Virus record (IMG/VR): IMGVR_UViG_3300038530_001000
Location: 1 to 54,267 of that record
Strand: one strand, 5' to 3'
Length of the DNA: 54,267 nucleotides
DNA from: a virus
Lineage: Duplodnaviria; Caudoviricetes
Shown: piece by piece, positions 1 to 54,267 of the stretch
How positions within the stretch are numbered: position 1 is the first letter of the stretch
Layout: every line of letters starts with the position of its first letter
Program-made: the position numbers and the translations under genes
Notes under the pieces: model-generated
Seen by the model: only the letters and a program-made list of their open reading frames with translations
Databases searched by the model: none
What the model was told of the DNA's origin: nothing

Positions 1-137
1 TGTGCCCTCCTGTCTTGTTCCTGCTGCCTAATTGCTTGGTCGTAGTCCTCTAGCAGTTTAGGGTCTGCAACCAGGAGCAAATCCCTCAGATCTTTTTGAT
101 ATCTTTCCTGGTTCCTACGAAGCATTTGTAGCTTGAG
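1..137. repeat. Terminal direct repeat / circular assembly overlap (copy 1)
   Basis: 1-137 matches 54131-54267 except position 60 (A) vs 54190 (G). Confidence 0.97.
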
Positions 138-329
138 GATGTCATTCTTTGAGAGCGCATTAAACGTCGAGCTTTTACGTTGTACCTCGAAGTTGTTAAG
201 AGCTTCTCCGAAATCAGACACAAGAGCCATCGCTTGTTGCACGTTGGCTTTGCCTTCATTGACATTTTGGATCACCGAATTGATCTGCTGGAGAAGCATC
301 CCAGCGGCTGCAACAGACTCGATAATCAT
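1..329 (-). CDS. 5' part of a 154-aa coiled-coil protein with C-terminal TM helix; spans the contig junction and continues at 54130-53995
   Basis: ATG at 329 (MIIESVAAAGMLLQQINS...) reads without a stop into MLRRNQERYQKDL..., the ORF listed at 53995..54255. Confidence 0.8.
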   Translation of the reverse strand, partial: MIIESVAAAGMLLQQINSVIQNVNEGKANVQQAMALVSDFGEALNNFEVQRKSSTFNALSKNDILKLQMLRRNQERYQKDLRDLLLVADPKLLEDYDQAIRQQEQDRRA

Positions 330-332
330 GGG

Positions 333-536
333 TTATACGCTTATATTTACTCGTTGTGTCGATGCTAATTGCTGCGCCTCGACCCTGTTGCCCTCTTTGG
401 TGTACATAGTTGGTATGATTGTCTCTACCGCTTCACGCACAGTCTCGCCTTCCGCGCCGGTTCTCAAACGCTCCTGCTTTTGTACAGCGACTTGCTTCCA
501 ACTGACCTGCGCTGTGTCATTAATGCTTATTTCCAT
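333..536 (-). CDS. Hypothetical protein (67 aa)
   Basis: Fits tightly in the minus-strand operon; purine-rich RBS-like sequence upstream. Confidence 0.65.
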   Translation of the reverse strand: MEISINDTAQVSWKQVAVQKQERLRTGAEGETVREAVETIIPTMYTKEGNRVEAQQLASTQRVNISV

Positions 537-1230
537 CTTGTGATCCCTCTACAGGAAAACAATTTATGTTGGCGGCTACTGTCCTTCGCTCGCCTTCCCC
601 CTGAAACGGATACACCATGTGCTGCATCCAGCTGGGGAATAAGTACAAACGTCCGACTATTGGTCGAGCAACGACGCTTTGCGTAGGCTTCAGCCGTTCT
701 CTGTCCCATGTGCTCGAGGCCCCGTAGTTAAAATGTAAACATCCGTCACTCTCGCCACTAGAGTTGTATAACCCGTATTCTTGCGATCCCGGTCTTGACC
801 CCTGTGCTATCTGAGGCGGTACTTTCGTCCACGTTGTACAGCTAACACCCATGACGGTTTTAGTGCCGTGATCGTGAATCGGGTTGTAATCACCTTGGTA
901 GCTGTGGACTGACCAAAGCTCATCCATCTCGACGCTTCTGTTGCCGTCCAGAACCTGACCAGATTGAGCCATGAACTGATTGATGTACGTGACGCTCATC
1001 TCACACAGAAACTTAGAAAAGGGTACTAGCCTTGGGTCTTCGTGATCCATAACAAGCTGCTCGCCTGTCTTGATCTGGCCTACGAGCGTATGCGCTGCAC
1101 TAACCCTATCGTCCTGCGTGACAAGTTCATCAAGATAGTCGTTACACGCCTCTACGAACTCTGTCGGGATGTCCAACTCCATCAAAAACACTGACGGAAG
1201 AGGATGCATCTTGTACGAAATTTCAGCCAT
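520..1230 (-). CDS. 2OG-Fe(II) oxygenase superfamily protein (TIGR02466-like)
   Basis: YNPIHDH (HxH iron ligands), LFPSWMQHMVYPF (distal His), RRTVAAN (2OG-binding Arg). Confidence 0.85.
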   Translation of the reverse strand: MAEISYKMHPLPSVFLMELDIPTEFVEACNDYLDELVTQDDRVSAAHTLVGQIKTGEQLVMDHEDPRLVPFSKFLCEMSVTYINQFMAQSGQVLDGNRSVEMDELWSVHSYQGDYNPIHDHGTKTVMGVSCTTWTKVPPQIAQGSRPGSQEYGLYNSSGESDGCLHFNYGASSTWDRERLKPTQSVVARPIVGRLYLFPSWMQHMVYPFQGEGERRTVAANINCFPVEGSQDGNKH

Positions 1231-1411
1231 TTATGGCTTCGACAGCAGCTTTTCCCTCGCCTTCTTCTGGCCCTTCTTCTGATTCAACCAACTGAGCATC
1301 AGCTTGTACCTTAATCTTCATCATCAAAGGCCAAGTCCCAGTTTTGCTAGGCATATCGCCCAGTACCGCTAGGATTGCGTTGATCTCATGTTCTTCTAGG
1401 TTGATTTGCAC
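1223..1411 (-). CDS. Small acidic hypothetical protein (tail-fibre associated)
   Basis: In operon; GTG start with GGAA upstream; overlaps next gene start. Confidence 0.65.
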   Translation of the reverse strand: MQINLEEHEINAILAVLGDMPSKTGTWPLMMKIKVQADAQLVESEEGPEEGEGKAAVEAING

Positions 1412-1423
1412 GTTCTATTTTCC

Positions 1424-1678
1424 TTATGGCTTATATGCTTTTGCGGCTGCTACAGCAGAGTCGATGGCAGAAAAGTCCTCTGACCCCCAATCGCCTAGCG
1501 CCTTGCCGTATTCTAAATAACCGGCACTACGCAGTACACGCTCTTGCTTCTCAGCACCTGTGAGATCGTTGCCGAACTCGTTATCAGATGCCAACACACT
1601 GGTGATAACATTCGCGCCATTTAACATGGCTTGGTACATCTTCGCTTTTTCTTCGTCGGTTCTAGCCTCTTCAGACAT
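1424..1678 (-). CDS. Hypothetical protein (84 aa)
   Basis: Strong RBS AGGAGG; operon context. Confidence 0.75.
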   Translation of the reverse strand: MSEEARTDEEKAKMYQAMLNGANVITSVLASDNEFGNDLTGAEKQERVLRSAGYLEYGKALGDWGSEDFSAIDSAVAAAKAYKP

Positions 1679-1687
1679 TTATTCCTC

Positions 1688-2008
1688 CTACGACTTTGGG
1701 TATTTATCTTTAATCGCTTGTATGTCAGCTTTCCAAGCGTCAATTCCTTCGTGATATATTTTGTCCAGTTGATCCTCGATAGAAGGGTATTCCGTAACTC
1801 GTTTGTTCGCGTATGTCAGAGAATTTTCTATTTCTGACTTAGTTTTTTCTCGGAGAGCAACTATCCCCTCTGAATCTGGTTCGCCTTCTTTAGTCAGAAT
1901 AAGATCGTCATCAACTAACATCTCTGTCAAAGAGGAATCCAAATCCTCTGTAATTCGTTTTTTACTACGAATAAACAGAGTCCCGTCAGGTTTGAAATAT
2001 AAATACAT
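1688..2008 (-). CDS. Tail-fibre-associated / assembly chaperone-like protein
   Basis: C-terminal EYPSIEDQLDKIYHEGIDAWKADIQAIKDKYPK motif typical of genes after marine phage tail fibres. Confidence 0.7.
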   Translation of the reverse strand: MYLYFKPDGTLFIRSKKRITEDLDSSLTEMLVDDDLILTKEGEPDSEGIVALREKTKSEIENSLTYANKRVTEYPSIEDQLDKIYHEGIDAWKADIQAIKDKYPKS

Positions 2009-2017
2009 GCCTAGCCC

Positions 2018-5000
2018 TTATGTGTCTATGCGATCCCAGCTTGTGAAAGCCGTGTTGAAAGATCGAACATAAACTTCAGTAGATTGAAGTTTTACTGCGA
2101 TCTGAGTAGTAACGTTTCCAGCGTTGCCAAAAACAACCACTGCATGGAAGCTAGTCGTTGGAGCATTCGTTGCGTTGTTGTCAATTCGATACATGCCTGG
2201 GAACAAAACATTATCGTAGTCTGTGGCAGATAAAAGTTGTTGTCCTGCCCCTAATCTTGATATACCGTCACTTTGAATAATCGCCTGCCCACCCGTGCTT
2301 ATATTCAATTCCAAACCGACTTGACCATCGCCATCTGATAGGATGACGCGGTTGGTTGCGGTACGCATGTCTAAGCCATCTTCGTTGCCGTCGAACATTC
2401 CCAAAATAGAATTCTTGGAACCAGTAGTCATACGACTACCACTTCCTGCCCCAACGTAGGTGTTGCCAGTGCCCGTGGTTGTTAGATGTCCTGCGCCAAA
2501 TTCGCCAGAGCTATCGTGACCAACAAATGTATTATCCGTGCCCGTATTTACAGAGAAACCTGCATAAGATCCGATGAGGGTGTTGCCCCTCCCCGTGGTG
2601 ACTGCCGTCCCTGCTTCAAACCCCACTGCTGTATTGTAAGTATTTGTAGCTGTTGTGAAATTTTGTGTGTCTAAAGCACCTGACCCAATCGCTACAGACC
2701 TACTTCCTAACGTGTCAGAACCCAAAGCTCCTATGCCCACAGCTACGTTAAAGTCAGCGTCAGTTAAGGCATCACCTGCAAGACCACCAACGATAGTGTT
2801 CTGAACTCCCGTGGTGATATGATCGCCTGCACTGTAGCCAACAGCGACGTTGTAACCATTTGTAGCAGTGGTGAAATTTTGACGAAGCAAGGCGTTCATA
2901 CCGACCGCAACAGCACGACTTCCTTGTGTATCTGCACCTAACGCATCAACCCCTACTACTACATTACTGCCGCCGGTGGTCAGAACATCGCCTGCTAGAC
3001 CTCCAATAATAGTGTTGTATAGCCCCGTAGTGACGTCGTTACCTGCGTCAACGCCTACGGCTACGTTGTAAGTATCTGTATCTGTGCTGGGGTTTTGATT
3101 TTGTAAAGAACCTGATCCTACGGCTACAGCTTTTGCACCGTTTACATTTACTCTCAACGAGGACTCACCAATAGCGGTATTCTTATCTTGGTCTGTATTA
3201 GCCCTGAGAGCAGAACCGCCAATAGCGACATTGCTATCGCCCGTAGTATTTGACAGCAGCGCAGCTTCGCCAAAAGCGTTGTTAAACTGCCCTTCTGTGG
3301 TTGCTCCTAAAGCGTTATAACCGAAAGCATTGTTGTTAGTGCCTGTGGTAATCGCATCGCCTGCAAGGCCACCGACAAGGGTGTTCTTGGTTCCCGTAGT
3401 GACGTTTAGACCTGCTTGCTCGCCTACTGCCACGTTGTAAGTATCGGTGGCAGTAGTGAAATTTTGAGAAAATAAAGCCGCAAAACCAACAGCGACTGAC
3501 CTACTGCCCAAAGTATCCGATGTCAGCGCATCTTTACCGATGGCAACATTTCTTGTCCCTTCAGTAAGCGCATCAGCGGCAAGACCGCCGACGATGGTGT
3601 TGAAGATTCCCGTTGTGATTCCACCACCAGCAAAATAACCCGCACCAACATTATAATTATCTGTGTTTGTGGTGAAATTTTGTACAGCTAACGCGCCTAA
3701 ACCTATAGCTACGGCCCTATCACCTTTTGTATCAGCGCTTAGAGCTTGATAACCAAGAGCAGTGTTGTTATTGCCCGTGGTAAGGGCATCACCTGCAATA
3801 CCACCAATAAGGGTGTTGTTGGTTCCGGTTGTGATTACATGGCCCGCTTCAAAGCCCACCGCTGTATTGAAAGTATCTGTGGCGGTAGTAAAATTTTGAA
3901 CCTCTAAAGTCCCGTAACCAACGGCGGTAGATTTACTACCTAGAACGTCAACGTCTAATGCGCCAAAACCAACAGCGACGTTGAAGTCAGCATCCGTTAG
4001 TCCGTCCCCAGCAAAAGCACCCACAAGGACATTTCTAGCACCAGTGGTAATGGACGTTCCTGCGTCAACTCCAACCGCTACATTATATGATTCTGCTCCA
4101 GCGTTTAGTGTCTTGAGCGCCCTATAGCCAACAGCTACGGCATTGCCGTTACCATCTTCAGTGCTTAACGCCTCATACCCAACCGCCACGTTGTAATTAC
4201 CCGTAGTCAGAGCGTCCCCTGCTAGACCACCGATTAGGGTGTTCTGAACCCCTGTGCTGATTGATTTGCCTGCTTGATGACCTACCGCTACCGAGAACGC
4301 ATTTGCCCCAGCGTCTTGGGATTCCAATGCCTCGTAACCAATCGCTATATTGCCGCCGTGTGCATCTTCAGTTTTTAGAGCATCCTGCCCGATGGCTATA
4401 TTGAAATCCCCCGTGCTTATAGCGGTTCCCGCGTCCTTGCCGATTGTGATGTTAGACGTGCCGCCACTCGCAATACTGTTTCCAGCGTTTTCGCCAATAC
4501 GAATGTTGTCGCTACCTGCCGATGCGGTTAGTAGATCTGCGCCTGTTTCAATTGTGACATTTCCTGCAAAACTTGATGCACCATCGACATCTACAACATC
4601 AAGATTAGCGGTGCCATCTACGTCTAAATCGCCTGACACGAAGAACGATGGGACAGACAGATCAGTAAACGCATCAACCATCGCGCCACCAGAACCTGCA
4701 CCATCGCTGTAAATTGCTTTGGTCTGACCGTTAAGTATGGTGATGGTGGCACCAGAACCTTGCTTGATGATGATGCTCTGCGATCCGCTGGTTGCGTTCT
4801 CGATAAACCACAACTTACTAACCGTGTTTGGCCCTATAGTGATGGTGCAAGTGCTATCAAGAGTTCCAGTGTATTTAAGAAACATGCTCCTGCCGGGATC
4901 AGTAGACCCATCGGCAATAGTAGTAGTGTGGGTATCAGCATTAGTCGTAATAGCTTCCGTGCCAAAGCTGAATGCCTCTGCAATTAGCTCTAAATTTGTA

Positions 5001-5080
5001 TTGGTACTGGTTCCCCAGGTGCCTGCCTCGTCACCAGTAGCAATCTCTTTTAGGCGTAGATCGTTAACATAAGTTGCCAT
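2018..5080 (-). CDS. Tail fibre / receptor-binding protein (1020 aa)
   Basis: N-terminal anchor (LRLKEIATGDEAGTWGTSTNTNL), many N-x-A-[VI]-G beta-roll repeats (YadA-head-like), C-terminal pyocin-knob-like domain (GMYRI...NAP...QIA...VYVRS...W). Confidence 0.88.
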   Translation of the reverse strand: MATYVNDLRLKEIATGDEAGTWGTSTNTNLELIAEAFSFGTEAITTNADTHTTTIADGSTDPGRSMFLKYTGTLDSTCTITIGPNTVSKLWFIENATSGSQSIIIKQGSGATITILNGQTKAIYSDGAGSGGAMVDAFTDLSVPSFFVSGDLDVDGTANLDVVDVDGASSFAGNVTIETGADLLTASAGSDNIRIGENAGNSIASGGTSNITIGKDAGTAISTGDFNIAIGQDALKTEDAHGGNIAIGYEALESQDAGANAFSVAVGHQAGKSISTGVQNTLIGGLAGDALTTGNYNVAVGYEALSTEDGNGNAVAVGYRALKTLNAGAESYNVAVGVDAGTSITTGARNVLVGAFAGDGLTDADFNVAVGFGALDVDVLGSKSTAVGYGTLEVQNFTTATDTFNTAVGFEAGHVITTGTNNTLIGGIAGDALTTGNNNTALGYQALSADTKGDRAVAIGLGALAVQNFTTNTDNYNVGAGYFAGGGITTGIFNTIVGGLAADALTEGTRNVAIGKDALTSDTLGSRSVAVGFAALFSQNFTTATDTYNVAVGEQAGLNVTTGTKNTLVGGLAGDAITTGTNNNAFGYNALGATTEGQFNNAFGEAALLSNTTGDSNVAIGGSALRANTDQDKNTAIGESSLRVNVNGAKAVAVGSGSLQNQNPSTDTDTYNVAVGVDAGNDVTTGLYNTIIGGLAGDVLTTGGSNVVVGVDALGADTQGSRAVAVGMNALLRQNFTTATNGYNVAVGYSAGDHITTGVQNTIVGGLAGDALTDADFNVAVGIGALGSDTLGSRSVAIGSGALDTQNFTTATNTYNTAVGFEAGTAVTTGRGNTLIGSYAGFSVNTGTDNTFVGHDSSGEFGAGHLTTTGTGNTYVGAGSGSRMTTGSKNSILGMFDGNEDGLDMRTATNRVILSDGDGQVGLELNISTGGQAIIQSDGISRLGAGQQLLSATDYDNVLFPGMYRIDNNATNAPTTSFHAVVVFGNAGNVTTQIAVKLQSTEVYVRSFNTAFTSWDRIDT

Positions 5081-5218
5081 CTATCTTCTCCGACTTTTCG
5101 TCTTAGGCTTTGGCTTCTTCATAGACGCCACATGCTTCTTGAGCGCTTCAGCTTGCTTCTTGTGAGTTTTAGAAGCTTTCTCTAAACCCTTAATAACCTT
5201 TTTGACCCTTCGTACCAT
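5081..5218 (-). CDS. Small highly basic protein (45 aa, MVRRVKKVIKGLEKASKTHKKQA...)
   Basis: ATG at 5218 overlaps the previous stop; RBS GAGG; start corrected from the ORF track. Confidence 0.65.
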   Translation of the reverse strand: MVRRVKKVIKGLEKASKTHKKQAEALKKHVASMKKPKPKTKSRRR

Positions 5219-5787
5219 TAGGCTACCTCTTCCCAGTTCGCTGTTTGGCTTGTTGATACAGCCGAGTAATTTGGTGTCTGACTGTCCGATACAGCCGAGT
5301 AGTTTGCCGTTTGACCTGGTATGACAAGGCTCCAAACATTTGTTGTACCAGTTGCACCAGTAGCAGAAACGCCAGTGACAGCAACGACGGCACTGGCTGT
5401 AGTCGATACTGAACCCACTGAGCCAGTCGCTTCAAATCCGTCGACAGCGATATTGTTGTCGCACTTGAGCGTAACGGTGCCCACAGCACTCGTTGCAGAT
5501 ACGCCCGTGACGCTGACATCCGCATTTGCAGAAACGGAAACAGATCCAACTGTTCCAGTTCCCGCCACACCCGTAAGAGATACCGTAACACCCGTTCCCT
5601 CAACGATAGATACGGAACCGACCGCCCCCGTTCCAGAAACGCCTGTGATAGAAACATCTGCGTTTGCGCTGACTGTGACCGATCCGACCGCGCCTGTGCC
5701 AGCTTGACCCGTGACTGTGACAGGGATCTCTTCATTCCAAGCACCTTCGCCCCAAGTGCCTCTACCCCAGCCATTGACAATCGCCAT
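5218..5787 (-). CDS. Virion structural protein with Gly/Val/Thr/Ser beta repeats and an N-terminal WG motif
   Basis: Repeats like VTGVSATGAVGSV; GWGRGTWGEGAW; tail module context. Confidence 0.7.
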   Translation of the reverse strand: MAIVNGWGRGTWGEGAWNEEIPVTVTGQAGTGAVGSVTVSANADVSITGVSGTGAVGSVSIVEGTGVTVSLTGVAGTGTVGSVSVSANADVSVTGVSATSAVGTVTLKCDNNIAVDGFEATGSVGSVSTTASAVVAVTGVSATGATGTTNVWSLVIPGQTANYSAVSDSQTPNYSAVSTSQTANWEEVA

Positions 5788-5790
5788 TTA

Positions 5791-6219
5791 TTAAGCAATG
5801 CGAATGATTGCGTTGCTTGCATCGGCAGTGGGAAACTGGATCGTAAAGTCACCAGCCGTGCTTGTTTTGTCACCACCAAACGCTAACGTGCAAACAGCTT
5901 TGTCTGACTGGGTATCGTTATAGATCAAGGCACCGTTTGCCGTGATCGTGCTCGAACTGAAAGTCAAATCTGCAAAGTCACAGAACGCTGTCGTGCCTGA
6001 TGTTGTAGGCGTCACACTTGTCAACGCTGCGCCTGCCGCCGTGTACCCTGTTCCTGACACCTCGTTCGATGTCGTGTATGCAGTTGTGCTTGCATTCAAA
6101 GTTGCAGAGCTTGTGTACAACGCCAACTTAAAACTGTTACCAGAGGTAGCGGTGAAGTTGTGTGTTCCGACAAGTATCTCTTGCTTGAACGAAGTGCAAA
6201 GTGCAGATGTGATGCTCAT
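5791..6219 (-). CDS. Virion (tail) structural protein
   Basis: CTSFKQEILVGTHNF...FKLALYTSSA...EVSGTGYTAAG...FGGDKTSTAGDFTIQFP, a familiar conserved phage structural family. Confidence 0.75.
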   Translation of the reverse strand: MSITSALCTSFKQEILVGTHNFTATSGNSFKLALYTSSATLNASTTAYTTSNEVSGTGYTAAGAALTSVTPTTSGTTAFCDFADLTFSSSTITANGALIYNDTQSDKAVCTLAFGGDKTSTAGDFTIQFPTADASNAIIRIA

Positions 6220-6500
6220 GTAAGTCTCCGTATGATGTTTGCCAGATCAGGTTGTCCTTGAGCTTCAACTTCAGCAGCTAAAGTTGCACGGTCACTCTTG
6301 ATCGCTTCTCGTATGTAATATCCAACTACATTATGTATGTGATCTTGAAACGCCAACGCCTGCTCCTTTATTAAAGGATGTGTGTTTTCTCCAACGCTCA
6401 CGATTCTTTTTGTCGCTGCGTCTGTCCAAAACTCTGCGTCGTGCCCTCCGTTATCTGTCGTCGCAACTAACACAGTGCCGACATGACCTACTGCTGTCAT
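6216..6500 (-). CDS. Conserved phage hypothetical protein
   Basis: ATGA overlaps on both sides; operon context. Confidence 0.7.
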   Translation of the reverse strand: MTAVGHVGTVLVATTDNGGHDAEFWTDAATKRIVSVGENTHPLIKEQALAFQDHIHNVVGYYIREAIKSDRATLAAEVEAQGQPDLANIIRRLT

Positions 6501-7135
6501 CTAGCAGACCTTACAGCACCTGATCGGTAGCTGTCTGTTGTGCTGTAGCCTTCACCCAAAGCAATCAACTCCTGCATAGCGGAGTCGTATCTTGCTTGAT
6601 ACAACTGCATCAAATCAGGCTCACCCTTGAGGAAGGTGTATGCCTCAACTAGCGATCCATACAGCAAAGCGTTTTCAGCGTTTGACCCCAGCCAGCTTGT
6701 GCCATCTGAAGACACTGTGATCGACTGTGGCTCGTAAAAATAGTGTAGCTCGACGGTCAAGTTGCCACTCGGCGTTGGGCCGAGAATAAACGTCGTGTCA
6801 TCAAAGATAGCGTAATGCTTGGGTATCCCAGTCGTTGACTCCACAGGATATGCTTGGCGTATGAAGTTCACATCTTTGAACATCAGATACTCATAGCCAC
6901 TGTTATCCACAGCTAGAGAGTACGGTGCCAAAAAGTCAGATGGCGTCTCTAAGTAGCTGTTCGACTGCGTTGTGGTGCCCGTGACATTCTTTCTGAAGTT
7001 TGGCAACTGCACAGTCTTCAGTATGCGCTCCTCTGCCTGCGTAATGATCGTGGGCAGATTGTTAACGAGCGTAGTCTCGTCTGTCTCCAGATAGTCCTGT
7101 ATCGCCTGCTTGAGCGTGGTGAACGTGAAGGCCAT
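6497..7135 (-). CDS. Head-tail adaptor / tail tubular protein-like
   Basis: G.PKHYA...LGPTP....VELHYFY.P and LLYGSLVEAYTFLKGE motifs; position after head genes. Confidence 0.7.
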   Translation of the reverse strand: MAFTFTTLKQAIQDYLETDETTLVNNLPTIITQAEERILKTVQLPNFRKNVTGTTTQSNSYLETPSDFLAPYSLAVDNSGYEYLMFKDVNFIRQAYPVESTTGIPKHYAIFDDTTFILGPTPSGNLTVELHYFYEPQSITVSSDGTSWLGSNAENALLYGSLVEAYTFLKGEPDLMQLYQARYDSAMQELIALGEGYSTTDSYRSGAVRSAR

Positions 7136-7452
7136 TAGCTTGTTATCACCGTGACTTTCCCGACGTGACCAACGCAGTCTAGCCCGACTTGGCCTACAGG
7201 ATTAAACGACGCCAGTATTCTGCTTTCTTCCAAGCCTCGATCCGGCCTTGGGTTACGTAAAGCTTTTGGATCATCGACCTTTAGCCTGCCTAACTGCAAC
7301 TGAGGCTGATCTGGATCTACAACGTCCCTGCCAACCAAGAACCCAGTGGGTCTCTGGTTCACTATCTCTGGTACCAAGTCTTTCAGCGGATACCTAAACC
7401 CAGTGAGATCGCAGTAACCAAACGCATACTTGCCTTTAGTAAATGAACTCAA
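7135..7452 (-). CDS. Conserved phage protein (CDLTGFRY...PQL...ALRNPRPD)
   Basis: Motif typical of the gene between the two adaptors in such podoviruses. Confidence 0.65.
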   Translation of the reverse strand: MSSFTKGKYAFGYCDLTGFRYPLKDLVPEIVNQRPTGFLVGRDVVDPDQPQLQLGRLKVDDPKALRNPRPDRGLEESRILASFNPVGQVGLDCVGHVGKVTVITS

Positions 7453-8141
7453 AACGAATATCCTCCTGGTGACACATACAATGACGCCTTATTGCGATCT
7501 GAATCAGATGCCAACGTCCACTGCTCTTCGTAATCTGCCTTCAAAGCTTGCGCTCTAGCGCCTGCCGCTGGGTACTTCAGACTTAGCTGATACGACAACC
7601 CGCTAACCAAACACGGCAAGAACCTAGCTGGGATGTCGATGTTGTTGGATGCTGGGCTTCCTGCATCTTGCACCCGCTCCATGTAGTAATACCCGAACTG
7701 ATAGGTCTCCTGATCGTCTGGCGTGGGCCACAAGTTGATCGTGATAGAGTCCACATTCTTTTCAACGTAATACTGTAACGGCTTGCTGCGCGTCAGCTTG
7801 TTGGACAGATTAGAGTATTGGCTCACCGATATGCGAGTCATAGACTGATCGAACTGTGAGTTCTGCTCACCAGCATCTGTCCTGATAAACGCCTCTACAA
7901 TATCGAGCACCTTGCCATCTAGCTGGTACTGATTGCTACCAGCGGTGAGCGCCTGTGTAGCAAACTCTACAGACCACAGGTTCAGCCCTCTATTCTGCCA
8001 CTCCAGCATCATTAGGTTCAGACTTCTGCGGGCAGTCTTGTAGTCATAACCGCTGCGAAGCTCTAGCCCAGCACGCTCAAACGCTTCTTCCATAGCATCG
8101 GAAAGATCTAGGTTAAATGTAAACGTGCCGCTTGTAGCCAC
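7449..8141 (-). CDS. Head-tail adaptor / head completion protein (P22 gp4 / T7 gp11-like)
   Basis: EEAFERAG...TARRSLNLMMLEWQNRGLNLW...LWPTPD...IPARFLPCLVSGL. Confidence 0.75.
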   Translation of the reverse strand: MATSGTFTFNLDLSDAMEEAFERAGLELRSGYDYKTARRSLNLMMLEWQNRGLNLWSVEFATQALTAGSNQYQLDGKVLDIVEAFIRTDAGEQNSQFDQSMTRISVSQYSNLSNKLTRSKPLQYYVEKNVDSITINLWPTPDDQETYQFGYYYMERVQDAGSPASNNIDIPARFLPCLVSGLSYQLSLKYPAAGARAQALKADYEEQWTLASDSDRNKASLYVSPGGYSF

Positions 8142-8359
8142 TACGGCCTCCTAGCCTTTCGCTTCTTCTTGCTAACGCCTGCCTCATTCAGAGCAATGGC
8201 GATAGCCTGCTTTCGATTCTTTACTTTTTTACCAGAGCCACCAGCCTTCAGCTTGCCTTCTTTGAACTCCTTCATCACCTTTTTCACCTTCGCCTGCTTC
8301 TTCTTCTTGGCTGGTGAACTGCTGATCTGCTTCTTCATCTGTGCTCTGCTGATCGGCAT
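8141..8359 (-). CDS. Small Lys-rich basic protein
   Basis: KVKKVMKEFKEGKLKAGGSGKKVKNRKQAIAIALNEAG. Confidence 0.75.
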   Translation of the reverse strand: MPISRAQMKKQISSSPAKKKKQAKVKKVMKEFKEGKLKAGGSGKKVKNRKQAIAIALNEAGVSKKKRKARRP

Positions 8360-8691
8360 TACTTCTTCCCAAACTTCTGCTTTTGCGATTTAGGAGGACT
8401 TTTCTTGCTACCACTAGGGCCGCTCCAAAAAGTCTTGTTTGCCCAGTAGGCGGCACTTGTCGGCCCCTTGGCTATATTCTTGGCGTGCCTAGCCTTGAAA
8501 CTCTTACGGGCTTCCTTGGAATAGTTGTGGCCCATCTTCTGATCACCAAAGCGTATGATCTTTATTTTCTCGCCATCCCTGACGGCGACCACTGCTTTCT
8601 TCGTGGGATGCTTTGGTGTTCTCTTAACTTTGTTCAGTCCAGTCAGGCCGACCTTTTTCAGCCTGTTCTTCTCAGCATCGGTCAAACTCAT
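8359..8691 (-). CDS. Small basic protein
   Basis: IIRFGDQKM...ARKSFKARH...SAAYWA motif. Confidence 0.75.
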   Translation of the reverse strand: MSLTDAEKNRLKKVGLTGLNKVKRTPKHPTKKAVVAVRDGEKIKIIRFGDQKMGHNYSKEARKSFKARHAKNIAKGPTSAAYWANKTFWSGPSGSKKSPPKSQKQKFGKK

Positions 8692-8942
8692 TTGCGATGC
8701 CTCGCTGTTTTCTTGGCTATCTTCTTGGGCTGCTTGGAGTGCTGCTTTCCTTTCTTTGTGTCTGCCCGTTTCTTTCGGGAAGTGGCAGCGTACTCCTTGT
8801 CCGATAAAGCCTCTCTAGCCTTCTTCGGGAGATACCTCTCACCTGTCGCCTTCTTTCCTTGTGTAGACGGTTTGCCTGACTTGGTGCCCCAGTCTTGCTT
8901 CGTCCACTTCTTTAATGATTTTTGTGATTTCTTGAGAGCCAT
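8688..8942 (-). CDS. Small basic protein (DUF5872-like)
   Basis: QKSLKKWTKQDWGTKSGKPS...GERYLPKKA. Confidence 0.75.
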   Translation of the reverse strand: MALKKSQKSLKKWTKQDWGTKSGKPSTQGKKATGERYLPKKAREALSDKEYAATSRKKRADTKKGKQHSKQPKKIAKKTARHRK

Positions 8943-9088
8943 TACTTACCCTTGTACTTGGCGCTCTTTCTCTTTTTGCCATCAGATCGAGCGATCAGGC
9001 CGCGAGCCTTTGCTTGCGCTTTCTCACTAGCACCCAGCTTCTCACCGCGCTTTAGTTTCTTTTTGATCGTTTCAACGCTTGCTACCAC
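8942..9088 (-). CDS. Small basic protein
   Basis: Probable GTG start at 9088 (MVASVETIKKKLKRGEKLG...); stop overlaps next ATG. Confidence 0.55.
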   Translation of the reverse strand: MVASVETIKKKLKRGEKLGASEKAQAKARGLIARSDGKKRKSAKYKGK

Positions 9089-9374
9089 TATCCTTGCCCC
9101 TTTGCTTGCGGATGGCCTCTTTACCTTTCCTAGCAATCTCTGCCTGCCTTGGTTTTTTAGCAAACTTAGCCCGCTGCTCCAAGACAGTTAGGATCTGTAT
9201 CTTTCTGGCAAAAGGCTTGCGTATCTTCTTGACCTTGGCAACAGTGTCTCGCGCATCCTGAACCGTTGCGTATTTGATCGGCACAGTGTCTTTAGGATTC
9301 TCATCGGTATACAAACGGCGACCACTGCCCTTGGGTTTCTTGCCTGTTCCGACTTTGGGATCTTTCTTTGGCAC
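9072..9374 (-). CDS. Small basic protein
   Basis: KGSGRRLYTDENPKDTVPIKYATVQDA; operon context. Confidence 0.7.
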   Translation of the reverse strand: MPKKDPKVGTGKKPKGSGRRLYTDENPKDTVPIKYATVQDARDTVAKVKKIRKPFARKIQILTVLEQRAKFAKKPRQAEIARKGKEAIRKQRGKDSGSKR

Positions 9375-9391
9375 GCTGTTCGTATATCAGG

Positions 9392-9586
9392 CTAATCCCT
9401 GTAGCCGCCCCCAGCTTCTTTATAACGCTTCGCCAGCATCTGCGCTTTACGCGCAGACCACTGACCAGGGCGACCGCCCTTTCCACTAGCTTTGATTTGG
9501 TTGAAGAGCCTCTTACGCAAAGCTGGCTTCGTATAGTTACCAGCCTCGTTGACGCGAGATTTACTCTTCTTCTTTTTCTCAGCCAT
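9392..9586 (-). CDS. Small basic protein (DUF5872-like)
   Basis: ATG at 9586 (MAEKKKK); NYTKPALRKRLF...GGRPGQWSARKAQMLAKRYKEAGGGY. Confidence 0.75.
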   Translation of the reverse strand: MAEKKKKSKSRVNEAGNYTKPALRKRLFNQIKASGKGGRPGQWSARKAQMLAKRYKEAGGGYRD

Positions 9587-9587
9587 A

Positions 9588-9992
9588 TTAGAAATGCTTC
9601 CTAACTTGCATGACGATGTTATACACGTCTCCACTAGAGTGACCGACAGTCGTAAACTGTATGTCACCCGTCACACCAGAACCCGCATTGTTTGGGATGC
9701 CAGTGAAATCAGTGAAGTCGAGCGTATCTGAAAAGTCTGCGTTCAGTTGCCAAGCCAATACATCAGATGATGCATCAAAGAAAATCTTCACACCCATACC
9801 AATGGTTGAGTAGTAGATCTTTTGGATGGAAACCTTCGTGCAAGCCGCACCAGTCATAGGGTCAACAGCCAGTGCAGACACATCAATCTTAGTAACGGCA
9901 GACTCGCCTGAACCGTCGCTCACATTAGAAAAGCGGAAGATGGCTGTGTTGCCATCGTCCTGTATGGTTTGTGTAGCTACAGCATCAGCCAT
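9588..9992 (-). CDS. Virion structural protein (beta-rich)
   Basis: RBS GGAGG; MADAVATQTIQDDG..., Thr/Ser/Gly-rich; follows capsid genes. Confidence 0.7.
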   Translation of the reverse strand: MADAVATQTIQDDGNTAIFRFSNVSDGSGESAVTKIDVSALAVDPMTGAACTKVSIQKIYYSTIGMGVKIFFDASSDVLAWQLNADFSDTLDFTDFTGIPNNAGSGVTGDIQFTTVGHSSGDVYNIVMQVRKHF

Positions 9993-10004
9993 GATTGCCT
10001 CCTA

Positions 10005-10514
10005 CTATTGATCGGCAAATGCAGGTGCAGTTGTGCTCGTAACATTCCCGAAGATTTGATAGTTCGTCGTGTTCAAACCAACGATGGTTACATCAAATCC
10101 AGCAGGCACATTCAACTGTATGCTGCTGTTAGAGTTGCCATCAGAGAATACTGAACTCACCTCGTTACCATCCGTATCTAGGAAAGTAACACCACCAATA
10201 TAAAAATTAGTGTTGCCGGGAGTAAGAATAAGCGCGTCCGTAGCATCAGCAGCGCCACCAGCGTAAACAAACCTAAAAACAGATCCAGCAATAGGAGCCG
10301 GAAGCGTATAAGTATTATCTTGACCACCGTCTGGAACCAGCAGAATTCTGCCGCTGTGGGTTGCGTTAGTTAAGGTTACGTCTGCATCAGCCAAGCTGAC
10401 TGGGCCGTCGCCCAAAGTTGCAACCTCAGTGATAGCCCCAGTGGTCGCATTTTTACTGATCGTCTTAAAGGTGCTTTCGGATCTGATAGCACCAGAGAAA
10501 GTTGTATTAGCCAT
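10005..10514 (-). CDS. Virion structural protein (head fibre / decoration-like)
   Basis: MANTTFSGAIRSE N-terminus, TYTLPAP..G..FRF motif; directly after the capsid terminator. Confidence 0.7.
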   Translation of the reverse strand: MANTTFSGAIRSESTFKTISKNATTGAITEVATLGDGPVSLADADVTLTNATHSGRILLVPDGGQDNTYTLPAPIAGSVFRFVYAGGAADATDALILTPGNTNFYIGGVTFLDTDGNEVSSVFSDGNSNSSIQLNVPAGFDVTIVGLNTTNYQIFGNVTSTTAPAFADQ

Positions 10515-10566
10515 TATGTTCTCCTGTCTTGGCTAGTGTCAGCGTTCCACGTGGAACATCTGTCAG

Positions 10567-10596
10567 GAAAAAAGGAGTGGCCCCGAAGGGCCACCC
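10567..10596 (-). terminator. Rho-independent terminator after major capsid gene
   Basis: Minus strand GTGGCCC-TTCG-GGGCCAC (cUUCGg loop) followed by TCC and a T-run. Confidence 0.9.
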
Positions 10597-10604
10597 AAAG
10601 TGCT

Positions 10605-11513
10605 CTAGCTAGAGCCTGGTGATCCGTAGATTCCAAGTGGGTCAGACACTCCAAAAGAGTATCTTTCCCTGGCTTTGTATCTCACGTTACCAGTATCGAA
10701 GTCACCGTCCATAGACGTTTCTAGCGGAGTACGCTCGAACATCTTCATGCCATTCGGTACATCAGTGATGATGAAGAAAGCATTGCTATCAGTCAGGTAG
10801 TGATTGACTGCGTAGCCTTCTGGGATCGCACCCATGTTACGAATCGCGTTGATGTCGTTATCCGCCGTTCCAACTCGCTGAGTGGTTTCTAGCAGACGAT
10901 CTGCTGTAAACATCAGTGCGGGGGGAACAATCAAACGACGTGGACGTGCAGCAATCAGAAGGCCGCGCTCATCTGTGAACGCAGCGATCTCAATGACCGC
11001 ATTTTCCAATGACGTTTCGTTAAGGTCAGCACCCGTAGATGGACGGTTGGAGTTGGTTCCACCGTTTACTAGGGGGTGTGAAGCATTGAAAAGGGTTACG
11101 CCATCTCCAGATTGGAAGGTGTCGAAACCATTGTTCAGCGGGTTTGCCGCCTTAACTTGCTTGGTGTAAGCCATAGCGCGAGACAGCGCCTTGGTATAAC
11201 GAGCAGAAAGAGAATCGTAGAGATTATCTTCCATGGCCTCCTCCGTAATGGCGAAGCCCATCGAAATTGTCTCGTGATTATACCTGGCTGTAAAAGACTC
11301 TTGTGCTGAGTCGTAGCTCGTTGCCGCACCCTCTGCCTTAACAGGAGCCGCCGCAAAGCCTGACAGCTTCACCTCTTCCTCGAACGAACGATCAGAGCTT
11401 TCAGTCTCATAAATGAGAGTGTGCTCGTCTTCGTATTTTTCATACTCCAACCCGAAAAGGGCATTAAGCCCCGGAAGGAGTTCTTTCAGCATTTGCGCTC
11501 TTGAAATTGCCAT
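10605..11513 (-). CDS. Major capsid protein (HK97 fold, Mu gpT-like family)
   Basis: MAISRAQMLKELLPGLNALFGLEY...GDGVTLFNASHPL...DFDTGNVRYKARERYSFGVSDP; follows scaffold; strong terminator downstream. Confidence 0.9.
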   Translation of the reverse strand: MAISRAQMLKELLPGLNALFGLEYEKYEDEHTLIYETESSDRSFEEEVKLSGFAAAPVKAEGAATSYDSAQESFTARYNHETISMGFAITEEAMEDNLYDSLSARYTKALSRAMAYTKQVKAANPLNNGFDTFQSGDGVTLFNASHPLVNGGTNSNRPSTGADLNETSLENAVIEIAAFTDERGLLIAARPRRLIVPPALMFTADRLLETTQRVGTADNDINAIRNMGAIPEGYAVNHYLTDSNAFFIITDVPNGMKMFERTPLETSMDGDFDTGNVRYKARERYSFGVSDPLGIYGSPGSS

Positions 11514-11526
11514 TGCCTATTACTCC

Positions 11527-12114
11527 TTACACGCCGAGTGCAGTTTCGTATGCGTGACTCAGAGGCAGATAGGTAACAATCACGTCAGTGAAAGAATCAC
11601 CAACAGAGCTTGATGGCCCATCTACGAAGTCAACGATACGCAGTGGTAATGAGTTAGTCGTAGCAATAGTGCTAGCATCTATAGCATTTTTGCTTCGACC
11701 GATTGAGGTTGATCCGGCGGTGCTTACCGCTGATACGTTGTTGCCCAATCCAGTTTGTGCGATGGAGCCATCACCCTGCATACGGAACAACAAGTCAGGA
11801 TCATCGACAACATAACCAACGATATCGTCCGCTGCGGTAGATGCAGGGAACTGTTGGTTAAATGTCTTTTGGTTGGTGCTTGGATCAGTGTAAGCGCAGC
11901 CTACAAAGATACCAACCGTGCCAGCAACAACAGCAGTTGTTACTGCGGCTTTTTCGAGAGTGCCAGCCGCAACCAGCTTCACGAAGTCACCGTAGAAAAT
12001 AGCGGTGCCATAACCACTTGCAATCTTGATGTGGCGAACCTTACCCGTAAAAGAGCCGCTCGCACTCAAGGTATCAACTGGTTCAGCACCCATAGGGGTA
12101 GCAGAAGTAGCCAT
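11527..12114 (-). CDS. Minor capsid / decoration protein
   Basis: IASGYGTAIFYGD, GIFVGCAYTDP, YVVDDPD motifs; directly upstream of MCP. Confidence 0.7.
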   Translation of the reverse strand: MATSATPMGAEPVDTLSASGSFTGKVRHIKIASGYGTAIFYGDFVKLVAAGTLEKAAVTTAVVAGTVGIFVGCAYTDPSTNQKTFNQQFPASTAADDIVGYVVDDPDLLFRMQGDGSIAQTGLGNNVSAVSTAGSTSIGRSKNAIDASTIATTNSLPLRIVDFVDGPSSSVGDSFTDVIVTYLPLSHAYETALGV

Positions 12115-12155
12115 AATGTGGCCTCCTAGTTAATAACCACTAACCCTGCTAAAGG

Positions 12156-12608
12156 TTAGTTTCTTCCAAAAGTAGTCCTAGTGCTACGCTCTGGATTAAG
12201 CATAGGCATTCTAGGGTCACTCTCTCGCAGATAGTTGTTATCAACCGATGACATCTGATTAGACGCGATATCTTGGAAGTGCTTCGTTCTAGCTGCCATA
12301 AGTTCTTCTGGAGCTTTACAAAGCAGCAATCCGCCAACCTCAATGTTGCCCTTGAACTGAGAGCCTATATCAGACTCCAGCATCAGTTCAGGATGATCTT
12401 CAGCCCTCACAGGCTCCCATCCTTCTCTGAACATCTTGGACACATGCGTGTTGTCGGACTGACCCAAAAGCGCCGTCTTGATCCATCTGAACACATAGCC
12501 ATCTTGTGGCTTTGGATCAGGCAAGATCGAGGCAGGCTTCCAACTATCAGTCGGTCGTTGCTCTACTGTTCGAGTAGTGTTCGTTCTTGGTGTGCGCTCT
12601 TCAGACAT
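12156..12608 (-). CDS. Conserved head-module protein
   Basis: W.P.S.LP.P....GYVFRWI...REGWEPVRAEDHPE...VGGLLLCK. Confidence 0.7.
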   Translation of the reverse strand: MSEERTPRTNTTRTVEQRPTDSWKPASILPDPKPQDGYVFRWIKTALLGQSDNTHVSKMFREGWEPVRAEDHPELMLESDIGSQFKGNIEVGGLLLCKAPEELMAARTKHFQDIASNQMSSVDNNYLRESDPRMPMLNPERSTRTTFGRN

Positions 12609-13654
12609 TACGAGGACTCCTTTGCGAGTTGCCTCGCGTACTGTTCAGGGGTTAAACCCAATCTCTTAGCGAGGGAGAGTTGGGTAGACGTTAGCCGTAC
12701 TTTGCGCGGTTTAGCACCGTTGCTCCTTGCGGAGGGTGCCACCACCGTCGGGGGTTGATTGACAGTCACGGTCGCGTCACGCCCATCTAGGTCGCCTTCA
12801 TCCTGCCAATCATGTTCTGGGAAAGCCTGTCGCAGCCGAGTGTCTATCTGTCGAAAGTACTCTTGGCTGTTAGGCTGTATGCCACGCTTTATCAATGCGG
12901 CATGGGTTCCATACGCCAGGCTAGTCATCTCTTCATAGCCATCTTGCATGAACCAACTATTCTTTTCGGCCCACTCTTGGGCCTCTGGTGATACCTGCGG
13001 TGCAGCTTGTTGCTGAACATTCTGAACAGCTTGCTCAGCGATTTGCTGCTGATAGCCCTGCTGTTCGTGTTGTTCACGCTGCGCTTGTTGTGATGCGAGG
13101 TTGTTCTCGTATCTTTCCGCTTCTGACAACTCTGCCTGTGCTCGCATCAATCGCTCTTGAGCACCAACAACGTTATCGGTATCACCCTCTTCGTAAGCTT
13201 TCTTGTAGCTGTTCCTAGCCTCCTGTAAAGCAAGCTCTGCGCGTTGCTTAATCTGAGAAACAAGTGCTGCCTCGCCCCGGTTGATAAGAGCTTCATTCTC
13301 TTGGTTCTTGCGACTAAGCTGTTCAGCAACCCGCACAGCTTCTTCACGCATCTTTTCAGCAGCTTCACGCTTTCTGCGTTCTTCGTGCTGTTCATAGCGC
13401 AGCTTGTTGATCCGTTTCTGAACTTTTTCGCTGTAACCCGAAAGCTCTTCATCATCAATATCATCAGAAGCCGCTTCCGCCTTGGGCGGCCTACGGTCTT
13501 CCTCTGCGCGATCATCGATGATCTCTAATTCAAACTGACCGTCATCATCCACGATATCGTTGGACTTCTTGCCAATCTGTGTTCTGACACCAAAGAACTT
13601 CTCCTCGGCGCTAGTCATTTGCTCCTGATCGGAGTCGAGTTGTGCTTCGCTCAT
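12608..13654 (-). CDS. Capsid scaffolding protein
   Basis: Acidic N-terminus, long coiled coil, C-terminal VRLTSTQLSLAKRLGLTPEQYA helix; between portal and MCP. Confidence 0.8.
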   Translation of the reverse strand: MSEAQLDSDQEQMTSAEEKFFGVRTQIGKKSNDIVDDDGQFELEIIDDRAEEDRRPPKAEAASDDIDDEELSGYSEKVQKRINKLRYEQHEERRKREAAEKMREEAVRVAEQLSRKNQENEALINRGEAALVSQIKQRAELALQEARNSYKKAYEEGDTDNVVGAQERLMRAQAELSEAERYENNLASQQAQREQHEQQGYQQQIAEQAVQNVQQQAAPQVSPEAQEWAEKNSWFMQDGYEEMTSLAYGTHAALIKRGIQPNSQEYFRQIDTRLRQAFPEHDWQDEGDLDGRDATVTVNQPPTVVAPSARSNGAKPRKVRLTSTQLSLAKRLGLTPEQYARQLAKESS

Positions 13655-14067
13655 ACCTTCAATATCCCCCTTGGATCTTCAACAACCGCCTCGACTGAAT
13701 CATCGTTGATCAACCGAAACTCTTTGCCATGCACCTTAAACCGTGTGCCGGAGTAAGATCTCATCAGGATAAAGTCACCCTCCTTACACAGAGGCCCAGA
13801 CGGGAATCGGTTAGGATCATTGTAAGCATCGGCTCCAAGCTTGAGAACCATGCCAACAATAGACCCTACCTCTTCGTCATGCAGAGTTTTGGCGGCTTTG
13901 AGTATGCCCCCCTCTGTCATTTCATCCGGCTCTGGTAGAGCGATTAACAGTTTGTAACCTCTAGGGTCAGGCAACTGTGCAGCCTTGCGAGTCTCTTCAT
14001 CCTCGTTCGTTGTGTCTATCGATACGGAGACCGCACCGACATCACCTTTTGCTAATGCTTCAGACAT
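13651..14067 (-). CDS. groES: GroES-like co-chaperonin (Cpn10)
   Basis: P.GYKLLI...TEGGIL...VLKLGADAY...GDFILMRSYSGTRFKVHGKEFRLINDDSVEAVV. Confidence 0.85.
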   Translation of the reverse strand: MSEALAKGDVGAVSVSIDTTNEDEETRKAAQLPDPRGYKLLIALPEPDEMTEGGILKAAKTLHDEEVGSIVGMVLKLGADAYNDPNRFPSGPLCKEGDFILMRSYSGTRFKVHGKEFRLINDDSVEAVVEDPRGILKV

Positions 14068-14129
14068 TAGTTAGTTCCTATGCACTGGAAAAAAGCGTCC
14101 AGAGTCGCTAATACCGCAATCGCGGTGAA

Positions 14130-14324
14130 TCACTCCTGCTCGTAACGAGACTTGAGATCAAGTATCTCACGCTCCGCTAAAGCTAAACCTTCGATCACGC
14201 CACACGCTTTGGCGTATTCGCTGTAATCTTTACACGCTCCACCACTGATGTGGTCTGCGTATTCGTTCATCTGCTTTCGTATTACGTCCTTCAAGTAATC
14301 AAAGACGTTATCACCATTAGTCAT
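14130..14324 (-). CDS. Small head-module protein
   Basis: G.CKDYSEYAKACGVIEGL; follows portal. Confidence 0.7.
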   Translation of the reverse strand: MTNGDNVFDYLKDVIRKQMNEYADHISGGACKDYSEYAKACGVIEGLALAEREILDLKSRYEQE

Positions 14325-16758
14325 CTAATACTTCTTTTGCGATCTCAATGCCAGCTTTTAATCCTTCGATTTGATCTTTGGATTCTCTGTCAGCGATCTT
14401 AATACCTAGCCGTGCAGACTCTATATCGGCCTGCTGATCTAGCCTTTGCTGATCCAAGTCTGCTCTTGCAGCGGCCTTCTGGGCATCAAGCTGCAATCTG
14501 CCAAGCTCTGACTGTGCCCTTGTTTGCGCCTCTAGCTCCTTGATTTGCAACTCTTTTTGCTGCATTTGGATCACAGGATCTTGCGCCTGCTGTTGTGCTC
14601 TTTGGGCTTGTGCCTTTTGCTGGTTCACACCCTTGAGTTGCTCTGCTGCTTGGCCTGCAAGCCTAGAGATTCTGAACTCAATATCCTCTGGCAGTGGCTC
14701 GCTAGGCGGTGGCAACTCGAAGCCTAGCTCTTGTTCGATCTGCGCCCTGTACTGGAAGGCCAAATGTTCTTGAACGTGGGCAGATAGCTCTGCCATTGCC
14801 TTCTTTGCGTTTGGACTCTTCGACATGATCTCCAAAACGGTTGGATCTTCTGCCAAAGACTTGTGCGCCTGTATGTGTGCTTCGTGATCTTGGTAAGCAA
14901 ACGCCTTGACCGGCTTACCATTGATGATATTCATGTTTTCAGTGATCGGATCAGTCGGCTGCTGGTCATCATCCGTCGGAACAATCTTATCTGCGTCCCG
15001 AATATTCAATATTTCCAGCATTTGCCGGTGCAATAACGGCATGTCGTACATTTCTGGCGCTTGTTGGGCCAATTGTAGTGCCGCTTGGTACTGCATAATG
15101 CGCTGAGCCATGGTTCCAGCGTTAGGATCGCTCACTGGAATGATATCTACCCTGTCATCGAAGTCCGAAGCCACCAATGGCTCCTTATCTTCGTCGTATG
15201 GGTACGCTTGTGGCCCAAAATCACGAACGATATTCGATAATAAGCGTAATTCTGCCCTCATAGAGGCGTGCATACGCGCCTGAACGGCGCTCATCACCTT
15301 CATAGAGCGTTCTAAGATGGCTAATGTAGTGCCAACCGGCGCTTCTGCGTTCATATCCGCTGCTTTTACGTCAGCAGCAGAGGCAAAACGCCGTCCTTCC
15401 TCCACAATGTCGCCCATAAGCTGGTATAAAACCGTGCTTGGCTCTTTGTAGGGCAAGAAACTGATGTTTTCTTTGATCGTTCCGCCCGGAACGTCCACAT
15501 CTCGGAACTCACCAGGCATAATCGGGGTGTCATCACCCTTGATTCGCAGTCCTCTAGCCTTCAAACCACCAGGAAGGTTCGCCAAAGTGCCTGCATCAAC
15601 CAGTTGTCGCAGCAAAGAGGTGGCAGATTTAGCCAATCCACCGATCATGTGGATCAAACCGAAGCCATAAAACCCTAATCCAGGCATATATTGGTAGTGA
15701 ACGAAGTGCTCGCGCTTCATTTTGCGCTCATCACTCTCATACCAGTTACGTCTGATGGACAAAATCGTGCGTGATGACTGATCAATCGTCACCACATACG
15801 GTAACATGATGCCGGTAGGCTGACCTTTCTCGGTATCCTCAAACCCTGGCAGGTCTAAATTGACGTGCATCTCGAGGATTGTGTGCCGATAGTCCATATC
15901 GTAGTTGGCAGAGTCACCCGTCAACTCGTTATATTTCTTTTCTATCTCGTCGTAGTCTGGAGATGGGGCAGGTAACTCCACATCCAGATAAAATCCTGCC
16001 ACCTGAAGCTTGCGAATCTCATTCGAGCTACGCTTCATCACATGCGTCGAACGTTCACAGGTCGCCAGATCGCTGGCACCATAGCTGACAACAAAGTCTT
16101 CAGCCGGTACAAACATACTGCAAGGGCGTCCCATGTTGGGATCGTAGTAAACCTTGCGGAAAGCGGAGCCACCAAGAGGCAGAGAAAACAACATACGCTC
16201 TGTCTCTGAGCGATACTCGGTCATCTTCTCAGTCAGCAAATAGTTCAGATAGTCTTGAACACGGTTTGCTTGGTTTTCTTTCTCGTTGGTAATGGTGCCA
16301 ACGACGGAAGTTTTGACAGGGCCGCTGGCGGGGAACAACTCCTGTATCGCCTGTGACTGAAACTTAATCACCGACTCTGTAAGCAGCGGGTGGAACACCC
16401 CACAAGCACCGTCCCACGGCGTTGTCCTGTCTTCGTGCTTCAGCCCTAAAAGATCCAAACCCTCAACGTAGGTGCGCTCCCAATCAGAACGGCTTTCTTT
16501 GTCTGACTTGAAAGAGCCAATCAGATCAGTAGCGATACCGTACAGTTCGCCCTCATCGATGAACTCAGCAAGGTTGGCATCGTGAGGAACTGCGCCCATG
16601 GGCAACACATCGGGATCGAAATCAATCAGCATCCCGCCATCTTCTGTTTCTATAGAAACAGCTTCAGGATTAACGATCTCTATCTCTAGGTCTGGCTCAT
16701 CGCCGGTTCCCTGAGAAAAGATCGTGTCTGGCGTAGCCAGAGGGCGATCAATAGCCAT
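14317..16758 (-). CDS. Portal protein (P22-like, C-terminal Gln-rich coiled coil)
   Basis: 813 aa; SRSDWE, GSAFRKVYYD, FYGFGLIH...LRQLVDAGTLANLPGG, APVGTTLA; after terminase. Confidence 0.9.
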   Translation of the reverse strand: MAIDRPLATPDTIFSQGTGDEPDLEIEIVNPEAVSIETEDGGMLIDFDPDVLPMGAVPHDANLAEFIDEGELYGIATDLIGSFKSDKESRSDWERTYVEGLDLLGLKHEDRTTPWDGACGVFHPLLTESVIKFQSQAIQELFPASGPVKTSVVGTITNEKENQANRVQDYLNYLLTEKMTEYRSETERMLFSLPLGGSAFRKVYYDPNMGRPCSMFVPAEDFVVSYGASDLATCERSTHVMKRSSNEIRKLQVAGFYLDVELPAPSPDYDEIEKKYNELTGDSANYDMDYRHTILEMHVNLDLPGFEDTEKGQPTGIMLPYVVTIDQSSRTILSIRRNWYESDERKMKREHFVHYQYMPGLGFYGFGLIHMIGGLAKSATSLLRQLVDAGTLANLPGGLKARGLRIKGDDTPIMPGEFRDVDVPGGTIKENISFLPYKEPSTVLYQLMGDIVEEGRRFASAADVKAADMNAEAPVGTTLAILERSMKVMSAVQARMHASMRAELRLLSNIVRDFGPQAYPYDEDKEPLVASDFDDRVDIIPVSDPNAGTMAQRIMQYQAALQLAQQAPEMYDMPLLHRQMLEILNIRDADKIVPTDDDQQPTDPITENMNIINGKPVKAFAYQDHEAHIQAHKSLAEDPTVLEIMSKSPNAKKAMAELSAHVQEHLAFQYRAQIEQELGFELPPPSEPLPEDIEFRISRLAGQAAEQLKGVNQQKAQAQRAQQQAQDPVIQMQQKELQIKELEAQTRAQSELGRLQLDAQKAAARADLDQQRLDQQADIESARLGIKIADRESKDQIEGLKAGIEIAKEVLDD

Positions 16759-17175
16759 CTATCCGTTCTTCGTGAACTTCTGAGTTCGAGCCGCACCAGA
16801 GCCACGGGCAACGGTGTTTCCTCCGTTCTTTCGATCCATCATGGTGGCACCGCCATTCGCCATCATCTTGGGAGACATTCTCACACCATCCTTGGTCATC
16901 ATGCTCATGGTTTTGCCGCCACCCATCATCTTGCCTTTACCATCTACGGTGAAGGAGGGCACCATCTCACCTGTCCTGGGATCTTTAGACATAGGCATTT
17001 TTGTGCTTTTGCCAGATGCCATCATCTTGGTAGACATCTTAGTCTTCTTGCCACCAGCCATGCCCATCTTGGTTCGTCTTCCGCCAGCCATACCCATTTT
17101 GGTTTTCTTGCCACCGGCATAACCCATCTTGGTTTTTTTGCCGCCAGCGTAGCCCATTTTAGACTTCTTCTTCAT
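16759..17175 (-). CDS. Met/Lys/Gly-rich basic repeat protein
   Basis: ATG at 17175; tandem 10-aa repeats KMGYAGGKKT; C-terminal ARGSGAAR. Confidence 0.75.
   Translation of the reverse strand: MKKKSKMGYAGGKKTKMGYAGGKKTKMGMAGGRRTKMGMAGGKKTKMSTKMMASGKSTKMPMSKDPRTGEMVPSFTVDGKGKMMGGGKTMSMMTKDGVRMSPKMMANGGATMMDRKNGGNTVARGSGAARTQKFTKNG
17036..17165 (-). repeat. About four imperfect 30-nt tandem repeats encoding KMG(Y/M)AGG(K/R)(K/R)T
   Basis: e.g. cttgccaccagccatgcccatcttggtt / cttgccaccggcataacccatcttggtt. Confidence 0.85.
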
Positions 17176-17851
17176 CGCCTGCTCCTGCATAGAGGTTATC
17201 GAATACTTGATTTACATCTAACGTGTAATCTAAATCAGATTTGCTGTAGTGAATGTGCTGCGATGGTCTGAAGTCTGGGGCACCTTCGCCCACCTCGAAC
17301 CACGCAGGATGCGTCACTCTAACCCGATTGTTGGGCAAAGCAACGATGTTTCCTGTCCACGGCCCTGCATCCAAAAGCTCCATCACATGCGACTGCTTGT
17401 GTTGTGCAGGATCATCCGCGATCTCATTGTTGGTGTAATCCACGGTGAACAAATACTTAGCCGGATACATCTCACCATCAATCTTTGCCAGCCAAGGACA
17501 CGGCGTACACCGATCAAGCACATACACTGAGTGCTCTCTGGAACTGCAATCCCAAGGCTGCGCTGCCCATGTGGGCATTGGGTCAGGCCACTCTTCTAAC
17601 GGCGTATCAGCAACCAAACCCGTAATCGGCATCCTTGCCCACATCGCACCGCCATGAACATTTGGTTCATCGCTATCGTAGGTTTCTGCCCCGGTGAATA
17701 TCACCTGGAAACTCAAGCTACGACACGGCATGGTGGTTACAGCGATTGCCATCGCATGTAAGAACTCACCGTGATACTTGATGTGGTTGTGTGTGTATTC
17801 CTTCCTAACCCAGCACTTGAAGTACGGGATGTTGCTTTGCAAAAAAGCCAT
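17159..17851 (-). CDS. Conserved phage protein of unknown function
   Basis: NIPYFKCWVRKEY...GGAMWARMPI...QPWDC...YLFTVD...HKQSHV...GNIVALPNNRVR. Confidence 0.8.
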   Translation of the reverse strand: MAFLQSNIPYFKCWVRKEYTHNHIKYHGEFLHAMAIAVTTMPCRSLSFQVIFTGAETYDSDEPNVHGGAMWARMPITGLVADTPLEEWPDPMPTWAAQPWDCSSREHSVYVLDRCTPCPWLAKIDGEMYPAKYLFTVDYTNNEIADDPAQHKQSHVMELLDAGPWTGNIVALPNNRVRVTHPAWFEVGEGAPDFRPSQHIHYSKSDLDYTLDVNQVFDNLYAGAGDEEEV

Positions 17852-19356
17852 TAATAGTAGTTCGCTTTTCTTGAGTAAAAGGGTTCGTCTTCTTCGTCCG
17901 AGCTTAGTTTAAGAAAGCCACCCTGACGGAATCTAAGCAGCGCCTGTGTCGATGAGTCCACAAGGTCATCGTGTTCGCCAGAAGGAAAAGCAGCGAACTC
18001 CTCGATCACTTCTTCAGCGAATCGAGTACCAGGTGCCCACACTATGCCGGATGCAAACAGATCCGCAACAGCATTCACCCGTGCAATCTTATCGTTGCCA
18101 CGGGACGGAGTGTATTCCGAAACAGGTATCCCCATCGCTCGTAGCTCAAATATCAGCGGCGTACCGGCAGCTTTTGCCTCCACGATAGTGGCATCAGGTT
18201 GCCAGTCCACATAAAACTCTTGGGCTGCTTTCTTGAGTTCCGGGAACTCTAGGCGCTCTTTGAAAGCATCCAGTAAAATAATGTTAGGTTGGGTAACCCC
18301 CTCATCGTCGGGCCTGTAGAAAACGCCCCACGTTGTGCAAGCCGAATAGTCTGAGCGTTGTGTTTTTAAAAACGCCGTATCCCAAGACTGAATGATGAAC
18401 TCACAGGGTGGTGGTCTTTCCTCTTGCCACTCCTGCCACCATTCTCGTTTGACCAGCGCACCCTCCTCGGAAGTGGGGTTCTGCTGATACTGGGCATTCC
18501 ATTTCGGTGCCGGTAATTCATTACGAAGCGCGGTCAACTCCTCTAGCGACCAAAACTCCGGCCACAGGGCTTTGCCTGATGGCATGATTGCGGGAAACTC
18601 AATCACCTCCCACTCATCCACACCGGCACGCTGCACCGATGATTTTATAATCTGTCCTGTCAGATCCCGTTTGTGCCAACGGGTCATCACTACAATGATC
18701 GCGCCACCAGGCTGTAAACGCTGACGTGGGCCTGATGTGTACCAGTCATACACTCGATCAAAGACGCCTGCATCTGCACTCTGGCCTTCCTGCTCAGAAT
18801 GCGGGTCATCGATGATCAACAGATCCGCACCTTTACCAGTCACGGCACCACCTACACCAATAGCGAAGTATTCACCGTTCTTGCTGGTGCTCCATCGACC
18901 AGCAGCCTTGCTATCAGATCTCAGACCTAAACTCGGAAAGACCGACTTATAGTCATCACTATCGACCAGGTTTCGCACCTTACGACCAAAACCCACAGAT
19001 AGCTCAGCAGTGTGGGCAGTCTGGATGATCTTCTTCTCCGGGAAGCGACCTAGAAACCAAGCAGGTAACAGATACGAAGCAAACTCTGATTTGGTATGCC
19101 TCGGCGGCATATTCACGATCAGTCGTTTTAATTCACCACTAGCGACACGTTCAAATGCGCTTGCCATGATCTTGTGGTGCCTGCCTTCAATAAACGCAGG
19201 CCATACATACTTGGTGAACCCCATGAAGCTGTCACGCGCAGCCTCCCGCTTCTCAGACTCTTCGAGATCTTCTAACAGAGAAAGGATTTCTTTCTGCTCT
19301 TCGAGCGGAAGATTAGGGAGTGCTTCTAATAGCTTTGCGTCAATCCGCTTTGACAA
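17851..19356 (-). CDS. terL: Terminase large subunit
   Basis: Walker A-like NMPPRHTKS, Walker B LLIIDDP, VMTRWH, nuclease QSWDTA, HDDLVDS; probable TTG start at 19356 after GGAG. Confidence 0.95.
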   Translation of the reverse strand: MSKRIDAKLLEALPNLPLEEQKEILSLLEDLEESEKREAARDSFMGFTKYVWPAFIEGRHHKIMASAFERVASGELKRLIVNMPPRHTKSEFASYLLPAWFLGRFPEKKIIQTAHTAELSVGFGRKVRNLVDSDDYKSVFPSLGLRSDSKAAGRWSTSKNGEYFAIGVGGAVTGKGADLLIIDDPHSEQEGQSADAGVFDRVYDWYTSGPRQRLQPGGAIIVVMTRWHKRDLTGQIIKSSVQRAGVDEWEVIEFPAIMPSGKALWPEFWSLEELTALRNELPAPKWNAQYQQNPTSEEGALVKREWWQEWQEERPPPCEFIIQSWDTAFLKTQRSDYSACTTWGVFYRPDDEGVTQPNIILLDAFKERLEFPELKKAAQEFYVDWQPDATIVEAKAAGTPLIFELRAMGIPVSEYTPSRGNDKIARVNAVADLFASGIVWAPGTRFAEEVIEEFAAFPSGEHDDLVDSSTQALLRFRQGGFLKLSSDEEDEPFYSRKANYY

Positions 19357-19500
19357 AATCACTCCAAGGGATTTGTCGATAGCTATCGATAGAAAGCTTT
19401 CGATCTGAAAGCTATCTCGAATACTGCATCGGCCCCGACCACCCCACAGGGGCCGTCGTAAGCCTTTAGGTCGAAAGCTATCTATAGTCAACTATAGGAC

Positions 19501-19538
19501 ATTTTAGCAGACTCTGCGACTTGACAACGAATGTCAAG
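19501..19538 (-). promoter_or_regulatory. Putative late promoter with palindromic operator upstream of terL
   Basis: CTTGACA-acgaa-TGTCAAG inverted repeat (19520-19538); minus-strand extended -10 TGcTAAAAT. Confidence 0.5.
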
Positions 19539-19802
19539 GCTATCGCTAAAATTTTTTAAAAATTTTTTTGCGGCCTGGGACTCCTGGCACCAAAGTATAC
19601 AAAAAATGGGTCGCTATTCGTGGTATGTGTTAGTTGTCAGAAAAATGGGGTAGTCGTTTGTGTGGTTTACTATGTATATGTATGCATACGCGCGTGTGCG
19701 TACAGGGGGGTGGGGGTGTCGCAACGTAAGCCAGTCGTCAGGAAAACGACCCCTCACATTAACCGTTATGATTCGTGGGTCGTGTGATGCTAACTGTTGT
19801 AT

Positions 19803-20267
19803 TTAGTGCAGCGGTTTGCCTTCTGTCTGACGATCACTGTTAGCCTCGGCTAGCCTGCGTTCTATTTCTGCGGCTACCTCGTCCGGTGATCTATCGTTTG
19901 TTTCGACTACTTGCTTGTCGCTAAACATTGCAACAGTGCGGCCCAACAATTGTGCAGCTTGCAATTGTGCCTGTGTTGGTTCGTCTCCAGTTTTGGGATC
20001 GATACCGTCCTCTACCCAAGCCCTTAACTTATTCGTTACCAGTTGCCTATCGTTCACGGCAACTCGTGCGATAGAAGCTACTTTCTGCTGGGTTATAGCC
20101 TCCACCCTTGCGGTAACCTTGGGGAGTTTCATCAGCCGACTAGCCTCACTGTGTACCGTTGATGCCTTGCCGGTGCTATTGAAAGCTTCCCTATATGCCG
20201 TCGATTGATCGCTGCCCCCAGCCACTAACTGGCAAAACCTTTCCTGCTTACTTGTGAGTTTATCCAT
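19803..20267 (-). CDS. terS: Terminase small subunit
   Basis: LTSKQERFCQLV...TAYREAF...EASRLMKLPKV HTH; A.QLLGR...MF; upstream of terL. Confidence 0.88.
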   Translation of the reverse strand: MDKLTSKQERFCQLVAGGSDQSTAYREAFNSTGKASTVHSEASRLMKLPKVTARVEAITQQKVASIARVAVNDRQLVTNKLRAWVEDGIDPKTGDEPTQAQLQAAQLLGRTVAMFSDKQVVETNDRSPDEVAAEIERRLAEANSDRQTEGKPLH

Positions 20268-20485
20268 TGCACCGAACCGCCCTATATAGTGGCACCAATC
20301 CTATAGCCCCAAATACCCCACAAACAGACCACATCTAACGACCCACATTAAGTGGCGCTTCGTGTAAACTCTGCCTTCGTCAACACTTTTTACCCTGATC
20401 GGCAAAATTCCCACAGGCTACTTTTCGTAATACAAACAACAACTTACGAATCATGACCAACAGGAATATAACCCTTTCTCATAAT

Positions 20486-20890
20486 TCGCGGTACGTTCGT
20501 CGTGATTCGTGATCTCTTGAATGCCAACGGCGACGGGGAGCCGACTGAATCCCGCCACTCAACAGGGTGTAAGCGAGTCCTGCAACGGGCAGCGCTGCCG
20601 AGTGACCTTCCCAGACTAGGCAAGTTCTGGTGCTAGATAGACGCGACACTGCCGTACCGGACGGGCAGCCAGTGAAGCGGTAGGGGAAACCCTTTTGCAA
20701 GCCTAGCAGCGCATAACAAGCGTGCAGCCTAAACCGGTGTTGAAGCCTAGGGTTGAACGGCTAGTGAAGTGAGTCCCGTACGGGCAGCACTGCTAGACCG
20801 GCCCGACAGCGTGCCATCGGCCAACGAACTGCGAGAGATGTTGTTTTACCAGAGCGCACTAGCAATCGGGCTAGTGCTTTCGAGTGAACC
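20486..20890 (+). ncRNA. Candidate large structured leader RNA of the early operon
   Basis: Ends complementary (GTTCGT/ACGAAC), repeated AAGYGAGTCC..ACGGGCAGCRCTGC motif, GGG-GAAA-CCC hairpin, GCACTAGC/GCTAGTGC hairpin; no credible ORF. Confidence 0.5.
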
Positions 20891-20919
20891 AACAAAGCAA
20901 AACACAACGGAGAAAATCC

Positions 20920-21060
20920 ATGGAACTAAATGACCACATAGCATTCGAGGATCTAATGATCGAGCAGGAAATCGAGACCGCAGGTCTCACCGACCTAGTC
21001 GAGGCGAAGGTAATACCAACGGAAGAACTCGACCGAATACTTAACGAACTTGGAGTGTAA
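20920..21060 (+). CDS. 46-aa very acidic first early protein (below the ORF track cutoff)
   Basis: RBS CGGAG; MELNDHIAFEDLMIEQEIETAGLTDLVEAKVIPTEELDRILNELGV. Confidence 0.75.
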   Translation: MELNDHIAFEDLMIEQEIETAGLTDLVEAKVIPTEELDRILNELGV

Positions 21061-21063
21061 GCA

Positions 21064-21315
21064 ATGACCTATGAAGTAGTGACAGCAGACCGCACCTTTG
21101 GCGGCTACCTAAATAATACCGAGTACAGCGTGCGAATCGAGAAAGATAGCGAGCGTTTCTATGTCCTCAAATACATAGATGACGAGCACATCGGAACGAC
21201 TCGTATCTCGATTGCTCAGCGTGGGGAACAGGGAGCACTGAAACAAGCGCGAATATATGTGGACGAGTTTCTCGCCACATGCAGCAACTGGCGTTACCGA
21301 AGATCCCCTAAGTAA
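21064..21315 (+). CDS. Early hypothetical protein
   Basis: RBS GGAG; operon context. Confidence 0.7.
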   Translation: MTYEVVTADRTFGGYLNNTEYSVRIEKDSERFYVLKYIDDEHIGTTRISIAQRGEQGALKQARIYVDEFLATCSNWRYRRSPK

Positions 21316-21376
21316 CTGTCGAAACCGCTCCGGCGGTCTGCATCGATTGGCCCCGATGCACTGATGAGACAGGCCA
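21316..21376 (+). ncRNA. Type II hammerhead ribozyme
   Basis: CTGTC-GAAA-CCGC(TCCG)GCGG-TC-TGCATCG(ATTGGCCC)CGATGCA-CTGATGA-GACAG-GCCA: full core, three perfect stems, GUC site, loop I / 3' tail pseudoknot. Confidence 0.95.
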
Positions 21377-21405
21377 CCGAATTCTATAACCAACGGAGAA
21401 ATCCT

Positions 21406-21669
21406 ATGCTGAACAAAGCATATCTAAACGACGAACTGACAGAAGAACTAGGTTACGACCTGTTCAAAGTCAACAACGATATAAACGGTAACCCGCGTTA
21501 CGTGATCCATTTTCTGGCATTCGCCAACACATACGACGAAGCGCACGCCATCGCAAAATCTATCGGCTTTCAGAAGTACCGAGGCAAAGACTTTGGCGGC
21601 GGTTTCGTTGGTCAAAGCTACAGCGTCCAAGGCACCGCGCAGGACATCATCAGAGTGAGAAACAAGTAG
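21406..21669 (+). CDS. Early hypothetical protein (NNDINGNPRYVIHF family)
   Basis: RBS CGGAG, ATG at 21406; KYRGKDFGGGFV.QSY. Confidence 0.75.
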   Translation: MLNKAYLNDELTEELGYDLFKVNNDINGNPRYVIHFLAFANTYDEAHAIAKSIGFQKYRGKDFGGGFVGQSYSVQGTAQDIIRVRNK

Positions 21670-21680
21670 GAGATTCTAAC

Positions 21681-22616
21681 GTGAAGAAACAAGCAAACAA
21701 ATTCAATCAGATCACCGAGACGATCATCAAACAGATGGAGACCCACGGCACCAACTGGACAAAGCCATTCACCGATGGTCAGGGCGGTATGCCGCGCCGG
21801 GCATTCGATGGGCGCAAGATGTACCGAGGCATCAACATACTGATGCTGGGCATGTGTGGCGGCTACTGGGCCACCTATGACCGATGGCAGCAAGAGGGAT
21901 ACCAAGTCCGCAAGGGCGAGAAATCCAGCACCGTGTACTTCTGGGCAGAACGGAAGAAAGAAGACCCAGAGACTAAGGAAGAGGTGAAGTTCTGGGTGTT
22001 CAACTCATACCATGTTTTCTCTGCTGATCAACTAGAAGTGGCTGGTGTGGCATGTATGCGCCGAGTCAAGGGCAGCAAGAAAAAAGAGCAGTTTATCAGC
22101 AAGGCATGGGTGAACCCCAACCCCACCGAGTTCAATGACGAGACTGAAATAATCCAGGCAGCAGATGAGTGGATCAACGCAACAGGTGCCGACGTGCGCC
22201 ACAGTGCGAAGGGTGCAGCGTACTACTCACACGCCGACTTTATCCACATGCCGAACCGTGAGCTATTCCTTGGCAGCGAGACCGCTAGCCCAACGCATTG
22301 CTATTACTCAACATTCTTTCACGAACTAACGCACTGGACGGGTGCCTCGCACCGACTGAGCCGTGAGAAGGGTCACAAGTTTGGCGACAAGAAGTATGCA
22401 TTCGAGGAGCTTGTCGCTGAGCTAGGCGCAGCGTTTCAGTGCGCTTTGCTGGGCATCTCGATGGAACCCAAGCCAGACCATGCCGAGTATCTCGCCAACT
22501 GGCTGACCTGTTTGAAAGAGCAGCCCAAGGCTATCTACAAGGCAGCATCACTGGCGCAGCAGGCGGTGGACTACATCGCCAAGTGCCAACCTATCAATCA
22601 AGAGGAGGCCGCGTAG
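21681..22616 (+). CDS. ardC: ArdC-like ssDNA-binding antirestriction protein with zincin-like domain
   Basis: W.KPF, YRGIN, WATY..W...G.QVRKGEK, VF.ADQ, D.IHMP, YYSTFFHELTHWTG (HExxH), YAFEELVAELGA, HAEYLANWL. Confidence 0.92.
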   Translation: MKKQANKFNQITETIIKQMETHGTNWTKPFTDGQGGMPRRAFDGRKMYRGINILMLGMCGGYWATYDRWQQEGYQVRKGEKSSTVYFWAERKKEDPETKEEVKFWVFNSYHVFSADQLEVAGVACMRRVKGSKKKEQFISKAWVNPNPTEFNDETEIIQAADEWINATGADVRHSAKGAAYYSHADFIHMPNRELFLGSETASPTHCYYSTFFHELTHWTGASHRLSREKGHKFGDKKYAFEELVAELGAAFQCALLGISMEPKPDHAEYLANWLTCLKEQPKAIYKAASLAQQAVDYIAKCQPINQEEAA

Positions 22617-22635
22617 CGGCCCCAGAGGTAGACAA

Positions 22636-22833
22636 ATGATCTTAACTGACACTAACGGAAAACGCTGGAAGCTCCACGCTCGGCTGAGCGGTGAGAGGTA
22701 TCAGATATATCCGAACCACTCACAATTAAATCTTAGCGAAGAGGACGGCGACCGTCCGACTACTGGCCTAACAATACCCGACCACATTGCCGACGAATGG
22801 ATTGCGGGCAGGGTGAGAGTCAAAGTTGATTAA
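22636..22833 (+). CDS. Early hypothetical protein
   Basis: RBS GAGG. Confidence 0.6.
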   Translation: MILTDTNGKRWKLHARLSGERYQIYPNHSQLNLSEEDGDRPTTGLTIPDHIADEWIAGRVRVKVD

Positions 22834-22843
22834 GGAGAAAAAC

Positions 22844-23074
22844 ATGCACACCTATCTTTCAGACGATCAGATCGACCGCATGGCAGATGCAGCGGTCACA
22901 ACATACGAAGTCGGTTGCGACTGGAACGGGGCGTTACAGGCAGCGATTGAATACAGCCTCGATGAGTACGGCATACGCCCTCGAAAATCAGCGGCATTGC
23001 TGGCACTGAAGCTGGCTAAAACTAAATGGCAAGGACGGGTGATGGCAGTGAAGCGTGCCATCGCTAATCAATAA
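22844..23074 (+). CDS. Early hypothetical protein
   Basis: RBS AAGGAG, ATG at 22844. Confidence 0.7.
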   Translation: MHTYLSDDQIDRMADAAVTTYEVGCDWNGALQAAIEYSLDEYGIRPRKSAALLALKLAKTKWQGRVMAVKRAIANQ

Positions 23075-23084
23075 GGAGAACAAC

Positions 23085-23474
23085 ATGGTAGTAACAAAAG
23101 AAAACTCACCAGTCTTTGATGGCATATGGCACTCAAGCAATGGTGATGCCCACGTCATACCAGAAGCTTGGATGCTTTGCCCTAGATGCAATGGCGAAGG
23201 CAAGCATGGCAACCCCGCATTCGATGGCATGAGCATGTCTGAATTGCATGAGCAGGATCACTGGGACGACGACTTCGTAGATGGCTATATGTCAGGACGC
23301 TATGACGTTACCTGCGAGGAGTGCAAAGGACGCACCACCGTCAGAGGGTACAACCTATCGAAGCTCACACCAGAGCTTCTCGAAGAATACTTTGCAGACG
23401 TGCGAGATATCGAAACCCAGCGATACGAAGATTGGAAAACATATCAGGCGGAGATGGGATACCGACCCTACTAA
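23085..23474 (+). CDS. Zinc-finger protein (DnaJ-type CxxCxGxG)
   Basis: CPRCNGEG and CEECKGR; RBS AAGGAG. Confidence 0.75.
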   Translation: MVVTKENSPVFDGIWHSSNGDAHVIPEAWMLCPRCNGEGKHGNPAFDGMSMSELHEQDHWDDDFVDGYMSGRYDVTCEECKGRTTVRGYNLSKLTPELLEEYFADVRDIETQRYEDWKTYQAEMGYRPY

Positions 23475-23489
23475 CAACAGGAGAAAAAC

Positions 23490-23750
23490 ATGAGAGAGAA
23501 AATCAAGTCCCTGACCTTGAAAGACTTAGTAAACATCGTTGAGCAGACGATAGATCACTACGATCTAACCCTGCCAAATTCATATCGAGTCGCTGAGTTG
23601 AACCAACTTAAAAGGTTAGCCAACGATCCAAACATACGGCCCGAACCCACCGAACTGGACTTAGCTAGATTCGATGTGCTCATTGATTACATGCAAGACC
23701 AAATCATTGATCAGCAAATTGACCGAGTTGTTGCGACTCGTTGCTCGTGA
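23490..23750 (+). CDS. Early hypothetical protein
   Basis: RBS CAGGAG. Confidence 0.65.
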   Translation: MREKIKSLTLKDLVNIVEQTIDHYDLTLPNSYRVAELNQLKRLANDPNIRPEPTELDLARFDVLIDYMQDQIIDQQIDRVVATRCS

Positions 23751-23764
23751 TACGTTATACTAAA

Positions 23765-24218
23765 CACACAACAGGAGATCCAATGATGGGCGTTAAAAAA
23801 ATAAATGGGCAATTCAATAATTTCGTTTGTGCCGGAGACACCATACGCGACAACGTAAATGGATGGGGTGTGCGTGTTTCTGTTTTGCATGACAGTGACT
23901 ACCACATTGACGATGACGATATGCACAGTGAAAACCAAGCGTTAACAGGGCTGAATGAGGAAGCACACAAGAGCCTTATGGCTGCGAGAACGTCATGGTT
24001 TAGGAATGACTGGTTCTATGGAGGAGTTAGTGTCTCTATTTATCGAGAAGGTGTTGAGTTGGCAGAACAATCTATTTGGGGCGTGGAGGTTAATTACCCT
24101 AATTCTAACAACGAATATCTGATGGAGCTTGCTAACGAACTATTAGAGGAATGCTTTACAGAAGCGCATCACAAGATAGAAAAACTTTCGGCTTTTGCCA
24201 CACAACAGGAGATCCAAT
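23765..24218 (+). repeat. Exact 20-nt direct repeat CACACAACAGGAGATCCAAT (23765-23784, 24199-24218) flanking one gene
   Basis: Direct comparison; both copies contain the RBS. Confidence 0.9.
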
Positions 24219-24220
24219 AA
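23783..24220 (+). CDS. Early hypothetical protein
   Basis: ATG at 23783 after CAGGAG; W.YGGV.V......L...SIWGVE. Confidence 0.7.
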   Translation: MMGVKKINGQFNNFVCAGDTIRDNVNGWGVRVSVLHDSDYHIDDDDMHSENQALTGLNEEAHKSLMAARTSWFRNDWFYGGVSVSIYREGVELAEQSIWGVEVNYPNSNNEYLMELANELLEECFTEAHHKIEKLSAFATQQEIQ

Positions 24221-24498
24221 TGAACTACAAAACAAGACGATTCTTTCGAGACCTGACGCGAGGACTGAAGATCTTCGCAGCATTCATGATGAAGATGGCG
24301 GCAGCGATTCTATTACTATTTGTTGGCGTTTTCTTCACCCACTACGCATTTACCACCACAAGCATCGATGACCTGCGCTTTGGCGTCCTGGCTATGAAGT
24401 TCATGGGCCTTGCGTTCTGCTCGATCTCAGCAGGCGTGATGTTCATAGCAGTGCGTGATTTTGATGATGACGCACGATTCTATTTTGGAGGGCGATAA
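24220..24498 (+). CDS. Two-TM membrane protein
   Basis: Two hydrophobic segments; ATG at 24220 after CAGGAG. Confidence 0.7.
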   Translation: MNYKTRRFFRDLTRGLKIFAAFMMKMAAAILLLFVGVFFTHYAFTTTSIDDLRFGVLAMKFMGLAFCSISAGVMFIAVRDFDDDARFYFGGR

Positions 24499-24713
24499 TG
24501 GGAACGATAAACAACAAGCTGGAGCATTGGTTACCAGATCACCTGCGAAATCTTGAATGGTATTTAACGTGTGACTATCAAAGCGTCAATACATTCAGCG
24601 CCTGCTATTGCTTCAATAGTGAAGCATCAAAAGACATGGTACTGAGACGAGAGATCAAGGAACTAAAAGAATATCTTTATGCGACCACAGGCATGAATTA
24701 CGGAGGGCGTTAG
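24498..24713 (+). CDS. Early hypothetical protein
   Basis: RBS GGAGG; TAATG coupling. Confidence 0.6.
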   Translation: MGTINNKLEHWLPDHLRNLEWYLTCDYQSVNTFSACYCFNSEASKDMVLRREIKELKEYLYATTGMNYGGR

Positions 24714-24715
24714 CT

Positions 24716-25093
24716 ATGAAGTATCAACAATGGGACGCAAGTGTTCGAGGCTGCAAAACTTTCAAGGATGACTGCGTTGTGAGGTCACTCAGCGTTGTGC
24801 TGGGTAAGCCTTACGCCAGAGTGTTCACTGATCTAATGGGGATTGGTCAACTCATGTGGGCCTTTCCCAATCACGACAAAGTTTGGATCTGGTATGCCGA
24901 GGATCAAGGGCTGGTCAAACGTAAGCCACCCCGCGATGACAACGGCAAGCTGATCAAACTCAGCGACTGGGACTACAAAGGCATAGCCATCGTCCGCAAT
25001 AGCGGACACCTCACGGCAGTCGAGCACGGCTACCTGATCGATACATGGGACTGCCGCTATCGCCCAGTCAACAGCTACTGGGAGACAATCTGA
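24716..25093 (+). CDS. Putative papain-like Cys-His-Asp hydrolase
   Basis: DCVVRSLS...GHLTAV..G.LIDTWDC. Confidence 0.6.
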   Translation: MKYQQWDASVRGCKTFKDDCVVRSLSVVLGKPYARVFTDLMGIGQLMWAFPNHDKVWIWYAEDQGLVKRKPPRDDNGKLIKLSDWDYKGIAIVRNSGHLTAVEHGYLIDTWDCRYRPVNSYWETI

Positions 25094-25275
25094 TGGATAA
25101 CTACTCAGCCGAGGGCATTGTTAAAGGGTTTATCGAGGCCGATGAGACCAAGGTGATCGAGGCTTGGCAATACCTAGTCGATACCGGCTTTGCTTGGCAG
25201 CTAATCGCAGCGCAGGCAATAGAACCTTGGGCCATACAAAACCTGATCGATGCAGGAATTATCACTGCAAAATAA
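25093..25275 (+). CDS. Early hypothetical protein (EAWQYLVDTG.AW.L family)
   Basis: TGATG coupling; RBS GGAG. Confidence 0.65.
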   Translation: MDNYSAEGIVKGFIEADETKVIEAWQYLVDTGFAWQLIAAQAIEPWAIQNLIDAGIITAK

Positions 25276-25302
25276 TTTCACAAACCAACAGGAGAAATCC
25301 AA

Positions 25303-25668
25303 ATGACTAACCAAATCAAACAATACCTGATCGACAGCATCACCTTGGAAGGATACACCGATCCAGACGGCAACCCATACAACGAACAAAGCATGACCGA
25401 TGGCGAGAAGATCGTCGCCGCCAAGCGTAACTTCGAGTCAGAGATGGGCTGGTTGATCGAGAGATCAGGACAGCACAAGGCTTGTGTCGATTGGCTGTCT
25501 GGCCTGTGCAGCACTATGAACATCGCCTTCTCATACACAGACATCATCGACCTAGCCCGACGCACTGGTGGACTCAAGGAGGGTGACAGCGAGAGGCGAG
25601 AGGACTACATCTGCGAAAACTACTTCCCCTTCATGGCAACCAAGTTGCTGCAACTATTCAACACATAA
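25303..25668 (+). CDS. Early hypothetical protein
   Basis: RBS CAGGAG; DWLSGL. Confidence 0.7.
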   Translation: MTNQIKQYLIDSITLEGYTDPDGNPYNEQSMTDGEKIVAAKRNFESEMGWLIERSGQHKACVDWLSGLCSTMNIAFSYTDIIDLARRTGGLKEGDSERREDYICENYFPFMATKLLQLFNT

Positions 25669-25678
25669 GGAGAACCCG

Positions 25679-26038
25679 ATGAGCGAATTAGAAATAGATG
25701 AAATGGATCTTAGCAACTTAACCGATGTGCAGCTTGACATGATCAATAACCTCGTTTGGAAGGTTTGCCAGGCGGCTTCTGGCCCCAACCTAACAATGAA
25801 CAGACTGGCGACTCGTATACGAAAAGAGAAAGAAGCAAGGGCGCTCGATTGGATTTATGAAGAAACTCTCAAGGGAGAAGAAGCAGAAGGCCACTGGCGT
25901 TGCCATAAATCTTTCGACATAGATTCAGACCACGGGCCATGCACAGGCTATGAGATCGAAGATCTAGGCATCACGATCTATACCTACGTCGATGATGACA
26001 ACCGCATATCAATTCACAGAGAGGAGACCCAAAAATGA
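25679..26038 (+). CDS. Early hypothetical protein
   Basis: RBS AAGGAG, ATG at 25679. Confidence 0.65.
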   Translation: MSELEIDEMDLSNLTDVQLDMINNLVWKVCQAASGPNLTMNRLATRIRKEKEARALDWIYEETLKGEEAEGHWRCHKSFDIDSDHGPCTGYEIEDLGITIYTYVDDDNRISIHREETQK

Positions 26039-26466
26039 ACGAACAAAAGTCAATCGACTTAGCAGCAGATAATTGGGTGAGGCTACACAAAAAAGGGCAC
26101 TTGAATTTAGACCACATAGGGAAGGTGTATGGCTCTGTCGCGGGGTACCTTCGCAACCATGGTTCTGGCCGAGGTGACCGTGGATTGCGCGATATCGAAA
26201 TCGCTTCATGGCATCACAAAGACGGCTGGACTGACACCGTTGAATGGTACGAGGACACCTACCAAATCGGATACTACCGATTACCCCGCGAAGAAAGAGT
26301 GACTCCACAAGACCACACCTCACAACTTGATTTCTGTGCTGATTTTGACTGGTGCCTAGATCGCATCAAAGAGTTGAGAGACGAGGGCTATTACGACATC
26401 TCTATGCACGAATTGAGCGAGGGCGAATACGTCAGCGAGATTCGTATCGAAGACTACATAAATTAA
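26035..26466 (+). CDS. Early hypothetical protein
   Basis: RBS GAGGAG; ATGA overlap. Confidence 0.65.
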   Translation: MNEQKSIDLAADNWVRLHKKGHLNLDHIGKVYGSVAGYLRNHGSGRGDRGLRDIEIASWHHKDGWTDTVEWYEDTYQIGYYRLPREERVTPQDHTSQLDFCADFDWCLDRIKELRDEGYYDISMHELSEGEYVSEIRIEDYIN

Positions 26467-26487
26467 TCACATCAAGGAGCAAACAGC

Positions 26488-26730
26488 ATGAGCAACGTGA
26501 CCCCAATCAAAACCAAGACCCACGCAAACCTGAGTGAGATGTTACTCAAGGCAGGCATAGCAGACTCAAGAGTGCCGGACTTACGCCGCGCTCTCATCGA
26601 TGTTCACAAAGCCTACTGCGATCTCGATCCCTGGGGCCGCAGTGACTTCAAGCATCTGTGTGGAGACCGCAAGTTCCACGAAGTGCTAATGATGATTGCG
26701 TCAGTTGAGGATCTGAACACTGATCTGTGA
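26488..26730 (+). CDS. Early hypothetical protein
   Basis: RBS AAGGAG. Confidence 0.65.
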   Translation: MSNVTPIKTKTHANLSEMLLKAGIADSRVPDLRRALIDVHKAYCDLDPWGRSDFKHLCGDRKFHEVLMMIASVEDLNTDL

Positions 26731-26732
26731 AG

Positions 26733-26761
26733 TTGCAACCACACAACGACTCGTATAAAAT
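26733..26761 (+). promoter_or_regulatory. Sigma70-type promoter
   Basis: TTGCAA-17 nt-TAAAAT in intergenic gap. Confidence 0.7.
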
Positions 26762-26792
26762 AACGTACAACACACAACAAACAGGAGAACCT

Positions 26793-27479
26793 ATGAAACC
26801 CATAACGAAGCAAGAACTGCGCGATCAACTGAAAGAAGCTAACGAGAAGTTGATCGACACTGAGCGTCGCCTGAGAGACGCAGAGACTCAAAGAGAATCG
26901 ACACGCAAAAGATTCGTTGAGAAGCGTGAGCGTGTTGAGGAACTGGAGGCTCTGTTAGCCATCGAGAACCATGATCCAGACTTGGTAGACAAGTACAAGA
27001 TCGTTCACCCAGACAATGTTTGGTGGATGAAATCCTCTGATGCGTACATCACCATCAACACGCATGGCGCTGAGTCTGACTACCACATGGGCAAGAAGCA
27101 GCGAGTCAGCACAATACCAATTCCTAATCTAAATCTTGCATCTCGATGGCACAGCAAAGTGCCGAGCATTCGTGTATGGCAGGATGGAGAATGGCAGTAT
27201 GTTGAGTCTAATTCTTGGGTGCTGGTCAGCGAAGACGATAAGGGTCAGGTCTGGGAGAGACCTAGTGTCGAGATCGGTGACCGCACTTATCCATCTGAGA
27301 CTGTTCTGGTGGAAACGCGAGAGCAATTCTATGCCCGTAAAAGAGTGGAGACCGACGAGCACATCGCTCTGTTGCTTGATACCGCCCGAAGCATTACCGA
27401 TTTGTACTCCAAGATTGGCGGCTGGCCCGACAACGAGGTATCAGTCGATGTAGAGATCAACAACATTCAGGATATTTAG
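26793..27479 (+). CDS. Hypothetical protein with N-terminal coiled coil
   Basis: ATG at 26793 after CAGGAG (MKPITKQELRDQ...). Confidence 0.75.
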   Translation: MKPITKQELRDQLKEANEKLIDTERRLRDAETQRESTRKRFVEKRERVEELEALLAIENHDPDLVDKYKIVHPDNVWWMKSSDAYITINTHGAESDYHMGKKQRVSTIPIPNLNLASRWHSKVPSIRVWQDGEWQYVESNSWVLVSEDDKGQVWERPSVEIGDRTYPSETVLVETREQFYARKRVETDEHIALLLDTARSITDLYSKIGGWPDNEVSVDVEINNIQDI

Positions 27480-27487
27480 GAGACGCC

Positions 27488-27859
27488 ATGAAACCCGAAA
27501 CGAAACAAGAACTGCGTGATCAGGTTGCACACCAAGAGAACCTGCTAGATATACAGCAACAAGCGATCGGTGACTTGGAGGACAAGTTATACCCACAGAA
27601 GATCTACCTTGATCATGCAGACATCGGAATGATTTTGACTTTGTTGCACCATGAATCTGGCTCCATTGACGAGGGCCTTAATAGGCTGGAACGCATTGAA
27701 GATCCGTACGATCAAGTTGGTGACGCTGTTTATTATGCGCTGAATCAACAGAAGGGCCGTCTGAGAAAGCTGGCAAACAAAATCAAAGATCAGTCTCCGA
27801 GAGACTATAAATTTGATGTCGATATGCAAGCTGTCGTGCCGACTGAGTCCAATGAGTGA
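27488..27859 (+). CDS. Hypothetical coiled-coil protein; N-terminus paralogous to the previous gene
   Basis: MKPETKQELRDQ; RBS AGGAG. Confidence 0.75.
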   Translation: MKPETKQELRDQVAHQENLLDIQQQAIGDLEDKLYPQKIYLDHADIGMILTLLHHESGSIDEGLNRLERIEDPYDQVGDAVYYALNQQKGRLRKLANKIKDQSPRDYKFDVDMQAVVPTESNE

Positions 27860-28169
27860 TTTTGAAGAGATCCTCGACTCACTCGATGCACTGATCGTGC
27901 AGTGGGAGGAGGCTGCCATGGCTCAAGTGAACTATGACACTTCCTTCAAAAGCTGGGAGTCTGCACGCAAGACAGCACTTATGGATTCGGGTCTCAGCGC
28001 AGTTCGCGCCGAGGCTCAGATCCGTGGGTCTGCTGAGTGGTCTCAGTACTACACTGATCTGCAAATGCAGAACATCCAGGTTGAGAAGAAACGAAAACAG
28101 ATCGATGCCTGCAAGCTTCGCTTCGAGGCAGAGCGCACCGAGAGAGCCGATAAAAGGAGGATCGTGTGA
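27852..28169 (+). CDS. Helical hypothetical protein
   Basis: ATG at 27852; S...AEAQIR.S.EW...FEAERTERA. Confidence 0.6.
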   Translation: MSDFEEILDSLDALIVQWEEAAMAQVNYDTSFKSWESARKTALMDSGLSAVRAEAQIRGSAEWSQYYTDLQMQNIQVEKKRKQIDACKLRFEAERTERADKRRIV

Positions 28170-28405
28170 GTCAGCAATTCATTCACGATATGCGTGAAAA
28201 GGTGATCGCAATGGAAAAGATCAGCGAGATCCAGGAGATGCTGCACAACATGGCGGCATTGATGGTGGGCTACCCCGATGCGTCCGAAGAACAAAGCAAG
28301 CAATGGCTCGACACTCTGAACATCTGCCGGATCGAACTCAGGCGTCGGCATCCCCACGGGCAGGTACGTCTTGCGCCCAAGAAGGGAGTGATCAGCAATG
28401 ACTGA
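28166..28405 (+). CDS. Hypothetical protein
   Basis: RBS AGGAGG; GTGA overlap. Confidence 0.6.
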   Translation: MSQQFIHDMREKVIAMEKISEIQEMLHNMAALMVGYPDASEEQSKQWLDTLNICRIELRRRHPHGQVRLAPKKGVISND

Positions 28406-28721
28406 TGAAGAATGGATTCAGGAATACGAGAAGGCGGTGGCAGAGGTTCATCGCAAGCTCGAAGTCTGTGAGAAAGAACTCGTGATGTATTTTGTTAGAA
28501 CGGATGTCGATCAGCTTGGATCGAAAGATTGGTGGGCAAAAGAGGTTCAGACAAGTCTGATCCACGTCATCCAAAGGGATATCGGACTGTTGGCTAAAGG
28601 TGTCCATCAATATCGCGGATGGCGAGAGCGAATCGCTAGGATGGAGCGAGAAGGTAAGCTAGAGGGCAATGATCTCAACAGCGATAGCCTGCTGGTATAC
28701 GGTCAATACGAAATATATTAA
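28398..28721 (+). CDS. Hypothetical protein
   Basis: RBS GGGAG; operon context. Confidence 0.6.
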   Translation: MTDEEWIQEYEKAVAEVHRKLEVCEKELVMYFVRTDVDQLGSKDWWAKEVQTSLIHVIQRDIGLLAKGVHQYRGWRERIARMEREGKLEGNDLNSDSLLVYGQYEIY

Positions 28722-28735
28722 GGAGGACTAACACA

Positions 28736-29014
28736 TTGAAAGGGAGAAACCATTTCGTGGATCTCGAAAAAGAGGTACGCGAGTATTTATCTGACGCTGA
28801 TCTTCGCGCGCAAGTGCTTGAGGAGTTAGCGCAAAACATTTTGAGGAAAATGGTGGAGATGCACAGTTACACCAGCGGGCCTGGGCTTGTGAGTCCAGCG
28901 CCAAAAAGCTCTGTGTCCTTCGCTGGCGCGATAGTGAAAGGCGTTGCCAGCGTAATCGCCGAAGAGTTGGGGAAGTATGGCGAGGAACGTCCTGCGCCCA
29001 AAAAGGAGAGCTAA
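28736..29014 (+). CDS. Hypothetical protein
   Basis: RBS AAGGAGG, TTG start. Confidence 0.6.
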   Translation: MKGRNHFVDLEKEVREYLSDADLRAQVLEELAQNILRKMVEMHSYTSGPGLVSPAPKSSVSFAGAIVKGVASVIAEELGKYGEERPAPKKES

Positions 29015-29016
29015 CT

Positions 29017-29310
29017 GTGTTGGATAGAGGTGACGCAGAACGAAGCGATCCACGCGCACCGTGGAACCAGCCGGACGCGATCATGTGTCCAAAGCATCCC
29101 GACATCGAGATGAATGAGGTTGAGGATGAAGACGAGAATGGCAAGTACTGCTTCACGTTCTGTGAAGTCTGCCTTGCTATCGAGGAAAACGAAAACGACA
29201 ACCTCCGATGTGGGGTCTGTCATGGCAATGACCTGGAATACGATCATGGCCCAGGCTTTTACTGCCTGCGCTGCGAGATGCACCAGGAAGTATTCATAAA
29301 CGAACTTTAA
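29017..29310 (+). CDS. Acidic Cys-rich (zinc-ribbon) protein
   Basis: CPKH, CEVC, CGVC, CLRC. Confidence 0.6.
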   Translation: MLDRGDAERSDPRAPWNQPDAIMCPKHPDIEMNEVEDEDENGKYCFTFCEVCLAIEENENDNLRCGVCHGNDLEYDHGPGFYCLRCEMHQEVFINEL

Positions 29311-29318
29311 GGAGAACC

Positions 29319-30599
29319 ATGGATTTCAAGATAGGTGACGCCGACGAGCTGGCGGATATGGCAGAAAAGATGATCAAGGGATCGAGTGTCGATTCGGAAA
29401 AACTGTTCAACATGCAGTTAGGCGATTTACAGAACGAGGCCATCGCAGCCAAGCAGCAACCCTTTGCCAAGCTGATTGGAATGGAGGAATACGAACATAC
29501 CAAAGAGCACAAAATTTTTTGGAAAAAGAAGTCTAAGCAAAGGCTTAACGACCCGATTCACGGGTTACGCAAAGCTGTAAGCTACACGATATCTGACGAG
29601 ATTATTGATTTTCTTCGGCCCTCCGTCGAAAAGGGTAACCAGCGAGCACTGTACAACGCTTGCCTGAACGCACGACCACGTCACAACAATATGTGGATTG
29701 AGTGGGAGTCTCATGACCCGTTGCAACATCGAGGCTTGACGGGTTGGCACATCATGACGATGCCTAATGTCTACAGGCTTGACAACGGTCATGCTGGACG
29801 TAGCTATCCGGTGAAGGCAGGCGAGTGCTTTCACTTCGAGAATTACTACGAGATCGATATCAAGCATCCCGCCCGATTCGCTAAGGCCAACGAGCTTATG
29901 GATAAGGCCGAGATAACCGGCGCTGCATTTGATGAAAATGTGCGAGTGGCGAGCGGCAAATTACAAAAACGGGTAGGCATATCGAAGCTGTCAGGATCGA
30001 CGGATATCTGGGCCAGTGAGCAGATATTCCAAAGAGACGGCAGCACTTTACTCCCCGAGCAAGTGAAGGCTAATGACGCGCTGAATGCGATGTGGTTCCT
30101 TGGTGATAATAGAGGTGAGTTCTCTCCAGATATGCAAACCATCATGGGAAATCGATGGCGTATTGGGCTGAACAATTACATCGATGACACCCCCGAGAAC
30201 AACAGACGAGTGCCGTTTGACCGGCGGGAGGAAGCGAACAAGATGGCTTGGCTGATGGCGATACTGAGCCTCATGAACTTCGACTGGTTTGTTGAAGAGC
30301 CGCGCAACGCAGGTGTACAGGGTAGCAAGCCGATGCGCGGGAACATAACGCCGTTTGATTCGCATTATACGGTGCTTTTGAAATTGCCGAAGACCAGGGG
30401 GCGAGTAATCGTACCCAAACAACCCAAGCGCACTGAGAGCTATGGTGTACGCTGGCACGAAGTCGTTGGCCACAAGCGCCATTATCGGGATGAGTTTGGT
30501 CAGATATACAAAACGATCTATATCAAGCCATACGGGCGTGGAAACGAGAAACTAGGACGTGTAACAAAAGACTATGCGGTGGTGAAAGACGATGAGTGA
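29319..30599 (+). CDS. Conserved phage protein (426 aa) with C-terminal H.V.GH.R motif
   Basis: RWHEVVGHKRHY...IYIKPYGRGNEKLGRVTKDY; RBS AAGGAG. Confidence 0.8.
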   Translation: MDFKIGDADELADMAEKMIKGSSVDSEKLFNMQLGDLQNEAIAAKQQPFAKLIGMEEYEHTKEHKIFWKKKSKQRLNDPIHGLRKAVSYTISDEIIDFLRPSVEKGNQRALYNACLNARPRHNNMWIEWESHDPLQHRGLTGWHIMTMPNVYRLDNGHAGRSYPVKAGECFHFENYYEIDIKHPARFAKANELMDKAEITGAAFDENVRVASGKLQKRVGISKLSGSTDIWASEQIFQRDGSTLLPEQVKANDALNAMWFLGDNRGEFSPDMQTIMGNRWRIGLNNYIDDTPENNRRVPFDRREEANKMAWLMAILSLMNFDWFVEEPRNAGVQGSKPMRGNITPFDSHYTVLLKLPKTRGRVIVPKQPKRTESYGVRWHEVVGHKRHYRDEFGQIYKTIYIKPYGRGNEKLGRVTKDYAVVKDDE

Positions 30600-30822
30600 A
30601 CTTAGTATTAAATACCTCAAGCTTGAGGCAGATGAACTGACTACCCTGGCGACTCTGCTTCGCATGAGCAAGGACGATCCCAGGATTAATGGCTTGATCG
30701 GCACTTGTTTTTGGAGTCACGCCTACTCAAAGGAGGAGGAGGCCGAGCTAAAACAAGCTTGGACTCGACTGCTCGATAAGGTGAATGCGCTGGTCGAGGA
30801 GCAGCATAATGTCTCTGTTTGA
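30592..30822 (+). CDS. Hypothetical protein
   Basis: Overlaps previous stop; operon context. Confidence 0.6.
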   Translation: MSELSIKYLKLEADELTTLATLLRMSKDDPRINGLIGTCFWSHAYSKEEEAELKQAWTRLLDKVNALVEEQHNVSV

Positions 30823-31048
30823 TGATGTGGAGCAAATCATGGTGCTGGCAAACGAGATACTTGGCGATCACCCCAAGGGCGACTATGAGATCGTGATCAT
30901 GTATCGAGACCCAGACTTGGGTGAGGAGTGGCAGACTGCCAGCTATCGAGACATGATGATCTCGGACATCCAATCTCTACCAGAGATCACTGACGGCTAC
31001 GAGATCGGTGGTATGTCAGTCAAGAAAATCAGAGGACTAAGGGGCTAG
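30809..31048 (+). CDS. Acidic hypothetical protein
   Basis: ATG at 30809 after GAGGAG. Confidence 0.65.
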   Translation: MSLFDDVEQIMVLANEILGDHPKGDYEIVIMYRDPDLGEEWQTASYRDMMISDIQSLPEITDGYEIGGMSVKKIRGLRG

Positions 31049-31062
31049 GATCGGCAAGGCGA

Positions 31063-31171
31063 GTGTCAGCGTCAGGCCGTGCTGGGCTTAACACGACCCA
31101 GCCTCCAGTGTGAAATAGGTGAGATGAAGCGGCTGCCCCATGGTTCACAACCCAATCTCATCGACTGGCAC
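31063..31171 (+). ncRNA. Candidate double-pseudoknot structured RNA
   Basis: Closing helix GTGTCAG/CTGGCAC around two crossing helix pairs; intergenic. Confidence 0.45.
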
Positions 31172-31177
31172 ATCTAT

Positions 31178-31220
31178 CAAAAAGAAACCCCCGGTCACAG
31201 ATGGAGGCGGTGACCGGGGG
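31178..31220 (-). terminator. Rho-independent terminator of the minus-strand replication operon
   Basis: 11-bp stem CCCCCGGTCAC/GTGACCGGGGG followed on the minus strand by TTTCTTTTT. Confidence 0.85.
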
Positions 31221-31252
31221 CTAGGGATGACGGTTAAGGAGAGACCCGTCAA
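31178..31252 (-). ncRNA. Candidate sRNA with two anti-Shine-Dalgarno loops
   Basis: Possible promoter TTGCAA-16-GAGAAT (31284-31257); hairpin loops GUCUCUCCUUAA and CGCCUCCAUCU; terminator. Confidence 0.5.
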
Positions 31253-31287
31253 ATGGATTCTCTCAAACGCTATAGGATTTGCAAAGA

Positions 31288-31764
31288 CTATTCTCTTCCC
31301 TTGGAAATGTAATCTCGATCCAATTGCTGCATCGCTAGACGGAAGATCGGAATCTCTTCATCGACAAACTCCTTGTCTTGAGCAATGCCGTTGATCACCA
31401 TGTAAGCATGATCGTCACCTACTGCTTCCTCGATGCATTTTGCAGTGTCCCGCAACCTTAGCAACCCGTAGTTGTAATTACTTTTCTGGAATCTAGTCGA
31501 TGGTGTGCTGTTCAGGTTCACACTTTTCACAAACGCTCCGGCGTCCACGAACACTTGCAGCATGTACTCTGCTGCCTTGTGCTCGATCAAAGTGATCTTG
31601 TCCTTCAGCAGCAACCGATCTATGGCTAACTGATCGGTGACTCTCGCCCTCGACACCACCTCGCCATCTTCTTTTTCCAAAACAATGTCGTGTCTCTCAT
31701 GCAGTTTCGGATTACCCACATCCATTGTGATTTCATCAGATGTCCCACTCGTCTTCTGTTTCAT
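31288..31764 (-). CDS. Hypothetical protein, possibly a late transcription regulator
   Basis: RARVTDQLAIDRLLLKDKIT..EH.AAE; downstream of primase-helicase. Confidence 0.6.
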   Translation of the reverse strand: MKQKTSGTSDEITMDVGNPKLHERHDIVLEKEDGEVVSRARVTDQLAIDRLLLKDKITLIEHKAAEYMLQVFVDAGAFVKSVNLNSTPSTRFQKSNYNYGLLRLRDTAKCIEEAVGDDHAYMVINGIAQDKEFVDEEIPIFRLAMQQLDRDYISKGRE

Positions 31765-33511
31765 TAAAATTCCTCACTGGTCTGACCGGGTTAGCCTCTG
31801 CCTCATCCCAATCGACAAAATCTTTGTACCTGCCGTTCACAGGGTCATAGCTCAGCTTTGCATGGCCTACCGATCCGATCCACTTGAACCGACACTTCCA
31901 CGAATGCACTTCGATGTGCTCACCAGTGCGATGCACCGTTAGTCCACAGTCTGATTTTGCAAACCATGCAGCACTGCCACTGATGTGATTGCCATTCGGT
32001 ATCGGCATCTGTCCGTTGTCGTTCGCCCTCATCTTTGCAGGGTGAGCGATGAACCAGATATGCAGATCGCAGGATCGAGCAAACTGCACCATGCGTGTCA
32101 GCATCTCACTGATCGCGTAGCTCTCTTGTTCTGCGTTGGCTTGTGCGATGTAATTGTACGGATCGATTACTAGGCCACGGCAACCCAGCCGCATCACTGC
32201 CTGCTTCGTGCGATCTATGATCGAGTCGATGGTAGCTGGTTCACCATCTTTGCTGTCGAGAAATGCGAAGTGATCGTTCACCCAGGACTTAGCCTCACTC
32301 ATCTCAGCCTGTGACATACGCTCTGTATCACCCATGAAGAATGGCTTGCGTGCTCTCTTCTCACTCAACTTGATAATGTGTAGGGGTGGAGGGTTCTCGA
32401 AGCTGGCAATGGCAAACTTCCAATCGTGTTGCTCTGCTAGATTTACCAGCACCGCATCGATGAACTCTGACTTGCCTGACCCAGGCAAACCCGTCACCAC
32501 TGTAAGCTGACCTTGCAACACTGTGTATAGGTCATCGAGTCCCGTGAACCCAGTGCTCTTGCCCTGCATCAACCCACGCTCGTACAGGAACGCCACATCA
32601 TCACTGTAATCATCGGCGCTGTAGACACCGACGAGTGGCGTTGGCACTGCACAATCGACCAACTCGGCCAAATAATCAGCACCATGATTGATTAGCGCGT
32701 CGTTGGCGTCCTTACAGCCCTCTGGAAGCTCTAAGTGATAGCACTTGGCCCTCCCTACACGCCTCATTATCTCCTCGCCTAGCGCCTCTCCAGGCTCATC
32801 AGAGTCCATTGCCAGAATGATCTTGTCTGCATTATCTAGGACAGATTTTGCTTTCCATAGGTATCCGAACTTTCTGTCCTCTGCTGGATCGACCTTGCGG
32901 TTGCTAACCTTTTGTGGAGCACCACTGGGTACAGATACCACCAGGTGATCAGGACGATTGCCCAGAGCATCAGAGATCGCGCAGCAATCAAGCTCACCTT
33001 CAGTAATGATCACTGTGGTATGTTGCTCAGAGGCCGACTCTATGTTCCACAGATGCTGGGCAGACCCATCCTGTATGAAGTTCTTGCCCTCAGTCGAGCG
33101 CCACTTGATCGCAGACTTGTCCTGGTATGCGAAGCCGATGGCTGACACGTCACCAGCGTTGTGGAAGTAGTGAGTGCCACCAACTACATTGAGATGGCGT
33201 ATGCGATCTGGATCTATGCCTCGAAGGCGTAGGAAGTTGTCAGCGACTAGCGAATCGTTTTGTTTTGGGACACTGATCGCCTGCACCTTGGCTGGTGGAT
33301 CAATGTCAAAATCATCGAATGGATTGTCTTTCACCTTGCCCGATGCCTCACAGTGCCAGCATTTGTACACCAGGCCATCGCTAACCTGATCGACATCGAG
33401 TGTGCGTTGGTTTTTTTTCTTTCTGTCACCAGAGCATAATGGACAGACATGCCTCCCTTCTCCGTGACTTGTGAGAAAATACTCAAAGTCGCTCTCATTC
33501 AACTGATTCAT
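31736..33511 (-). CDS. DNA primase-helicase (T7 gp4 / Twinkle-like)
   Basis: Zn finger CPLC...CWHC, TOPRIM ITEGELD and DSDEPG, Walker A GLPGSGKS, VIDPYN, IAHPAK, ISGSAAW; ATG at 33511 after GGAGG. Confidence 0.95.
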   Translation of the reverse strand: MNQLNESDFEYFLTSHGEGRHVCPLCSGDRKKKNQRTLDVDQVSDGLVYKCWHCEASGKVKDNPFDDFDIDPPAKVQAISVPKQNDSLVADNFLRLRGIDPDRIRHLNVVGGTHYFHNAGDVSAIGFAYQDKSAIKWRSTEGKNFIQDGSAQHLWNIESASEQHTTVIITEGELDCCAISDALGNRPDHLVVSVPSGAPQKVSNRKVDPAEDRKFGYLWKAKSVLDNADKIILAMDSDEPGEALGEEIMRRVGRAKCYHLELPEGCKDANDALINHGADYLAELVDCAVPTPLVGVYSADDYSDDVAFLYERGLMQGKSTGFTGLDDLYTVLQGQLTVVTGLPGSGKSEFIDAVLVNLAEQHDWKFAIASFENPPPLHIIKLSEKRARKPFFMGDTERMSQAEMSEAKSWVNDHFAFLDSKDGEPATIDSIIDRTKQAVMRLGCRGLVIDPYNYIAQANAEQESYAISEMLTRMVQFARSCDLHIWFIAHPAKMRANDNGQMPIPNGNHISGSAAWFAKSDCGLTVHRTGEHIEVHSWKCRFKWIGSVGHAKLSYDPVNGRYKDFVDWDEAEANPVRPVRNFNETEDEWDI

Positions 33512-33605
33512 CTTGCCTCCTTGCGAATCGTTGTGATTTGTGATATTTATCGAAAGCAATCGAACGACAGCTATCTCATCAACTCTTTAAGTTGATCTGT
33601 AGCTT

Positions 33606-33893
33606 TCAGATTCGATAGCCTTCGATGACCGTTCTCCTTAGTTCCTTCACCCCATCTCTCACTGCCTTCTGACGCCTGACACCCTCGTCCTGGCTTGCCA
33701 CCTTGTAAGTGATCTCAAAAAACTTTGCAGCAACGCCATCATCGATACCGTTATCCCTGCAAACTTCATACGCATCGAACTTCATCATGTAACGTAGTGC
33801 GTCCTCTCTAACAGACTGCACTGGATCATTAAGATCCTTGATCGTCTGTTCTAGCATCTTGATCACCAAGTCTTTTTTATTCGATAGGTTCAA
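33606..33893 (-). CDS. Hypothetical protein
   Basis: Overlaps the end of rusA. Confidence 0.55.
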   Translation of the reverse strand: MNLSNKKDLVIKMLEQTIKDLNDPVQSVREDALRYMMKFDAYEVCRDNGIDDGVAAKFFEITYKVASQDEGVRRQKAVRDGVKELRRTVIEGYRI

Positions 33894-34224
33894 CGGTGAT
33901 CTCTGCCCTGGGATTCTCTTTGTCGAGTCCGTGATAGATATGCTTCTCTTTCACCTGCCTATCGTTCTTGTAGGCGTACCCCTCCAAACAATCGAGTATC
34001 ACTGACTCATCCAAATCTGGCCTACGAGTTCGATAATAAATCGTCATGGTGACTCTCACGTCGCCTTCGAGTAGTTCATCTAACTGGGGGCATTGCTTTT
34101 TGAATGCGGCAACATAATCAACCGCCTTCTTGCTTTTGATTAATCGAGCACGTCCTGCAATCGTTACCATTCTACGCGAGTTGGCTTTCGATGCAGGTTC
34201 TCCTAGTATTATTGCCTCAAACAT
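33877..34224 (-). CDS. rusA: RusA-family Holliday junction resolvase
   Basis: GEPASKANSRR...RRPDLD....LDCLEGYAYKNDRQV...NPRAEITV; ATG at 34224. Confidence 0.88.
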   Translation of the reverse strand: MFEAIILGEPASKANSRRMVTIAGRARLIKSKKAVDYVAAFKKQCPQLDELLEGDVRVTMTIYYRTRRPDLDESVILDCLEGYAYKNDRQVKEKHIYHGLDKENPRAEITVEPIE

Positions 34225-34225
34225 G

Positions 34226-34254
34226 TTGCACAACATAACGTGGGTCGTTATACT
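34226..34254 (+). promoter_or_regulatory. Sigma70-type promoter for the recombination operon
   Basis: TTGCAC-17 nt-TATACT. Confidence 0.75.
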
Positions 34255-34276
34255 TTGCAACCTGATGGAGGTTTGC

Positions 34277-34630
34277 ATGAGCAAAATTGGAAACTATGTA
34301 TTTGAATGCGAAGAGCGAGGAGAGATGTTCTTCAATGAGGAGTCTTTGACCTATGAGTTTAGAAATCAAACCGAATGTGGACATGAAAGTGCGTCAGCCG
34401 GGAGAGTCGTTGCCGACAATACCGTGGGACGAGATGTATTGGAAGGACGCCTTCGATATACCCGTCACCGTCGACAACTATCAAAGCCGTTTAAGCGCAG
34501 CAAGAAGTTCCTACAAACGCTGGCAAGATCGGCAAACAAACGAAGAGCGAGAGTTCTACATCGGCAAGCACGACGAGAACGACAATCTTTTCGTGCGGGT
34601 CTACTGCAAAAAGGGGCCAGTGCGCGATGA
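34277..34630 (+). CDS. Hypothetical protein (MSKIGNYVFECEERGE...), overlapping the next ORF
   Basis: RBS GGAGG just after the promoter. Confidence 0.45.
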   Translation: MSKIGNYVFECEERGEMFFNEESLTYEFRNQTECGHESASAGRVVADNTVGRDVLEGRLRYTRHRRQLSKPFKRSKKFLQTLARSANKRRARVLHRQARRERQSFRAGLLQKGASAR

Positions 34631-34682
34631 AAATAACCAATCATCACAATCTTTCACAACCGATAGTTCAAGCCCTTTCTAG
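34353..34682 (+). CDS. Hypothetical, possibly DNA-binding protein
   Basis: RBS GAGGAG; PWDEM...DAFDIP...VRVY pattern. Confidence 0.65.
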   Translation: MSLEIKPNVDMKVRQPGESLPTIPWDEMYWKDAFDIPVTVDNYQSRLSAARSSYKRWQDRQTNEEREFYIGKHDENDNLFVRVYCKKGPVRDENNQSSQSFTTDSSSPF

Positions 34683-35493
34683 GGATGACTACACCAGGGG
34701 TGCCAGCCACCGATCCGTCACGCAACTAATCGACAGTCCACGCATACGCATCTTGCGAGAGCGTCACTGGGATGAGTTGACTGAGGACATCTCAGAAAAG
34801 ATGTGGAGCGTGCTAGGTACAGCAGTGCATCGTATCTTCGAGGACTACGCTGGTGACGATGTGATCAGCGAAGAGCGTTTGTTTGTTGAGGTAGATGGTT
34901 GGGTGATTAGTGGTGCCATCGATGTGCAGGATCAGGATGGCCCTATCGATTACAAATGCACCAGTGTTTGGAGTGTGATTCATGACAAGATCGAATGGGA
35001 GCTACAGCTTAACGCCTACGCATGGCTGATGCGTCACGCCAAAGGTGTGCGATCTAAATCCTTGCGGATCATTGCAGTGATGCGCGATTGGAATCGCCGT
35101 GAGGCAGAACGCAACGAAAGCTATCCACCTGCGCCAATCCAGACAATCAACGTCACTCTATGGTCAGACGAAAAGCAAGACGCATACATGGCTGAGCGTA
35201 TATCGCTGCATCAGGATGCGGAGTTTGCCGACTTCAATGACGAACCCCTACCGCCTTGCACAAACACAGAACGATGGACTCGTCCGACAACCTACGCAGC
35301 GAAAAAGAAAGCAAACAAACGTGCGTTGCGAGTCTTCGATTCGATGGAAGATGCTGAAGCATACCTGGAATCCCAGGGACTGGCAGATAGCAAGGAGCAC
35401 GAAGTAGAGGTGCGAGAAGGCGTGCATGTCAGGTGCGATCAGAACTGGTGCCGAGTTGCAGAGTTTTGCGATCAATGGAAGGAGTCCGCATGA
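34627..35493 (+). CDS. PD-(D/E)XK Cas4-like exonuclease
   Basis: SVTQL, GTAVH, E..L, SGAID, DYK, QLNAYAWL, C-terminal RC..WC....FC. Confidence 0.88.
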   Translation: MKITNHHNLSQPIVQALSRDDYTRGASHRSVTQLIDSPRIRILRERHWDELTEDISEKMWSVLGTAVHRIFEDYAGDDVISEERLFVEVDGWVISGAIDVQDQDGPIDYKCTSVWSVIHDKIEWELQLNAYAWLMRHAKGVRSKSLRIIAVMRDWNRREAERNESYPPAPIQTINVTLWSDEKQDAYMAERISLHQDAEFADFNDEPLPPCTNTERWTRPTTYAAKKKANKRALRVFDSMEDAEAYLESQGLADSKEHEVEVREGVHVRCDQNWCRVAEFCDQWKESA

Positions 35494-35771
35494 TCGAAAT
35501 GGATAAGACGGTGTACGAAAAGATGATCGGTATATGGTCTATCACAAGTATACCTAAATTGTTGATGGCACCTCGCAGTGGTGAGGTGTTTTTCAGTTGG
35601 CGTGGGGGCGATATAGCCCAGATGCCATTCAAGATGTTTGATGAAAGTGCGCCAATCGAACTGGTGGAGTACATCGAGCATCAAATAGGTAAGAAGTACG
35701 GCATCGATGCCAGGCAGTTCCGAACTGATCTGAGCGGATACCGTCGAAACCCCTTTTCTAGTCAGAACTAA
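35490..35771 (+). CDS. Hypothetical protein
   Basis: ATGA overlap; RBS AAGGAG. Confidence 0.6.
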   Translation: MIEMDKTVYEKMIGIWSITSIPKLLMAPRSGEVFFSWRGGDIAQMPFKMFDESAPIELVEYIEHQIGKKYGIDARQFRTDLSGYRRNPFSSQN

Positions 35772-35782
35772 AGGAGAATCTG

Positions 35783-36448
35783 ATGGCTGAGAAGACACTT
35801 GTGCAGGCGTTGGTCAAAGCACAATCGGAGATGGGACACGCAGTGTTCGATCAAGTGAACCCACAATACGACTCAAGGTTTGCATCACTCAAGTCTGTGA
35901 TCGATGCAGCTAAGCCTGCACTGAACGCCAACGGGATAGCTTTCATACAAAGATCCATACCGATGGAGAACGGCATTTCTGTGGAGACTGTGTTGTATGG
36001 GCACGGTGAAGAGATTGCGACTGGGCCTGTCCCGGTGCCAGCACAGAAGATCACCGCTCAAGGCTATGGGTCTGCTATGACCTATGCAAAACGATATAGT
36101 CTGGCAATGGCTGTCGGAATAGCTGCCGACGAAGATGATGATGGGGCAGCGGCAGAGGCAGAGAAACCACAGTCTGCACCGAAGAAAACAAAACCTAAGC
36201 CGATTCAGCACGAAGGCGGTGTAGAGGATTACAGCACTAAGATCGGCGCGGAAGCCTTCTTGAAAGGTTGGGTAGAGAATGAACTACCCCTGCACGATGA
36301 TCTGGCTGGCGTGTTTGCAAACAACCGTGACCCGATTACCACAATAAAAGAACATCAGCCTGAGATCTACGAAAAGATTAAGCAGGCATACAACAGCCGT
36401 AAGGCGGAAATAGAGGCAGCAAAGGAGAACAACGATGCCGAACTATGA
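35783..36448 (+). CDS. erf: ERF-family single-strand annealing protein
   Basis: ALVKAQ, NP...S.FASL, QGYGSAMTYAKRYSL...GIAADEDDDG. Confidence 0.92.
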   Translation: MAEKTLVQALVKAQSEMGHAVFDQVNPQYDSRFASLKSVIDAAKPALNANGIAFIQRSIPMENGISVETVLYGHGEEIATGPVPVPAQKITAQGYGSAMTYAKRYSLAMAVGIAADEDDDGAAAEAEKPQSAPKKTKPKPIQHEGGVEDYSTKIGAEAFLKGWVENELPLHDDLAGVFANNRDPITTIKEHQPEIYEKIKQAYNSRKAEIEAAKENNDAEL

Positions 36449-36791
36449 GTTGAAGGTTACCTCAAACGGTGGTCTGTACCCGGAGAGGAACAGGAAGAGC
36501 GACAAAGCGCCTCATTTTAAAGGGTTCGTTAACATATCTAGGGATCAAGCCAAGCATATCGCTCAGCATTTTAAGCAAGACGGTAGCCTGGATAAACTGC
36601 GGGTGACGTTAGCTGCTTGGAAAAACCAAGGCGACAACGGCGTGCAGCTATCGATACAGTCGGAGACCTATCCGCCTGATGAGGTGGCTCCCTTTGGTGA
36701 TGAGCCTCCACCGAAGCACGTTAAGATGGCAGAGACTAAGGCACCGCCTCAGGATAGCTTCGATGACTTCGAGGACGATATCCCTTTTTAG
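36435..36791 (+). CDS. ssb: Single-stranded DNA-binding protein
   Basis: K.P.FKG...LAAW core; acidic tail FDDFEDDIPF; follows erf. Confidence 0.8.
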   Translation: MPNYELKVTSNGGLYPERNRKSDKAPHFKGFVNISRDQAKHIAQHFKQDGSLDKLRVTLAAWKNQGDNGVQLSIQSETYPPDEVAPFGDEPPPKHVKMAETKAPPQDSFDDFEDDIPF

Positions 36792-36837
36792 GATCGCCTC
36801 AGAGCCATGCTGAGTTTGGAACTGAGGCGTACAAACT
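36782..36837 (+). promoter_or_regulatory. Candidate -1 programmed ribosomal frameshift signal
   Basis: Slippery C-CCU-UUU, then UAG, 6-nt spacer, 8-bp stem CGCCTCAG/CTGAGGCG; -1 frame open to 37162. Confidence 0.65.
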
Positions 36838-37162
36838 ACACAGGCGAGAGTCGAGCGACACCAGTGTTGACTCGGCTCACAGTATCGACACAACTCACCT
36901 AGAGGCCATGGTGTTCGATGTCATCGAGACCTTTGGTCGCCAGGGTGCGATCAGTGATGAGGTGAGGGACTCCTTGCAAGGGTTGTCGTATAGCTCTGTC
37001 ACTGCGCGATACAAAGCTTTGGCTGAAAAAGGTATGATTGTGTATCCAGGAGAGAGGCGCAAGGGTAAGAGCGGTAGGACGCAACGAGTGATGGTTGCTC
37101 GCACCATGATACCCAGGAAGAAGCGTGGGATGTACGAGGGTAAGTTAACTGAACGACGGTGA
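36788..37162 (+). CDS. Putative winged-helix protein; may be made as a -1 frameshift extension of SSB
   Basis: FGTEAYKLHRRESSDTS..SAHSIDTTHLEAMVFDVI...ISDEV....GLSYSSVTARYKALAEKGMI...GERRKGKSGR.QRVM; no ATG/GTG/TTG before 36908. Confidence 0.7.
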   Translation, partial: LGSPQSHAEFGTEAYKLHRRESSDTSVDSAHSIDTTHLEAMVFDVIETFGRQGAISDEVRDSLQGLSYSSVTARYKALAEKGMIVYPGERRKGKSGRTQRVMVARTMIPRKKRGMYEGKLTERR

Positions 37163-37253
37163 CTTAAAGACAGGCATACTCATAGGCATGATGATCATTG
37201 TCGGGATCTATGGGTTTGCCTTTCTTCTGGGTTGGCTGACAGGCTTATCCTAG
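37149..37253 (+). CDS. Possible 34-aa single-TM peptide (CTG start)
   Basis: GAGGG 8 nt upstream; LNDGDLKTGILIGMMIIVGIYGFAFLLGWLTGLS. Confidence 0.35.
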   Translation: MNDGDLKTGILIGMMIIVGIYGFAFLLGWLTGLS

Positions 37254-37256
37254 TAA

Positions 37257-40200
37257 CTATTCGGTGCGCCCCACGATCTCGCTGTACTTACGATTAAACC
37301 TATCGTAAGCAGCCTTCTTCATGGCCTGCAACTCCTCTTCTTCCTCTGCGTACCGCTTGGCAGCAGAGGGATTTTCGTTCGCCATGCCGCGCAACTCGCG
37401 CAGCCTCTTGTTTACTAGACGTATTTCTTTGTCTGTAGCTCGAACCATGGGTGCCATGGATATGAAGGGCTGGTTTTCTTCCAAGTAATCTAAGAAGTCT
37501 TGCCGATCTTGTATGACATCGAGTTGGTTCTCTCTTTGTAGAACCCTCGTTCTGCGCTCATAGAAATCTGTTTGGCTAGTTCTGTGATCAACCTCGCCTG
37601 CTATGCGACGATAGAACGGTATATCGTTAACCGATATGTCCTCCTCGTTAGCAAGCTTTCGGAATGCCTCTACTGTTCTCAAGCCAGTGGCCCCAGCGCC
37701 ACCTAGTGCGTAATTGAACAGATGCTGAATTTTGTCTGGGGAAAAATCCAACGCGCCTGGTACTGATTCGTTTCCACCAGTAAGACCATTCATAATCTTA
37801 GCGGCATTCTTAAAGCCTTCAAAAGTAGACTGCTTTGCGAGTTGACTAAGCGGTTGCTCTACACCGTAAGGTACTTGCTCAGAATACACCGGGGCACCAA
37901 AGAAGTTTTCGTTGGACAGTATTTCAAGCACAGGCTGACCGATTGTAGGAAATCCAGTCTTGGCAAGCATGGTCAAAAAGTCTTTGGACTCTGATATGCC
38001 AATCGGGTTGAATGAACCAAGCAATGCCTTTGTGACAAGTGTTGCCGCTTCCTCTGGCGACTTCATGCCGGACATCATCTCTTGAATGTTTGCACCCAAG
38101 ACGTGGAAAGCGTTGTATCCGTAAGGCAGAGGTATGGTGTAATAGTCCTTACCATTGTCTTTCATTATCACTATGTTTCTTTCTTTCACATAGTTAGGGA
38201 TGTTGGCGTAGAAAGACTCACCATTATCGTCTTCATCACTCATCGCCTCTGCCAAGGCAGATAGCAAAGCTCCCGATCCAACCATACTGGCGACCATGCC
38301 TTGCTTAACTCTTGACGCTCTTGGATCAAACACATTTAAGCCGCGAGCAAAGTTCATAGTGCCCTGCACCGATGCATTAAAGAACAAGTACAGGCTATTA
38401 AGTAGCTGACCTTGATCTCCTGATCTATTGAAGTTGACAGTGAGGTTCTTAGCAAGCGTTGCTGCTTTAGCTATAGCCTCATCTCTGGGGATACCGTTTG
38501 CGATAAATTCATCTCTTGCAGCCTTGAACGATGCAAATCTCACACCGTTTTCTACTGCCGCATTTGAATCCTCTACTAGGTTTAAGATCGTATCTCTAGC
38601 TTCCTTGGCCTTACCTTTGTAAGTGCCTTTAGCCATCTCGATCATGCTATCGATAGTAGCCTTTTGCTGTTCAGGTGGCCTACTGTGAAACCAATCAGCT
38701 TTTGCACCAGCCGTTATATATTCTTCATAATCCTTGCGTTGCTCATTAGTCTGCTTATCACTGTTTCTGAAGCCCCTGTAGAAAGCGCGGATTGAAGGCA
38801 GAGTGTCCTTTATGACCTTGCCGACGATGCGAGTGTCCATCGCTTTGCCTTCCGGCATACTTTGCTCGCCAATGATATTGTAAACGGCAGTCTGGATGTC
38901 TCTTGCAAAGTTACCGACCACGAACTCTGGGTTGAAAGAAGTGTTAACCGCTGACAAGAATCTGTTTACAGCCCCTAACGATTGAATAATCTTGCTGCTG
39001 TTAGACGCATCAAGGTTCAATAAAGCCTTACGAAGATTGTCATCCTTAATATCAATCGCAACCTGCTCGCCGTTAATCTTCACGCCGAACATCTCTCTGG
39101 GTAGGGACTGCCCCTCTCGCATCACAACCTTTTTGACGTACAGCCTACGCTCTGATTCTGGCAGTCCAGGCGGAATCTTTTGCACACGTTCACCCGTTGG
39201 CAGATAGGTGTACACCGACTCCAACATGCGAGTGTATTTTGGGTTGTCCTGATCGTAGACTTCCCAAGAGTTTGGGTTGGGGTTGTTCTTCGCTAAAGCA
39301 TAAAGTTTTTGACCGAACTCTTTGTTCTTCGCTGATCGAGCGATAGCCCTTTCTCTATCTGATATCACCGTTGCTAACGGAGATTCAGCAGCACTTTCTC
39401 TGCCCAAAGCCCTGCGAGTCTCTGCTCCTTCGATGCTTACTTTGCCAGAAGATCCAGAGGTGGGAGATAAGAACTGAGATGAGAAATCATCCTCTATCTC
39501 TTTGCCCTTCAGGGGCACATAGTATTTGTAAAAACCACTGAGAAGATTTTTGTCCTCTTGAGAATACAACCCGCCTTCTGTGTTTGTATCTATCGTTTTC
39601 TGAATGATCGAGTCAACTTTACTGGCAAGCTTACCCAGCACCCTTGCTCTTTGGTTGCCGCCAGACCACTCTCCAGTCTTGTCGTTCCACTTCAAATCGT
39701 ACTGATCCCTCATGCGATCTGTAACGTATTGATTTGTAAGTCTTACCTCTTCACCGTCAACAACAATGCTACCCGCGCCACCGTCAGGTATGCGATCATT
39801 GATCTGTGAGATCCGCTTGTTACGCTCTAGCGCATGTCGCAGGATAAGAAAATCATCTAGCTCTTTGATTGCCTCCTGCGTGCTTTTCTGCGTGTTCGCT
39901 GCTGCAAGTTCATCGACCAGCGGTTGCACTTCTTCCCTTTGAAAGACTCTGGCTGTTTCACCTATTTTCCCCGGTATGGATTCTTCACCTATATAGGCTG
40001 ACTCAAGTGCTGCTATTGGCTCTTGACCCAAAGCAACCCTAGCTTTGTTGATAGCCTCTTCGATCTTCTTTAGACCGATAAACTTATCAGCCACGTTGAA
40101 AATAAATCTGTCACCACGGGTCATCACGGGTGTTTCAAAGGAACTGTATTCGTTCTCAGGCAACCCCTGCTCAGCCCTCTTAACGACAGGAGGGCGCACG

Positions 40201-42896
40201 TTGCCGTCTATATTGTCCTGCGTAATGATGTCTTGATCAGACTTGCTGGCTATTGTGTCTACCGTTTTGTTGGCCTTATTGACCTTAAATCCAGCGTCGA
40301 GATCTGCTTGTTTGTCTAGTGCAGATGATTCGCTATCTTGCAGGAACTTCTGAGCGCCAGTAGGTGTAGGGGTTGCTGGCGTGATTATCGGATCAGGATC
40401 GGGTGCAACTTCTAGCACAGGCTCTGGATCAGGCTGGGGTGATGGTGTTAAGACCTTACCGTTTTCATCGATTACAGATTGATCAACTAGCTCTTGACGC
40501 AGCTTCTCGATCTTCTTCTGGGTGAGAGGCGATTGATCGATGAGACCTGATGCCTGTTGTATGCGCTCAACGCTTGCATCATTGAAGTCCTGAACGGCTT
40601 GTTTGACTGAGCGAAACTGCTCACGGGTGAAAGGCTTGGGGGTAAAGAAGTTTTTGGGCAGCTTGGTAGGCTGCTCGAATCTCGGTAATGCACGGAGCTT
40701 AAAGTAAAACAACTCCCTCTCTGCAAGGGTCATCTTGCTTAGATCTCTTTTGCCAACAAATGCCTTAGCTATAGCCTTGATATCGTTAGAGTTTGTCTTA
40801 GCATCGATGTTCTTGTTGTCGAGTAGCTTCTGTATCTCGCTAGCAGCTTTGCCGCCTTCGAGATCTACCAGCCCTCTGGGTACGGGGCCGGTGCCTATCG
40901 CAGCATTCTGCGTGTTAGCAAAGTACCTCGCGTCAGCAAGGCTTTTGAATTTCACTTTTGCATCAGGGTTTATACCTTCTTTGATGCTTTGTGCTCGCTC
41001 TCTCTGATTCTGTGGACGGAACGTGCTAGTGACACCATCAGTCGATGTGACAACAGGCTCGCCTTTTTTGTTTCTTCCAACGGTATAACTTTCTGATTCT
41101 GTTCTAGCCTTTACTTGTATACCAATCAGCTTGTCCATCTGCTCTGGTGTCAGAATAGATGCAGCTTCTTCAGAGGTGAATGTATCCGATGGCGCAAGAC
41201 CTCTTCGCTCTCGGTCATTGTTAAGCCTGACCGAGGCAGGCAACTCGCTCTGGTTCAGAGAGGATCGACCAGTAAGCTCGATGATCTCTTCAAATGTAGA
41301 AGTCTCTGGGAATGTGATTAAGTTTCCGTCAGAGTCTTTGGCTAAATATGTGGTGCCTGCTGCTTCGTTAATAGCTGTTGAAGTGAATGTGTTCGCTTCA
41401 GGTTGCACAACTCGACTGTGGATCACCCTCAACTTGTCGGCTTGATCCTTGTCGTAAGTCTGAGGTGCCATATCCATAGCATCTGTCGCTTGCTCTCGGA
41501 TATTTTTATCTACGACCTTGGTGTTTAGACCGTCTACTAAAGCGAGTGCGTCATTCTTTCGCACCGGTGTACCAAAGTTTTTTTCTGAACCCGACTCGAA
41601 GACTTGAAACAACTGAGCACCACCAGGGTTTGGCACCTCTCGCATTTCAAACTTGCCAGACCTGGGGAAGTATGGCCCCATTACCCTAGCAATTTCGTCT
41701 GTGTAATTAACGCCAGGAGGCGGCTTGCGAATGGCAGAGGGATCTCGCCTTTCTATCTCCTGCCTTCTAATGTCAGCCTCTTCTATCGCTGCTATTTCTA
41801 GCTTTCTTTGTTCAAGGGCTGCGAGGTCTTGATCTGCCTGGGTCTCTAGGGCTAGTTGTTCTATTGCCTGATCTGCTCTAGTCAACGCTTCCGAACGAAC
41901 CCTTTCGTTTTCTGCAAGCTCCTCGTCAAACTCTACTTGGTCTCTTACCTCTTTCCCGGCTTGATCTGCATCCTTATCCATCTCTGCGTTTGTAGAGATG
42001 TTTGATCTACGACCAGCAGCAGATGTCACCACAAGATCAGCAAGCGCACCAACAGCGCCGCCAACAGTCAAGTCATCTAACAAAGAATCAGCGACCTGTA
42101 TGTTTTCGTTATATAAACCTTGTTCTACTAAATCTTGCGCCACACCAGCAGAAGCTTCTTGTATTGCCTCTATGCTCCCCGTTGCAGCAGCACTCTTGAT
42201 ACGATCAATAACATCCTTCTTGACAGCATCATCAGCAACTTTTCGGATGTTGCCAAACAGGCGCATGGGAGTTGCCAACTCGGTTAGACCAATAGCGGTG
42301 CCTGCAAAGATAGCTTGATCTTCTGTCGCCTGATCTACATTGATCCCGGCATCTCTTGCAGCCTGTATACGTTGCGCTTGATCGCCAGCGCCAGCACCTG
42401 CACCAAGGCCGACAGCACCTGTAAACTCGGCGCCTTTCAGTGCCTTACCGCTCACTCCTGCAACACGGGCTAACACACCAGGGGTCAAGAATGTTGCTAG
42501 AGATCCGATGCCCTCACCTACCTTGGTAGTCCAAGCATCTCTGTATTGTTCGCCAGGGGCCAAGAAGCTTTGGTTGAGAGACTTTCTGCCCTCTCTTGCA
42601 AAGTTAACTAGCTCGTTTTCTTCTCCACTGTCGATAGCATTTTCGAGGCCAAAGAAGTTTGTTGTGGCATCAGCCAACTCACCAATACCTTCAGCAGATG
42701 ACAAGAATCCAGAGGCAAAACCACGAGGTATTGCTTTCGCAAACTCACCAGCTTGACCGAGAACAGAGCCTTCTGCCTCGACAGGGGTGCCGAAGTATTC
42801 AGAAAATATATTATCTAGTTCTTCTTCTGTTGGGGGCTTTGCACCCTCAAGAGTCAGAGTTCGACCCTGTGGATCGGTTACCGTAAAGATAGGCAT
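37257..42896 (-). CDS. Large internal virion / DNA-ejection protein with C-terminal LPD38-like domain
   Basis: 1879 aa; NPEFVVGNFARD, VENGVRF, AKNLTVNFNRSG...LYLFFNASVQG, IPLPYG, NENFFGAPV; last gene of the ejection cluster. Confidence 0.8.
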   Translation of the reverse strand: MPIFTVTDPQGRTLTLEGAKPPTEEELDNIFSEYFGTPVEAEGSVLGQAGEFAKAIPRGFASGFLSSAEGIGELADATTNFFGLENAIDSGEENELVNFAREGRKSLNQSFLAPGEQYRDAWTTKVGEGIGSLATFLTPGVLARVAGVSGKALKGAEFTGAVGLGAGAGAGDQAQRIQAARDAGINVDQATEDQAIFAGTAIGLTELATPMRLFGNIRKVADDAVKKDVIDRIKSAAATGSIEAIQEASAGVAQDLVEQGLYNENIQVADSLLDDLTVGGAVGALADLVVTSAAGRRSNISTNAEMDKDADQAGKEVRDQVEFDEELAENERVRSEALTRADQAIEQLALETQADQDLAALEQRKLEIAAIEEADIRRQEIERRDPSAIRKPPPGVNYTDEIARVMGPYFPRSGKFEMREVPNPGGAQLFQVFESGSEKNFGTPVRKNDALALVDGLNTKVVDKNIREQATDAMDMAPQTYDKDQADKLRVIHSRVVQPEANTFTSTAINEAAGTTYLAKDSDGNLITFPETSTFEEIIELTGRSSLNQSELPASVRLNNDRERRGLAPSDTFTSEEAASILTPEQMDKLIGIQVKARTESESYTVGRNKKGEPVVTSTDGVTSTFRPQNQRERAQSIKEGINPDAKVKFKSLADARYFANTQNAAIGTGPVPRGLVDLEGGKAASEIQKLLDNKNIDAKTNSNDIKAIAKAFVGKRDLSKMTLAERELFYFKLRALPRFEQPTKLPKNFFTPKPFTREQFRSVKQAVQDFNDASVERIQQASGLIDQSPLTQKKIEKLRQELVDQSVIDENGKVLTPSPQPDPEPVLEVAPDPDPIITPATPTPTGAQKFLQDSESSALDKQADLDAGFKVNKANKTVDTIASKSDQDIITQDNIDGNVRPPVVKRAEQGLPENEYSSFETPVMTRGDRFIFNVADKFIGLKKIEEAINKARVALGQEPIAALESAYIGEESIPGKIGETARVFQREEVQPLVDELAAANTQKSTQEAIKELDDFLILRHALERNKRISQINDRIPDGGAGSIVVDGEEVRLTNQYVTDRMRDQYDLKWNDKTGEWSGGNQRARVLGKLASKVDSIIQKTIDTNTEGGLYSQEDKNLLSGFYKYYVPLKGKEIEDDFSSQFLSPTSGSSGKVSIEGAETRRALGRESAAESPLATVISDRERAIARSAKNKEFGQKLYALAKNNPNPNSWEVYDQDNPKYTRMLESVYTYLPTGERVQKIPPGLPESERRLYVKKVVMREGQSLPREMFGVKINGEQVAIDIKDDNLRKALLNLDASNSSKIIQSLGAVNRFLSAVNTSFNPEFVVGNFARDIQTAVYNIIGEQSMPEGKAMDTRIVGKVIKDTLPSIRAFYRGFRNSDKQTNEQRKDYEEYITAGAKADWFHSRPPEQQKATIDSMIEMAKGTYKGKAKEARDTILNLVEDSNAAVENGVRFASFKAARDEFIANGIPRDEAIAKAATLAKNLTVNFNRSGDQGQLLNSLYLFFNASVQGTMNFARGLNVFDPRASRVKQGMVASMVGSGALLSALAEAMSDEDDNGESFYANIPNYVKERNIVIMKDNGKDYYTIPLPYGYNAFHVLGANIQEMMSGMKSPEEAATLVTKALLGSFNPIGISESKDFLTMLAKTGFPTIGQPVLEILSNENFFGAPVYSEQVPYGVEQPLSQLAKQSTFEGFKNAAKIMNGLTGGNESVPGALDFSPDKIQHLFNYALGGAGATGLRTVEAFRKLANEEDISVNDIPFYRRIAGEVDHRTSQTDFYERRTRVLQRENQLDVIQDRQDFLDYLEENQPFISMAPMVRATDKEIRLVNKRLRELRGMANENPSAAKRYAEEEEELQAMKKAAYDRFNRKYSEIVGRTE

Positions 42897-45236
42897 TTAG
42901 GTGGATTCCCTAACCCTGTAACCACCTATTGACATATCTCCTGTCGATCCTTCAGATTGTCTGGAGGCTGTCAGATCGCTCTGTAAGTTAGCTCCCAAAG
43001 CGCCAGCGTATTCTACTATCGCTCTATTAAACTCGTCTCTAATTCCTTTCTCTCCTAAACGAGCTACTGTTACATCGTCTAATGACCTGATGAATTCCTT
43101 AGCTGCATCAATCGCTGCCCTTCTCAGCAGCCCTTGCTCTCTTTCAGAATCTTGTGCCAGTCTTGCTGCTTGCAGATCTCTATCTGCTGCCATCTTGGCG
43201 ATGACTTTTTCTGCTTCAGCAGCTTTGCTGAAAGCCATGGATTCTGCTTGACGAACAGCAATGCCGTAGCCTTTCAAAGCCTCCACTTCAGCGGCTATAG
43301 CCTTGATCTCATCTGCACTTTGCTCAAGATCATTCTGATAAGCAGCGTCAACCTGAGATTTCTTGAGACCCATCTGTGCTGCTTGCTGTTTTGCCTTCAA
43401 AGCCCTGCGCTCAGCATTGCTTGCAGCAGCAGCTTTAGCCGCACCACTCAAACCAGCACTCAAGTCACCCTTAGCTATGCCAGCACCTAGAGCAATCAGC
43501 GCCTGACTGCCACGCTCCTTTTTCAAAGCATCTATCTCTGGTTGCATTTGAGCTTCATACTCTGCAATCAAAGTGCTGTAGTCGAGAGTTGGTCTTTCTC
43601 GGTTCCTAATAGCTTTGGCTAACGAAGAGGATTTTGCTTTAATCTGACCGACTATTGATTCATCGCCCACCATTGATTCTAGGAAATCATCCGTAAGCGT
43701 TTCTGTTACGGATCTCAATCGCTGACCCTCTGCACTAGCACCTGTACCTTGTTTGGCTCCACCCCCTGCATCTGGTGTAGGTGTATCCTTGGGGCCAGCG
43801 GTGTTCGCTCCAGGCACTACTTGCTCTGGTGTCCCTGACAAGCTGGCAGTGGAATCCGCTGCACCTGCAAGCTCTTGTGTCTCTTGCACTGCGTCATCCT
43901 CATCCAATCTACTGCCATCTTGCGCTTGTGGGCCTGGTAAACCTTGTTGTCTTAATGATTGCTCAGCGAGTTTAACGATATCAATCGTTTGCGTTGGTAA
44001 CGGAGAAGCCAAAGCACTATCTAAACCAGTCCCTTCTAACGAAGCAATCATCCGTTCATAATTTTCTGGAGAGAAGGGCGTCTGCTGTGGTTGATTAGCC
44101 TGAGTTATCATCTGTTGAACTGGGCTGTCAGAATATCTTTCTCTCGCCTGTAGCATCGGTTTAGTGTCTTGCGTCAGGAAATCTGGAATTATCGGTGCAT
44201 CTGCCTGGCGCTTTTGAATCCTTTCAATCATTTGCTGCATAGAAGCTTGCCTGTCAGTCAACTGCTCTGGAGCAGTAGGCATCTTGATCACATCTCCTTG
44301 CATGGGAAGAGGATCACTAGTCATCGATGATGGCGCAGTCCCGCTGACATTGGTTGGCGCTGGCACATCAGATCCAAACAAATTGCCAACACTCCTAGTT
44401 CCTGGCGCAGCCGGAGGAGCAAGAGCGGTGTTAATTAGATTGACGAGGGATGTGTCTGGCGATGCCATGTTTGGCACACTTGCGGCAACAGGCGCTGCGC
44501 TAAGAGGTGCAGCAGCAGTCGCAGAGGTTGGTGCTGGCATATCAGAACCAAAAAGATTGCCGACACTTCTACCACCTGTAGCTGGTGGAGGAGCTAACGC
44601 TTGATTGATGAAGCTAGTCGCCCGATCAAGCATAGAGTCCTCTTCAAACTCCCTACCGAACGGGATGTCTCTAGGAGCCATCGATGCAGGCTGATACACA
44701 GGAGTGCCAACATTTGCCTGAATGTTAGCCATTTCAGAATCATCAGAATAAAGAGTGTTGATGAAGTCAGAAAGCCCAAATTTTGAGGCTAAATCTATTG
44801 CCTCCTGATAGCCCAAGCCTAAATTTTTAGCCTGCCTAAATTGATCCTGAAGACCAGGCACTTGCATACCGTTCGCCATCTGGACAACACCACCTTCAAA
44901 CATCCCCATCGGTGGCTGATCCATAGGCATGGGCTGCTGCATACCTTGGGGCATCGACTGCTGCATGGCTTGAGGCATGGGTTGCTGCATACCCATCATG
45001 GCTGATTGCATCTGCGGCTCTGGTGGTGCCATTGCAGCAATGCCTTCCTGTATTACCTGATCCTTAACTGTGCCCTGTGGCTGTCTCTCAGAGAACCGCT
45101 TACGCATATCACCTCGTCGCTGTATCTCAGATACAACTAGGAACTGAGGCACTCGACCTGATGGCATCTGCGCCTCTCGCTGTAAGGCTTGATCAGGCAA
45201 GCCTTTGATCATGTCTTCGATTTCTAAGATGTTCAT
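42897..45236 (-). CDS. Internal virion / ejection protein
   Basis: 779 aa, low-complexity Pro/Gln/Met centre, ALIALGAGIA segment, coiled-coil C-terminus. Confidence 0.7.
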   Translation of the reverse strand: MNILEIEDMIKGLPDQALQREAQMPSGRVPQFLVVSEIQRRGDMRKRFSERQPQGTVKDQVIQEGIAAMAPPEPQMQSAMMGMQQPMPQAMQQSMPQGMQQPMPMDQPPMGMFEGGVVQMANGMQVPGLQDQFRQAKNLGLGYQEAIDLASKFGLSDFINTLYSDDSEMANIQANVGTPVYQPASMAPRDIPFGREFEEDSMLDRATSFINQALAPPPATGGRSVGNLFGSDMPAPTSATAAAPLSAAPVAASVPNMASPDTSLVNLINTALAPPAAPGTRSVGNLFGSDVPAPTNVSGTAPSSMTSDPLPMQGDVIKMPTAPEQLTDRQASMQQMIERIQKRQADAPIIPDFLTQDTKPMLQARERYSDSPVQQMITQANQPQQTPFSPENYERMIASLEGTGLDSALASPLPTQTIDIVKLAEQSLRQQGLPGPQAQDGSRLDEDDAVQETQELAGAADSTASLSGTPEQVVPGANTAGPKDTPTPDAGGGAKQGTGASAEGQRLRSVTETLTDDFLESMVGDESIVGQIKAKSSSLAKAIRNRERPTLDYSTLIAEYEAQMQPEIDALKKERGSQALIALGAGIAKGDLSAGLSGAAKAAAASNAERRALKAKQQAAQMGLKKSQVDAAYQNDLEQSADEIKAIAAEVEALKGYGIAVRQAESMAFSKAAEAEKVIAKMAADRDLQAARLAQDSEREQGLLRRAAIDAAKEFIRSLDDVTVARLGEKGIRDEFNRAIVEYAGALGANLQSDLTASRQSEGSTGDMSIGGYRVREST

Positions 45237-47026
45237 TAGCCGCCTCGCAATGCGTTATACAGACCTACGCCGCCGATGCCTGCACCCAGTAGCTGTTGAG
45301 TTTCGCTTGGGCCACCGAACGTGGCAGTGGTTGTTCCTGGTGTAACGGGCAGTCCTTGTAATAACTGACTGAAGAAAGCAAGCTGCTCTCTTGGAAACGC
45401 CTGCTGACGTAGGAAGTCCTGATATCCGAGATCCAAGCCGCGTTGCTGTAGCTCCCGCTGTATCTGTCCCGCTGCCTGCAAGTTACGCAGACGATCAAAC
45501 GCCATACGCTGCTCGTCGGTGCCAAGCTGTCCCAGCAATCTAGCTGCATCAAGTTGCTGCCCTCTGGTAGCGCGATCTGCCTCCAGACCAGCAAGACCCA
45601 GCCTTGCTCTGGTCTCTTCAAGCTGCGCCTGCTCTTGACGTGCTCGCATACGCGCTTCGTTTTCTGCTTGGTTGACACGCTCTTGAAGCTCTTGTGCGCT
45701 CAGTCCAAGACGTGCAGCTTCTTGTCTTGCTGCTTCTCTGGCTTGGAATACAGCACGATCCTCTTGCTGTTGCGCCAAACGCAACTGTTGATTCTGAGCA
45801 AAGGCATCTTGTTGGAATCGCTCTTGCGCTTGTCTGGCAGCATCCTCTTGCTGCTGAGCAGTCATGCCCATCTCGGCTGCACGTTGACGTGCCTGCTCGC
45901 CTGCTTGGAAAGCTTGTTGTTGGAACTGCTCTCTCTGGGCTGCAACGTCGGCAGTCTGACCAAATGCAGCTTGTCTGAATTGTTCCTGCGCTTGTCGTGC
46001 TGCGTCTTCCTGCTGCTGGGCTGTCATACCCATTTCAGCCGCCCTCTGCCTAGCTTGCTCACCAGTCTGGAACGCTTGCTGCCTGAACTGCTCTGCCTGT
46101 TGTGCCGCTCTTTCTCGTTGCTCTGATGCGGTCAAACCGAATTGTGCTTCTTGCAATCTAGCGGCCCGATCAGCCTCAAATGCTTGTTGTGCTTGCTCAA
46201 ATGCAGCCTGACTACCGCGAGTTTGTATATCAGCCAACTGTTGACCTAGGTTACGCTCACGCTCTGCTTGCATGATCGCCTCTCGATACCCGCCCAATCC
46301 GCCAGCTTGTGCGGCTGTTTGTGATATCTCAGCGGCCTGTATGTCAGACTGACGTTGCGCCTCACGCTTTTCGATATCCGTTACCAACTGCTGGTAAGGA
46401 TTCATGTAAGACTCTAACGTTGCAGGGTCAGCGATAGTGCCTGCTTGAAACCCCGGCCCTAAATCCACTTGCCCTGTGTATTGAGACTGGATATCTCTTG
46501 CTTGATACAGAGGGTCAAAACGACCAGCTTGGTATCCTGATTCTAGGGGGCCAACATCAAACCCAGACTGGCGCTCACGGGCTTGATACATTGGGTCAAA
46601 GGCACCCGCCTGATATCCAACATCACGCTGTCCTGCTTGGAATCCCTGCCCCAAAAATCCAGCGTCGTAGCCAGTGCCGATGTCTCCCGCTTGGTACTCA
46701 GAAAACTGCATGGGAGGTCTGAATCCTCTAGCAACATCCATCCCAGCACCAACGCCTTGGAATCCCACACCTGTGGCTATATCTGATGCAGACCTGATCT
46801 GTTGTGGTGTGCCAGCTTGTGCTATCTCAGCCATGCCCTGCATACCCGCCTGCTCGAATGGCGAGAACTCTGCTAGACGCTGACCTGGAAAGGTTTCGTA
46901 AGGTCGTGTCGATTCATATACCGTTCTACCCAGAAGCTCTTCATAAAATGGTTGAGCGTATTCTGGTAGATTTGTTTGTGTTACGACGCTCTCTTGTACG
47001 CCGCCGCCGCCACTACTCTTACCCAT
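45236..47026 (-). CDS. DNA pilot / ejection protein with Gln/Ala-rich repeats
   Basis: MGKSSGGGG start, LPEYAQP, YMNPYQQ, repeated QARQRAAEMGMTAQQQEDAARQAQE, C-terminal QLLGAGIGGVGLY. Confidence 0.75.
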   Translation of the reverse strand: MGKSSGGGGVQESVVTQTNLPEYAQPFYEELLGRTVYESTRPYETFPGQRLAEFSPFEQAGMQGMAEIAQAGTPQQIRSASDIATGVGFQGVGAGMDVARGFRPPMQFSEYQAGDIGTGYDAGFLGQGFQAGQRDVGYQAGAFDPMYQARERQSGFDVGPLESGYQAGRFDPLYQARDIQSQYTGQVDLGPGFQAGTIADPATLESYMNPYQQLVTDIEKREAQRQSDIQAAEISQTAAQAGGLGGYREAIMQAERERNLGQQLADIQTRGSQAAFEQAQQAFEADRAARLQEAQFGLTASEQRERAAQQAEQFRQQAFQTGEQARQRAAEMGMTAQQQEDAARQAQEQFRQAAFGQTADVAAQREQFQQQAFQAGEQARQRAAEMGMTAQQQEDAARQAQERFQQDAFAQNQQLRLAQQQEDRAVFQAREAARQEAARLGLSAQELQERVNQAENEARMRARQEQAQLEETRARLGLAGLEADRATRGQQLDAARLLGQLGTDEQRMAFDRLRNLQAAGQIQRELQQRGLDLGYQDFLRQQAFPREQLAFFSQLLQGLPVTPGTTTATFGGPSETQQLLGAGIGGVGLYNALRGG

Positions 47027-47533
47027 TTACAAACTCCTCTCGTATACGACATACGATCTACTGAAGTCATCTTGCTCCAGCCACTTCCAAAATCCCATAC
47101 GGGCAGTGGCCTCTATGCCTGTGCAATCGTTGTCTCTACCGAAATCCTTAAACTTCTCTAACATATCCCAGACCCAATCGTTAAAACGATCACCACCTAA
47201 AAACTGAACCGCGATCATGCGCTTCTCTGGATACTGCAATATCTCTGTGGTGCCTACACCATCTATGTTGTTCTCGGCATCGAACGCAAGCCAAAGCTGT
47301 TGATTGCCGTTGAGTATTGATGCGTACAAGAACTCCATATTCCATCTGCCGTGTGAACGCTTAATCGCTCTAGCAAGCTGCTCTCTGACATCAGGCCACA
47401 AACTGTTCAGATAGTTGGGGGGCACCATCGTTATCGTGTGTGTGATCTCTCTAGGCGCATCCTTGCGGCAAACCTTTGGCTCTCTGGATAGGTCTTTGAT
47501 CTTGCTTTCATCAAACTCTAAGAGACTGTTCAT
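47027..47533 (-). CDS. Conserved protein, putative GNAT-like fold
   Basis: QLWL...TTEILQYP...FLGG...C.GIE...R.GFWK. Confidence 0.6.
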   Translation of the reverse strand: MNSLLEFDESKIKDLSREPKVCRKDAPREITHTITMVPPNYLNSLWPDVREQLARAIKRSHGRWNMEFLYASILNGNQQLWLAFDAENNIDGVGTTEILQYPEKRMIAVQFLGGDRFNDWVWDMLEKFKDFGRDNDCTGIEATARMGFWKWLEQDDFSRSYVVYERSL

Positions 47534-49461
47534 GCAGGCAAAGCTCCTCCTGCCATAGCACCGAGAGGTGCAGGTTGTTTAGTGGTGCCAGTGCGCTCTT
47601 GTCGCACCCGATCCATCATACCCTCAAGCTCTTGCACACCAGCGTTGGTGTCACCGTCTCCGATGCCGGACACAACATCAGCAGGCACGATAAACTCACC
47701 TGGAGAAACCGCTACGGGCTGAGAGTCTCCAATCATCCCCTGCACTTGATCATCCATGCCACCGCCTTGACCCGTTATTACGCCCTCCTTTTGTGAGTTA
47801 GGGACAACGGATTCGAGTACCTGTGATCGCAGCATTTGGAAAGCCTCAGACCCGAACTCATCTATGAATCGGTTGATTACGGCCTCCGACTCTTCTTCTG
47901 ACAATCTGCCGAGCAGAGCCATAGAAACCTGTTCTATTAGACGCATAGCTGCCTGCTGCGTCATTTCGGTTTCTCCACCCTCTTGCATTCTTGTGGCGTA
48001 TTGCGATCCGTATGTAGCATCTATGATGTCATCGAAATAATCCTGATCACCTTCAAGCTCGCCAGCCTCATATGCATCAACTATCTTCTGTGCCTCACGT
48101 CTCCTCCTGCTTATTCCCTTTTTGGGAGCGCGACCCTCAAGAACTCTTTGTGCCCTTCTGACCTCTGCCGGAACTGAACGAGCCATCCCCGTACCACCAG
48201 CTTTACCGATGCCACCTATGCCTTGCATTAAAGCGGGATCGATTTGTGGTGTGGTGCCCGGAGCCGGAGTTCCTGGTGTTGGCACACCTGTCTGATCTGA
48301 TGTCACGAAAGGACTTCTGAAGTAACTAATCTCAGGATCAAAGCCCGGCCTATAATTCATGGGCAACTCGCTTGGAGTCTTTACTGGGCCGCGCAGACTA
48401 GCTTGTCTTGCAACAATCTGTACTGGTTGTAGAGCACGATTAACATCGATGTCTCTTATGTCGCCACCATATCTCATCTGCATAGGCTCTCTGCCCATCA
48501 TCTGCAACTCGTTGTATCGGCGCTGGAAGTCAGAAGGGTCAACGGATGTGATGCCACCTTGTGCCGCATACTGTGCGCCGTAGTTCAAACCATAGTCAGA
48601 TGCTACCTGTCCCGTTGCAGTGGTTAGTATATCTCTTGACCGTCTTAGATCTTCTTCTCTATCAGCGGCTCTTCTGCCGAACATACGATCACGCTCGTCT
48701 TGAGCAGCCATCGCCGCCCGTTGTCCCTCGCCTATGGCGATAGGTGCTGCAACTCCTGGAGACAATAAATTCTTGCCTGCCTCCATGGCGAACTTTCCAG
48801 GTTGATCTAAAAATGCTTGACCCAGACCTCTTTCAGCAGCAGCCCTTGCTGTTTGCTCTTGCAGTTGGGCAGTAGCAACGTCCTTGGTAGCTTGAGAAGC
48901 AGCGTCTTGAGCCGCTTGGATAGCAGCTTCTCTAGTTCCGCCCTCGACTAAACTTTGTGCTCCAGTCTTAGCTACGTTGCCAACAGTCTCTGCCGCCAAT
49001 GCTTCTGTGGCAGCGGTCTTTGCGGCTGCTTCTGTGACTGCGGGGTCTAAGGCTTGAGCCGCACTTCCCAAAGCTTTACCAATACCGAAACCTGTAAGGC
49101 CAGAGATTAATCCCTCTTTCAGGTCTCCAGTAACCGCTGCTGTAGCGAGACCAGAGCCTATGGCCCCTGCGGCTGCTGAACTAAGAGCGCCTCCTCCTAG
49201 AATGCCTGGAAGTGCTGCTCCTGTAAGAAATGTAGATCCTGCCAAACTACCTAAAAGTGGAGCTAGAAAGGGCAAGAATGCTTCAGGCTGTCCCGTCATC
49301 GGGTTGGTTGTAAGCTGCCCTGTGGGCGACAGAGAGGCGATACCAGCCACTTCTATCGGATTCATGTGTACCATCATGCTGTCGCCAAAACGGCCTTGCT
49401 GGGCCATCTGATCAGCCATGGCTTGCATGGGCGGTTGTGGCATTGGGTTTTGATACATCAT
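47530..49461 (-). CDS. Internal virion protein
   Basis: N-terminal GRFGDSMMVHMNP.E...TTNP.TG.PEAF, hydrophobic Gly/Ala segment, C-terminal G.GGGMDD...VSPGEFIVPADVVS.IGDG domain. Confidence 0.75.
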   Translation of the reverse strand: MMYQNPMPQPPMQAMADQMAQQGRFGDSMMVHMNPIEVAGIASLSPTGQLTTNPMTGQPEAFLPFLAPLLGSLAGSTFLTGAALPGILGGGALSSAAAGAIGSGLATAAVTGDLKEGLISGLTGFGIGKALGSAAQALDPAVTEAAAKTAATEALAAETVGNVAKTGAQSLVEGGTREAAIQAAQDAASQATKDVATAQLQEQTARAAAERGLGQAFLDQPGKFAMEAGKNLLSPGVAAPIAIGEGQRAAMAAQDERDRMFGRRAADREEDLRRSRDILTTATGQVASDYGLNYGAQYAAQGGITSVDPSDFQRRYNELQMMGREPMQMRYGGDIRDIDVNRALQPVQIVARQASLRGPVKTPSELPMNYRPGFDPEISYFRSPFVTSDQTGVPTPGTPAPGTTPQIDPALMQGIGGIGKAGGTGMARSVPAEVRRAQRVLEGRAPKKGISRRRREAQKIVDAYEAGELEGDQDYFDDIIDATYGSQYATRMQEGGETEMTQQAAMRLIEQVSMALLGRLSEEESEAVINRFIDEFGSEAFQMLRSQVLESVVPNSQKEGVITGQGGGMDDQVQGMIGDSQPVAVSPGEFIVPADVVSGIGDGDTNAGVQELEGMMDRVRQERTGTTKQPAPLGAMAGGALPA

Positions 49462-49790
49462 TAGCTCGTCTCCACTCCGAAGAGATTGAATGAGAAGTCT
49501 CCTGAACTAGCGTACACCTTCACCACATCTGTCTGGCTTAGGCATATACCGATGACTACCGTTCTAGTGGTGGTAGCCGCTAAGTCTTCATCGTAAAAAA
49601 TAAACTGCTTGTTGTCGGCAGTAGCCCCACCAACGTGGATGCTGACCCGAAAGGTGCCAGAAGAACCGCCCCTGTTAACAGCTACTAAAGAACTGACGGT
49701 TGTTTGTGTGAGATCTGGAACTGTATATAGCGTGGTCGTGGTTGTGGCGCTTGGCGCTACTTGACCTAATACCTTGATGACATCCGTCAC
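49461..49790 (-). CDS. Small virion structural protein
   Basis: KVLGQVAP..TT.TTLYTVP...S...N...FRV...SFNLFGVE. Confidence 0.7.
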   Translation of the reverse strand: MTDVIKVLGQVAPSATTTTTLYTVPDLTQTTVSSLVAVNRGGSSGTFRVSIHVGGATADNKQFIFYDEDLAATTTRTVVIGICLSQTDVVKVYASSGDFSFNLFGVETS

Positions 49791-49981
49791 GATGCACCCA
49801 TCAACAAGAACTGAAACCGACGCATAGCAAGAGACCCTGGCTTATCGCCCTGAGTCTTGGCTAGTTCTACATCGTTTTCTATCTGATCTAACGCCTGCTC
49901 CAACGTGCGTCGAGTGATCGCTTCGTTACTAACGTCGTACTCTGGTGCAGGCACTGGCAATGGATTCTGTCGTGTTGCCAT
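49787..49981 (-). CDS. Small tail protein
   Basis: LP.PAPEYD...RR.LEQ; follows nozzle gene. Confidence 0.65.
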   Translation of the reverse strand: MATRQNPLPVPAPEYDVSNEAITRRTLEQALDQIENDVELAKTQGDKPGSLAMRRFQFLLMGAS

Positions 49982-51837
49982 TAGCGCCTACCGTCCTGTC
50001 GCATGTCGAATCGCAAATCACCTAGTCGCCAGCCGTAACCAAGTCCAGAACTCTCAATACGCACCACTGCGTGTCGTGCTCGAGTCCTAATGTTGGACTG
50101 TGTGGTGCTCGATGTAACTGTTGCTGTGGCCTGTGTTGTCGGCGTCTCTAGCGGGAAGTTGCTGCCTTTGATCGTAAAGTCCACAGACGCATCCGAGGTC
50201 AACCCGCTAAACTTGAAGTCAGGAACAATGCGGCTTATCATCATAAACCTATCGCCCTCCCCGATCTCCAGATCTCCTGATTCTACAAACGCAGTCATCG
50301 CTGACCCATCGTCATCGAAGCCTGTTTCGTGGTTGTACAAGAAGTTTGCGTCCGTCACACCCGTGTTCACAGATGACGCTATCGGATTGGAGTTTTGTGA
50401 GTATCCGATCCAAGCACCTCGATCTAGTGTGCCGACAGCCCAAAGATTCTCTGCGTAGTTGTAAGACACATAGTTCGTAATCTCTGTGTTGTCGGTGCCT
50501 ACAGGGTAAAACCAGATCACCTCTGAAAAGTCATTGTTCTCAGCAGCAAACACCTTGAACGCTTGGCCCTTGTTCAGGTTAGAGAACACATGCTCCTTCA
50601 CACTGCATGGCAGTGGCTGCACCGAACCGTTGTAGACATAGAACCCACCAGAGTCCATGAAGTACACCGCACCTCTGGCGTTGACCGCTGCGTTAGGCGA
50701 GATCATAGATATATCGGTGCTAAGCGTTGCAAACTGAAATGTAAAAGGCGCACCCGTGAAGCGCATAGAATGCAGGCTCACGTCGGTAAAGATCAGTATC
50801 TCTTGTCGTGTTTGCACCGCACCAACTATCTGGGAGCCTGAGTTGATCCGTACACCACCGGCTGTATTAGTGGCTGTAGGTGTCCAGTCAGCCGCATTCT
50901 CTTGATCAGAGAATCTTACAAGCAGCGGGTCTATGTTTGATGAGCCTATCGGATTCACACCAAACGCAATGACGTGCTGATCGATATCAGATACTAGAAC
51001 CTGCAATGCCACAGTCGGTACATTAGAAGCACCCGCCAGTGCGGTGGCGTTGATGGCTCTCGCACCTGTGCCAGATGATTCATCCCAGTAGTAGATGCCG
51101 CCACCACGGACATTGAAGATTAGATCCTCGCCAAAGTTATCTTGACTGAATAGTCTTAGCTGACCGGCAGCAGCAATACTGCTGGAACTACCCCAAGTGC
51201 CAGAACCCCATGTGCCTGCTCCCCAACCTGTGCCCTGAACGAATGTATTGAGACCTGTGTTGATCTGATAGGTTGCAACCGTCGAACTACCACCATTACC
51301 TGTGTCACTTGAGTTAGCCGTGACAGCAGCACCGCTTGTGTCCTTGGCCTCAATGGTGAATGTGTTTGTCGTGGGCACAGACGCGATCTGATATTCCTGA
51401 TTAAGAACAGTCGCGGTGATGTTGCCTCCGAGTGTTGCCGCATCACTGAACGTCACAAAATCGTTGACCACTGCGCCGTGTGCATTCTCAGTCACAGTGA
51501 TAGTGGATGACCCATCGGTTGCGGCAAACGTGGCATCGCCAGCACCTGATGTCAGCCTGATCGGTGTGACATCGTTATACCCAGAACCCTCTGCCACATA
51601 GAACTTTAGGTTGGTGCCAATCCCAATGTAGTTGATAGATTCTAGTGATGACCAGTTATGCAGTGATCGGCATACGCCCAGAAAACTAGCGTCACTGTAC
51701 TTTGTCCAGCCACCGATCTTTTCCACTCGGCCTTTGCGGAATCGAATCTTGTCAGAGTCGAACCAGCCAGCGTCTGCTGTATACTCAGTTCCCTCTTTGT
51801 TAACGCCTGGGGCGAACTGTACCTTCGCCAGCGTCAT
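49981..51837 (-). CDS. Tail nozzle / stabilisation protein (P22 gp10 / T7 gp12-like)
   Basis: 618 aa; PGVNKEGT, W.D.DKIRFR.G..EKIGGW, DNFGEDL, VRFSDQE, EVIWFYP, WRLG..RFD...DGRR. Confidence 0.8.
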   Translation of the reverse strand: MTLAKVQFAPGVNKEGTEYTADAGWFDSDKIRFRKGRVEKIGGWTKYSDASFLGVCRSLHNWSSLESINYIGIGTNLKFYVAEGSGYNDVTPIRLTSGAGDATFAATDGSSTITVTENAHGAVVNDFVTFSDAATLGGNITATVLNQEYQIASVPTTNTFTIEAKDTSGAAVTANSSDTGNGGSSTVATYQINTGLNTFVQGTGWGAGTWGSGTWGSSSSIAAAGQLRLFSQDNFGEDLIFNVRGGGIYYWDESSGTGARAINATALAGASNVPTVALQVLVSDIDQHVIAFGVNPIGSSNIDPLLVRFSDQENAADWTPTATNTAGGVRINSGSQIVGAVQTRQEILIFTDVSLHSMRFTGAPFTFQFATLSTDISMISPNAAVNARGAVYFMDSGGFYVYNGSVQPLPCSVKEHVFSNLNKGQAFKVFAAENNDFSEVIWFYPVGTDNTEITNYVSYNYAENLWAVGTLDRGAWIGYSQNSNPIASSVNTGVTDANFLYNHETGFDDDGSAMTAFVESGDLEIGEGDRFMMISRIVPDFKFSGLTSDASVDFTIKGSNFPLETPTTQATATVTSSTTQSNIRTRARHAVVRIESSGLGYGWRLGDLRFDMRQDGRR

Positions 51838-52647
51838 CTAACGTCTACCCACCAGTGATGCGATACCTGAATGTATACCTACAGGGCCGCCCGTCGCCTT
51901 CCCGACGTTCATTGTTGGCCTTATGTTTGGCGTCACGCCTAATCCCGTACCCGTCCTGTTTCCTGCGAGTGCTCTCTGTCTGATTGCTTCTTCAGGTGTT
52001 TGTGACACAGGACGCGCTGGCCTAGCAGGGATTAAATCCGGCCTTGGCATTATGGGTTGAGAAACTCTGCCAATTCCTGGTTCCCCAAACCTTAGATCAG
52101 ATTCTACTCGGTTTCTCAAGCTTTCTGGGCCTTGAGATCGCATTATCGGCTGGTTTGTTCTGAGGTATTGGCTCGCGTCCATCATCGGAGGAGGCGCTCC
52201 TGTAAAATCTCGGACAGGGGAAGGTGTCTCGATTTGCGCGGGCTGTGGTTGCCTATCCATCACTGGCTCTTGCTCTAACGGCCTAACAGTCCCTGCCCCT
52301 CCCATACCAATTTTTCCTCGACCGATTCTTCCAAAATCTGGACGCCCCGGAGGGGGCGGCATAACTGGTCTTGGGGTCGAGTATAATGATCTTTGAGGGA
52401 ACCCTGTTGCTGGATCAACCATCCTACCGAATGGAGATTGCTGCCCTGAGAGCAAAGCCCCTAACCCTGTAGGAACTCCGTAACTGTAGCTTGGCCGACG
52501 ATAAAAGTTTGTAGCACCCGATCCGTAAAACTGCCCGAATGGAGGTCTAGGCTGCGGCCTGAACATAGGTGAAGAGCCAAATCCTCTGTTTGGAATAGTC
52601 TGAGCAGAACCTTTAGATGCGCTAAGTCCCGGAGTGCTTTTAGCCAT
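51838..52647 (-). CDS. Pro/Arg/Gly-rich low-complexity protein
   Basis: Fills the gap between lysozyme and nozzle; ends KATGGPV...GIASL. Confidence 0.6.
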   Translation of the reverse strand: MAKSTPGLSASKGSAQTIPNRGFGSSPMFRPQPRPPFGQFYGSGATNFYRRPSYSYGVPTGLGALLSGQQSPFGRMVDPATGFPQRSLYSTPRPVMPPPPGRPDFGRIGRGKIGMGGAGTVRPLEQEPVMDRQPQPAQIETPSPVRDFTGAPPPMMDASQYLRTNQPIMRSQGPESLRNRVESDLRFGEPGIGRVSQPIMPRPDLIPARPARPVSQTPEEAIRQRALAGNRTGTGLGVTPNIRPTMNVGKATGGPVGIHSGIASLVGRR

Positions 52648-53066
52648 TATATGTATTCTCCAGATCTAATCATTTCAGTAACACGGATAGCTCTTGTGCC
52701 AACTTGCTGCGCCCACTTGCTATCCATAAACTCATCTGCTGCCACATCGAACTGCTCCCTGCTCATGGCAGTTAAAGCGTTAACAAACCCGCGCAGTTTG
52801 GTAAGACCAAGATTAAAACAAATATCGACCATCGCATCGCGCCTAGCCTCATTCAGTCCACCGAACCAGAAATATGTTTCTTGGAGTTCCTCTCGAACCC
52901 GCTTGATATCGTTGTTGAGAAGATAGTCGATCTCGTCATCAGAAAGCCCTAGGCCAGACTCAGAGATGTTTCTGCCAACACCTATCGTTTCGTAGCCAGC
53001 AGAGCACAGGTAAACCTTTGACTTAACACCCTCATGGCGCTTAATCATTTCGACTAGCTTGCTCAT
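52647..53066 (-). CDS. Endolysin, GH24 / T4-type lysozyme
   Basis: HEG....VY.CSAG..TIGVGRN, FNLG...L..F, DSKWAQQVG.RA; ATG at 53066. Confidence 0.92.
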   Translation of the reverse strand: MSKLVEMIKRHEGVKSKVYLCSAGYETIGVGRNISESGLGLSDDEIDYLLNNDIKRVREELQETYFWFGGLNEARRDAMVDICFNLGLTKLRGFVNALTAMSREQFDVAADEFMDSKWAQQVGTRAIRVTEMIRSGEYI

Positions 53067-53449
53067 TACTTCTCCCGTGCTACGGAGTTGACCTTCTCGT
53101 AAGAACGCATAGCGCCCAATCCGAGCATACCCATCATAACGGGCACTAGGAGCGTAGTATCCACCTCTGGCACATCTACCCAAATGCCTAATATGTTTAC
53201 AATGATGGTGTTGTAAAGCAGACCAAACGCAGAGATCCATCCAATGCAGGGACGCCACCCAGCCACAAATAACGACTTATGTGCAGCTTCCATCTTGTTG
53301 ATTTCTAGCTGGCCTTTTAATGCTTCCTGCGCGTGACGCTCCGACATGGTTGCGATTTCATGGGCCAAAGCATTCTTCTGATCTTTGTCTTCAATGAACT
53401 TATCGAGTAAACCTGTGACTGGGCCGATTAGCTGTCCGACTAAACTCAT
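53066..53449 (-). CDS. Holin (GTA holin-3TM-like family)
   Basis: EINK.EA.H.SLFVAGWRP.IGW...MLGLGAMRSYEK; adjacent to lysozyme. Confidence 0.85.
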   Translation of the reverse strand: MSLVGQLIGPVTGLLDKFIEDKDQKNALAHEIATMSERHAQEALKGQLEINKMEAAHKSLFVAGWRPCIGWISAFGLLYNTIIVNILGIWVDVPEVDTTLLVPVMMGMLGLGAMRSYEKVNSVAREK

Positions 53450-53790
53450 CTACCATTACCTCTGTTTGACCATGCCTGCGCTCCAAAAAACGCTGCCAAT
53501 ATACCTGCGACCGACACAAAGTAGACTGAGGCCATATCACCGAGAATACTTGCTGCCTGTACTAGACCAGCCCAACTGCTTACGACTACTAAGGACGGAT
53601 ACAAGAGCATTCCCCACAAAGCAAACCAACTCATGCTGCGTTGAGCCTGTGCTCTTTCATTGCTGATTTTTAGCTCTTGTAGCTCTTTGCTAGTCTCTAG
53701 CTCATCATCAGTGACAACGCCGTCACCATCGGTGTCGTACTGATCATAGTCTGATCCAGGTTCTAATTTCTTCGCTGCCATCTCAGTCAT
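53446..53790 (-). CDS. Membrane protein with an EF-hand-like loop and two TM helices
   Basis: DTDGDGVVTDDE; two hydrophobic segments; in lysis cassette. Confidence 0.7.
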   Translation of the reverse strand: MTEMAAKKLEPGSDYDQYDTDGDGVVTDDELETSKELQELKISNERAQAQRSMSWFALWGMLLYPSLVVVSSWAGLVQAASILGDMASVYFVSVAGILAAFFGAQAWSNRGNGR

Positions 53791-53998
53791 AAAATTGTGT
53801 GTTTTGCGGCACCTTAACAGGGATGCAGTATGCTGTAATATTCTCTTGGTTGTTCAGACGCCTGCCCTCTATGGGCTTGATAGACCCTTGTTCGAGCCAA
53901 AAAGCAAACTGATTGCACCTGTGAATGTTGCGGAAGTGAAATCTACCTGCGACTTGCTCGCCCTCAACTACCATGACAAGCAGAAACGCCATAATCAT
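53783..53998 (-). CDS. Small protein with hydrophobic N-terminus and two Cys
   Basis: MIMAFLLVMVV...C....AYCIP; ATGA overlap. Confidence 0.6.
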   Translation of the reverse strand: MIMAFLLVMVVEGEQVAGRFHFRNIHRCNQFAFWLEQGSIKPIEGRRLNNQENITAYCIPVKVPQNTQFYD

Positions 53999-54267
53999 CC
54001 GAAGGCTTTTAGAATCAAGACAAAGATTAGGACTGCAATGCCGCCTCCGATGATAAGAGTCGTGCCGCCAACAAGCAGTTGTTGAATGAGGATTTGCTTT
54101 TCGCGTTTACGTTTTGCCATTAGCCTCGCGTGTGCCCTCCTGTCTTGTTCCTGCTGCCTAATTGCTTGGTCGTAGTCCTCTAGCAGTTTGGGGTCTGCAA
54201 CCAGGAGCAAATCCCTCAGATCTTTTTGATATCTTTCCTGGTTCCTACGAAGCATTTGTAGCTTGAG
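53995..54267 (-). CDS. 3' part of the junction-spanning coiled-coil/TM protein (starts at 329)
   Basis: Same frame across the terminal overlap. Confidence 0.8.
   Translation of the reverse strand, partial: LKLQMLRRNQERYQKDLRDLLLVADPKLLEDYDQAIRQQEQDRRAHARLMAKRKREKQILIQQLLVGGTTLIIGGGIAVLIFVLILKAFG
54131..54267. repeat. Terminal direct repeat / circular assembly overlap (copy 2)
   Basis: Matches 1-137. Confidence 0.97.

Follow-up and report, generated by a model that had tools for sequence, protein, structure and literature searches.

What lies between the packaging genes and the early genes of this phage, and does the long untranslated stretch there do anything? The window, by which we mean the whole 54,267-nt stretch of viral DNA analyzed here, derives from a marine phage, and the RNA discussed below sits at the very start of its early anti-restriction genes. 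An earlier note had described positions 20486–20890 as a structured early leader without a credible ORF, with a duplicated internal motif, and as possibly a new class of noncoding RNA. All the sequence features that it named were found where it had placed them: TCGCGGTACGTTCGT at 20486–20500 and ACGAACTGCGA at 20824–20834; AAGCGAGTCC..GCTGC at 20571–20598 with its repeat AAGTGAGTCC..ACTGC at 20767–20793 and a third copy, ACGGGCAGC, at 20661; GGGGAAACCC at 20683–20692; and GCACTAGC/GCTAGTGC at 20856–20863/20870–20877. The region also proved noncoding, as claimed: stops interrupt all six frames, none of the six leader ORFs rose above noise against PHROGs or Pfam, and similar leader stretches change reading frame from one relative to another. 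A conserved reading frame that might explain the region was looked for in the relatives and not found.

The surroundings define where such an RNA would begin. On the upstream side lies the terminase small subunit gene terS (19803–20267, − strand; phrog_51 at 1e-17, PF03592), the first gene of a divergent late/packaging operon, and relatives likewise carry a terS homologue upstream of the RNA, in the opposite orientation. It is followed by a ~100-bp segment that is C-rich on the + strand (module A, 20268–20370; GC skew −0.38 to −0.41), which the alignments show to be conserved in all close relatives, which doubled as a search key for them, and which is a candidate late promoter or terS 5′ UTR, or packaging site. 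On inspection by eye, TGGCACCAATCCTAT in module A was rejected as a sigma-54 site, for it lacks the −12 GC element. The early promoter, facing away from terS, is predicted from sequence at 20437–20522 (+ strand), and the RNA would be the first product transcribed from it. A −10-like TTGAAT (20517–20522) aligns with TATAAT in relatives; these −10-like hexamers (TATAAT in L147, L154, L156, and L157) stand 4 to 7 nt before the invariant 5′ end of the RNA, and the window RNA likewise begins a few bases past its hexamer. A consensus sigma-70 promoter scan found no site in 20437–20522, and an alternative candidate, CCAACA-N17-CATAAT, is present at 20457–20485. The region further holds TTCGT repeats and an imperfect inverted repeat (I1), which may be operators. 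Most likely, the RNA starts near 20527 rather than at 20486, so that the structured leader of the earlier note keeps its structure but not its 5′ boundary. The 5′/3′ helix of 20486–20500 with 20824–20834 is used by the single-sequence fold, but it is not conserved, as its partners are not kept in L129/L130 and the family consensus pairs 20815–20822 elsewhere. Its 5′ arm lies upstream of the likely RNA start and probably belongs to the promoter DNA.

Downstream, the ribosome-site leader CAACGGAGAAA (20905–20915, an 11-mer that occurs only at 20905 and 21391) and the gene for a 46-aa acidic protein (20920–21060) together form the part 20905–21060 on the + strand. The 46-aa gene is found in all five close relatives with a motif-bearing leader (5/5), while its product has no family match and a blank result in the ESM Atlas. 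There follow, on the same strand, a gene for an 83-aa protein (21064–21315; called from its ORF and relatives, no family match), a TreK-like early gene (21406–21669; PF24229 at 1.2e-20), whose true start is probably 21406, past the ribozyme described below and the shared ribosome site, and an ArdC-like anti-restriction gene (21681–22616; PF08401 and PF18818) that combines a single-stranded DNA–binding N-domain with a zincin peptidase. An ArdC-like gene lies downstream in 12 of the 14 RNA-bearing contigs examined, and the remaining two contigs end early. As a counterpoint, shared gene order in a single phage clade might by itself account for this association. PADLOC, run on seven early proteins, returned only a noise match (E-value 0.029).

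Relatives were retrieved with exact strings from the most conserved parts of the RNA, which inflates the apparent invariance of those parts. Only two to five close relatives came from searches that started from proteins, namely terS, ArdC, the 83-aa protein, and the alignment of the 46-aa protein. The resulting alignment (A7) comprises 13 sequences, i.e., the window copy and 12 relatives. Three rows were left out of it: L152, which does not differ from L149 in this region, and L151 and L160, which cover no more than the final ~80 nt of the leader and ~25 nt, respectively. RNAalifold placed 55 consensus pairs on it, 24 of which show compensatory changes, the consensus structure and the covariation counts being taken from one and the same alignment; slid controls of this alignment yielded two to six pairs. 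Paired cells amounted to 96.3% of 671, as compared to 83.5% in shuffles (0/500), cells changed on both sides to 89 versus 29.2 (0/500), and the covariation score to 0.338 versus 0.124 (0/500). With the three closest sequences only, the consensus energy was −111.7 against −81.4 ± 5.8 for column shuffles (0/60) and the SCI 0.84 against 0.65, whereas the count of compensatory pairs (10 versus 6.6 ± 1.8; 5/60) was not significant. Collecting homologues and counting covariation, along the lines proposed in the earlier note, gave 12 relatives with compensatory pairs above shuffles. The strand could be assigned as well. A comparison of the two strand folds for the three sequences was nearly tied (−111.7 versus −108.0), and the wobble count of the 13 sequences settled the matter: Because G-U/U-G cells outnumber A-C/C-A cells 49 to 8, the + strand is the folding strand, and the opposite strand had 90.2% of its cells paired as against 96.3%. 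Positions 20527–20835 therefore very probably encode a structured + strand RNA of ~309 nt, with 12 consensus helices arranged in three domains.

Should the locus instead be a functionless, mosaic, recombination-prone spacer between divergent operons, with incidental hairpins, one would expect some of what is seen. The slot is indeed mosaic, the RNA has a poorly conserved middle, and its single-sequence fold is unremarkable: The 405-nt stretch folds no better than its shuffles (−143.5 versus −146.1 ± 5.6 kcal/mol, z +0.46), and the single-sequence minimum-energy structures are themselves poorly conserved (pairs kept/broken 15/27 and 16/28). Yet the 24 compensatory pairs (0/500 controls) speak against it, near-invariant segments set amid 30 to 40% divergence indicate selection on structure, and a second type of leader repeats the pattern. 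That leader, 800 nt long and unalignable with the first (L008 and L131), shares with it only the hairpin motif described below, in four and three copies, respectively, and shows 12 compensatory pairs versus 2.7 ± 1.6 in shuffles (0/60). A spacer without function is hardly credible on these numbers.

The fold opens with a near-invariant 5′ domain, CGGCGACGGGGAGCCGA..CUGAAUCCCGCC (20528–20556), whose columns are invariant and whose hairpin (20536–20542/20547–20553) has 5 consensus pairs with 98.5% of cells paired; two relatives carry an extra hairpin inserted in its loop. Part of this invariance arises by construction because a 20-mer from the domain served as a search key. Next comes the first copy of the motif (20572–20596), a hairpin of the form AGC(G)/AGU/CCU-GCAAC-GGG/CAG/(C)GCU inside an enclosing helix (20556–20560/20601–20604), in which alignment pair 63–84 is CG in seven sequences and UA in four. 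A 7-bp hairpin, P4 (20611–20630; helix 6), covaries in three of its seven pairs. The long-range helix GCUAG/CUAGC (20632–20636 with 20703–20707; helix 7), which has all five pairs formed in 13/13 sequences and two pairs with three to four pair types, encloses the variable middle and motif copy 2. That copy (ACGGGCAGC at 20661, within 20632–20707) sits on a stem CACUG/CAGUG (20647–20651/20671–20675), which by eye is replaced in relatives by a different outer stem, GUCGGC/GCCGAC. The GGG-GAAA-CCC hairpin of the earlier note, GGGGAAACCC, falls in this poorly conserved middle and is missing from relatives. Domain 3 (20734–20820) consists of nested helices (20734–20739/20815–20820, 20750–20755/20799–20804, and 20761–20770/20789–20796), helices 9 to 12 having 5/6, 1/6, 5/8, and 1/2 covarying pairs, and bears motif copy 3 (20769–20790) at its tip. 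All of these features lie on the + strand.

The recurring motif is a hairpin with a 3×3 internal loop (5′ AGU/3′ CAG) on a CCC/GGG stem, laid out as outer stem/AGU/CCC-loop-GGG/CAG, and the window RNA holds three copies of it. The duplication and third copy reported earlier go beyond chance and fold as a hairpin: GGGCAGC occurs six times on the + strand of the 54-kb window, with three of these in the 653-nt gap between terS and the 46-aa gene versus 0.07 expected from density. Neither in the window nor in a complete 65-kb relative does the motif occur outside the leader; in the latter, GTCCC-N3-6-GGGCA occurs twice, both times in the leader and in forward orientation. Its second outer pair is Watson-Crick in 11/11 copies, with four pair types. 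Both outer pairs are formed in 16/16 leader copies versus 19/93 pattern-selected background matches, which are single and lie inside long ORFs. For background use only, the pattern GAGTCC-N4-9-CGGGCAGC was searched in IMG/VR, where it hit at least 119 stretches, those listed being all single and unrelated. The copies are spaced 76 and 119 nt apart, and TRF found no tandem array at a score of ≥30. ToxI-like type III antitoxin RNAs are head-to-tail repeats of ~34–48 nt beside an endoribonuclease toxin gene; this candidate was rejected, given the lack of a tandem array, the 76/119-nt spacing, and the lack of a toxin family among the neighbors.

Two further readings turn on these hairpins. They might constitute an RNA anti-CRISPR (Racr-like) that titrates Cas6/Cas7-type proteins by imitating CRISPR repeats. 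Copy 2, CACUGCCGUA...GGCAGC (20647–20669), presumably resembles type I-F repeats, and we take the AGUCCC 5′ flank to resemble type I-E repeats. Like the solitary-hairpin Racrs of PMC10651486, the hairpins lie just downstream of a predicted promoter in a phage anti-defense region, and the two features asked of a Racr there, a promoter within ~250 bp upstream and no cas genes nearby, are both seen here, the promoter in the form of the −10-like hexamers just upstream; no Cas family appeared among 43 window proteins against PHROGs or 21 against Pfam. On the other hand, no Rfam CRISPR-DR family matched 251-nt and 801-nt queries at E ≤ 10, L129/L130 do not keep the I-F-like 5′ arm of copy 2, and the hairpins do not stand alone but form part of a single large covarying fold. 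We regard a Racr as a remote prospect.

The second such reading places the function in DNA: The element could be an operator array, a pac/cos site in which terminase-binding motifs are repeated, or a single-strand promoter such as conjugative plasmids carry ahead of their anti-restriction genes. The hexamer core recurs, and the element adjoins terS, as pac and cos sites often do. The ArdC gene with which it is associated is, moreover, typically found in the leading regions of plasmids (PMC7213743), and STAXI elements near anti-restriction genes have been discussed as possible single-stranded DNA (PMC2864571). A duplex DNA site, however, needs neither covarying long-range helices nor an asymmetry of 49 G-U to 8 A-C cells, and a single-strand promoter on the template strand would require the opposite, less completely paired strand to fold. 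Unlike a dimer-binding palindrome, the motif has loops of variable length (3 to 6 nt) and conserved flanks, AGU and CAG, that lack complementarity, and the hammerhead or hammerhead-like elements on the same strand (one Rfam match, others by eye) argue that this strand is transcribed in the relatives. We consider a DNA-level element very improbable.

The RNA belongs to an uncatalogued family that occupies the same genomic place in related marine podophages, in support of the new class that the earlier note had suspected. When the whole window was scanned with the 4227 families of Rfam 15 at gathering thresholds, only Hammerhead_II was reported, at 21317–21378, and no family matched the leader RNA. 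At E ≤ 10, the 251-nt and 801-nt queries returned only group-II-D1D4-4 (22.2 bits versus 49) plus noise. A group II intron (D1-D4 model RF02003) was rejected at that score against the gathering cutoff; relative L130 lacks the match at E ≤ 5, and for the catalytic domain 5/6 that should lie nearby, Intron_gpII had no match in 19500–37500 at E ≤ 1. The core RNA also lacks a hammerhead core, CUGANGA ... GAAA with three stems and a GUH cleavage site, with none matched inside 20268–20920 at E ≤ 10. The 653-nt gap had no blastn match in 50,697 deposited phage records. Literature on pelagiphage relatives, leader/put RNAs, STAXI/ArdC/RAGATH, Racr, and boxA leaves the RNA undescribed as far as the covered parts of these sources extend, the supplementary motif lists of PMC2864571 and related surveys lying outside them. 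Four sequencing runs were compared as contigs; one 585-nt contig of metatranscriptome library X20 covers only 20845–21063, with bins 20412–20813 uncovered, and it bears neither on transcription nor on its absence.

The 3′ side of the RNA bears on whether it acts as part of the message. The core is followed by an irregular terminal hairpin of 19 to 21 bp (20839–20894, + strand; −26.2 kcal/mol, z −4.94, 0/200 shuffles) that ends ~15 nt before the ribosome site (GGAG). The GCACTAGC/GCTAGTGC hairpin before the first ribosome site, as noted earlier, is therefore real, and it is conserved: Across nine sequences, 93.4% of cells are paired and its G-U pairs are kept. It has the form of an RNase III-type site, an irregular ~20-bp duplex between functional RNA units. 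In relatives, the same slot is filled by a hammerhead or a hammerhead-like element. L131 has a Hammerhead_3-like match at its leader end and L132 one in its short leader (34.3 and 39.3 bits, gathering 48.5), a leader-end hammerhead in L008 was recognized by eye, and L156/L157 carry the same RNA followed by a hammerhead-like element, GUC...CUGAUGAG-stem-CGAAAC, also seen by eye, which Rfam did not report at E ≤ 0.1 and whose stem III is absent from the minimum-energy fold. Farther downstream, the type II hammerhead ribozyme at 21317–21378 (+ strand; RF02276, 38.5 bits versus gathering 37), with homologues above gathering in six of eight relatives scanned, is predicted to cut the RNA together with the two small genes from the rest of the operon. 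In the window copy, no ribozyme separates the RNA from the first gene, which means that the RNA may simply remain a 5′ UTR up to the hammerhead at 21317. Because its 3′ side bears a hairpin, or in relatives a hammerhead(-like) element ~15 to 25 nt before the ribosome site, the RNA may be detached or functionally insulated from its message, a claim for which we see evenly balanced odds.

The converse is a cis-acting leader, a sensor or regulatory 5′ UTR (riboswitch-like, protein-autoregulated, or stabilizing) that would determine how the small genes and ArdC are translated, how stable their message is, or how ribozymes or RNases cut it, and that would be inert once detached. The position of the fold directly between promoter and first ribosome site suits this reading, the window RNA is uncut before 21317, and invariant nucleotides among covarying stems resemble ligand- or protein-binding leaders; the downstream ArdC gene in 12/14 contigs would fit autoregulation by a single-strand–binding protein (ArdC N-domain; PMC7213743). 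Against these stand the hammerhead, which would sever the RNA ~20 to 30 nt before the ribosome site in L131 (and, by eye, in L008 and L156/L157), and the architecture, in which neither a terminator nor a platform sequestering the ribosome site was seen. Known cis sensors are also far smaller than 300 to 800 nt, and close relatives run the same kind of operon behind a leader of 60 or 170 nt without the fold. We regard the cis-acting leader as rather unlikely.

The antiterminator proposed in the earlier note, for which HK022 put or nut would be the model, found no support. Here, RNA polymerase would be modified by the nascent RNA and thereby pass terminators or Rho-dependent sites over the 10-kb early operon. 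HK022 put consists of two stem-loops of ~70 nt, and RNAs of its type act on RNA polymerase directly and in cis, with no need for other factors. Like put and lambda nut, the present RNA is structured and placed right after an early promoter, with its first 30 nt near-invariant, and a long untranslated leader, being itself exposed to Rho, could plausibly need some protection. It differs from them in its ~300-nt fold, the lack of a boxA and of downstream + strand terminators, and the ribozyme cutting in relatives. The + strand from 20900 to 31400 has no terminator-like site, the sole one in 19000–38000 being at 35567 in a scan blind to Rho-dependent sites. BoxA (GYTCTTTAANA; PMC5725501) has no match within two mismatches in 20268–20920, although this consensus is gamma-proteobacterial and may not be that of the host; window-wide, matches run at chance (82 versus 83.4 expected). 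Relatives without the RNA share the operon layout, and antitermination fits poorly because hammerhead(-like) cutting in L131, L156, and L157 would break the tether to polymerase. Altogether we judge it quite improbable.

The slot itself is highly mosaic, with modules swapped between relatives. Because leader length there ranges from ~60 nt (L137) through ~170 nt (L132) and ~400 nt to ~800 nt, the RNA can be regarded as optional cargo; close relatives whose 60- or 170-nt leader lacks the fold keep the same operon. The nearest cultured phages are HTVC027P, 023Pt_psg01, and DSL-LC04. As comparators, Pelagibacter phage HTVC027P (58% TerL identity) and the other two were set aside since gene order differs around terS/terL. 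A TerL search also led to a pair of phage-like contigs that had been assigned to archaeal MAGs (79% TerL identity); their layout differs, and their leaders show no similarity.

Which known systems come closest? In T7, a several-hundred-nucleotide untranslated leader with tandem promoters and an RNase III site precedes gene 0.3 (ocr); to our knowledge, it is not known as a conserved folded RNA. The window shares with the T7 early leader the first-entering DNA, a host-polymerase promoter, a long untranslated leader, and an irregular ~20-bp hairpin; in both, the opening gene codes for a small acidic protein, and anti-restriction comes first among the functions expressed. It departs from T7 in that its RNA is a conserved fold, and cutting of its hairpin by RNase III is proposed by analogy. 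Few large RNAs are known to keep a conserved, covarying fold, and the ones whose role is understood so far serve as ribozymes, riboswitch-like sensors, or protein scaffolds. Like the GOLLD, ROOL, and RAGATH motifs, the window RNA is large, multi-helix, and enriched in GC, has conserved nucleotides, and lies in phage DNA beside hammerheads; compared through Rfam only, it matches none of them at gathering. A more speculative alternative is that a fold of such size and conservation represents a new ribozyme class. STAXI (RF01728; Weinberg et al. 2010) comprises tandem pseudoknots in Enterobacteriales (PMC2864571); its unit, like ours, is repeated two to three times near anti-restriction or other DNA-handling genes of mobile elements, whereas the window units are internal-loop hairpins scattered in one large fold of marine phages. 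The RF01728 covariance model had no match at E ≤ 10, and TRF found no tandem repeat. In phages, according to Perreault et al. (2011; PMC3088659), hammerheads border anti-restriction genes and shorten early leaders; their examples include ardA, with hammerheads on its flanks, and haloviruses HF1/HF2, in which HHphage lies 13 nt ahead of the first early gene. Like these phage and prophage leaders, the window RNA heads an early anti-restriction operon punctuated by hammerheads; unlike them, its copy ends in a plain hairpin, and the covered part of that work concerns ribozymes, with no large conserved fold upstream.

Taken together, the best reading, to which we assign a probability of about 40%, is that of a detachable, protein-binding early RNA tied to counter-defense. 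In a first step, the RNA would be a separable module and not an ordinary 5′ UTR, for which the window 3′ hairpin offers a plausible RNase III-type processing or insulating site. In a second step, it would act early in infection as a free, multivalent protein-binding RNA, a scaffold or decoy, functionally tied to the ArdC-type anti-restriction genes downstream. It may sequester a host nucleic-acid-binding defense or RNA-processing protein, or act with ArdC; action in trans as a protein binder linked to counter-defense is a tentative proposal, within which the protein decoy of the earlier note is kept as the leading idea. More speculatively, and distinctly less likely, the RNA could be the nucleic-acid half of a two-part counter-defense module, made first, released, and then bound by the ArdC-like N-domain or decoying a host restriction or RNA-sensing protein. 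Were this so, anti-restriction in these phages would be carried out by an RNA-protein pair and not by protein alone. The RNA is optional and swappable between close relatives, like counter-defense genes, and is linked to ArdC-type genes and self-cleaving ribozymes, and it provides a concrete, clonable candidate for RNA-based counter-defense. It could also clarify the purpose of the leaders that phage hammerheads trim, a question left open in 2011 (PMC3088659).

At the head of the phage's early operon, between the putative early promoter and the first ribosome site, we observed a plus-strand RNA fold that is conserved among relatives and carries a repeated internal-loop hairpin. The phage contig (IMG/VR, 54,267 bp, near-complete at 98%) has its nearest cultured relatives, judged by the large terminase, in the marine podophages Pelagibacter phage HTVC027P (58% identity) and phage 023Pt_psg01, and because its G+C content is 49.5%, its host is probably a different one from theirs. 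Two contigs with a TerL 79% identical to that of the window phage (L140 and L141) are filed in marine-archaeal MAGs (Methanobacteriota, Poseidonia); as one of them, at 61 kb, is as long as a complete phage genome, they are probably misbinned phage contigs. The leader sits within a gene-free gap of 653 nt (20268-20919), with the small terminase gene terS (19803-20267, minus strand) and then terL to its left. To its right, on the plus strand, follow a gene for a 46-aa acidic protein without family match (20920-21060), an 83-aa gene, a type II hammerhead (21317-21378; RF02276, 38.5 bits vs a gathering threshold of 37) that separates the 83-aa gene from a TreK-like gene, and an ArdC-like anti-restriction gene (21681-22616; PF08401 and PF18818). 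In the ORF list the TreK-like gene begins at 21364, a position within the ribozyme; the gene's real start is probably the ATG at 21406. The 46-aa product is a conserved acidic micro-protein, the first ORF 3′ of the RNA in the window's clade, while in others this first ORF has only 18 aa (MDNQDHKDFEEFMREQNL; L147:3413-3469, also L148, L149, and L155); both share the pattern M..(N/Q)DH..FE..M.EQ and have no family match. Elsewhere, a 1879-aa protein (37257-42896, minus strand) carries the "large polyvalent protein" domain LPD38, and its C-terminal half matches PHROGs of giant proteins of 2,800-3,900 aa without known function; together with the MPTase-PolyVal domain of the ArdC-like gene, this suggests a protein set used early or delivered with the DNA.

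Protein-anchored and flank-anchored searches yielded a few close relatives, among which the gap between the divergent operons is mosaic: ~100 bp of module A, beside terS, were kept in all those found, the promoter-proximal module comes in two types, and the leader takes at least four forms. These measure ~60 nt (L137), ~170 nt with a hammerhead at the end (L132; RF00008 at 39.3 bits, under the gathering threshold of 48.5), ~400 nt (the window's own form, also in L129 and L130), and ~800 nt, unalignable and again with a hammerhead at the end (L008 and L131). Searches of IMG/VR with strings inside the window's leader added 13 loci, each on a contig of its own, and the terS regions of these contigs are only ~70% identical in DNA. 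Module A itself (20268-20370) is roughly 80-90% conserved in every close relative, is strongly C-rich on the plus strand, and contains TGGCACC, like half a sigma-54 promoter but without the -12 element; it could be a late promoter or terS 5′UTR, or a packaging site.

The earlier note had described 20486-20890 as a structured leader to be checked by covariation among homologues, and the homologues bear this out. We aligned 13 sequences of the RNA (window ~20527-20835), leaving out L152 (identical to L149) and the fragments L151 and L160. RNAalifold predicted 12 helices with 55 consensus pairs; 24 pairs show at least one compensatory double change, as counted on the same alignment from which the structure was predicted. 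Standard pairs filled 96.3% of 671 cells vs 83.5% in shuffles, 89 cells were changed on both sides vs 29.2, and the covariation score was 0.338 vs 0.124 (0/500 in each case), while only 2-6 compensatory pairs were left once the 3′ partners had been shifted by 1-3 columns. The helix 20632-20636/20703-20707 is paired in 13/13 sequences, with two variable pairs (GC/AU/UA and AU/GC/UA/UG), and five of the six pairs of helix 20734-20739/20815-20820 covary. The alignment is poor in its middle (about 20640-20700), and invariance in the most conserved parts, from which the exact search strings came, is partly by construction. For the three closest sequences only, no column shuffle equaled the consensus energy or the SCI (0/60), but the compensatory count was not significant (5/60), and the 405-nt stretch was not more stable than its dinucleotide shuffles (z +0.46). 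G-U/U-G pairs outnumbered A-C/C-A pairs by 49 to 8, and therefore the plus strand is the folded one; it is paired at 96.3% vs 90.2% for the complement. A site acting at the DNA level is disfavored, as both the long-range covariation and this wobble asymmetry speak against it. A short form of the RNA in one relative (L148:730-1028) lacks the entire third domain (equivalent of 20708-20835) but has retained the 5′ and middle domains as well as the terminal hairpin, so the domains appear to be modular.

All strings quoted in the earlier note were found in place, including its duplicated motif: GGGCAGC occurs six times on the window's plus strand, three of them in the 653-nt gap (0.07 expected). 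The duplicated element is a hairpin whose 3-bp outer stem encloses, in order, a 5′ AGU, a CCC-loop-GGG stem, and a 3′ CAG. Across 11 copies drawn from the two motif-bearing leader types, the loops measure 4 to 6 nt and the middle outer pair is always paired (GC 4, UA 4, CG 2, AU 1). Both outer pairs form in 16/16 leader copies vs 19/93 matches of a pattern-selected background, the latter being single and within long ORFs. Within the window the motif was found in the leader alone, and in a complete 65-kb relative both copies lie in the leader, both forward. The motif is also the sole alignable part common to the ~800-nt leader (L008:870-1679 and L131:357-1121) and the window's leader, with 4 copies in L008 and 3 in L131. 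This second leader is itself structured (its two sequences show 12 compensatory pairs, and column shuffles 2.7 ± 1.6; 0/60) and is probably a separate large RNA made of the window's hairpin unit. It further holds about 10 GGCAG-containing sites and a 22-nt direct repeat (CGAACCGACAATCAATGGGCAG), and its terminal hammerhead is a below-gathering Rfam match in L131 and was read by eye in L008.

As the earlier note held, the leader contains no credible ORF: stops occur in all frames, similar stretches change frame from relative to relative, and 0/6 candidate ORFs matched PHROGs or Pfam above noise. The region likewise has no Rfam family, at gathering or at E <= 10, its sole weak match (group-II-D1D4-4, 22.2 bits vs 49) being absent from the relative L130, and we found no publication describing the RNA in the literature searched, supplements aside; the fold itself thus appears undescribed. 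That it mimics a CRISPR repeat is a long shot, since the Rfam CRISPR-DR models gave no match and the arm that may resemble type I-F repeats is not conserved.

We place the putative RNA start near 20527 because a near-invariant CGGCGACGGGGAGCC follows a -10-like hexamer at a distance of 4-7 nt; the hexamer is TATAAT in L147, L154, L156, L157, and the leaderless L137, and TTGAAT in the window (20517-20522). An alternative promoter, CCAACA-N17-CATAAT (20457-20485), would give a start near 20492, and as a consensus promoter scan reported no site at either placement, both are candidates read from the sequence. Given the preferred start, the 5′ arm 20486-20500 would be promoter or operator DNA; its proposed 3′ partner (20824-20834) is not conserved in relatives. 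Around the early promoter lie an imperfect 25-nt inverted repeat (20437-20461/20495-20519, 76% complementary) and repeated TTCGT units, which may be operators because they are kept across promoter-module types. At the other end, an irregular hairpin of 19-21 bp (20839-20894, plus strand; -26.2 kcal/mol, z -4.94) is kept in nine sequences, G-U pairs included, and stops ~15 nt 5′ of the ribosome site, whose 11-mer CAACGGAGAAA occurs only before the 46-aa gene and directly after the 21317 hammerhead (21391-21408). In L156 and L157, which carry the same RNA, GUC...CUGAUGAG-stem-CGAAAC stands in the hairpin's place, a possible type III hammerhead read by eye, with no Rfam listing at E <= 0.1 and with stem III missing from the minimum-energy fold. 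Since these contigs put such an element there, the hairpin's slot appears to be held by a hammerhead or hammerhead-like element in relatives.

These elements bear on the put-like antiterminator suggested in the earlier note. A processive antiterminator RNA lacks support: the plus strand has no terminator-like site from 20900 to 31400, boxA (consensus from PMC5725501) is absent within two mismatches, and the RNA is predicted to be cut off in relatives by the hammerhead or hammerhead-like elements.

On 12 of the 14 contigs examined, the RNA, whichever its type, has an ArdC-like gene downstream; the other two contigs, L130 and L153, stop about 1.0 and 0.5 kb past the RNA's start. L156 has the order RNA, hammerhead (by eye), ArdC, two small genes, and a gene starting MRILSFGGG, and in L132 and L137 this last gene directly follows the short leader, with RNA and ArdC both absent between. 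Above-gathering type II hammerheads lie upstream of ArdC in six of eight relatives scanned. Type I hammerhead-like matches (30.8 bits vs gathering 34) occur deeper in the early operon of two relatives (L148:3095-3150 and L149:9524-9579, minus strand), so that the operon seems to be punctuated repeatedly. The T7 early leader carries an RNase III site before ocr and is a functional analogue of the window leader. Operons that combine an early leader, a hammerhead, and an anti-restriction gene in this way are already known (PMC3088659). In having three copies of a structured unit near anti-restriction genes, the window RNA resembles STAXI (PMC2864571), but the STAXI model does not match it.

The main rival, a leader acting purely in cis, strikes us as unlikely; any function common to both motif-bearing leader types could not need attachment to the message. 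The RNA would instead be a detachable module, because in some relatives the slot of the window's plausible RNase III-type hairpin is taken by a hammerhead or hammerhead-like element. Its multivalent hairpins suggest protein binding, and because the RNA is optional, swapped between close relatives, and linked to ArdC, a role in counter-defence is suggested. Overall, with a probability of roughly 40%, the phage may thus carry a detachable protein-binding RNA linked to counter-defence.

Follow-up and report, generated by a model that had tools for sequence, protein, structure and literature searches.

The window analysed here covers all 54,267 bases of an IMG/VR virus record whose completeness is rated at 98%. 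Its small and large terminase genes lie upstream of the locus of interest on the minus strand, with portal, major head and tail genes farther on, and a block of small plus-strand genes diverges from this terminase and structural module. Two small genes into that block, on the coding strand between the co-oriented ORFs 21064-21315 and 21406-21669, is a ribozyme-like element at 21316-21376 (+). The gap that holds it (21316-21405) is the sole gap of at least 40 nt that the ORF list leaves among the putative plus-strand genes from 20884 to about 25700. Ahead of the gap are a first leader cistron (20884-21060, +) and, in the same list, an 83-aa gene (21064-21315, +) that matches no Pfam family, has counterparts with 98% and 75% amino acid identity in two viral records, and ends in the stop codon TAA at 21313-21315. 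As had been claimed from the sequence at the outset, the ribozyme begins on the base directly after this stop.

The distance to the ribosome-binding site (RBS) on the other side had been put at about 15 nt and is actually 18 nt, counted from the end of the ribozyme tail at 21376 to the GGAG at 21395. The Shine-Dalgarno sequence, GGAGA (21395-21399, +), stands with 7 nt between GGAG and the ATG, and the same leader is kept in two related viral records (G001 and G050). In the window this leader serves an 87-aa TreK-like gene (21406-21669, +; PF24229, Phage_TreK, E 1.2e-20; phrog_3164; 55 related viral loci). Next comes ardC (21681-22616, +), which encodes an ArdC N-terminal domain (PF08401, ArdcN, 1.7e-23) and a zincin-like metallopeptidase domain (PF18818, MPTase-PolyVal, 6.9e-43). 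The original prediction had located the ribozyme upstream of ardC; ardC does lie downstream on the same strand, but as the second gene, the TreK-like gene being the first.

We call the plus-strand block early on the strength of its gene content, and we assume from strand and spacing that the genes flanking the element are co-transcribed. A consensus scan for sigma-70-like promoters found 0 between 20000 and 23000, where 2.3 were expected by chance. Between the divergent terminase and small-gene blocks lie 616 nt (20268-20883) with no putative gene; this stretch holds no consensus promoter and a group II intron match at chance level (E 0.68). Searches of GenBank phages by DNA returned no relatives at either 'near' or 'distant' sensitivity.

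Elsewhere in the window, a near-threshold match to the Rfam Mu-gpT-DE RNA (RF03012; 48 bits, cut-off 49, E 4.7e-8) at 10512-10568 (-) occupies the space immediately behind the major head gene (10605-11513, -; phrog_371), as far as the point where the next ORF begins. A 143-aa ORF at 16759-17190 (-), between the portal gene and the next minus-strand ORF, consists largely of Lys/Met/Gly-rich repeats with KKTKMGYAGG-like units. A protein of 1879 aa is encoded at 37257-42896 (-), and its C-terminal ~950 residues match the ends of PHROG families (phrog_14770, E 2e-187; phrog_616) made up of phage proteins of 2800-3900 residues without known function.

Anatomy of the hammerhead motif

Judged by its sequence, the element is a canonical type II hammerhead ribozyme, and the stems, core, cleavage site and loop I/tail pairing originally described for it agree base for base with our own reading. 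Stem II opens with CUGUC (21316-21320, +), of which only GUC (21318-20) belongs to stem II across the class, and is followed by the core nucleotides G12 A13 A14 (21321-21323, +). The stem III hairpin (21324-21337, +) pairs ACCGC (21324-28) with GCGGU (21333-37), that is, A15.1-U16.1 (A21324-U21337) plus four more pairs, around a UNCG-type tetraloop, UCCG. From the position in the Rfam alignment, cleavage is predicted after C17 (21338, +), with U21339 as the new 5'-OH end. The stem I hairpin (21339-21360, +) has 7 bp, formed by UGCAUCG (21339-45) and CGAUGCA (21354-60), and a loop of AUUGGCCC (21346-53). The remaining core, C3 U4 G5 A6 U7 G8 A9 (CUGAUGA, 21361-21367, +), leads into the 3' strand of stem II, GACAG (21368-21372, +), in which G10.1 (21368) pairs with C11.1 (21320). 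Stems I and III are thus closed by loops and stem II is open, which is the type II permutation. Under the criteria that Perreault et al. 2011 set for accepting a hammerhead (PMC3088659, in excerpt), which give the core as C3 U4 G5 A6 N7 G8 A9 G12 A13 A14 A15 U16 H17, the core is complete and no mispair adjoins it; the adjoining pairs are all standard (10.1-11.1, G21368-C21320; 1.1-2.1, U21339-A21360; 15.1-16.1, A21324-U21337).

The 3' tail, GGCCA (21372-21376, +), can pair with UGGCC of loop I (21348-52) in a pseudoknot of 4-5 bp. The complementarity of GCCA (21373-76) to UGGC (21348-51) had already been pointed out; in the register shared by the class, G21372 pairs in addition with C21352, giving the 5-bp run UGGCC/GGCCA. 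The locus therefore carries the pseudoknot of at least four pairs, between loop I and the nucleotides after stem II, that is a trait of most RF02276 members. G21372 can serve either a fifth stem II pair (C21316-G21372) or the fifth pair of the pseudoknot, so the two compete. In another type II hammerhead, one added stem II pair left activity substantially lower (PMC3088659, in excerpt), and by analogy the possible 5-bp stem II of this copy, formed at the pseudoknot's expense, would count against full activity.

The original prediction had proposed Rfam Hammerhead_II as a check, and cmscan of the whole window at gathering thresholds returned RF02276 at 21317-21378 (+) as its sole match, with 38.5 bits against a cut-off of 37 (E 2.5e-4, or 5.8e-8 for the single family on this record) and a full-length alignment covering model positions 1-66 of 66. 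A custom covariance model, built from 25 other phage hammerheads, scored the window copy at 52.6 bits (E 4.6e-10). Neither Rfam, at gathering thresholds and at E <= 1, nor this 25-sequence class model found a second hammerhead in the 54,267 bases. The same window gave matches to sbrA and group II RNAs at E about 0.7, which we took as chance, and no tRNAs.

The unconstrained minimum free energy fold is exactly the three hammerhead helices. Its energy is modest relative to shuffled sequences (z -1.70; 10 of 200 shuffles fold as well or better), and in a 271-nt context the three helices make up ~0.32 of the ensemble, a figure that does not include the pseudoknot term.

We also considered the AUG of CUGAUGA as a start codon lying within the core. 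In the window and in the distantly related record G002 it is in frame and open into the downstream gene, but in G050 a stop codon closes the frame; over the class as a whole, 29 of 97 such AUGs are in frame, the proportion that chance gives. We rejected this candidate.

Related records and the wider class

The motif is kept in three related viral records, G001, G050 and G002. In G001 and G050 the ribozyme differs from that of the window by a single substitution, through which a C-G pair of stem I becomes U-G. Hammerhead_II scores of 36.3 bits (G001), 36.5 bits (G050) and 32.8 bits (G002) fall below the cut-off of 37, and Rfam at gathering thresholds, run on 40 of the 56 relatives' loci, gave no match; the relatives' copies, just below the cut-off, are detected only at E-value thresholds and by the 25-sequence model. 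In G050 there is a second, weak Hammerhead_II match (L061; G050:C1:40265-40325, -; 16.9 bits, E 0.03 for the record), which is probably chance.

G002 is only distantly related and has other genes altogether on both sides of the ribozyme; the order of stop codon, ribozyme, RBS and start is the same. Its pseudoknot reads UUAACC/GGUUAA where the window has UGGCC/GGCCA, a difference that includes two compensatory changes. These observations bear on the idea that the element is a chance match or a decayed, inactive copy. The window's Rfam score, 1.5 bits above the cut-off, and the sub-threshold scores of 36.3 bits (G001) and 36.5 bits (G050) would suit such a reading; against it, every core position is intact, the class-specific model gives E 4.6e-10, and a relative as distant as G002 keeps the motif with compensatory changes. 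We consider this explanation extremely improbable. The motif is confirmed as a real type II hammerhead, an RNA predicted to cut itself.

G050 is syntenic with the window across the terminase region, at about 80% identity, and lacks the TreK-like gene; there, the same ribozyme and leader run directly into the ATG of ardC. A 90-nt unit of ribozyme plus leader is kept up to the ATG in three records (the window, G001 and G050), and the gene behind it is TreK-like in the window and G001 and ardC in G050. The boundary between presence and absence of the TreK-like gene (window 21406-21669 versus L057 3318-3346 in G050) falls exactly at the start codon behind the shared leader. In G001, the TreK-like gene is followed by an ArdC-like N-terminus that differs.

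At the nucleotide level, the window and G050 agree at 202/252 positions in the upstream gene, 65/66 in the ribozyme, 23/24 in the leader and 878/936 in ardC. The ribozyme therefore stands at the edge of a block of high identity, from which its own conservation cannot be separated. We accordingly claim no purifying selection from this comparison: the 65/66 of the ribozyme adjoins the 878/936 of ardC, and the two are inseparable.

To survey the class, we searched IMG/VR with the two core blocks common to the window and G002, which yielded at least 120 viral stretches. The survey is a sample, and it covers only hammerheads with the window's exact core flanks. Among the distinct matches listed, 122 of 125 can be read as hammerheads that have a GUH site and a pair of hairpins. 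Between loop I and the tail, the longest stretch of complementary bases has a mean of 4.96 nt among the matches listed, compared with 3.33 nt when the tails are exchanged at random between sequences (maximum 3.59 in 200 shuffles), and the pseudoknot covaries class-wide. In a gapless alignment of 25 sequences, the pseudoknot helix is 92% paired and three of its five pairs have changed on both sides; stems I and III are 100% paired by construction in this alignment, whose members were chosen for parsing with 6-bp stems. A model-fitted alignment is 99.5% paired, with two-sided changes in 13 of 15 pairs, and leans towards the model's own structure. Stem III is capped by a tetraloop in 94 of 120 of the matches listed, of which 35 are UNCG, the group to which the window's UCCG belongs, and 18 GNRA. 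Applied to 100 sources totalling 1.0 Mb, the class model gave 183 matches, often clustered. Dense clusters, each spanning ~3 kb, occur in other viral contigs, with nine matches in L102 (3615-6710), seven in L077 (8400-11328) and seven in L138 (230-2686), a density well above that of the window with its lone copy.

Placement was surveyed over 132 distinct contexts from 115 loci by a simple ORF heuristic, with no gene caller and with upstream ORFs of at least 50 codons. Among the matches listed, 0-1 nt separate the upstream stop from UCGAAAC in 82 of the 128 contexts that have such an ORF, and no more than 7 nt do so in 104; in 54 contexts stem II begins with the G of UAG. On the other side, a start codon lies 13-36 nt past the motif in 90 of 124 contexts and an SD-like core is present in 105, the RBS standing about 26 nt after the ribozyme (again among the matches listed). 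The order stop codon, ribozyme, RBS is the rule among the matches listed, and the window, with 3 nt from stop to UCGAAAC and 32 nt from motif to start, is typical.

So tight a junction with the upstream gene raises the possibility that cleavage is gated by translation: a ribosome that reaches the stop codon of the upstream ORF would open stem II and one half of stem III, so that cleavage would report on upstream translation. The zero distance in the window between the stop codon and the first possible stem II base speaks for this, as do the 82 of 128 contexts with the stop 0-1 nt before UCGAAAC and the 54 of these in which the stop itself supplies the first stem II base. Tight packing is, however, expected anyway in compact phage genomes, the window's stop codon lies outside the class-wide stem II, and the ribosome footprint argument is textbook reasoning. 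We hold translational gating to be decidedly improbable.

The genes directly downstream encode 94 distinct proteins, mostly small and without an assigned function. Pfam matched 11 of them (four phi29-type SSB, three DUF932, one ArdA, one TreK, which is the window's own, and two others), and PHROGs added two anti-restriction families, RusA, a RecE-like exonuclease and more. This diversity fits an explanation in which the ribozyme is an insulator rather than a stabiliser. After cleavage, the downstream gene would always have one and the same 5' leader (stem I hairpin, core remnant and RBS), independent of context, so that any gene behind it would be predictably expressed and ribozyme plus leader would form a portable junction for gene shuffling. 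RiboJ is a synthetic part with a comparable insulating use. Besides the very diverse downstream genes, with their Pfam matches in only 11 of 94, this explanation can draw on the constancy of the 90-nt unit in three records in front of differing genes (TreK-like or ardC), and on the step in window/G050 identity from 202/252 in the upstream gene to 65/66 in the ribozyme. Yet the case consists of three related records and a single indel, the step in identity could simply be a normal recombination boundary, and predicted RBS accessibility is unchanged on cleavage; we regard insulation as unlikely. Gating and a portable junction could also act jointly, in that the fate of the TreK-like/ardC message would depend on translation of the leader ORF and the leader would be a socket for swapped early genes (TreK-like here, ardC in G050), a combination that we consider quite unlikely.

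Relation to ardC and TreK-like genes

The original prediction had connected the ribozyme with the ardC mRNA; a specific tie to ardC was not supported. A Pfam ArdC domain (ArdcN or MPTase-PolyVal) occurs in 0 of the 94 directly downstream proteins. ArdC homologues are found in 8 of the 120 class loci listed, always on the ribozyme's strand and at varying positions on both sides of it: directly upstream of the ribozyme in L088 and L179, about 330 nt downstream in L142 and L111, and at times kilobases off. With a close ArdC relative in G050 only, and ArdC positions that vary among the class loci, a hammerhead-ardC link does not hold as a rule. We found no literature that links hammerheads with ardC; the supplementary gene-context tables of the 2011 paper lay outside the scope of this search, and the papers that name both terms concern human ribozymes, going by their titles and the openings of their abstracts. 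Given the variable positions, such a link would in our reading of the loci be no finding anyway.

The TreK-like gene is no firmer a partner. A Hammerhead_II match (E <= 0.1) is present in 3 of 50 viral records that bear a TreK-like gene and absent from the other 47, from which it follows that the TreK-like gene needs no ribozyme. The class model adds copies in L053 and L045/L046, lying 460-730 nt upstream of the TreK-like gene. Since positions vary and few TreK-like records carry a match, the ribozyme is tied to this kind of operon, not to ardC or TreK.

The same scatter could be read as that of a passenger, a hammerhead that cleaves and spreads with recombining gene blocks and brings the phage no benefit. 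The match in only 3 of 50 TreK-bearing records and the varying positions relative to ardC are compatible with this, and a 2019 review, in the excerpt available, still calls the role of bacterial and phage hammerheads unknown (PMC6765202). However, across phages that have diverged widely, compensatory changes have kept core, stems and pseudoknot intact, and the placement between stop and RBS is highly stereotyped. This compensatory maintenance and stereotyped placement argue for selection, and we consider a pure passenger very improbable.

Proposed processing of the transcript

We think it likely that the element is an active, cis-cleaving type II hammerhead within the polycistronic message of the small plus-strand genes. 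Once transcribed, the RNA would fold into its three helices, be locked by the pairing of loop I with the 3' tail, a pseudoknot of 4-5 bp, and cut itself between C21338 and U21339 with no protein needed. Hammerheads cut after C17 and leave a 2',3'-cyclic phosphate and a 5'-OH. In the window, such a cut would put the two leader cistrons (20884-21060 and 21064-21315) and the TreK-like/ardC message on separate RNAs. The upstream RNA would run to 23 nt beyond its stop codon and finish in the stem III hairpin with a 2',3'-cyclic phosphate; the downstream product would start with a 5'-OH at the base of the stem I hairpin, on its first paired base, 56 nt before an unchanged RBS.

Because of the type II topology, both new ends would be hairpins with unusual termini, with predicted energies of -8.8 kcal/mol for the stem III-side end (21316-21338) and -9.0 kcal/mol for the stem I hairpin (21339-21360). 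Ends so structured and chemically unusual may resist exonucleases and 5'-end-dependent decay. That a 5'-OH end would stabilise the message is reasoned from textbook RNase E biology and from the general principles of RNA decay in bacteria. The likely pay-off of cleavage would be to uncouple the two parts of the transcript, each with a decay and a translation of its own. What the sequences show is the motif, with its conservation and covariation, and its stereotyped position; what we infer is that the RNA cuts itself in vivo, that the neighbouring genes share its transcript and that stability is affected at all. Among the sequencing runs listed for 20300-23500, none was of RNA. We propose no gain in translation, because the predicted accessibility of the RBS is unchanged on cleavage: the unpaired probability of the SD is predicted as 0.42 in the uncleaved and 0.46 in the cleaved RNA. 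Unmasking of the RBS by cleavage was thus rejected for this copy.

Early-gene RNase III sites of T7 are long duplexes cut by a host protein enzyme, which leaves 5'-phosphate and 3'-OH ends. The likeness to the window is functional only, in that both would be intercistronic structures that cut a polycistronic early transcript and leave hairpins at the new ends. A T7 site is a long imperfect duplex, whereas the longest helix in the window's element is 7 bp, which places it outside that family, and the window RNA is predicted to cut itself and to leave 5'-OH and 2',3'-cyclic phosphate ends.

Processing of the phage's polycistronic transcript is the likeliest role. Protein-free cutting of that transcript, as originally proposed, would be a natural consequence of the predicted ribozyme, and it coincides with the published hypothesis for phage hammerheads, that of Perreault et al. 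2011, in which long phage transcripts are cut into shorter messages (PMC3088659, in excerpt). According to the same excerpts, hammerheads adjoin ardA in prophages of Agrobacterium tumefaciens and Legionella, and prophage hammerheads cleave in vitro and, within polycistronic constructs of about 2 kb, in E. coli (PMC3088659). The window resembles these clustered prophage hammerheads in its position between co-oriented small genes, in an operon with an anti-restriction gene, and in the proposed role. It differs in that the clustered cases have several ribozymes bracketing genes, and the window has one in 54 kb; their anti-restriction gene is ardA, and that of the window is ardC, the second gene downstream.

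With type II hammerheads at large (RF02276; PMC3088659, in excerpt), the window copy has in common the core, the topology, the loop I/tail pseudoknot of at least four pairs and the intergenic position in a phage. Nothing essential differs, apart from the ability of this copy to extend stem II to 5 bp at the cost of one pseudoknot pair. Excerpts of a cyPhyRNA-seq study (PMC8782182) report in vivo cleavage by three type II hammerheads of Desulfovibrio vulgaris that lie close to phage-like genes. These are of the same type and have hypothetical as well as phage-like genes nearby, but their setting is chromosomal or prophage, in a cultured bacterium. A link between self-cleavage and translation initiation has been reported for RNA viruses that infect fungi and plants (PMC13725137, in excerpt); that setting is eukaryotic and cap-related, and is a distant analogy at most. 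On the function of phage hammerheads, our literature search found nothing beyond the 2011 hypothesis and the 2019 review.

Phage ribozymes of this class are common and have been known since 2011, with a role that is still unproven, and the one in the window is a clean, conserved and ordinary case. Its value is modest and is that of a test case: the 54-kb genome is nearly complete and has only one ribozyme, which lies behind the first two small genes of an operon. G050 supplies a natural variant, in which the same ribozyme and leader stand before a different gene. Comparison of an active with a dead copy could separate an effect on message stability from insulation of translation, and both from no effect.

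Follow-up and report, generated by a model that had tools for sequence, protein, structure and literature searches.

The DNA analysed here in full, called the window below, is an entire IMG/VR virus record of 54,267 bp, and the phage record was estimated to be 98% complete. Structural and lysis genes flank a block of small plus-strand genes and two divergent operons, one for replication and the other for recombination (Table 1). In the recombination operon, the ATG of the exonuclease gene overlaps the stop codon of the first ORF (ATGA), and the Shine-Dalgarno (SD) sequence of the exonuclease gene is weak. The first ORF is overlapped by another, better conserved reading frame, and thus which protein is controlled at this start stays ambiguous. 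In most lineages of related phages a promoter-like site (TTGCAC - 17 nt - TATACT) precedes the first ORF, given for the window by the promoter scan as TGCACA-16-TATACT. The leader running from this site is predicted to be ~18-20 nt long, so that the site matched by the second hairpin loop of the element described here would span most of the 5' UTR of the first ORF, including the SD. The last gene of the replication operon encodes a 158-aa protein that matched no Pfam or PHROG family; its AlphaFold model had a pLDDT of 70.2, and Foldseek returned no matches against the PDB at E <= 0.001.

The element studied here lies in the interval bounded by the 158-aa stop codon and the end of the convergent plus-strand block, and begins 4 nt past that stop codon. 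As described in the initial annotation of this DNA, a promoter-like hexamer pair, two hairpins and a U tract follow one another on the minus strand, and all of them were confirmed at these positions. Both hairpins belong to the minimum free energy structure of the minus strand (-38.8 kcal/mol, z = -3.39, 0 of 200 shuffles as good; RNAfold); a weaker fold was obtained for the plus strand (z = -2.07, 10 of 200 shuffles as good). The second hairpin, proposed as a terminator with an 11-bp stem, is present with a stem of 13 bp, in which an A-U and a G-U pair at the base are added to 11 G-C-rich pairs. Hairpin 2 of the window has the layout of an intrinsic terminator, a G+C-rich stem-loop with a U tract directly behind it on the strand that is transcribed. 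The hexamer pair agrees with the sigma-70-type consensus at 8 of 12 positions and hence fell below the listing level of the promoter scan (9/12), and hairpin 2, with its 11-nt loop, was missed by a terminator scan limited to loops of at most 8 nt. Judged from its sequence, the element is most likely a gene for a small RNA of ~72 nt at the 3' end of the replication operon.

Table 1. Genes, parts of the element and proposed pairing sites in the window
Feature	Position	Strand	Remarks
Structural and lysis genes	1-20,700 and 37,257-54,267	minus	terminase, portal, major head protein, tail spike, endolysin
Block of small genes	21,064 to 31,048	plus	mostly unknown; first gene encodes an ArdC-like protein
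RBS TTAAGGAGA of 76-aa gene	22830..22838	plus	ATG 22844; loop-1 duplex -11.6 kcal/mol
RBS TTAAGGAGA of 426-aa gene	29307..29315	plus	loop-1 duplex -11.5 kcal/mol
U tract TCTTTTT (RNA UCUUUUU)	31179..31185	minus	directly after hairpin 2
Hairpin 2	31186..31222	minus	13-bp stem 31210-31222 / 31186-31198; intrinsic terminator and proposed pairing module
Hairpin 2 loop, 11 nt	31199-31209	minus	DNA CGCCTCCATCT, RNA CGCCUCCAUCU
Hairpin 1	31228..31251	minus	6-bp stem TGACGG (31246-31251) / CCGTCA (31228-31233)
Hairpin 1 loop, 12 nt	31234-31245	minus	DNA GTCTCTCCTTAA, RNA GUCUCUCCUUAA; anti-SD-like core UCUCCUU
-10-like hexamer GAGAAT	31257..31262	minus	16-nt spacer from TTGCAA; TG at extended -10 position (TGAGAGAAT)
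-35-like hexamer TTGCAA	31279..31284	minus	read from the sequence; putative promoter role
Replication operon		minus	RusA, 95-aa ORF, primase/helicase, 158-aa ORF, in that order
158-aa ORF	31288..31764	minus	last operon gene; stop codon 31288-31290
Primase/helicase gene	31736..33511	minus	true ATG 33509-33511
Proposed target 2: primase/helicase RBS GGAGGC	33515..33520	minus	6 bp with loop 2 GCCUCC, -13.4 kcal/mol
RusA ORF	33877..34284	minus	listed extent, start putative
Proposed target 1: RBS GAUGGAGGU of first ORF	34264..34272	plus	pairs with loop 2 GCCUCCAUC, 8 Watson-Crick + 1 G-U, -16.4 kcal/mol
Recombination operon		plus	divergent from replication operon; first ORF ATG 34277, PD-(D/E)XK exonuclease 34627, Erf 35783, SSB 36435
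AGGAGAGA inside first ORF (+42), 8 nt	34318..34325	plus	loop-1 duplex -15.9 kcal/mol

Occurrence and structure of the element in related phages

Relatives were collected from IMG/VR by using the 158-aa protein and the primase/helicase as queries. The 158-aa gene was present in 17 of the 80 loci that represented the best 80 of 355 primase relatives. The same arrangement 3' of this gene was found in 13 other IMG/VR contigs (8 sequence variants), and in the IMG/VR loci the element lies on the same strand past the 158-aa stop codon wherever the sequence continues, with two exceptions: no small RNA was found after the 158-aa gene in L023, and in L007 the element is located ~320 nt further downstream. 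A profile of the 158-aa protein retrieved 43 metagenome loci, of which 37 were examined. The promoter-like pair and both hairpins were identified within 150 nt of the stop codon in 31 of these 37 loci; three others had a single-hairpin form (L153-155, like L022), two carried other sequence in place of the element (L136 and L137) and one was cut. Several element-bearing contigs came from TARA and other marine samples. The searches revealed no cultured relative: no match to positions 30600-32000 was obtained by blastn against phage records, and the best tblastn match of the primase had 34% identity, to cyanophages. Among species genomes, the only match was to one contig of 15.8 kb, from a MAG titled Parvibaculum sp.; we did not adopt Parvibaculum as the host, this match being too weak to name one.

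The exact 33-nt terminator pattern had no matches in IMG/VR. The pattern AGAAT..GTCTCTCCTT..GCCCC matched 22 stretches, nine of them in contigs where the element had been found before; the other 13 showed no promoter plus two-hairpin architecture when their folds were read by eye. Two of these 13 (L101 and L115) have a hairpin with a GUCUCUCCUUUA loop and no Rfam match. At gathering level, Rfam 15 gave no match at the element, its only hit in the window being Hammerhead_II at 21317-21378; at E <= 10, the best match in the region 31000-31450 was to an unrelated family, Pseudomon-1/ErsA, at 19.8 bits where the gathering score is 50. A model built from the element itself served only to find members.

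We compared the hairpins, promoter hexamers and U tails of 21 representative loci. Hairpin 1 appeared in 14 distinct sequences with 13 distinct 5' arms (for example, UGACGG, GACAGU, UCAGCGAA, UGUAACGCC, CAACGUC, GUGUC and UGUCGG), and for hairpin 2 the corresponding numbers were 19 and 14. Going from the loop outwards, the hairpin-2 stem had three to six pair types at 10 of 11 positions and two at the outermost one, and the hairpin-1 stem had three to five at its five counted positions. It should be noted that a hairpin finder was used to delimit the stems, which means that pairing is given by construction and the evidence lies in the variety of pair types and arms; pairs were counted by script, MAFFT alignments of the hairpins not being structure-consistent. 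Thus, the stems are replaced between lineages while the loops keep their anti-SD cores. There were 8 G-U pairs in hairpin 1 and 32 in hairpin 2. These 40 pairs are valid only on the primase strand, as the plus strand would have A-C mismatches in their place; the strand of the RNA is therefore the minus (primase) strand.

A promoter-like pair was found upstream of the hairpins in all 21 variants, with hexamer scores of 6-9/12. The motif can be written as TTGC(A/G)N and a NANAAT-like hexamer with 15 to 17 nt between them, TG frequently occupying the extended -10 position, and its TTGC(A/G)N part was observed at 15-17 nt from a -10-like hexamer in most variants, including all window-like clades. 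Where the best -35 match was TGCACC, TGCACA or TGGACG, TTGCA was present one base away, except in the single-hairpin type. The -10-like hexamer was located 3-8 nt ahead of hairpin 1 in 18 of the 21 variants and 14-19 nt ahead in the L148, L156 and L153 types. Promoter matches were 6-7/12 in the L138/L148 clades and 9/12 in the L153 type, whose -10-like TAGAAT overlaps the stop codon. At the nucleotide level, no conservation was seen in the coding sequence that immediately precedes the element. By eye, a U-rich tail followed hairpin 2 in 11 of the 21 variants; it was moderate in the L153 type and absent in nine. In the L138 clade, the element is followed, in the same orientation, by a conserved ORF of 33-34 codons that encodes a hydrophobic peptide, and on this basis the element may be a leader there, or need processing, instead of being a terminated small RNA. 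The locus, for which the initial annotation had claimed more than a plain terminator, holds a conserved structured minus-strand RNA element with a conserved promoter-like motif.

Complementarity between the loops and ribosome-binding sites

Motif counts in the window differed between the two loops. TTAAGGAGA, the sequence complementary to loop 1, occurs three times (at 22830, at 29307 and in the element) against 0.34 expected, a number reached by none of 100 shuffles, and the copies outside the element are 5 and 3 nt ahead of ATG codons. GATGGAGG, the counterpart for loop 2, occurs twice (in the element and at 34264) against 1.82 expected, and 54 of 100 shuffles reached two copies; this match is not above chance in this one genome and is meaningful only via the relatives. 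The copy at 34264 is 5 nt ahead of the first-ORF ATG and downstream of its promoter-like site. Among all 24-nt segments of both strands, the first-ORF ribosome-binding site (RBS) was the sixth best non-self duplex site for loop 2, and none of the five better sites is at a start codon when read against the ORF list.

For every lineage, the 27 nt up to and including the start codons of orthologous genes were compared with the loops (plus or minus 1 nt). At the first-ORF RBS, the mean longest Watson-Crick run with loop 2 was 8.0 for cognate and 5.49 for non-cognate combinations (p = 0.0003, 9 lineages); when metagenome variants were added, the values were 7.81 and 5.38 (n = 16 distinct pairs, 0 of 50,000 shuffles, relatedness ignored). 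At the primase RBS, the corresponding means were 8.12 and 6.04 (p = 0.0014, 8 lineages), or 8.71 and 5.87 with metagenome variants (n = 17 pairs, 0 of 50,000 shuffles, relatedness ignored). Three control RBSs gave no such signal with loop 2 (SSB, p = 0.16; 158-aa gene, 0.86; exonuclease, 0.36). Since the shuffles ignore relatedness and several lineages share an RBS or a loop, these p-values overstate the evidence. Moreover, both partners are SD/anti-SD-like, and part of the complementarity is expected anyway. What counts as evidence is the independent compensatory events rather than the p-values (Table 2).

Table 2. Matching sequences of loop 2 and the two ribosome-binding sites (RBS/loop) by lineage
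Lineage	First-ORF base 5' of GGAGG / loop base 3' of CCUCC	First-ORF RBS/loop 2	Primase RBS/loop 2
Window group	U / A	GAUGGAGG/CCUCCAUC (window)	GGAGGC/GCCUCC
L127	A / U	AGAAGGAGG/CCUCCUUCU	AAGGAGGCA/UGCCUCCUU
L130-L135	A / U		AGAAGGAGA/UCUCCUUCU
L148	C / G	AACGGAGGA/UCCUCCGUU	GGAGGAUGCUU(UG)/(CA)AAGCAUCCUCC
L156	C / G	CAACGGAGGA/UCCUCCGUUG	
L138		CCAAC..GGAGAA/UUCUCC.GUUGG	
L142		CCAAU..GGAGAA/UUCUCCAUUGG	
L138-L142			GGAGAAUGCUU/AAGCAUUCUCC; RBS G-to-A met by loop C-to-U
L022		CUAAGUGGA/UCCACUUAG; 9 nt, not SD-like, loop without CCUCC	

At the first ORF, other compensatory changes accompany those in the base next to GGAGG: the third upstream position has changed from G-C to A-U in L148, a U-G pair of L148 is C-G in L156, and CCAAC/GUUGG of L138 is CCAAU/AUUGG in L142. 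At the primase gene, it is the 5' half of loop 2 that tracks the 3' flank of the SD. Complementarity at this second site amounts to 6-7 bp in the window group and 9-13 nt in other lineages, the longest matches being the 11-13 nt GGAG(G/A)AUGCUU(UG) of the L148/L138 clades. In these clades loop 2 is a composite of 15-17 nt, with a 5' half that corresponds to the primase leader and a 3' half that corresponds to the recombination leader. Some lineages match less well: at the first-ORF RBS, L124 is limited to 6 bp, one compensated position standing beside one broken, L009 has 7 bp there and ~6 at the primase RBS, and in L138/L142 a mismatch or bulge splits the first-ORF duplex (5 + 6 bp). On the basis of these sequences, loop 2 has co-evolved with the RBSs of the first recombination-operon ORF and of the primase gene. 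The complementarity of the second loop to the RBS at 34264, already noted in the initial annotation, was kept through compensatory changes in the relatives, and the primase RBS emerges from the comparison as an additional covarying partner that had been absent from it. As to the loop conservation that it had suggested checking, loop 1 was near-invariant, and loop 2 varies between lineages but covaries with the two RBSs.

The core of loop 1 (CUCC(U)U / UCUCCUU) is kept in all lineages with hairpin 1 but one, the L009 type, which has CUCUCAC; the L022/L153 type lacks this hairpin. No cognate signal was observed between loop 1 and five RBSs (p = 0.12-0.98). Loop 1 is complementary to AAGGAGA, which is the SSB gene's SD in 7 of 7 lineages and, within the window group, that of Erf as well. 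Because loop 1 is near-invariant and equals a generic anti-SD, its TTAAGGAGA matches are indistinguishable from those to any strong SD. The early genes at ~22830 and ~29307 had been put forward as its targets; the over-representation of TTAAGGAGA ahead of ATG codons stands, but the two genes do not behave as conserved targets. Among five related records, none contained the 76-aa gene, and three contained part of the 426-aa gene, namely its C-terminal third; close relatives (window-like loci L123, L124 and L126) keep (T)TAAGGAGA at the RBS of the counterpart of the 426-aa gene. A site inside the first ORF was also considered. AGGAGAGA (+42) ties with a minus-strand site near 2595 for the lowest-energy non-self loop-1 site in the window, and loop 1 at +42 together with loop 2 at the RBS recalls the two-site OxyS-fhlA complex as described in PMC2946933. 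A run of at least 7 nt at +35 to +43 was present in 6 of 13 lineages, and the cognate test gave p = 0.30 for Watson-Crick pairs and 0.055 with G-U pairs (n = 13); AGGAGAGA is thus not supported as a conserved loop-1 target.

A candidate translational repressor and competing explanations

The element is very probably a regulatory RNA, which would represent a new family with a known working principle. We think it reasonably likely that this is a family of trans-acting, c4/OxyS-like translational repressor RNAs, whose transcription and repressive action are inferred. The RNA would probably be made from its own sigma-70-type promoter and would also form the 3' end of the operon transcript. It would fold into two hairpins, the second of which would be the terminator and would carry a composite antisense module in its loop. 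The CCUCC core and 3' flank of this loop would pair with the SD region of the first recombination-operon ORF, and the core and 5' flank with the SD-to-start region of the primase/helicase gene. Such pairing of 8-13 bp between a loop and a single-stranded leader would block 30S binding, and replication and recombination functions would be turned down as the RNA accumulates. The exonuclease would presumably be lowered too via translational coupling, because its ATG overlaps the first-ORF stop codon and its SD is weak. The UCUCCUU loop of hairpin 1 probably adds a second, generic contact to strong SDs (AAGGAGA at SSB and Erf). Supplied by a constitutive host-type promoter and by every operon transcript, the RNA may act as a timer or as negative feedback on replication and recombination; the early-to-late switch and host shut-off put forward in the initial annotation are hypothetical roles. 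In this scheme the transcription start, the discrete transcript, the repression and its timing are all predicted, with direction and timing read from the positions of the sites.

The same pairing logic would hold if the element had no promoter of its own and were part of the operon 3' UTR, present as the mRNA 3' end or as a processed fragment, and reached the primase RBS in cis or, once processed, its targets in trans; the two schemes would differ solely in where the RNA comes from. The start of the element 4 nt after the last stop codon, the weak hexamers (6-8/12 in most variants) and the fact that hairpin 2 is the sole terminator-like structure at the operon end are consistent with such an origin, and small RNAs derived from 3' UTRs are well known (for example, CcsR, as described in PMC8034643). 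However, conservation extends to the hexamer pair and to its spacing from hairpin 1, whereas the end of the coding sequence just ahead of it diverges, and the -10-like TAGAAT of L153, a 9/12 match, overlaps the stop codon. On balance, we regard this origin as rather unlikely. A plain intrinsic terminator with an incidental hairpin, whose complementarity to RBSs reflects chance among SD-like sequences, would agree with the window taken alone, in which a canonical GC-rich stem and U tract are present and GATGGAGG is not over-represented; any CUCC-containing loop also matches any SD. Such a structure would not account for loops that are conserved or covary while stems are replaced, for cognate values above non-cognate ones at two RBSs and not at three control RBSs, for matches that are not SD-like or are long (the 9 nt CUAAGUGGA in L022 and 11-13 nt in the L148/L138 clades), or for the 9 of 21 variants that lack a U tract and still keep hairpin and loop, and we consider it very unlikely.

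Pyrimidine-rich loops might also imitate the 3' end of 16S rRNA, in which case the element would be a decoy or protein-binding RNA that titrates a protein or SD sequences in general, not specific phage mRNAs, and works as a broad brake or in host shut-off. Loop 1 has the properties expected for a fixed partner, as UCUCCUU is near-invariant over wholly different stems and fits the strong SD that is most frequent in these phages (AAGGAGA, found for instance at the RBS of SSB in 7 of 7 lineages); this reading could still hold for hairpin 1 alone. For the element as a whole it seems improbable, since it leaves unexplained both the loop-2 flanks that track two particular RBSs and the L022 loop without CCUCC. 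Finally, the loops read UUAAGGAGAGAC and AGAUGGAGGCG on the plus strand, both containing GGA, which is why a CsrA/RsmA sponge had been suggested should that strand be transcribed; a DNA-level operator motif at three sites is a related possibility. The sponge is contradicted by the G-U pairs, which would turn into A-C mismatches, by the weaker fold (z = -2.07 versus -3.39) and by the presence of the U tract and promoter-like motif on the minus strand only, and an operator motif cannot explain why two RBSs match different halves of one loop. Both are extremely unlikely.

Relation to known regulatory RNAs and significance

Among described systems, the closest functional analogue of the candidate repressor is the c4 RNA of P1/P7, whose loops pair in the RBS region of a phage mRNA; heteroimmunity results from loop/target pairs specific to each phage (PMC12197685). 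According to the same account, c4 would share with the element that it is phage-encoded, that loop-borne pairing blocks translation and that the pairs differ between relatives (PMC12197685). In contrast to c4, whose target is an antirepressor, the element has replication and recombination genes as proposed targets, and its pairing loop is the terminator loop and would serve two RBSs; it has no sequence or model similarity to c4 (no Rfam match). As with c4, its gene lies near the proposed targets without being opposite to them. With regard to two-site binding of the c4 type, loop 2 covers the RBS, and an 8-nt site for loop 1 at +42 of the same mRNA is present in the window, with no consistent retention in other lineages. 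In the OxyS-fhlA pair, two stem-loops of a trans-encoded small RNA contact the mRNA, one of them sequestering the RBS (PMC2946933), a layout similar to the one proposed here; OxyS is a Hfq-dependent host stress RNA, whereas the element is phage-borne and a second contact on the same mRNA is unsupported by the cognate test. The Cuckoo/CcsR RNAs of Alphaproteobacteria (Rfam ar14) likewise have two hairpins with an anti-Shine-Dalgarno in each loop, are located in the UTR of a small upstream gene and arise from their own promoter or a 3' UTR (PMC8034643). They differ from the element in their CCUCCUCCC motif, which is absent from its loops (UCUCCUU; variable CCUCC flanks), and the element has no Rfam match, no DUF1127 or any Pfam family in its upstream gene, and proposed targets inside the phage. 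Thus, neither CCUCCUCCC in both loops nor an adjacent DUF1127 gene, the marks of membership in Cuckoo/CcsR, was found.

Lambda OOP (77 nt) and P22 sar are similar in size to the element and are also located at a junction of transcription units. They are cis-antisense RNAs with full complementarity, whereas the element is trans-encoded, 2.3 and 3 kb away from its proposed targets, and would pair over 8-13 bp. OOP is transcribed from the promoter pO, and both OOP and sar are short phage RNAs that down-regulate a phage regulator (PMC12197685). Use of C-rich hairpin loops in place of a single-stranded 5' seed has been described for 6C of mycobacteria (PMC6486639), and regulation by terminator loops rather than a 5' seed for SdsR, RseX and ArrS (PMC11979758). 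The E. coli terminator loops are described there as acting 'likely without base-pairing' (PMC11979758), whereas the covariation of the element indicates base pairing. Of the properties expected of a trans-encoded base-pairing small RNA, compensatory structure was found, with pairing by construction, and covariation with RBSs was found for loop 2 and not for loop 1. Nothing similar was found in a literature search for phage small RNAs of this kind. The use of one loop for two RBSs, with the 5' half for primase and the 3' half for recombination, would be a compact design, and it was not found described for phage RNAs in the literature searched.

If the repressor interpretation is correct, its loop/RBS pairs may form specificity classes, such that an incoming relative would have its primase and recombination genes shut off by the RNA of a resident phage if both belong to one class, and would escape if it belongs to another, comparable to the c4 heteroimmunity classes of P1/P7 and to the incompatibility groups of plasmid copy-control RNAs. 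The co-diversification of loops and RBSs among close marine phages would then be a footprint of phage exclusion or copy control exerted by a single 72-nt RNA. We offer these ideas as tentative and, at present, doubtful ones.

According to the review PMC12197685, targets have been defined for few phage-encoded regulatory RNAs, almost all of them from cultured coliphages and prophages. Here, an RNA family of uncultivated marine phages was given two concrete, falsifiable targets from comparative sequence alone, and the natural compensatory variants are directly usable as specificity-swap controls. If true, our proposal would add a base-pairing case to the recently noticed regulation by terminator loops (PMC11979758), and would mean that the replication and recombination genes of these phages are controlled at the RNA level.

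The plus-strand element beside the sRNA

The stretch that separates the end of the 87-aa ORF from the sRNA terminator holds a second structured element, which lies on the plus strand (coordinates of all features are given in the table below). Compensatory changes across nine sequences were found at 15 of its 22 predicted pairs, and its conserved unpaired blocks read GCGUCAGG, GAGAAAUAG and GAUGAAG. No Rfam match was obtained for it at E ≤ 10. The element is also present in L023, a relative in which the sRNA is missing, and in the related locus L007 it lies ∼0.7 kb beyond the sRNA. In addition, a second copy of the hairpin-2 5′ arm was noted at this element's far end, ∼170 nt downstream of the first; in the related locus L008, both copies appear by eye to carry a C-to-U difference. 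This recurrence may be due to chance among G/C runs.

Coordinates of the features described in this part
Feature	Position	Strand	Remark
Second structured element	window 31040-31172	+	compensatory changes, 9 sequences
Hairpin-2 5′ arm CUAGCCCC	window ∼31216-31224; recurrence ∼31042-31050	-	read by eye
First ORF of recombination operon and overlapping frame	window 34277-34682	+	
Hammerhead_II match	window 21317-21378	+	beginning of early block
L022 loop complement, 13 nt, perfect	L022 4284-4296	+	inside primase coding region
L022 loop complement, 11 nt, perfect	L022 2369-2379	-	inside exonuclease gene
L022 loop complement, 8 nt, perfect	L022 ∼6712-6719	-	RBS of a further gene
Hairpin copies, loop GUCUCUCCUUUA, then CCGCCUCCC	L101 3424-3485; L115 7529-7590		both on one 295-kb IMG/VR contig
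Hairpin 2 and small ORF	L138 ∼5095-5225; likewise L140, L142, L139	same strand	read by eye

Coding and RNA features elsewhere

In the recombination operon, the first ORF (34277..34630) shares part of its sequence with a second frame (34353..34682), and this second frame is the better conserved of the two (82.7% versus 62.8% identity to the related locus L005 within the overlap). The first ORF is unambiguous only over its ∼25 initial codons, and its overlapped tail is arginine-rich and of variable length (90-118 aa). The Hammerhead_II ribozyme match, located where the plus-strand early block begins, barely exceeded the Rfam threshold (38.5 bits versus a gathering score of 37).

Hairpins in other loci

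Further complements of the loop were found in the single-hairpin lineage L022. The two hairpin copies with loop GUCUCUCCUUUA occur in a context unrelated to the phage family, and had no match in Rfam. Within one clade (L138, L139, L140 and L142), hairpin 2 lacks a U tract as read by eye. Behind it, in the same orientation, comes a conserved ORF of 33-34 codons encoding a hydrophobic peptide; the SD of this ORF, again by eye, pairs partially with an upstream CCCUC. In this clade the ORF could be a small membrane protein gene and the sRNA-like element its leader.

Follow-up and report, generated by a model that had tools for sequence, protein, structure and literature searches.

Programmed -1 ribosomal frameshifting in tailed phages is known mostly from tail-chaperone and capsid genes. 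In the gpG/gpGT pair of phage lambda, a -1 slip near the 3' end of the gene for a small, abundant protein extends a fixed fraction of the molecules. In E. coli dnaX, which encodes tau and gamma, the heptamer A_AAA_AAG is followed by a hairpin about 6 nt downstream, and the shifted product is truncated, with a stop codon soon after the slip. Here, we describe a phage locus in which a -1 slip would extend an SSB-like protein past its C-terminal tip.

The locus lies in a window of 54,267 bases, the whole stretch of DNA analysed, which is a virus record rated 98% complete; the source group of the arrangement is uncultured marine phages. In an early module on the + strand, genes for an exonuclease, an ERF-type annealing protein, and the SSB-like protein follow one another, with 14 nt shared between the end of the ERF-type gene and the start of the SSB-like one. 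The earlier note on this DNA had proposed a -1 frameshift at the SSB tail that creates an SSB/winged-helix fusion, and the comparative evidence supports this core idea. We consider a programmed -1 ribosomal frameshift, yielding a 242-aa SSB-like/winged-helix fusion beside the 118-aa protein, to be the probable explanation, based on the missing start codon in 13/13 junction variants, purifying selection, a conserved slip site and stem, and non-slippery codons in nested lineages. The features of the window are as follows.

34627..35493, + strand: PD-(D/E)XK exonuclease of the recombination module (Pfam PDDEXK_1, 7.7e-6; PHROG phrog_2139, 5.1e-51)
35783..36448, + strand: ERF-type single-strand annealing protein (Pfam ERF, 1e-20; PHROG phrog_155, 2e-38)
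36435..36791, + strand: SSB-like gene, ORF of 118 aa in frame 0 (PHROG phrog_18154 'single strand DNA binding protein', E 9.3e-8)
36782..36788, + strand: putative slippery heptamer C_CCU_UUU, comprising the third base of the Ile codon and the Pro and Phe codons of the tail (sequence and conservation)
36789..36791, + strand: frame-0 stop UAG immediately after the heptamer, a 'shifty stop' context (TAG in 13/13 variants)
36788..37162, + strand: -1 portion of the predicted fusion, with 124 codons and a TGA and with UUA as the first codon after the slip (PHROG phrog_1123)
36795..36829, + strand: predicted hairpin with 5' arm 36795-36802, loop 36803-36821, and 3' arm 36822-36829 (RNAfold and conservation)
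36815..36865, + strand: conserved N-terminal family motif (FGTEAYKLHRRESSDTS), upstream of any start codon and predicted to be disordered (alignment A2)
36866..37102, + strand: predicted winged-helix domain, approximately residues 27-105 of the -1 part (model, Foldseek, and profile search)
36908..36910, + strand: internal ATG at residue 41, within the predicted helix 35-48; gene callers use this ATG and the adjoining GTG 36911

Cultured phages offered little for comparison: blastn of 34600-37300 found no relatives among them, tblastn of the winged-helix part and of P0021 gave no matches, and the SSB-like protein had weak matches only (best 3e-2). Between 36300 and 37400, no promoter-like sites were found on either strand and no terminator-like sites on the + strand, and a search of the locus against Rfam gave nothing close to threshold.

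The SSB-like protein and the open -1 frame

In the SSB-like protein, a small domain at the N-terminus is joined by a Pro-rich linker to an acidic tip of the SSB type, which ends in DDIPF (FDDFEDDIPF in the window), and the consensus of its family alignment ends in DDDIPF, with the acidic tip following a disordered linker. The earlier note had called this protein an SSB. The SSB-type tail and the PHROG match agree with that identity. No Pfam family was matched at E<=1, the SSB family PF00436 included, and a search against PDB sequences gave no match. The structural model (pLDDT 81.9) has a beta-beta-alpha-beta-beta order, for which Foldseek against the PDB returned nothing at E<=0.001 and no SSB title among the 50 matches listed, and the matches in BFVD are mostly uncharacterised phage proteins, plus one named SSB at 2.9e-3. 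The name is based on the tail and the PHROG name, and 'SSB-like' is used here for this reason.

The open part of the -1 frame extends from 36767 to 37162 and counts 131 codons between stops; its first ATG, GTG, or TTG is the ATG at 36908, at codon index 42 counted from CCC. An ORF scan thereby agrees with the note, which had described a frame open to 37162 with none of these codons among its first 42. The translation of 36788-37159 comprises 124 aa, in line with the predicted product lengths of 118 aa and 118 + 124 = 242 aa put forward before. This 124-aa ORF matches PHROG phrog_1123 over residues 17-101 with an E of 2.7e-9, whereas the 84-aa ORF started at the ATG reaches only 3.6e-4. A protein search found 73 homologues at E<=0.01 among 78 candidates, most of them 95-155 aa long with their own N-terminus, and 56 of the 73 were aligned with the window (alignment A2, 57 rows). 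The alignment revealed an N-terminal family motif, FGT.P.KL.R...P.TS..AA, in which T25 and S26 never vary and L17 and R19 hardly do, and which in the window lies wholly upstream of ATG 36908. Since the stretch matches phrog_1123, the motif precedes the ATG, and the ATG itself falls inside a predicted helix, the start-less stretch 36788-36907 is, judged from sequence comparison, coding. Its likeness to real protein, remarked on in the note, is thus confirmed by the family match as well as by the purifying selection described below.

An AlphaFold model built from the family alignment (mean pLDDT 74.9) predicts residues 1-26 to be disordered, with pLDDT values <50 for residues 1-13 and 16-26 of the -1 part, followed by a winged-helix domain with helices and a beta wing. 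The top Foldseek matches are winged-helix domains (best 2dk5, E 3.5e-3; none at E<=0.001), and the family profile found the RPC39 winged helix among PDB sequences at 1e-4. As modelled, the fold of the -1 part is a generic winged helix. In Pfam, the window's winged-helix protein matched no curated family of winged-helix DNA-binding proteins (MarR/ArsR/Penicillinase_R-like) above threshold, with HTH_24 below the cut-off at E 0.1-0.2. Among the 57 family members, 17 match Penicillinase_R at E<=0.01 and two match RPA_C (best E 1.6e-6), the latter without a match for the window's own protein.

Conservation of the junction in related phages

Scans with the 124-aa query yielded 10 loci on viral contigs and 17 on metagenome contigs, giving 28 sequences together with the window. 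A ...DDIPF-stop junction is present in 21/28 of these, corresponding to 12 distinct junction sequences in two clades, while the remaining seven (L100-L106) have no such junction, and an ATG is present in the 4 of 7 that were examined. A scan of genome contigs added a third clade, represented by L228, found on a contig from a Parvibaculum-labelled MAG, and by L235 on a 65-kb viral contig, which share an identical junction and thus provide a 13th, more divergent variant. A search with a DNA pattern for further lineages returned already-known contigs and L235 only. The recurrence of the arrangement in 12 distinct sequences and a divergent 13th suggests that it is beyond chance.

The related loci also retain the start-less -1 ORF, which is found in 13/13 junction variants: none of them has a canonical start before the conserved motif. 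In the 12 variants of the first two clades, the segment between the upstream stop of the -1 frame and the FGT motif holds no ATG, GTG, TTG, CTG, or ATH, and the linker of L228, though equally without a canonical start before the motif, contains an in-frame AUC. In 7/12 variants, the -1 frame is closed by a TGA one codon ahead of CCC, so that it can be entered only within CAT CCC TTY. An in-frame indel of 6 nt in the linker sets the clades apart. Two other candidate starts were rejected. The ATG at 36807 (frame 0) reads ACG in L090 and ATT in L099 and falls in a deletion in the L003 clade; the TTG at the Leu of KLHRR, used for P0003, is CTA or TTA in the window, L001-L004, L091, L094, and L099, and also lies downstream of the conserved FGT motif.

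Selection on the start-less stretch was assessed by Nei-Gojobori (NG86) dN/dS over 39 codons in all three frames. The ratio is 0.03-0.21 in frame -1, compared to 0.5-0.8 between clades in frame 0 (undefined or 3.8 inside the window clade) and 1.3-2.5 in frame +1, and the variable columns are distributed 16/8/25 over codon positions 1/2/3. These values point to purifying selection in the -1 frame only. The three between-clade pairs have saturated synonymous sites (pS 0.64-0.86), and their pN amounts to 0.22-0.28 on the 5' side of the internal ATG vs. 0.19-0.20 on its 3' side, suggesting that the start-less part is under the same constraint as the remaining protein.

The SSB-like gene ends in GAT ATC CCT TTT TAG, so the heptamer at 36782-88 directly before the stop, which the note had read from ATC CCT TTT TAG, is present in the window as described. 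ATC CCT TTY TAG is invariant in 12/12 junction variants of the two clades, while the Asp codons that precede it flip synonymously between GAC and GAT among the same 12 variants. The sole variable base of the slip site (T/C at the last position of the heptamer) is synonymous both in frame 0 (Phe) and in frame -1 (Leu). In E. coli, heptamers of the H_HH.U_UU.Y type belong to the most efficient ones, and the U_UU.C and U_UU.U tetramers are shift-prone (PMC4066793); C_CC.U_UU.U/C are members of this efficient class (PMC4066793). In the comparison of related loci, C_CCU_UUU or C_CCU_UUC is kept before UAG in 12/13 variants, and the third clade (L228, L235) has ATA CCT TTT, that is, the imperfect heptamer A_CCU_UUU, while keeping the U_UUU tetramer before UAG. 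The L228 variant speaks for the P-site tRNA-Phe slipping at a 'shifty stop', a term attributed to Weiss et al. 1987 in PMC5009743, rather than for strict tandem slippage.

After a spacer of 6 nt, the heptamer is followed by an 8-bp stem, in which CGCCTCAG (36795-36802) pairs with CTGAGGCG (36822-36829). Both the sequence and the predicted fold thereby match the stem given in the note; RNAfold assigns the window hairpin -19.4 kcal/mol (z = -2.57), and 3/200 shuffled sequences fold as well. Covariation had been named as a check. All eight pairs are kept in 96/96 cells (13 sequences, 12 distinct rows, three clades), with one one-sided change (C-G to U-G) and one compensatory change (C-G to G-C in L228), and 29/500 shuffles reach the observed stem values, while slid controls pair at 24-50%. 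The codons in the stem arms are never synonymously variable (5/5, vs. 5/21 elsewhere in the stretch; Fisher p=0.0038, with 12 sequences that are not independent). The spacing of the stem is constant across the three clades, with loops of 19, 13, and 19 nt, and the hairpin energy stands out in the window clade (z -2.6) and the L228 clade (z -2.7), while in L003/L005 it is no better than that of shuffled sequence (z 0.5 and -0.15). The case for the stem consists mostly of conservation, with one compensatory pair. Two further pairings that had been suggested fared less well. A pseudoknot between the loop AGUUUG and CAAACU would have a 2-nt linker and is not conserved, with 2/6 pairs falling in an alignment gap and one more unpaired in the L003 clade. 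The second copy of CGCCTCAG is indeed present at 36745-36752, but as a competing arm it is not conserved, being absent or altered in 10/11 other junction variants, close relatives among them.

In the L003 clade, another pairing between loop and downstream sequence, CUUCGG with CCGAAG, is possible by eye. A second hairpin at ~36848-36878 was also considered and rejected; it is strong in the window and not predicted in L005 or L228.

Relatives that lack the arrangement provide a further comparison. L108, whose SSB-like protein is 85% identical to that of the window (alignment A3) and which forms one clade with it at 100/100 support, has the tail ATT CCC TTT TAG, and L114/115/116/121, a lineage on a short branch within the unresolved L003 group, have ATT CCG TTC TAG. 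In both cases a different gene with its own start lies downstream. These two nested lineages without the downstream winged-helix gene thus carry non-slippery synonymous codons and can be regarded as natural controls. In L136, the SSB-like gene ends in GTC CCT TTT TAA and the ATG of the winged-helix gene follows 3-9 nt later in frame 0; as the same heptamer occurs here together with an independent ATG, part of the heptamer may reflect ordinary codon choice. In the wider family, 70/70 distant viral loci (L020-L089) have a canonical start in the open frame upstream of the conserved core. Their upstream neighbours vary; an SSB-type tail precedes the winged-helix gene in 6/70 (L020/21, L076, L080, L083, L088) and also in the L136 group, indicating that the gene pair recurs with ordinary initiation. 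The earlier note had named homologues with their own start codon and a varying frame offset as evidence against the frameshift. Such homologues exist at a distance (70/70 loci; frame 0 in L136), but not within the junction clade, and own starts in distant homologues do not refute a frameshift in the junction clade.

The proposed frameshift and its alternatives

In the proposed mechanism, most ribosomes would terminate at the UAG at 36789, giving the 118-aa protein, whose ...DDIPF tip would be free, while a fraction would slip back one base on C_CCU_UUU (36782-88), either by tandem slippage of tRNA-Pro and tRNA-Phe or by slippage of the P-site tRNA-Phe alone while the A site holds UAG. The slip would be aided by the 8-bp hairpin that begins after the 6-nt spacer, and the slipped ribosomes would read UUA GGA UCG ... 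in the -1 frame up to the TGA at 37160. In the resulting 242-aa product, the SSB-like protein would be complete and would be followed by nine linker residues, the conserved N-terminal motif, and the winged-helix domain. In the junction clade, frameshifting would be the only route to a full-length winged-helix protein, which in other phages is encoded by a separate gene with its own start. We only infer the slipping itself, its efficiency, and the role of the fusion. Regarding this putative role, our best guess is a mixed assembly in which the abundant short form would include a few copies of the long one, and through these the winged-helix factor would be tethered to SSB-coated DNA. The minor SSB form with a part in origin targeting or regulation that the note had put forward would be similarly speculative. 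A 'hub swap' is a tentative extension of this idea that we hold to be somewhat doubtful: in the junction clade, covalent attachment to the SSB-like protein through recoding might replace docking of a replisome-associated winged-helix factor on the beta sliding clamp, so that a fixed minority of SSB-like subunits would carry the factor onto ssDNA and the majority would keep free DDIPF tips. As part of this idea, an N-terminal QxSLF motif would dock on the clamp in a sub-family of the free-standing homologues.

Several points count against the frameshift, among them the imperfect heptamer and the in-frame AUC of the third clade, the L136 heptamer ahead of an independently started gene, and the unremarkable hairpin energy in L003/L005; burying an SSB-type tip inside a fusion would also be functionally odd. 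None of 85 representatives of the SSB family is an in-frame SSB/winged-helix fusion; nearly all of them are 54-161 aa long, three long ones match internal stretches only, and a search for longer homologues found only P0074, a C-terminal run-on. The fused architecture is thus without independent precedent. No fusion would arise if the locus produced a free winged-helix protein of ~115-124 aa through unconventional initiation in the linker, at a non-canonical start or by re-initiation after UAG, which we consider quite unlikely. Such a protein would resemble the 70/70 free-standing distant homologues with their own start, as well as the L136 gene, which begins those 3-9 nt past the SSB-like stop behind an AAGGA overlapping the stop; the window has UAGGA at the corresponding place, and the AUC in the L228 linker is in frame. 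However, the AGGA is not conserved, with UAGCAU or UAGACU in 8/12 variants, the linkers of 12/12 variants are devoid of ATG, GTG, TTG, CTG, and ATH, and the invariance of ATC CCT would be left unexplained, while the control lineages changed both codons. To our knowledge, start-codon-independent re-initiation is not known in bacteria, which also counts against a free protein.

Similarly, it is very improbable that the locus makes only an 83/84-aa product from ATG 36908 or GTG 36911 and that the similarity upstream is a relic of a lost N-terminus. Gene callers did pick these starts for the 83-aa products P0001 and P0002, and an SD-like sequence lies just before the ATG in the window (GAGG) and in the L003 clade (GAGGAG), but L001, L002, L090, L091, and L094 have GAAGCG or GAATCG at the same spot and thus no SD-like sequence. 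The ATG, which falls inside the predicted helix, is replaced by TTG in L228, invariant residues of the family would be lost, and pN upstream (0.22-0.28) is near that downstream (0.19-0.20) despite saturated synonymous sites. The run of five T at the junction might also point to a frame break that is not translational, caused by an assembly or sequencing indel or by an RNA polymerase that adds a base, and to this we attach hardly any probability. The break is common to the 13 distinct junction variants from many assemblies, and the indel error in the T run against which the note had cautioned was not seen in contigs: those of four other runs have no inserted or deleted letters at the junction, and three contigs (749-nt DNA and 310-nt DNA, from two of the other runs, and 268-nt RNA-library) bridge it with 0 gaps, although contigs drop rare variants and low-level transcript slippage is thus below their resolution. 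The RNA runs X19 and X20, available as contigs only in small parts, have no bearing on expression either way. The CCCTTTC variants, with three T only, make transcriptional slippage unlikely, as their T run is too short, and with an inserted T no molecule would keep an exposed DDIPF tip. Compared to these alternatives, we retain the programmed -1 frameshift as the preferred explanation.

Comparison with described frameshift systems

If true, this case would widen the known uses of -1 frameshifting by a conserved example from a recombination/replication module, in which an SSB-type protein is extended beyond the tip that binds its partners. The annotation of the winged-helix gene, for which gene callers now give a truncated protein of 83-113 aa, would be corrected as well. 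The small cassette, with its natural slippery and non-slippery synonymous variants and a natural compensatory stem variant, is a testable system that could probe how an SSB tip and an attached DNA-binding domain work together. No SSB frameshift was found in the papers searched, including the available text of PMC5009743 (a large recoding review), PMC4066793, and PMC10885494 (PRFect), the supplementary tables of which may list cases.

Several described systems share parts of the proposed arrangement. As in lambda gpG/gpGT, a second domain encoded in the -1 frame would extend a small phage protein in a manner conserved across related phages, and the logic of co-assembly of a short and a long form is plausible here as well. 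In contrast to lambda, the locus belongs to a recombination/replication module (exonuclease, ERF, SSB-like) rather than to tail assembly, the slip would take place on the last two codons directly before the stop, and the added part would be a winged-helix domain, which other phages encode as a gene of its own. With dnaX, the locus shares a replication-associated protein, a heptamer, and a hairpin about 6 nt downstream, whereas the shift proposed here would bypass a stop and add 124 residues, and the heptamer is C_CCU_UUY. In OrfA/OrfAB of the IS3 family, a -1 slip likewise fuses overlapping ORFs, one of them with a DNA-binding HTH, and the downstream ORF lacks its own start; IS elements include cases with U_UU.Y tetramers and with U_UU.U_UU.C heptamers (PMC4066793). 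The locus differs from IS3 in that no transposable element is present and the DNA-binding domain is the downstream partner, while it is upstream in IS3. The predicted fusion, an ssDNA-binding-type protein joined to a C-terminal winged helix, also resembles RPA32, in which a DNA-binding domain is followed by a C-terminal winged helix, but this is an architectural analogy only: the window protein has no RPA_C match, and Foldseek against the PDB gave the N-terminal domain no match at E<=0.001. Taken together, the proposed mechanism is of a known kind; its gene context appears to be new, as does the lengthening of a protein beyond an SSB-type tip.

The SSB-like protein and an ordinarily coupled gene pair

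The SSB-like family (window 36435-36788) comprises 85 representatives at E<=0.001. The modelled fold of the protein is a four-stranded sheet with a helix, and a comparison of this predicted structure with the PDB gave no match at E<=0.001. On the basis of the model, the protein may represent an undescribed small fold bearing an SSB-type tip.

In four loci (L136, where the junction lies at 7916-7945, and L168, L173, and L225), the SSB-like gene ends in ESDVPF (GTC CCT TTT TAA). Within 3-9 nt of its end comes the gene of a winged-helix homologue, which has an ATG of its own in frame 0. These loci carry the same SSB-like/winged-helix pair as the window, coupled in the ordinary way.

Past the first hairpin, the proposed frameshift stimulator, folding of the window predicts one further strong structure:

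36848-36878 (window): second hairpin, 13 pairs, 19 nt past the first

Folding of L005 (L003/L005 clade) and L228 (third junction clade) did not predict this second hairpin in either locus.

Genes around the cassette

Upstream of the SSB-like gene, L228 encodes an annealing protein (447-1166) that is similar to the window ERF in a C-terminal stretch and unlike it in its N-terminal part, a pattern suggestive of shuffled domains next to an SSB-like/winged-helix cassette that stays constant. Two lineages lacking the winged-helix gene carry unrelated ORFs with their own starts after the SSB-like gene, suggesting that the position 3' of this gene is a site of gene replacement:

L108 1879-2175: ORF of 98 aa
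L114 843-1256: ORF of about 138 aa

In the window, a short ORF read from the sequence lies between the winged-helix gene and the convergent 1879-aa gene:

37188-37253, + strand: hydrophobic ORF of 21 codons (MMIIVGIYGFAFLLGWLTGLS)

Free-standing winged-helix homologues

The C-terminal end of one free-standing winged-helix homologue, P0017, reads ...NIPIPF, similar to the SSB-type IPF tip.

Among the free-standing homologues of window 36788-37159, 21 of 71 (found among P0006-P0059) carry Q.[SDN]LF immediately N-terminal to the conserved GT, for example QISLFGT. The window clade lacks this motif, its place being taken by the frameshift linker. As a sequence pattern, Q.[SDN]LF fits the beta-clamp-binding consensus, which is QL[S/D]LF or QxxLF (PMC12309361).
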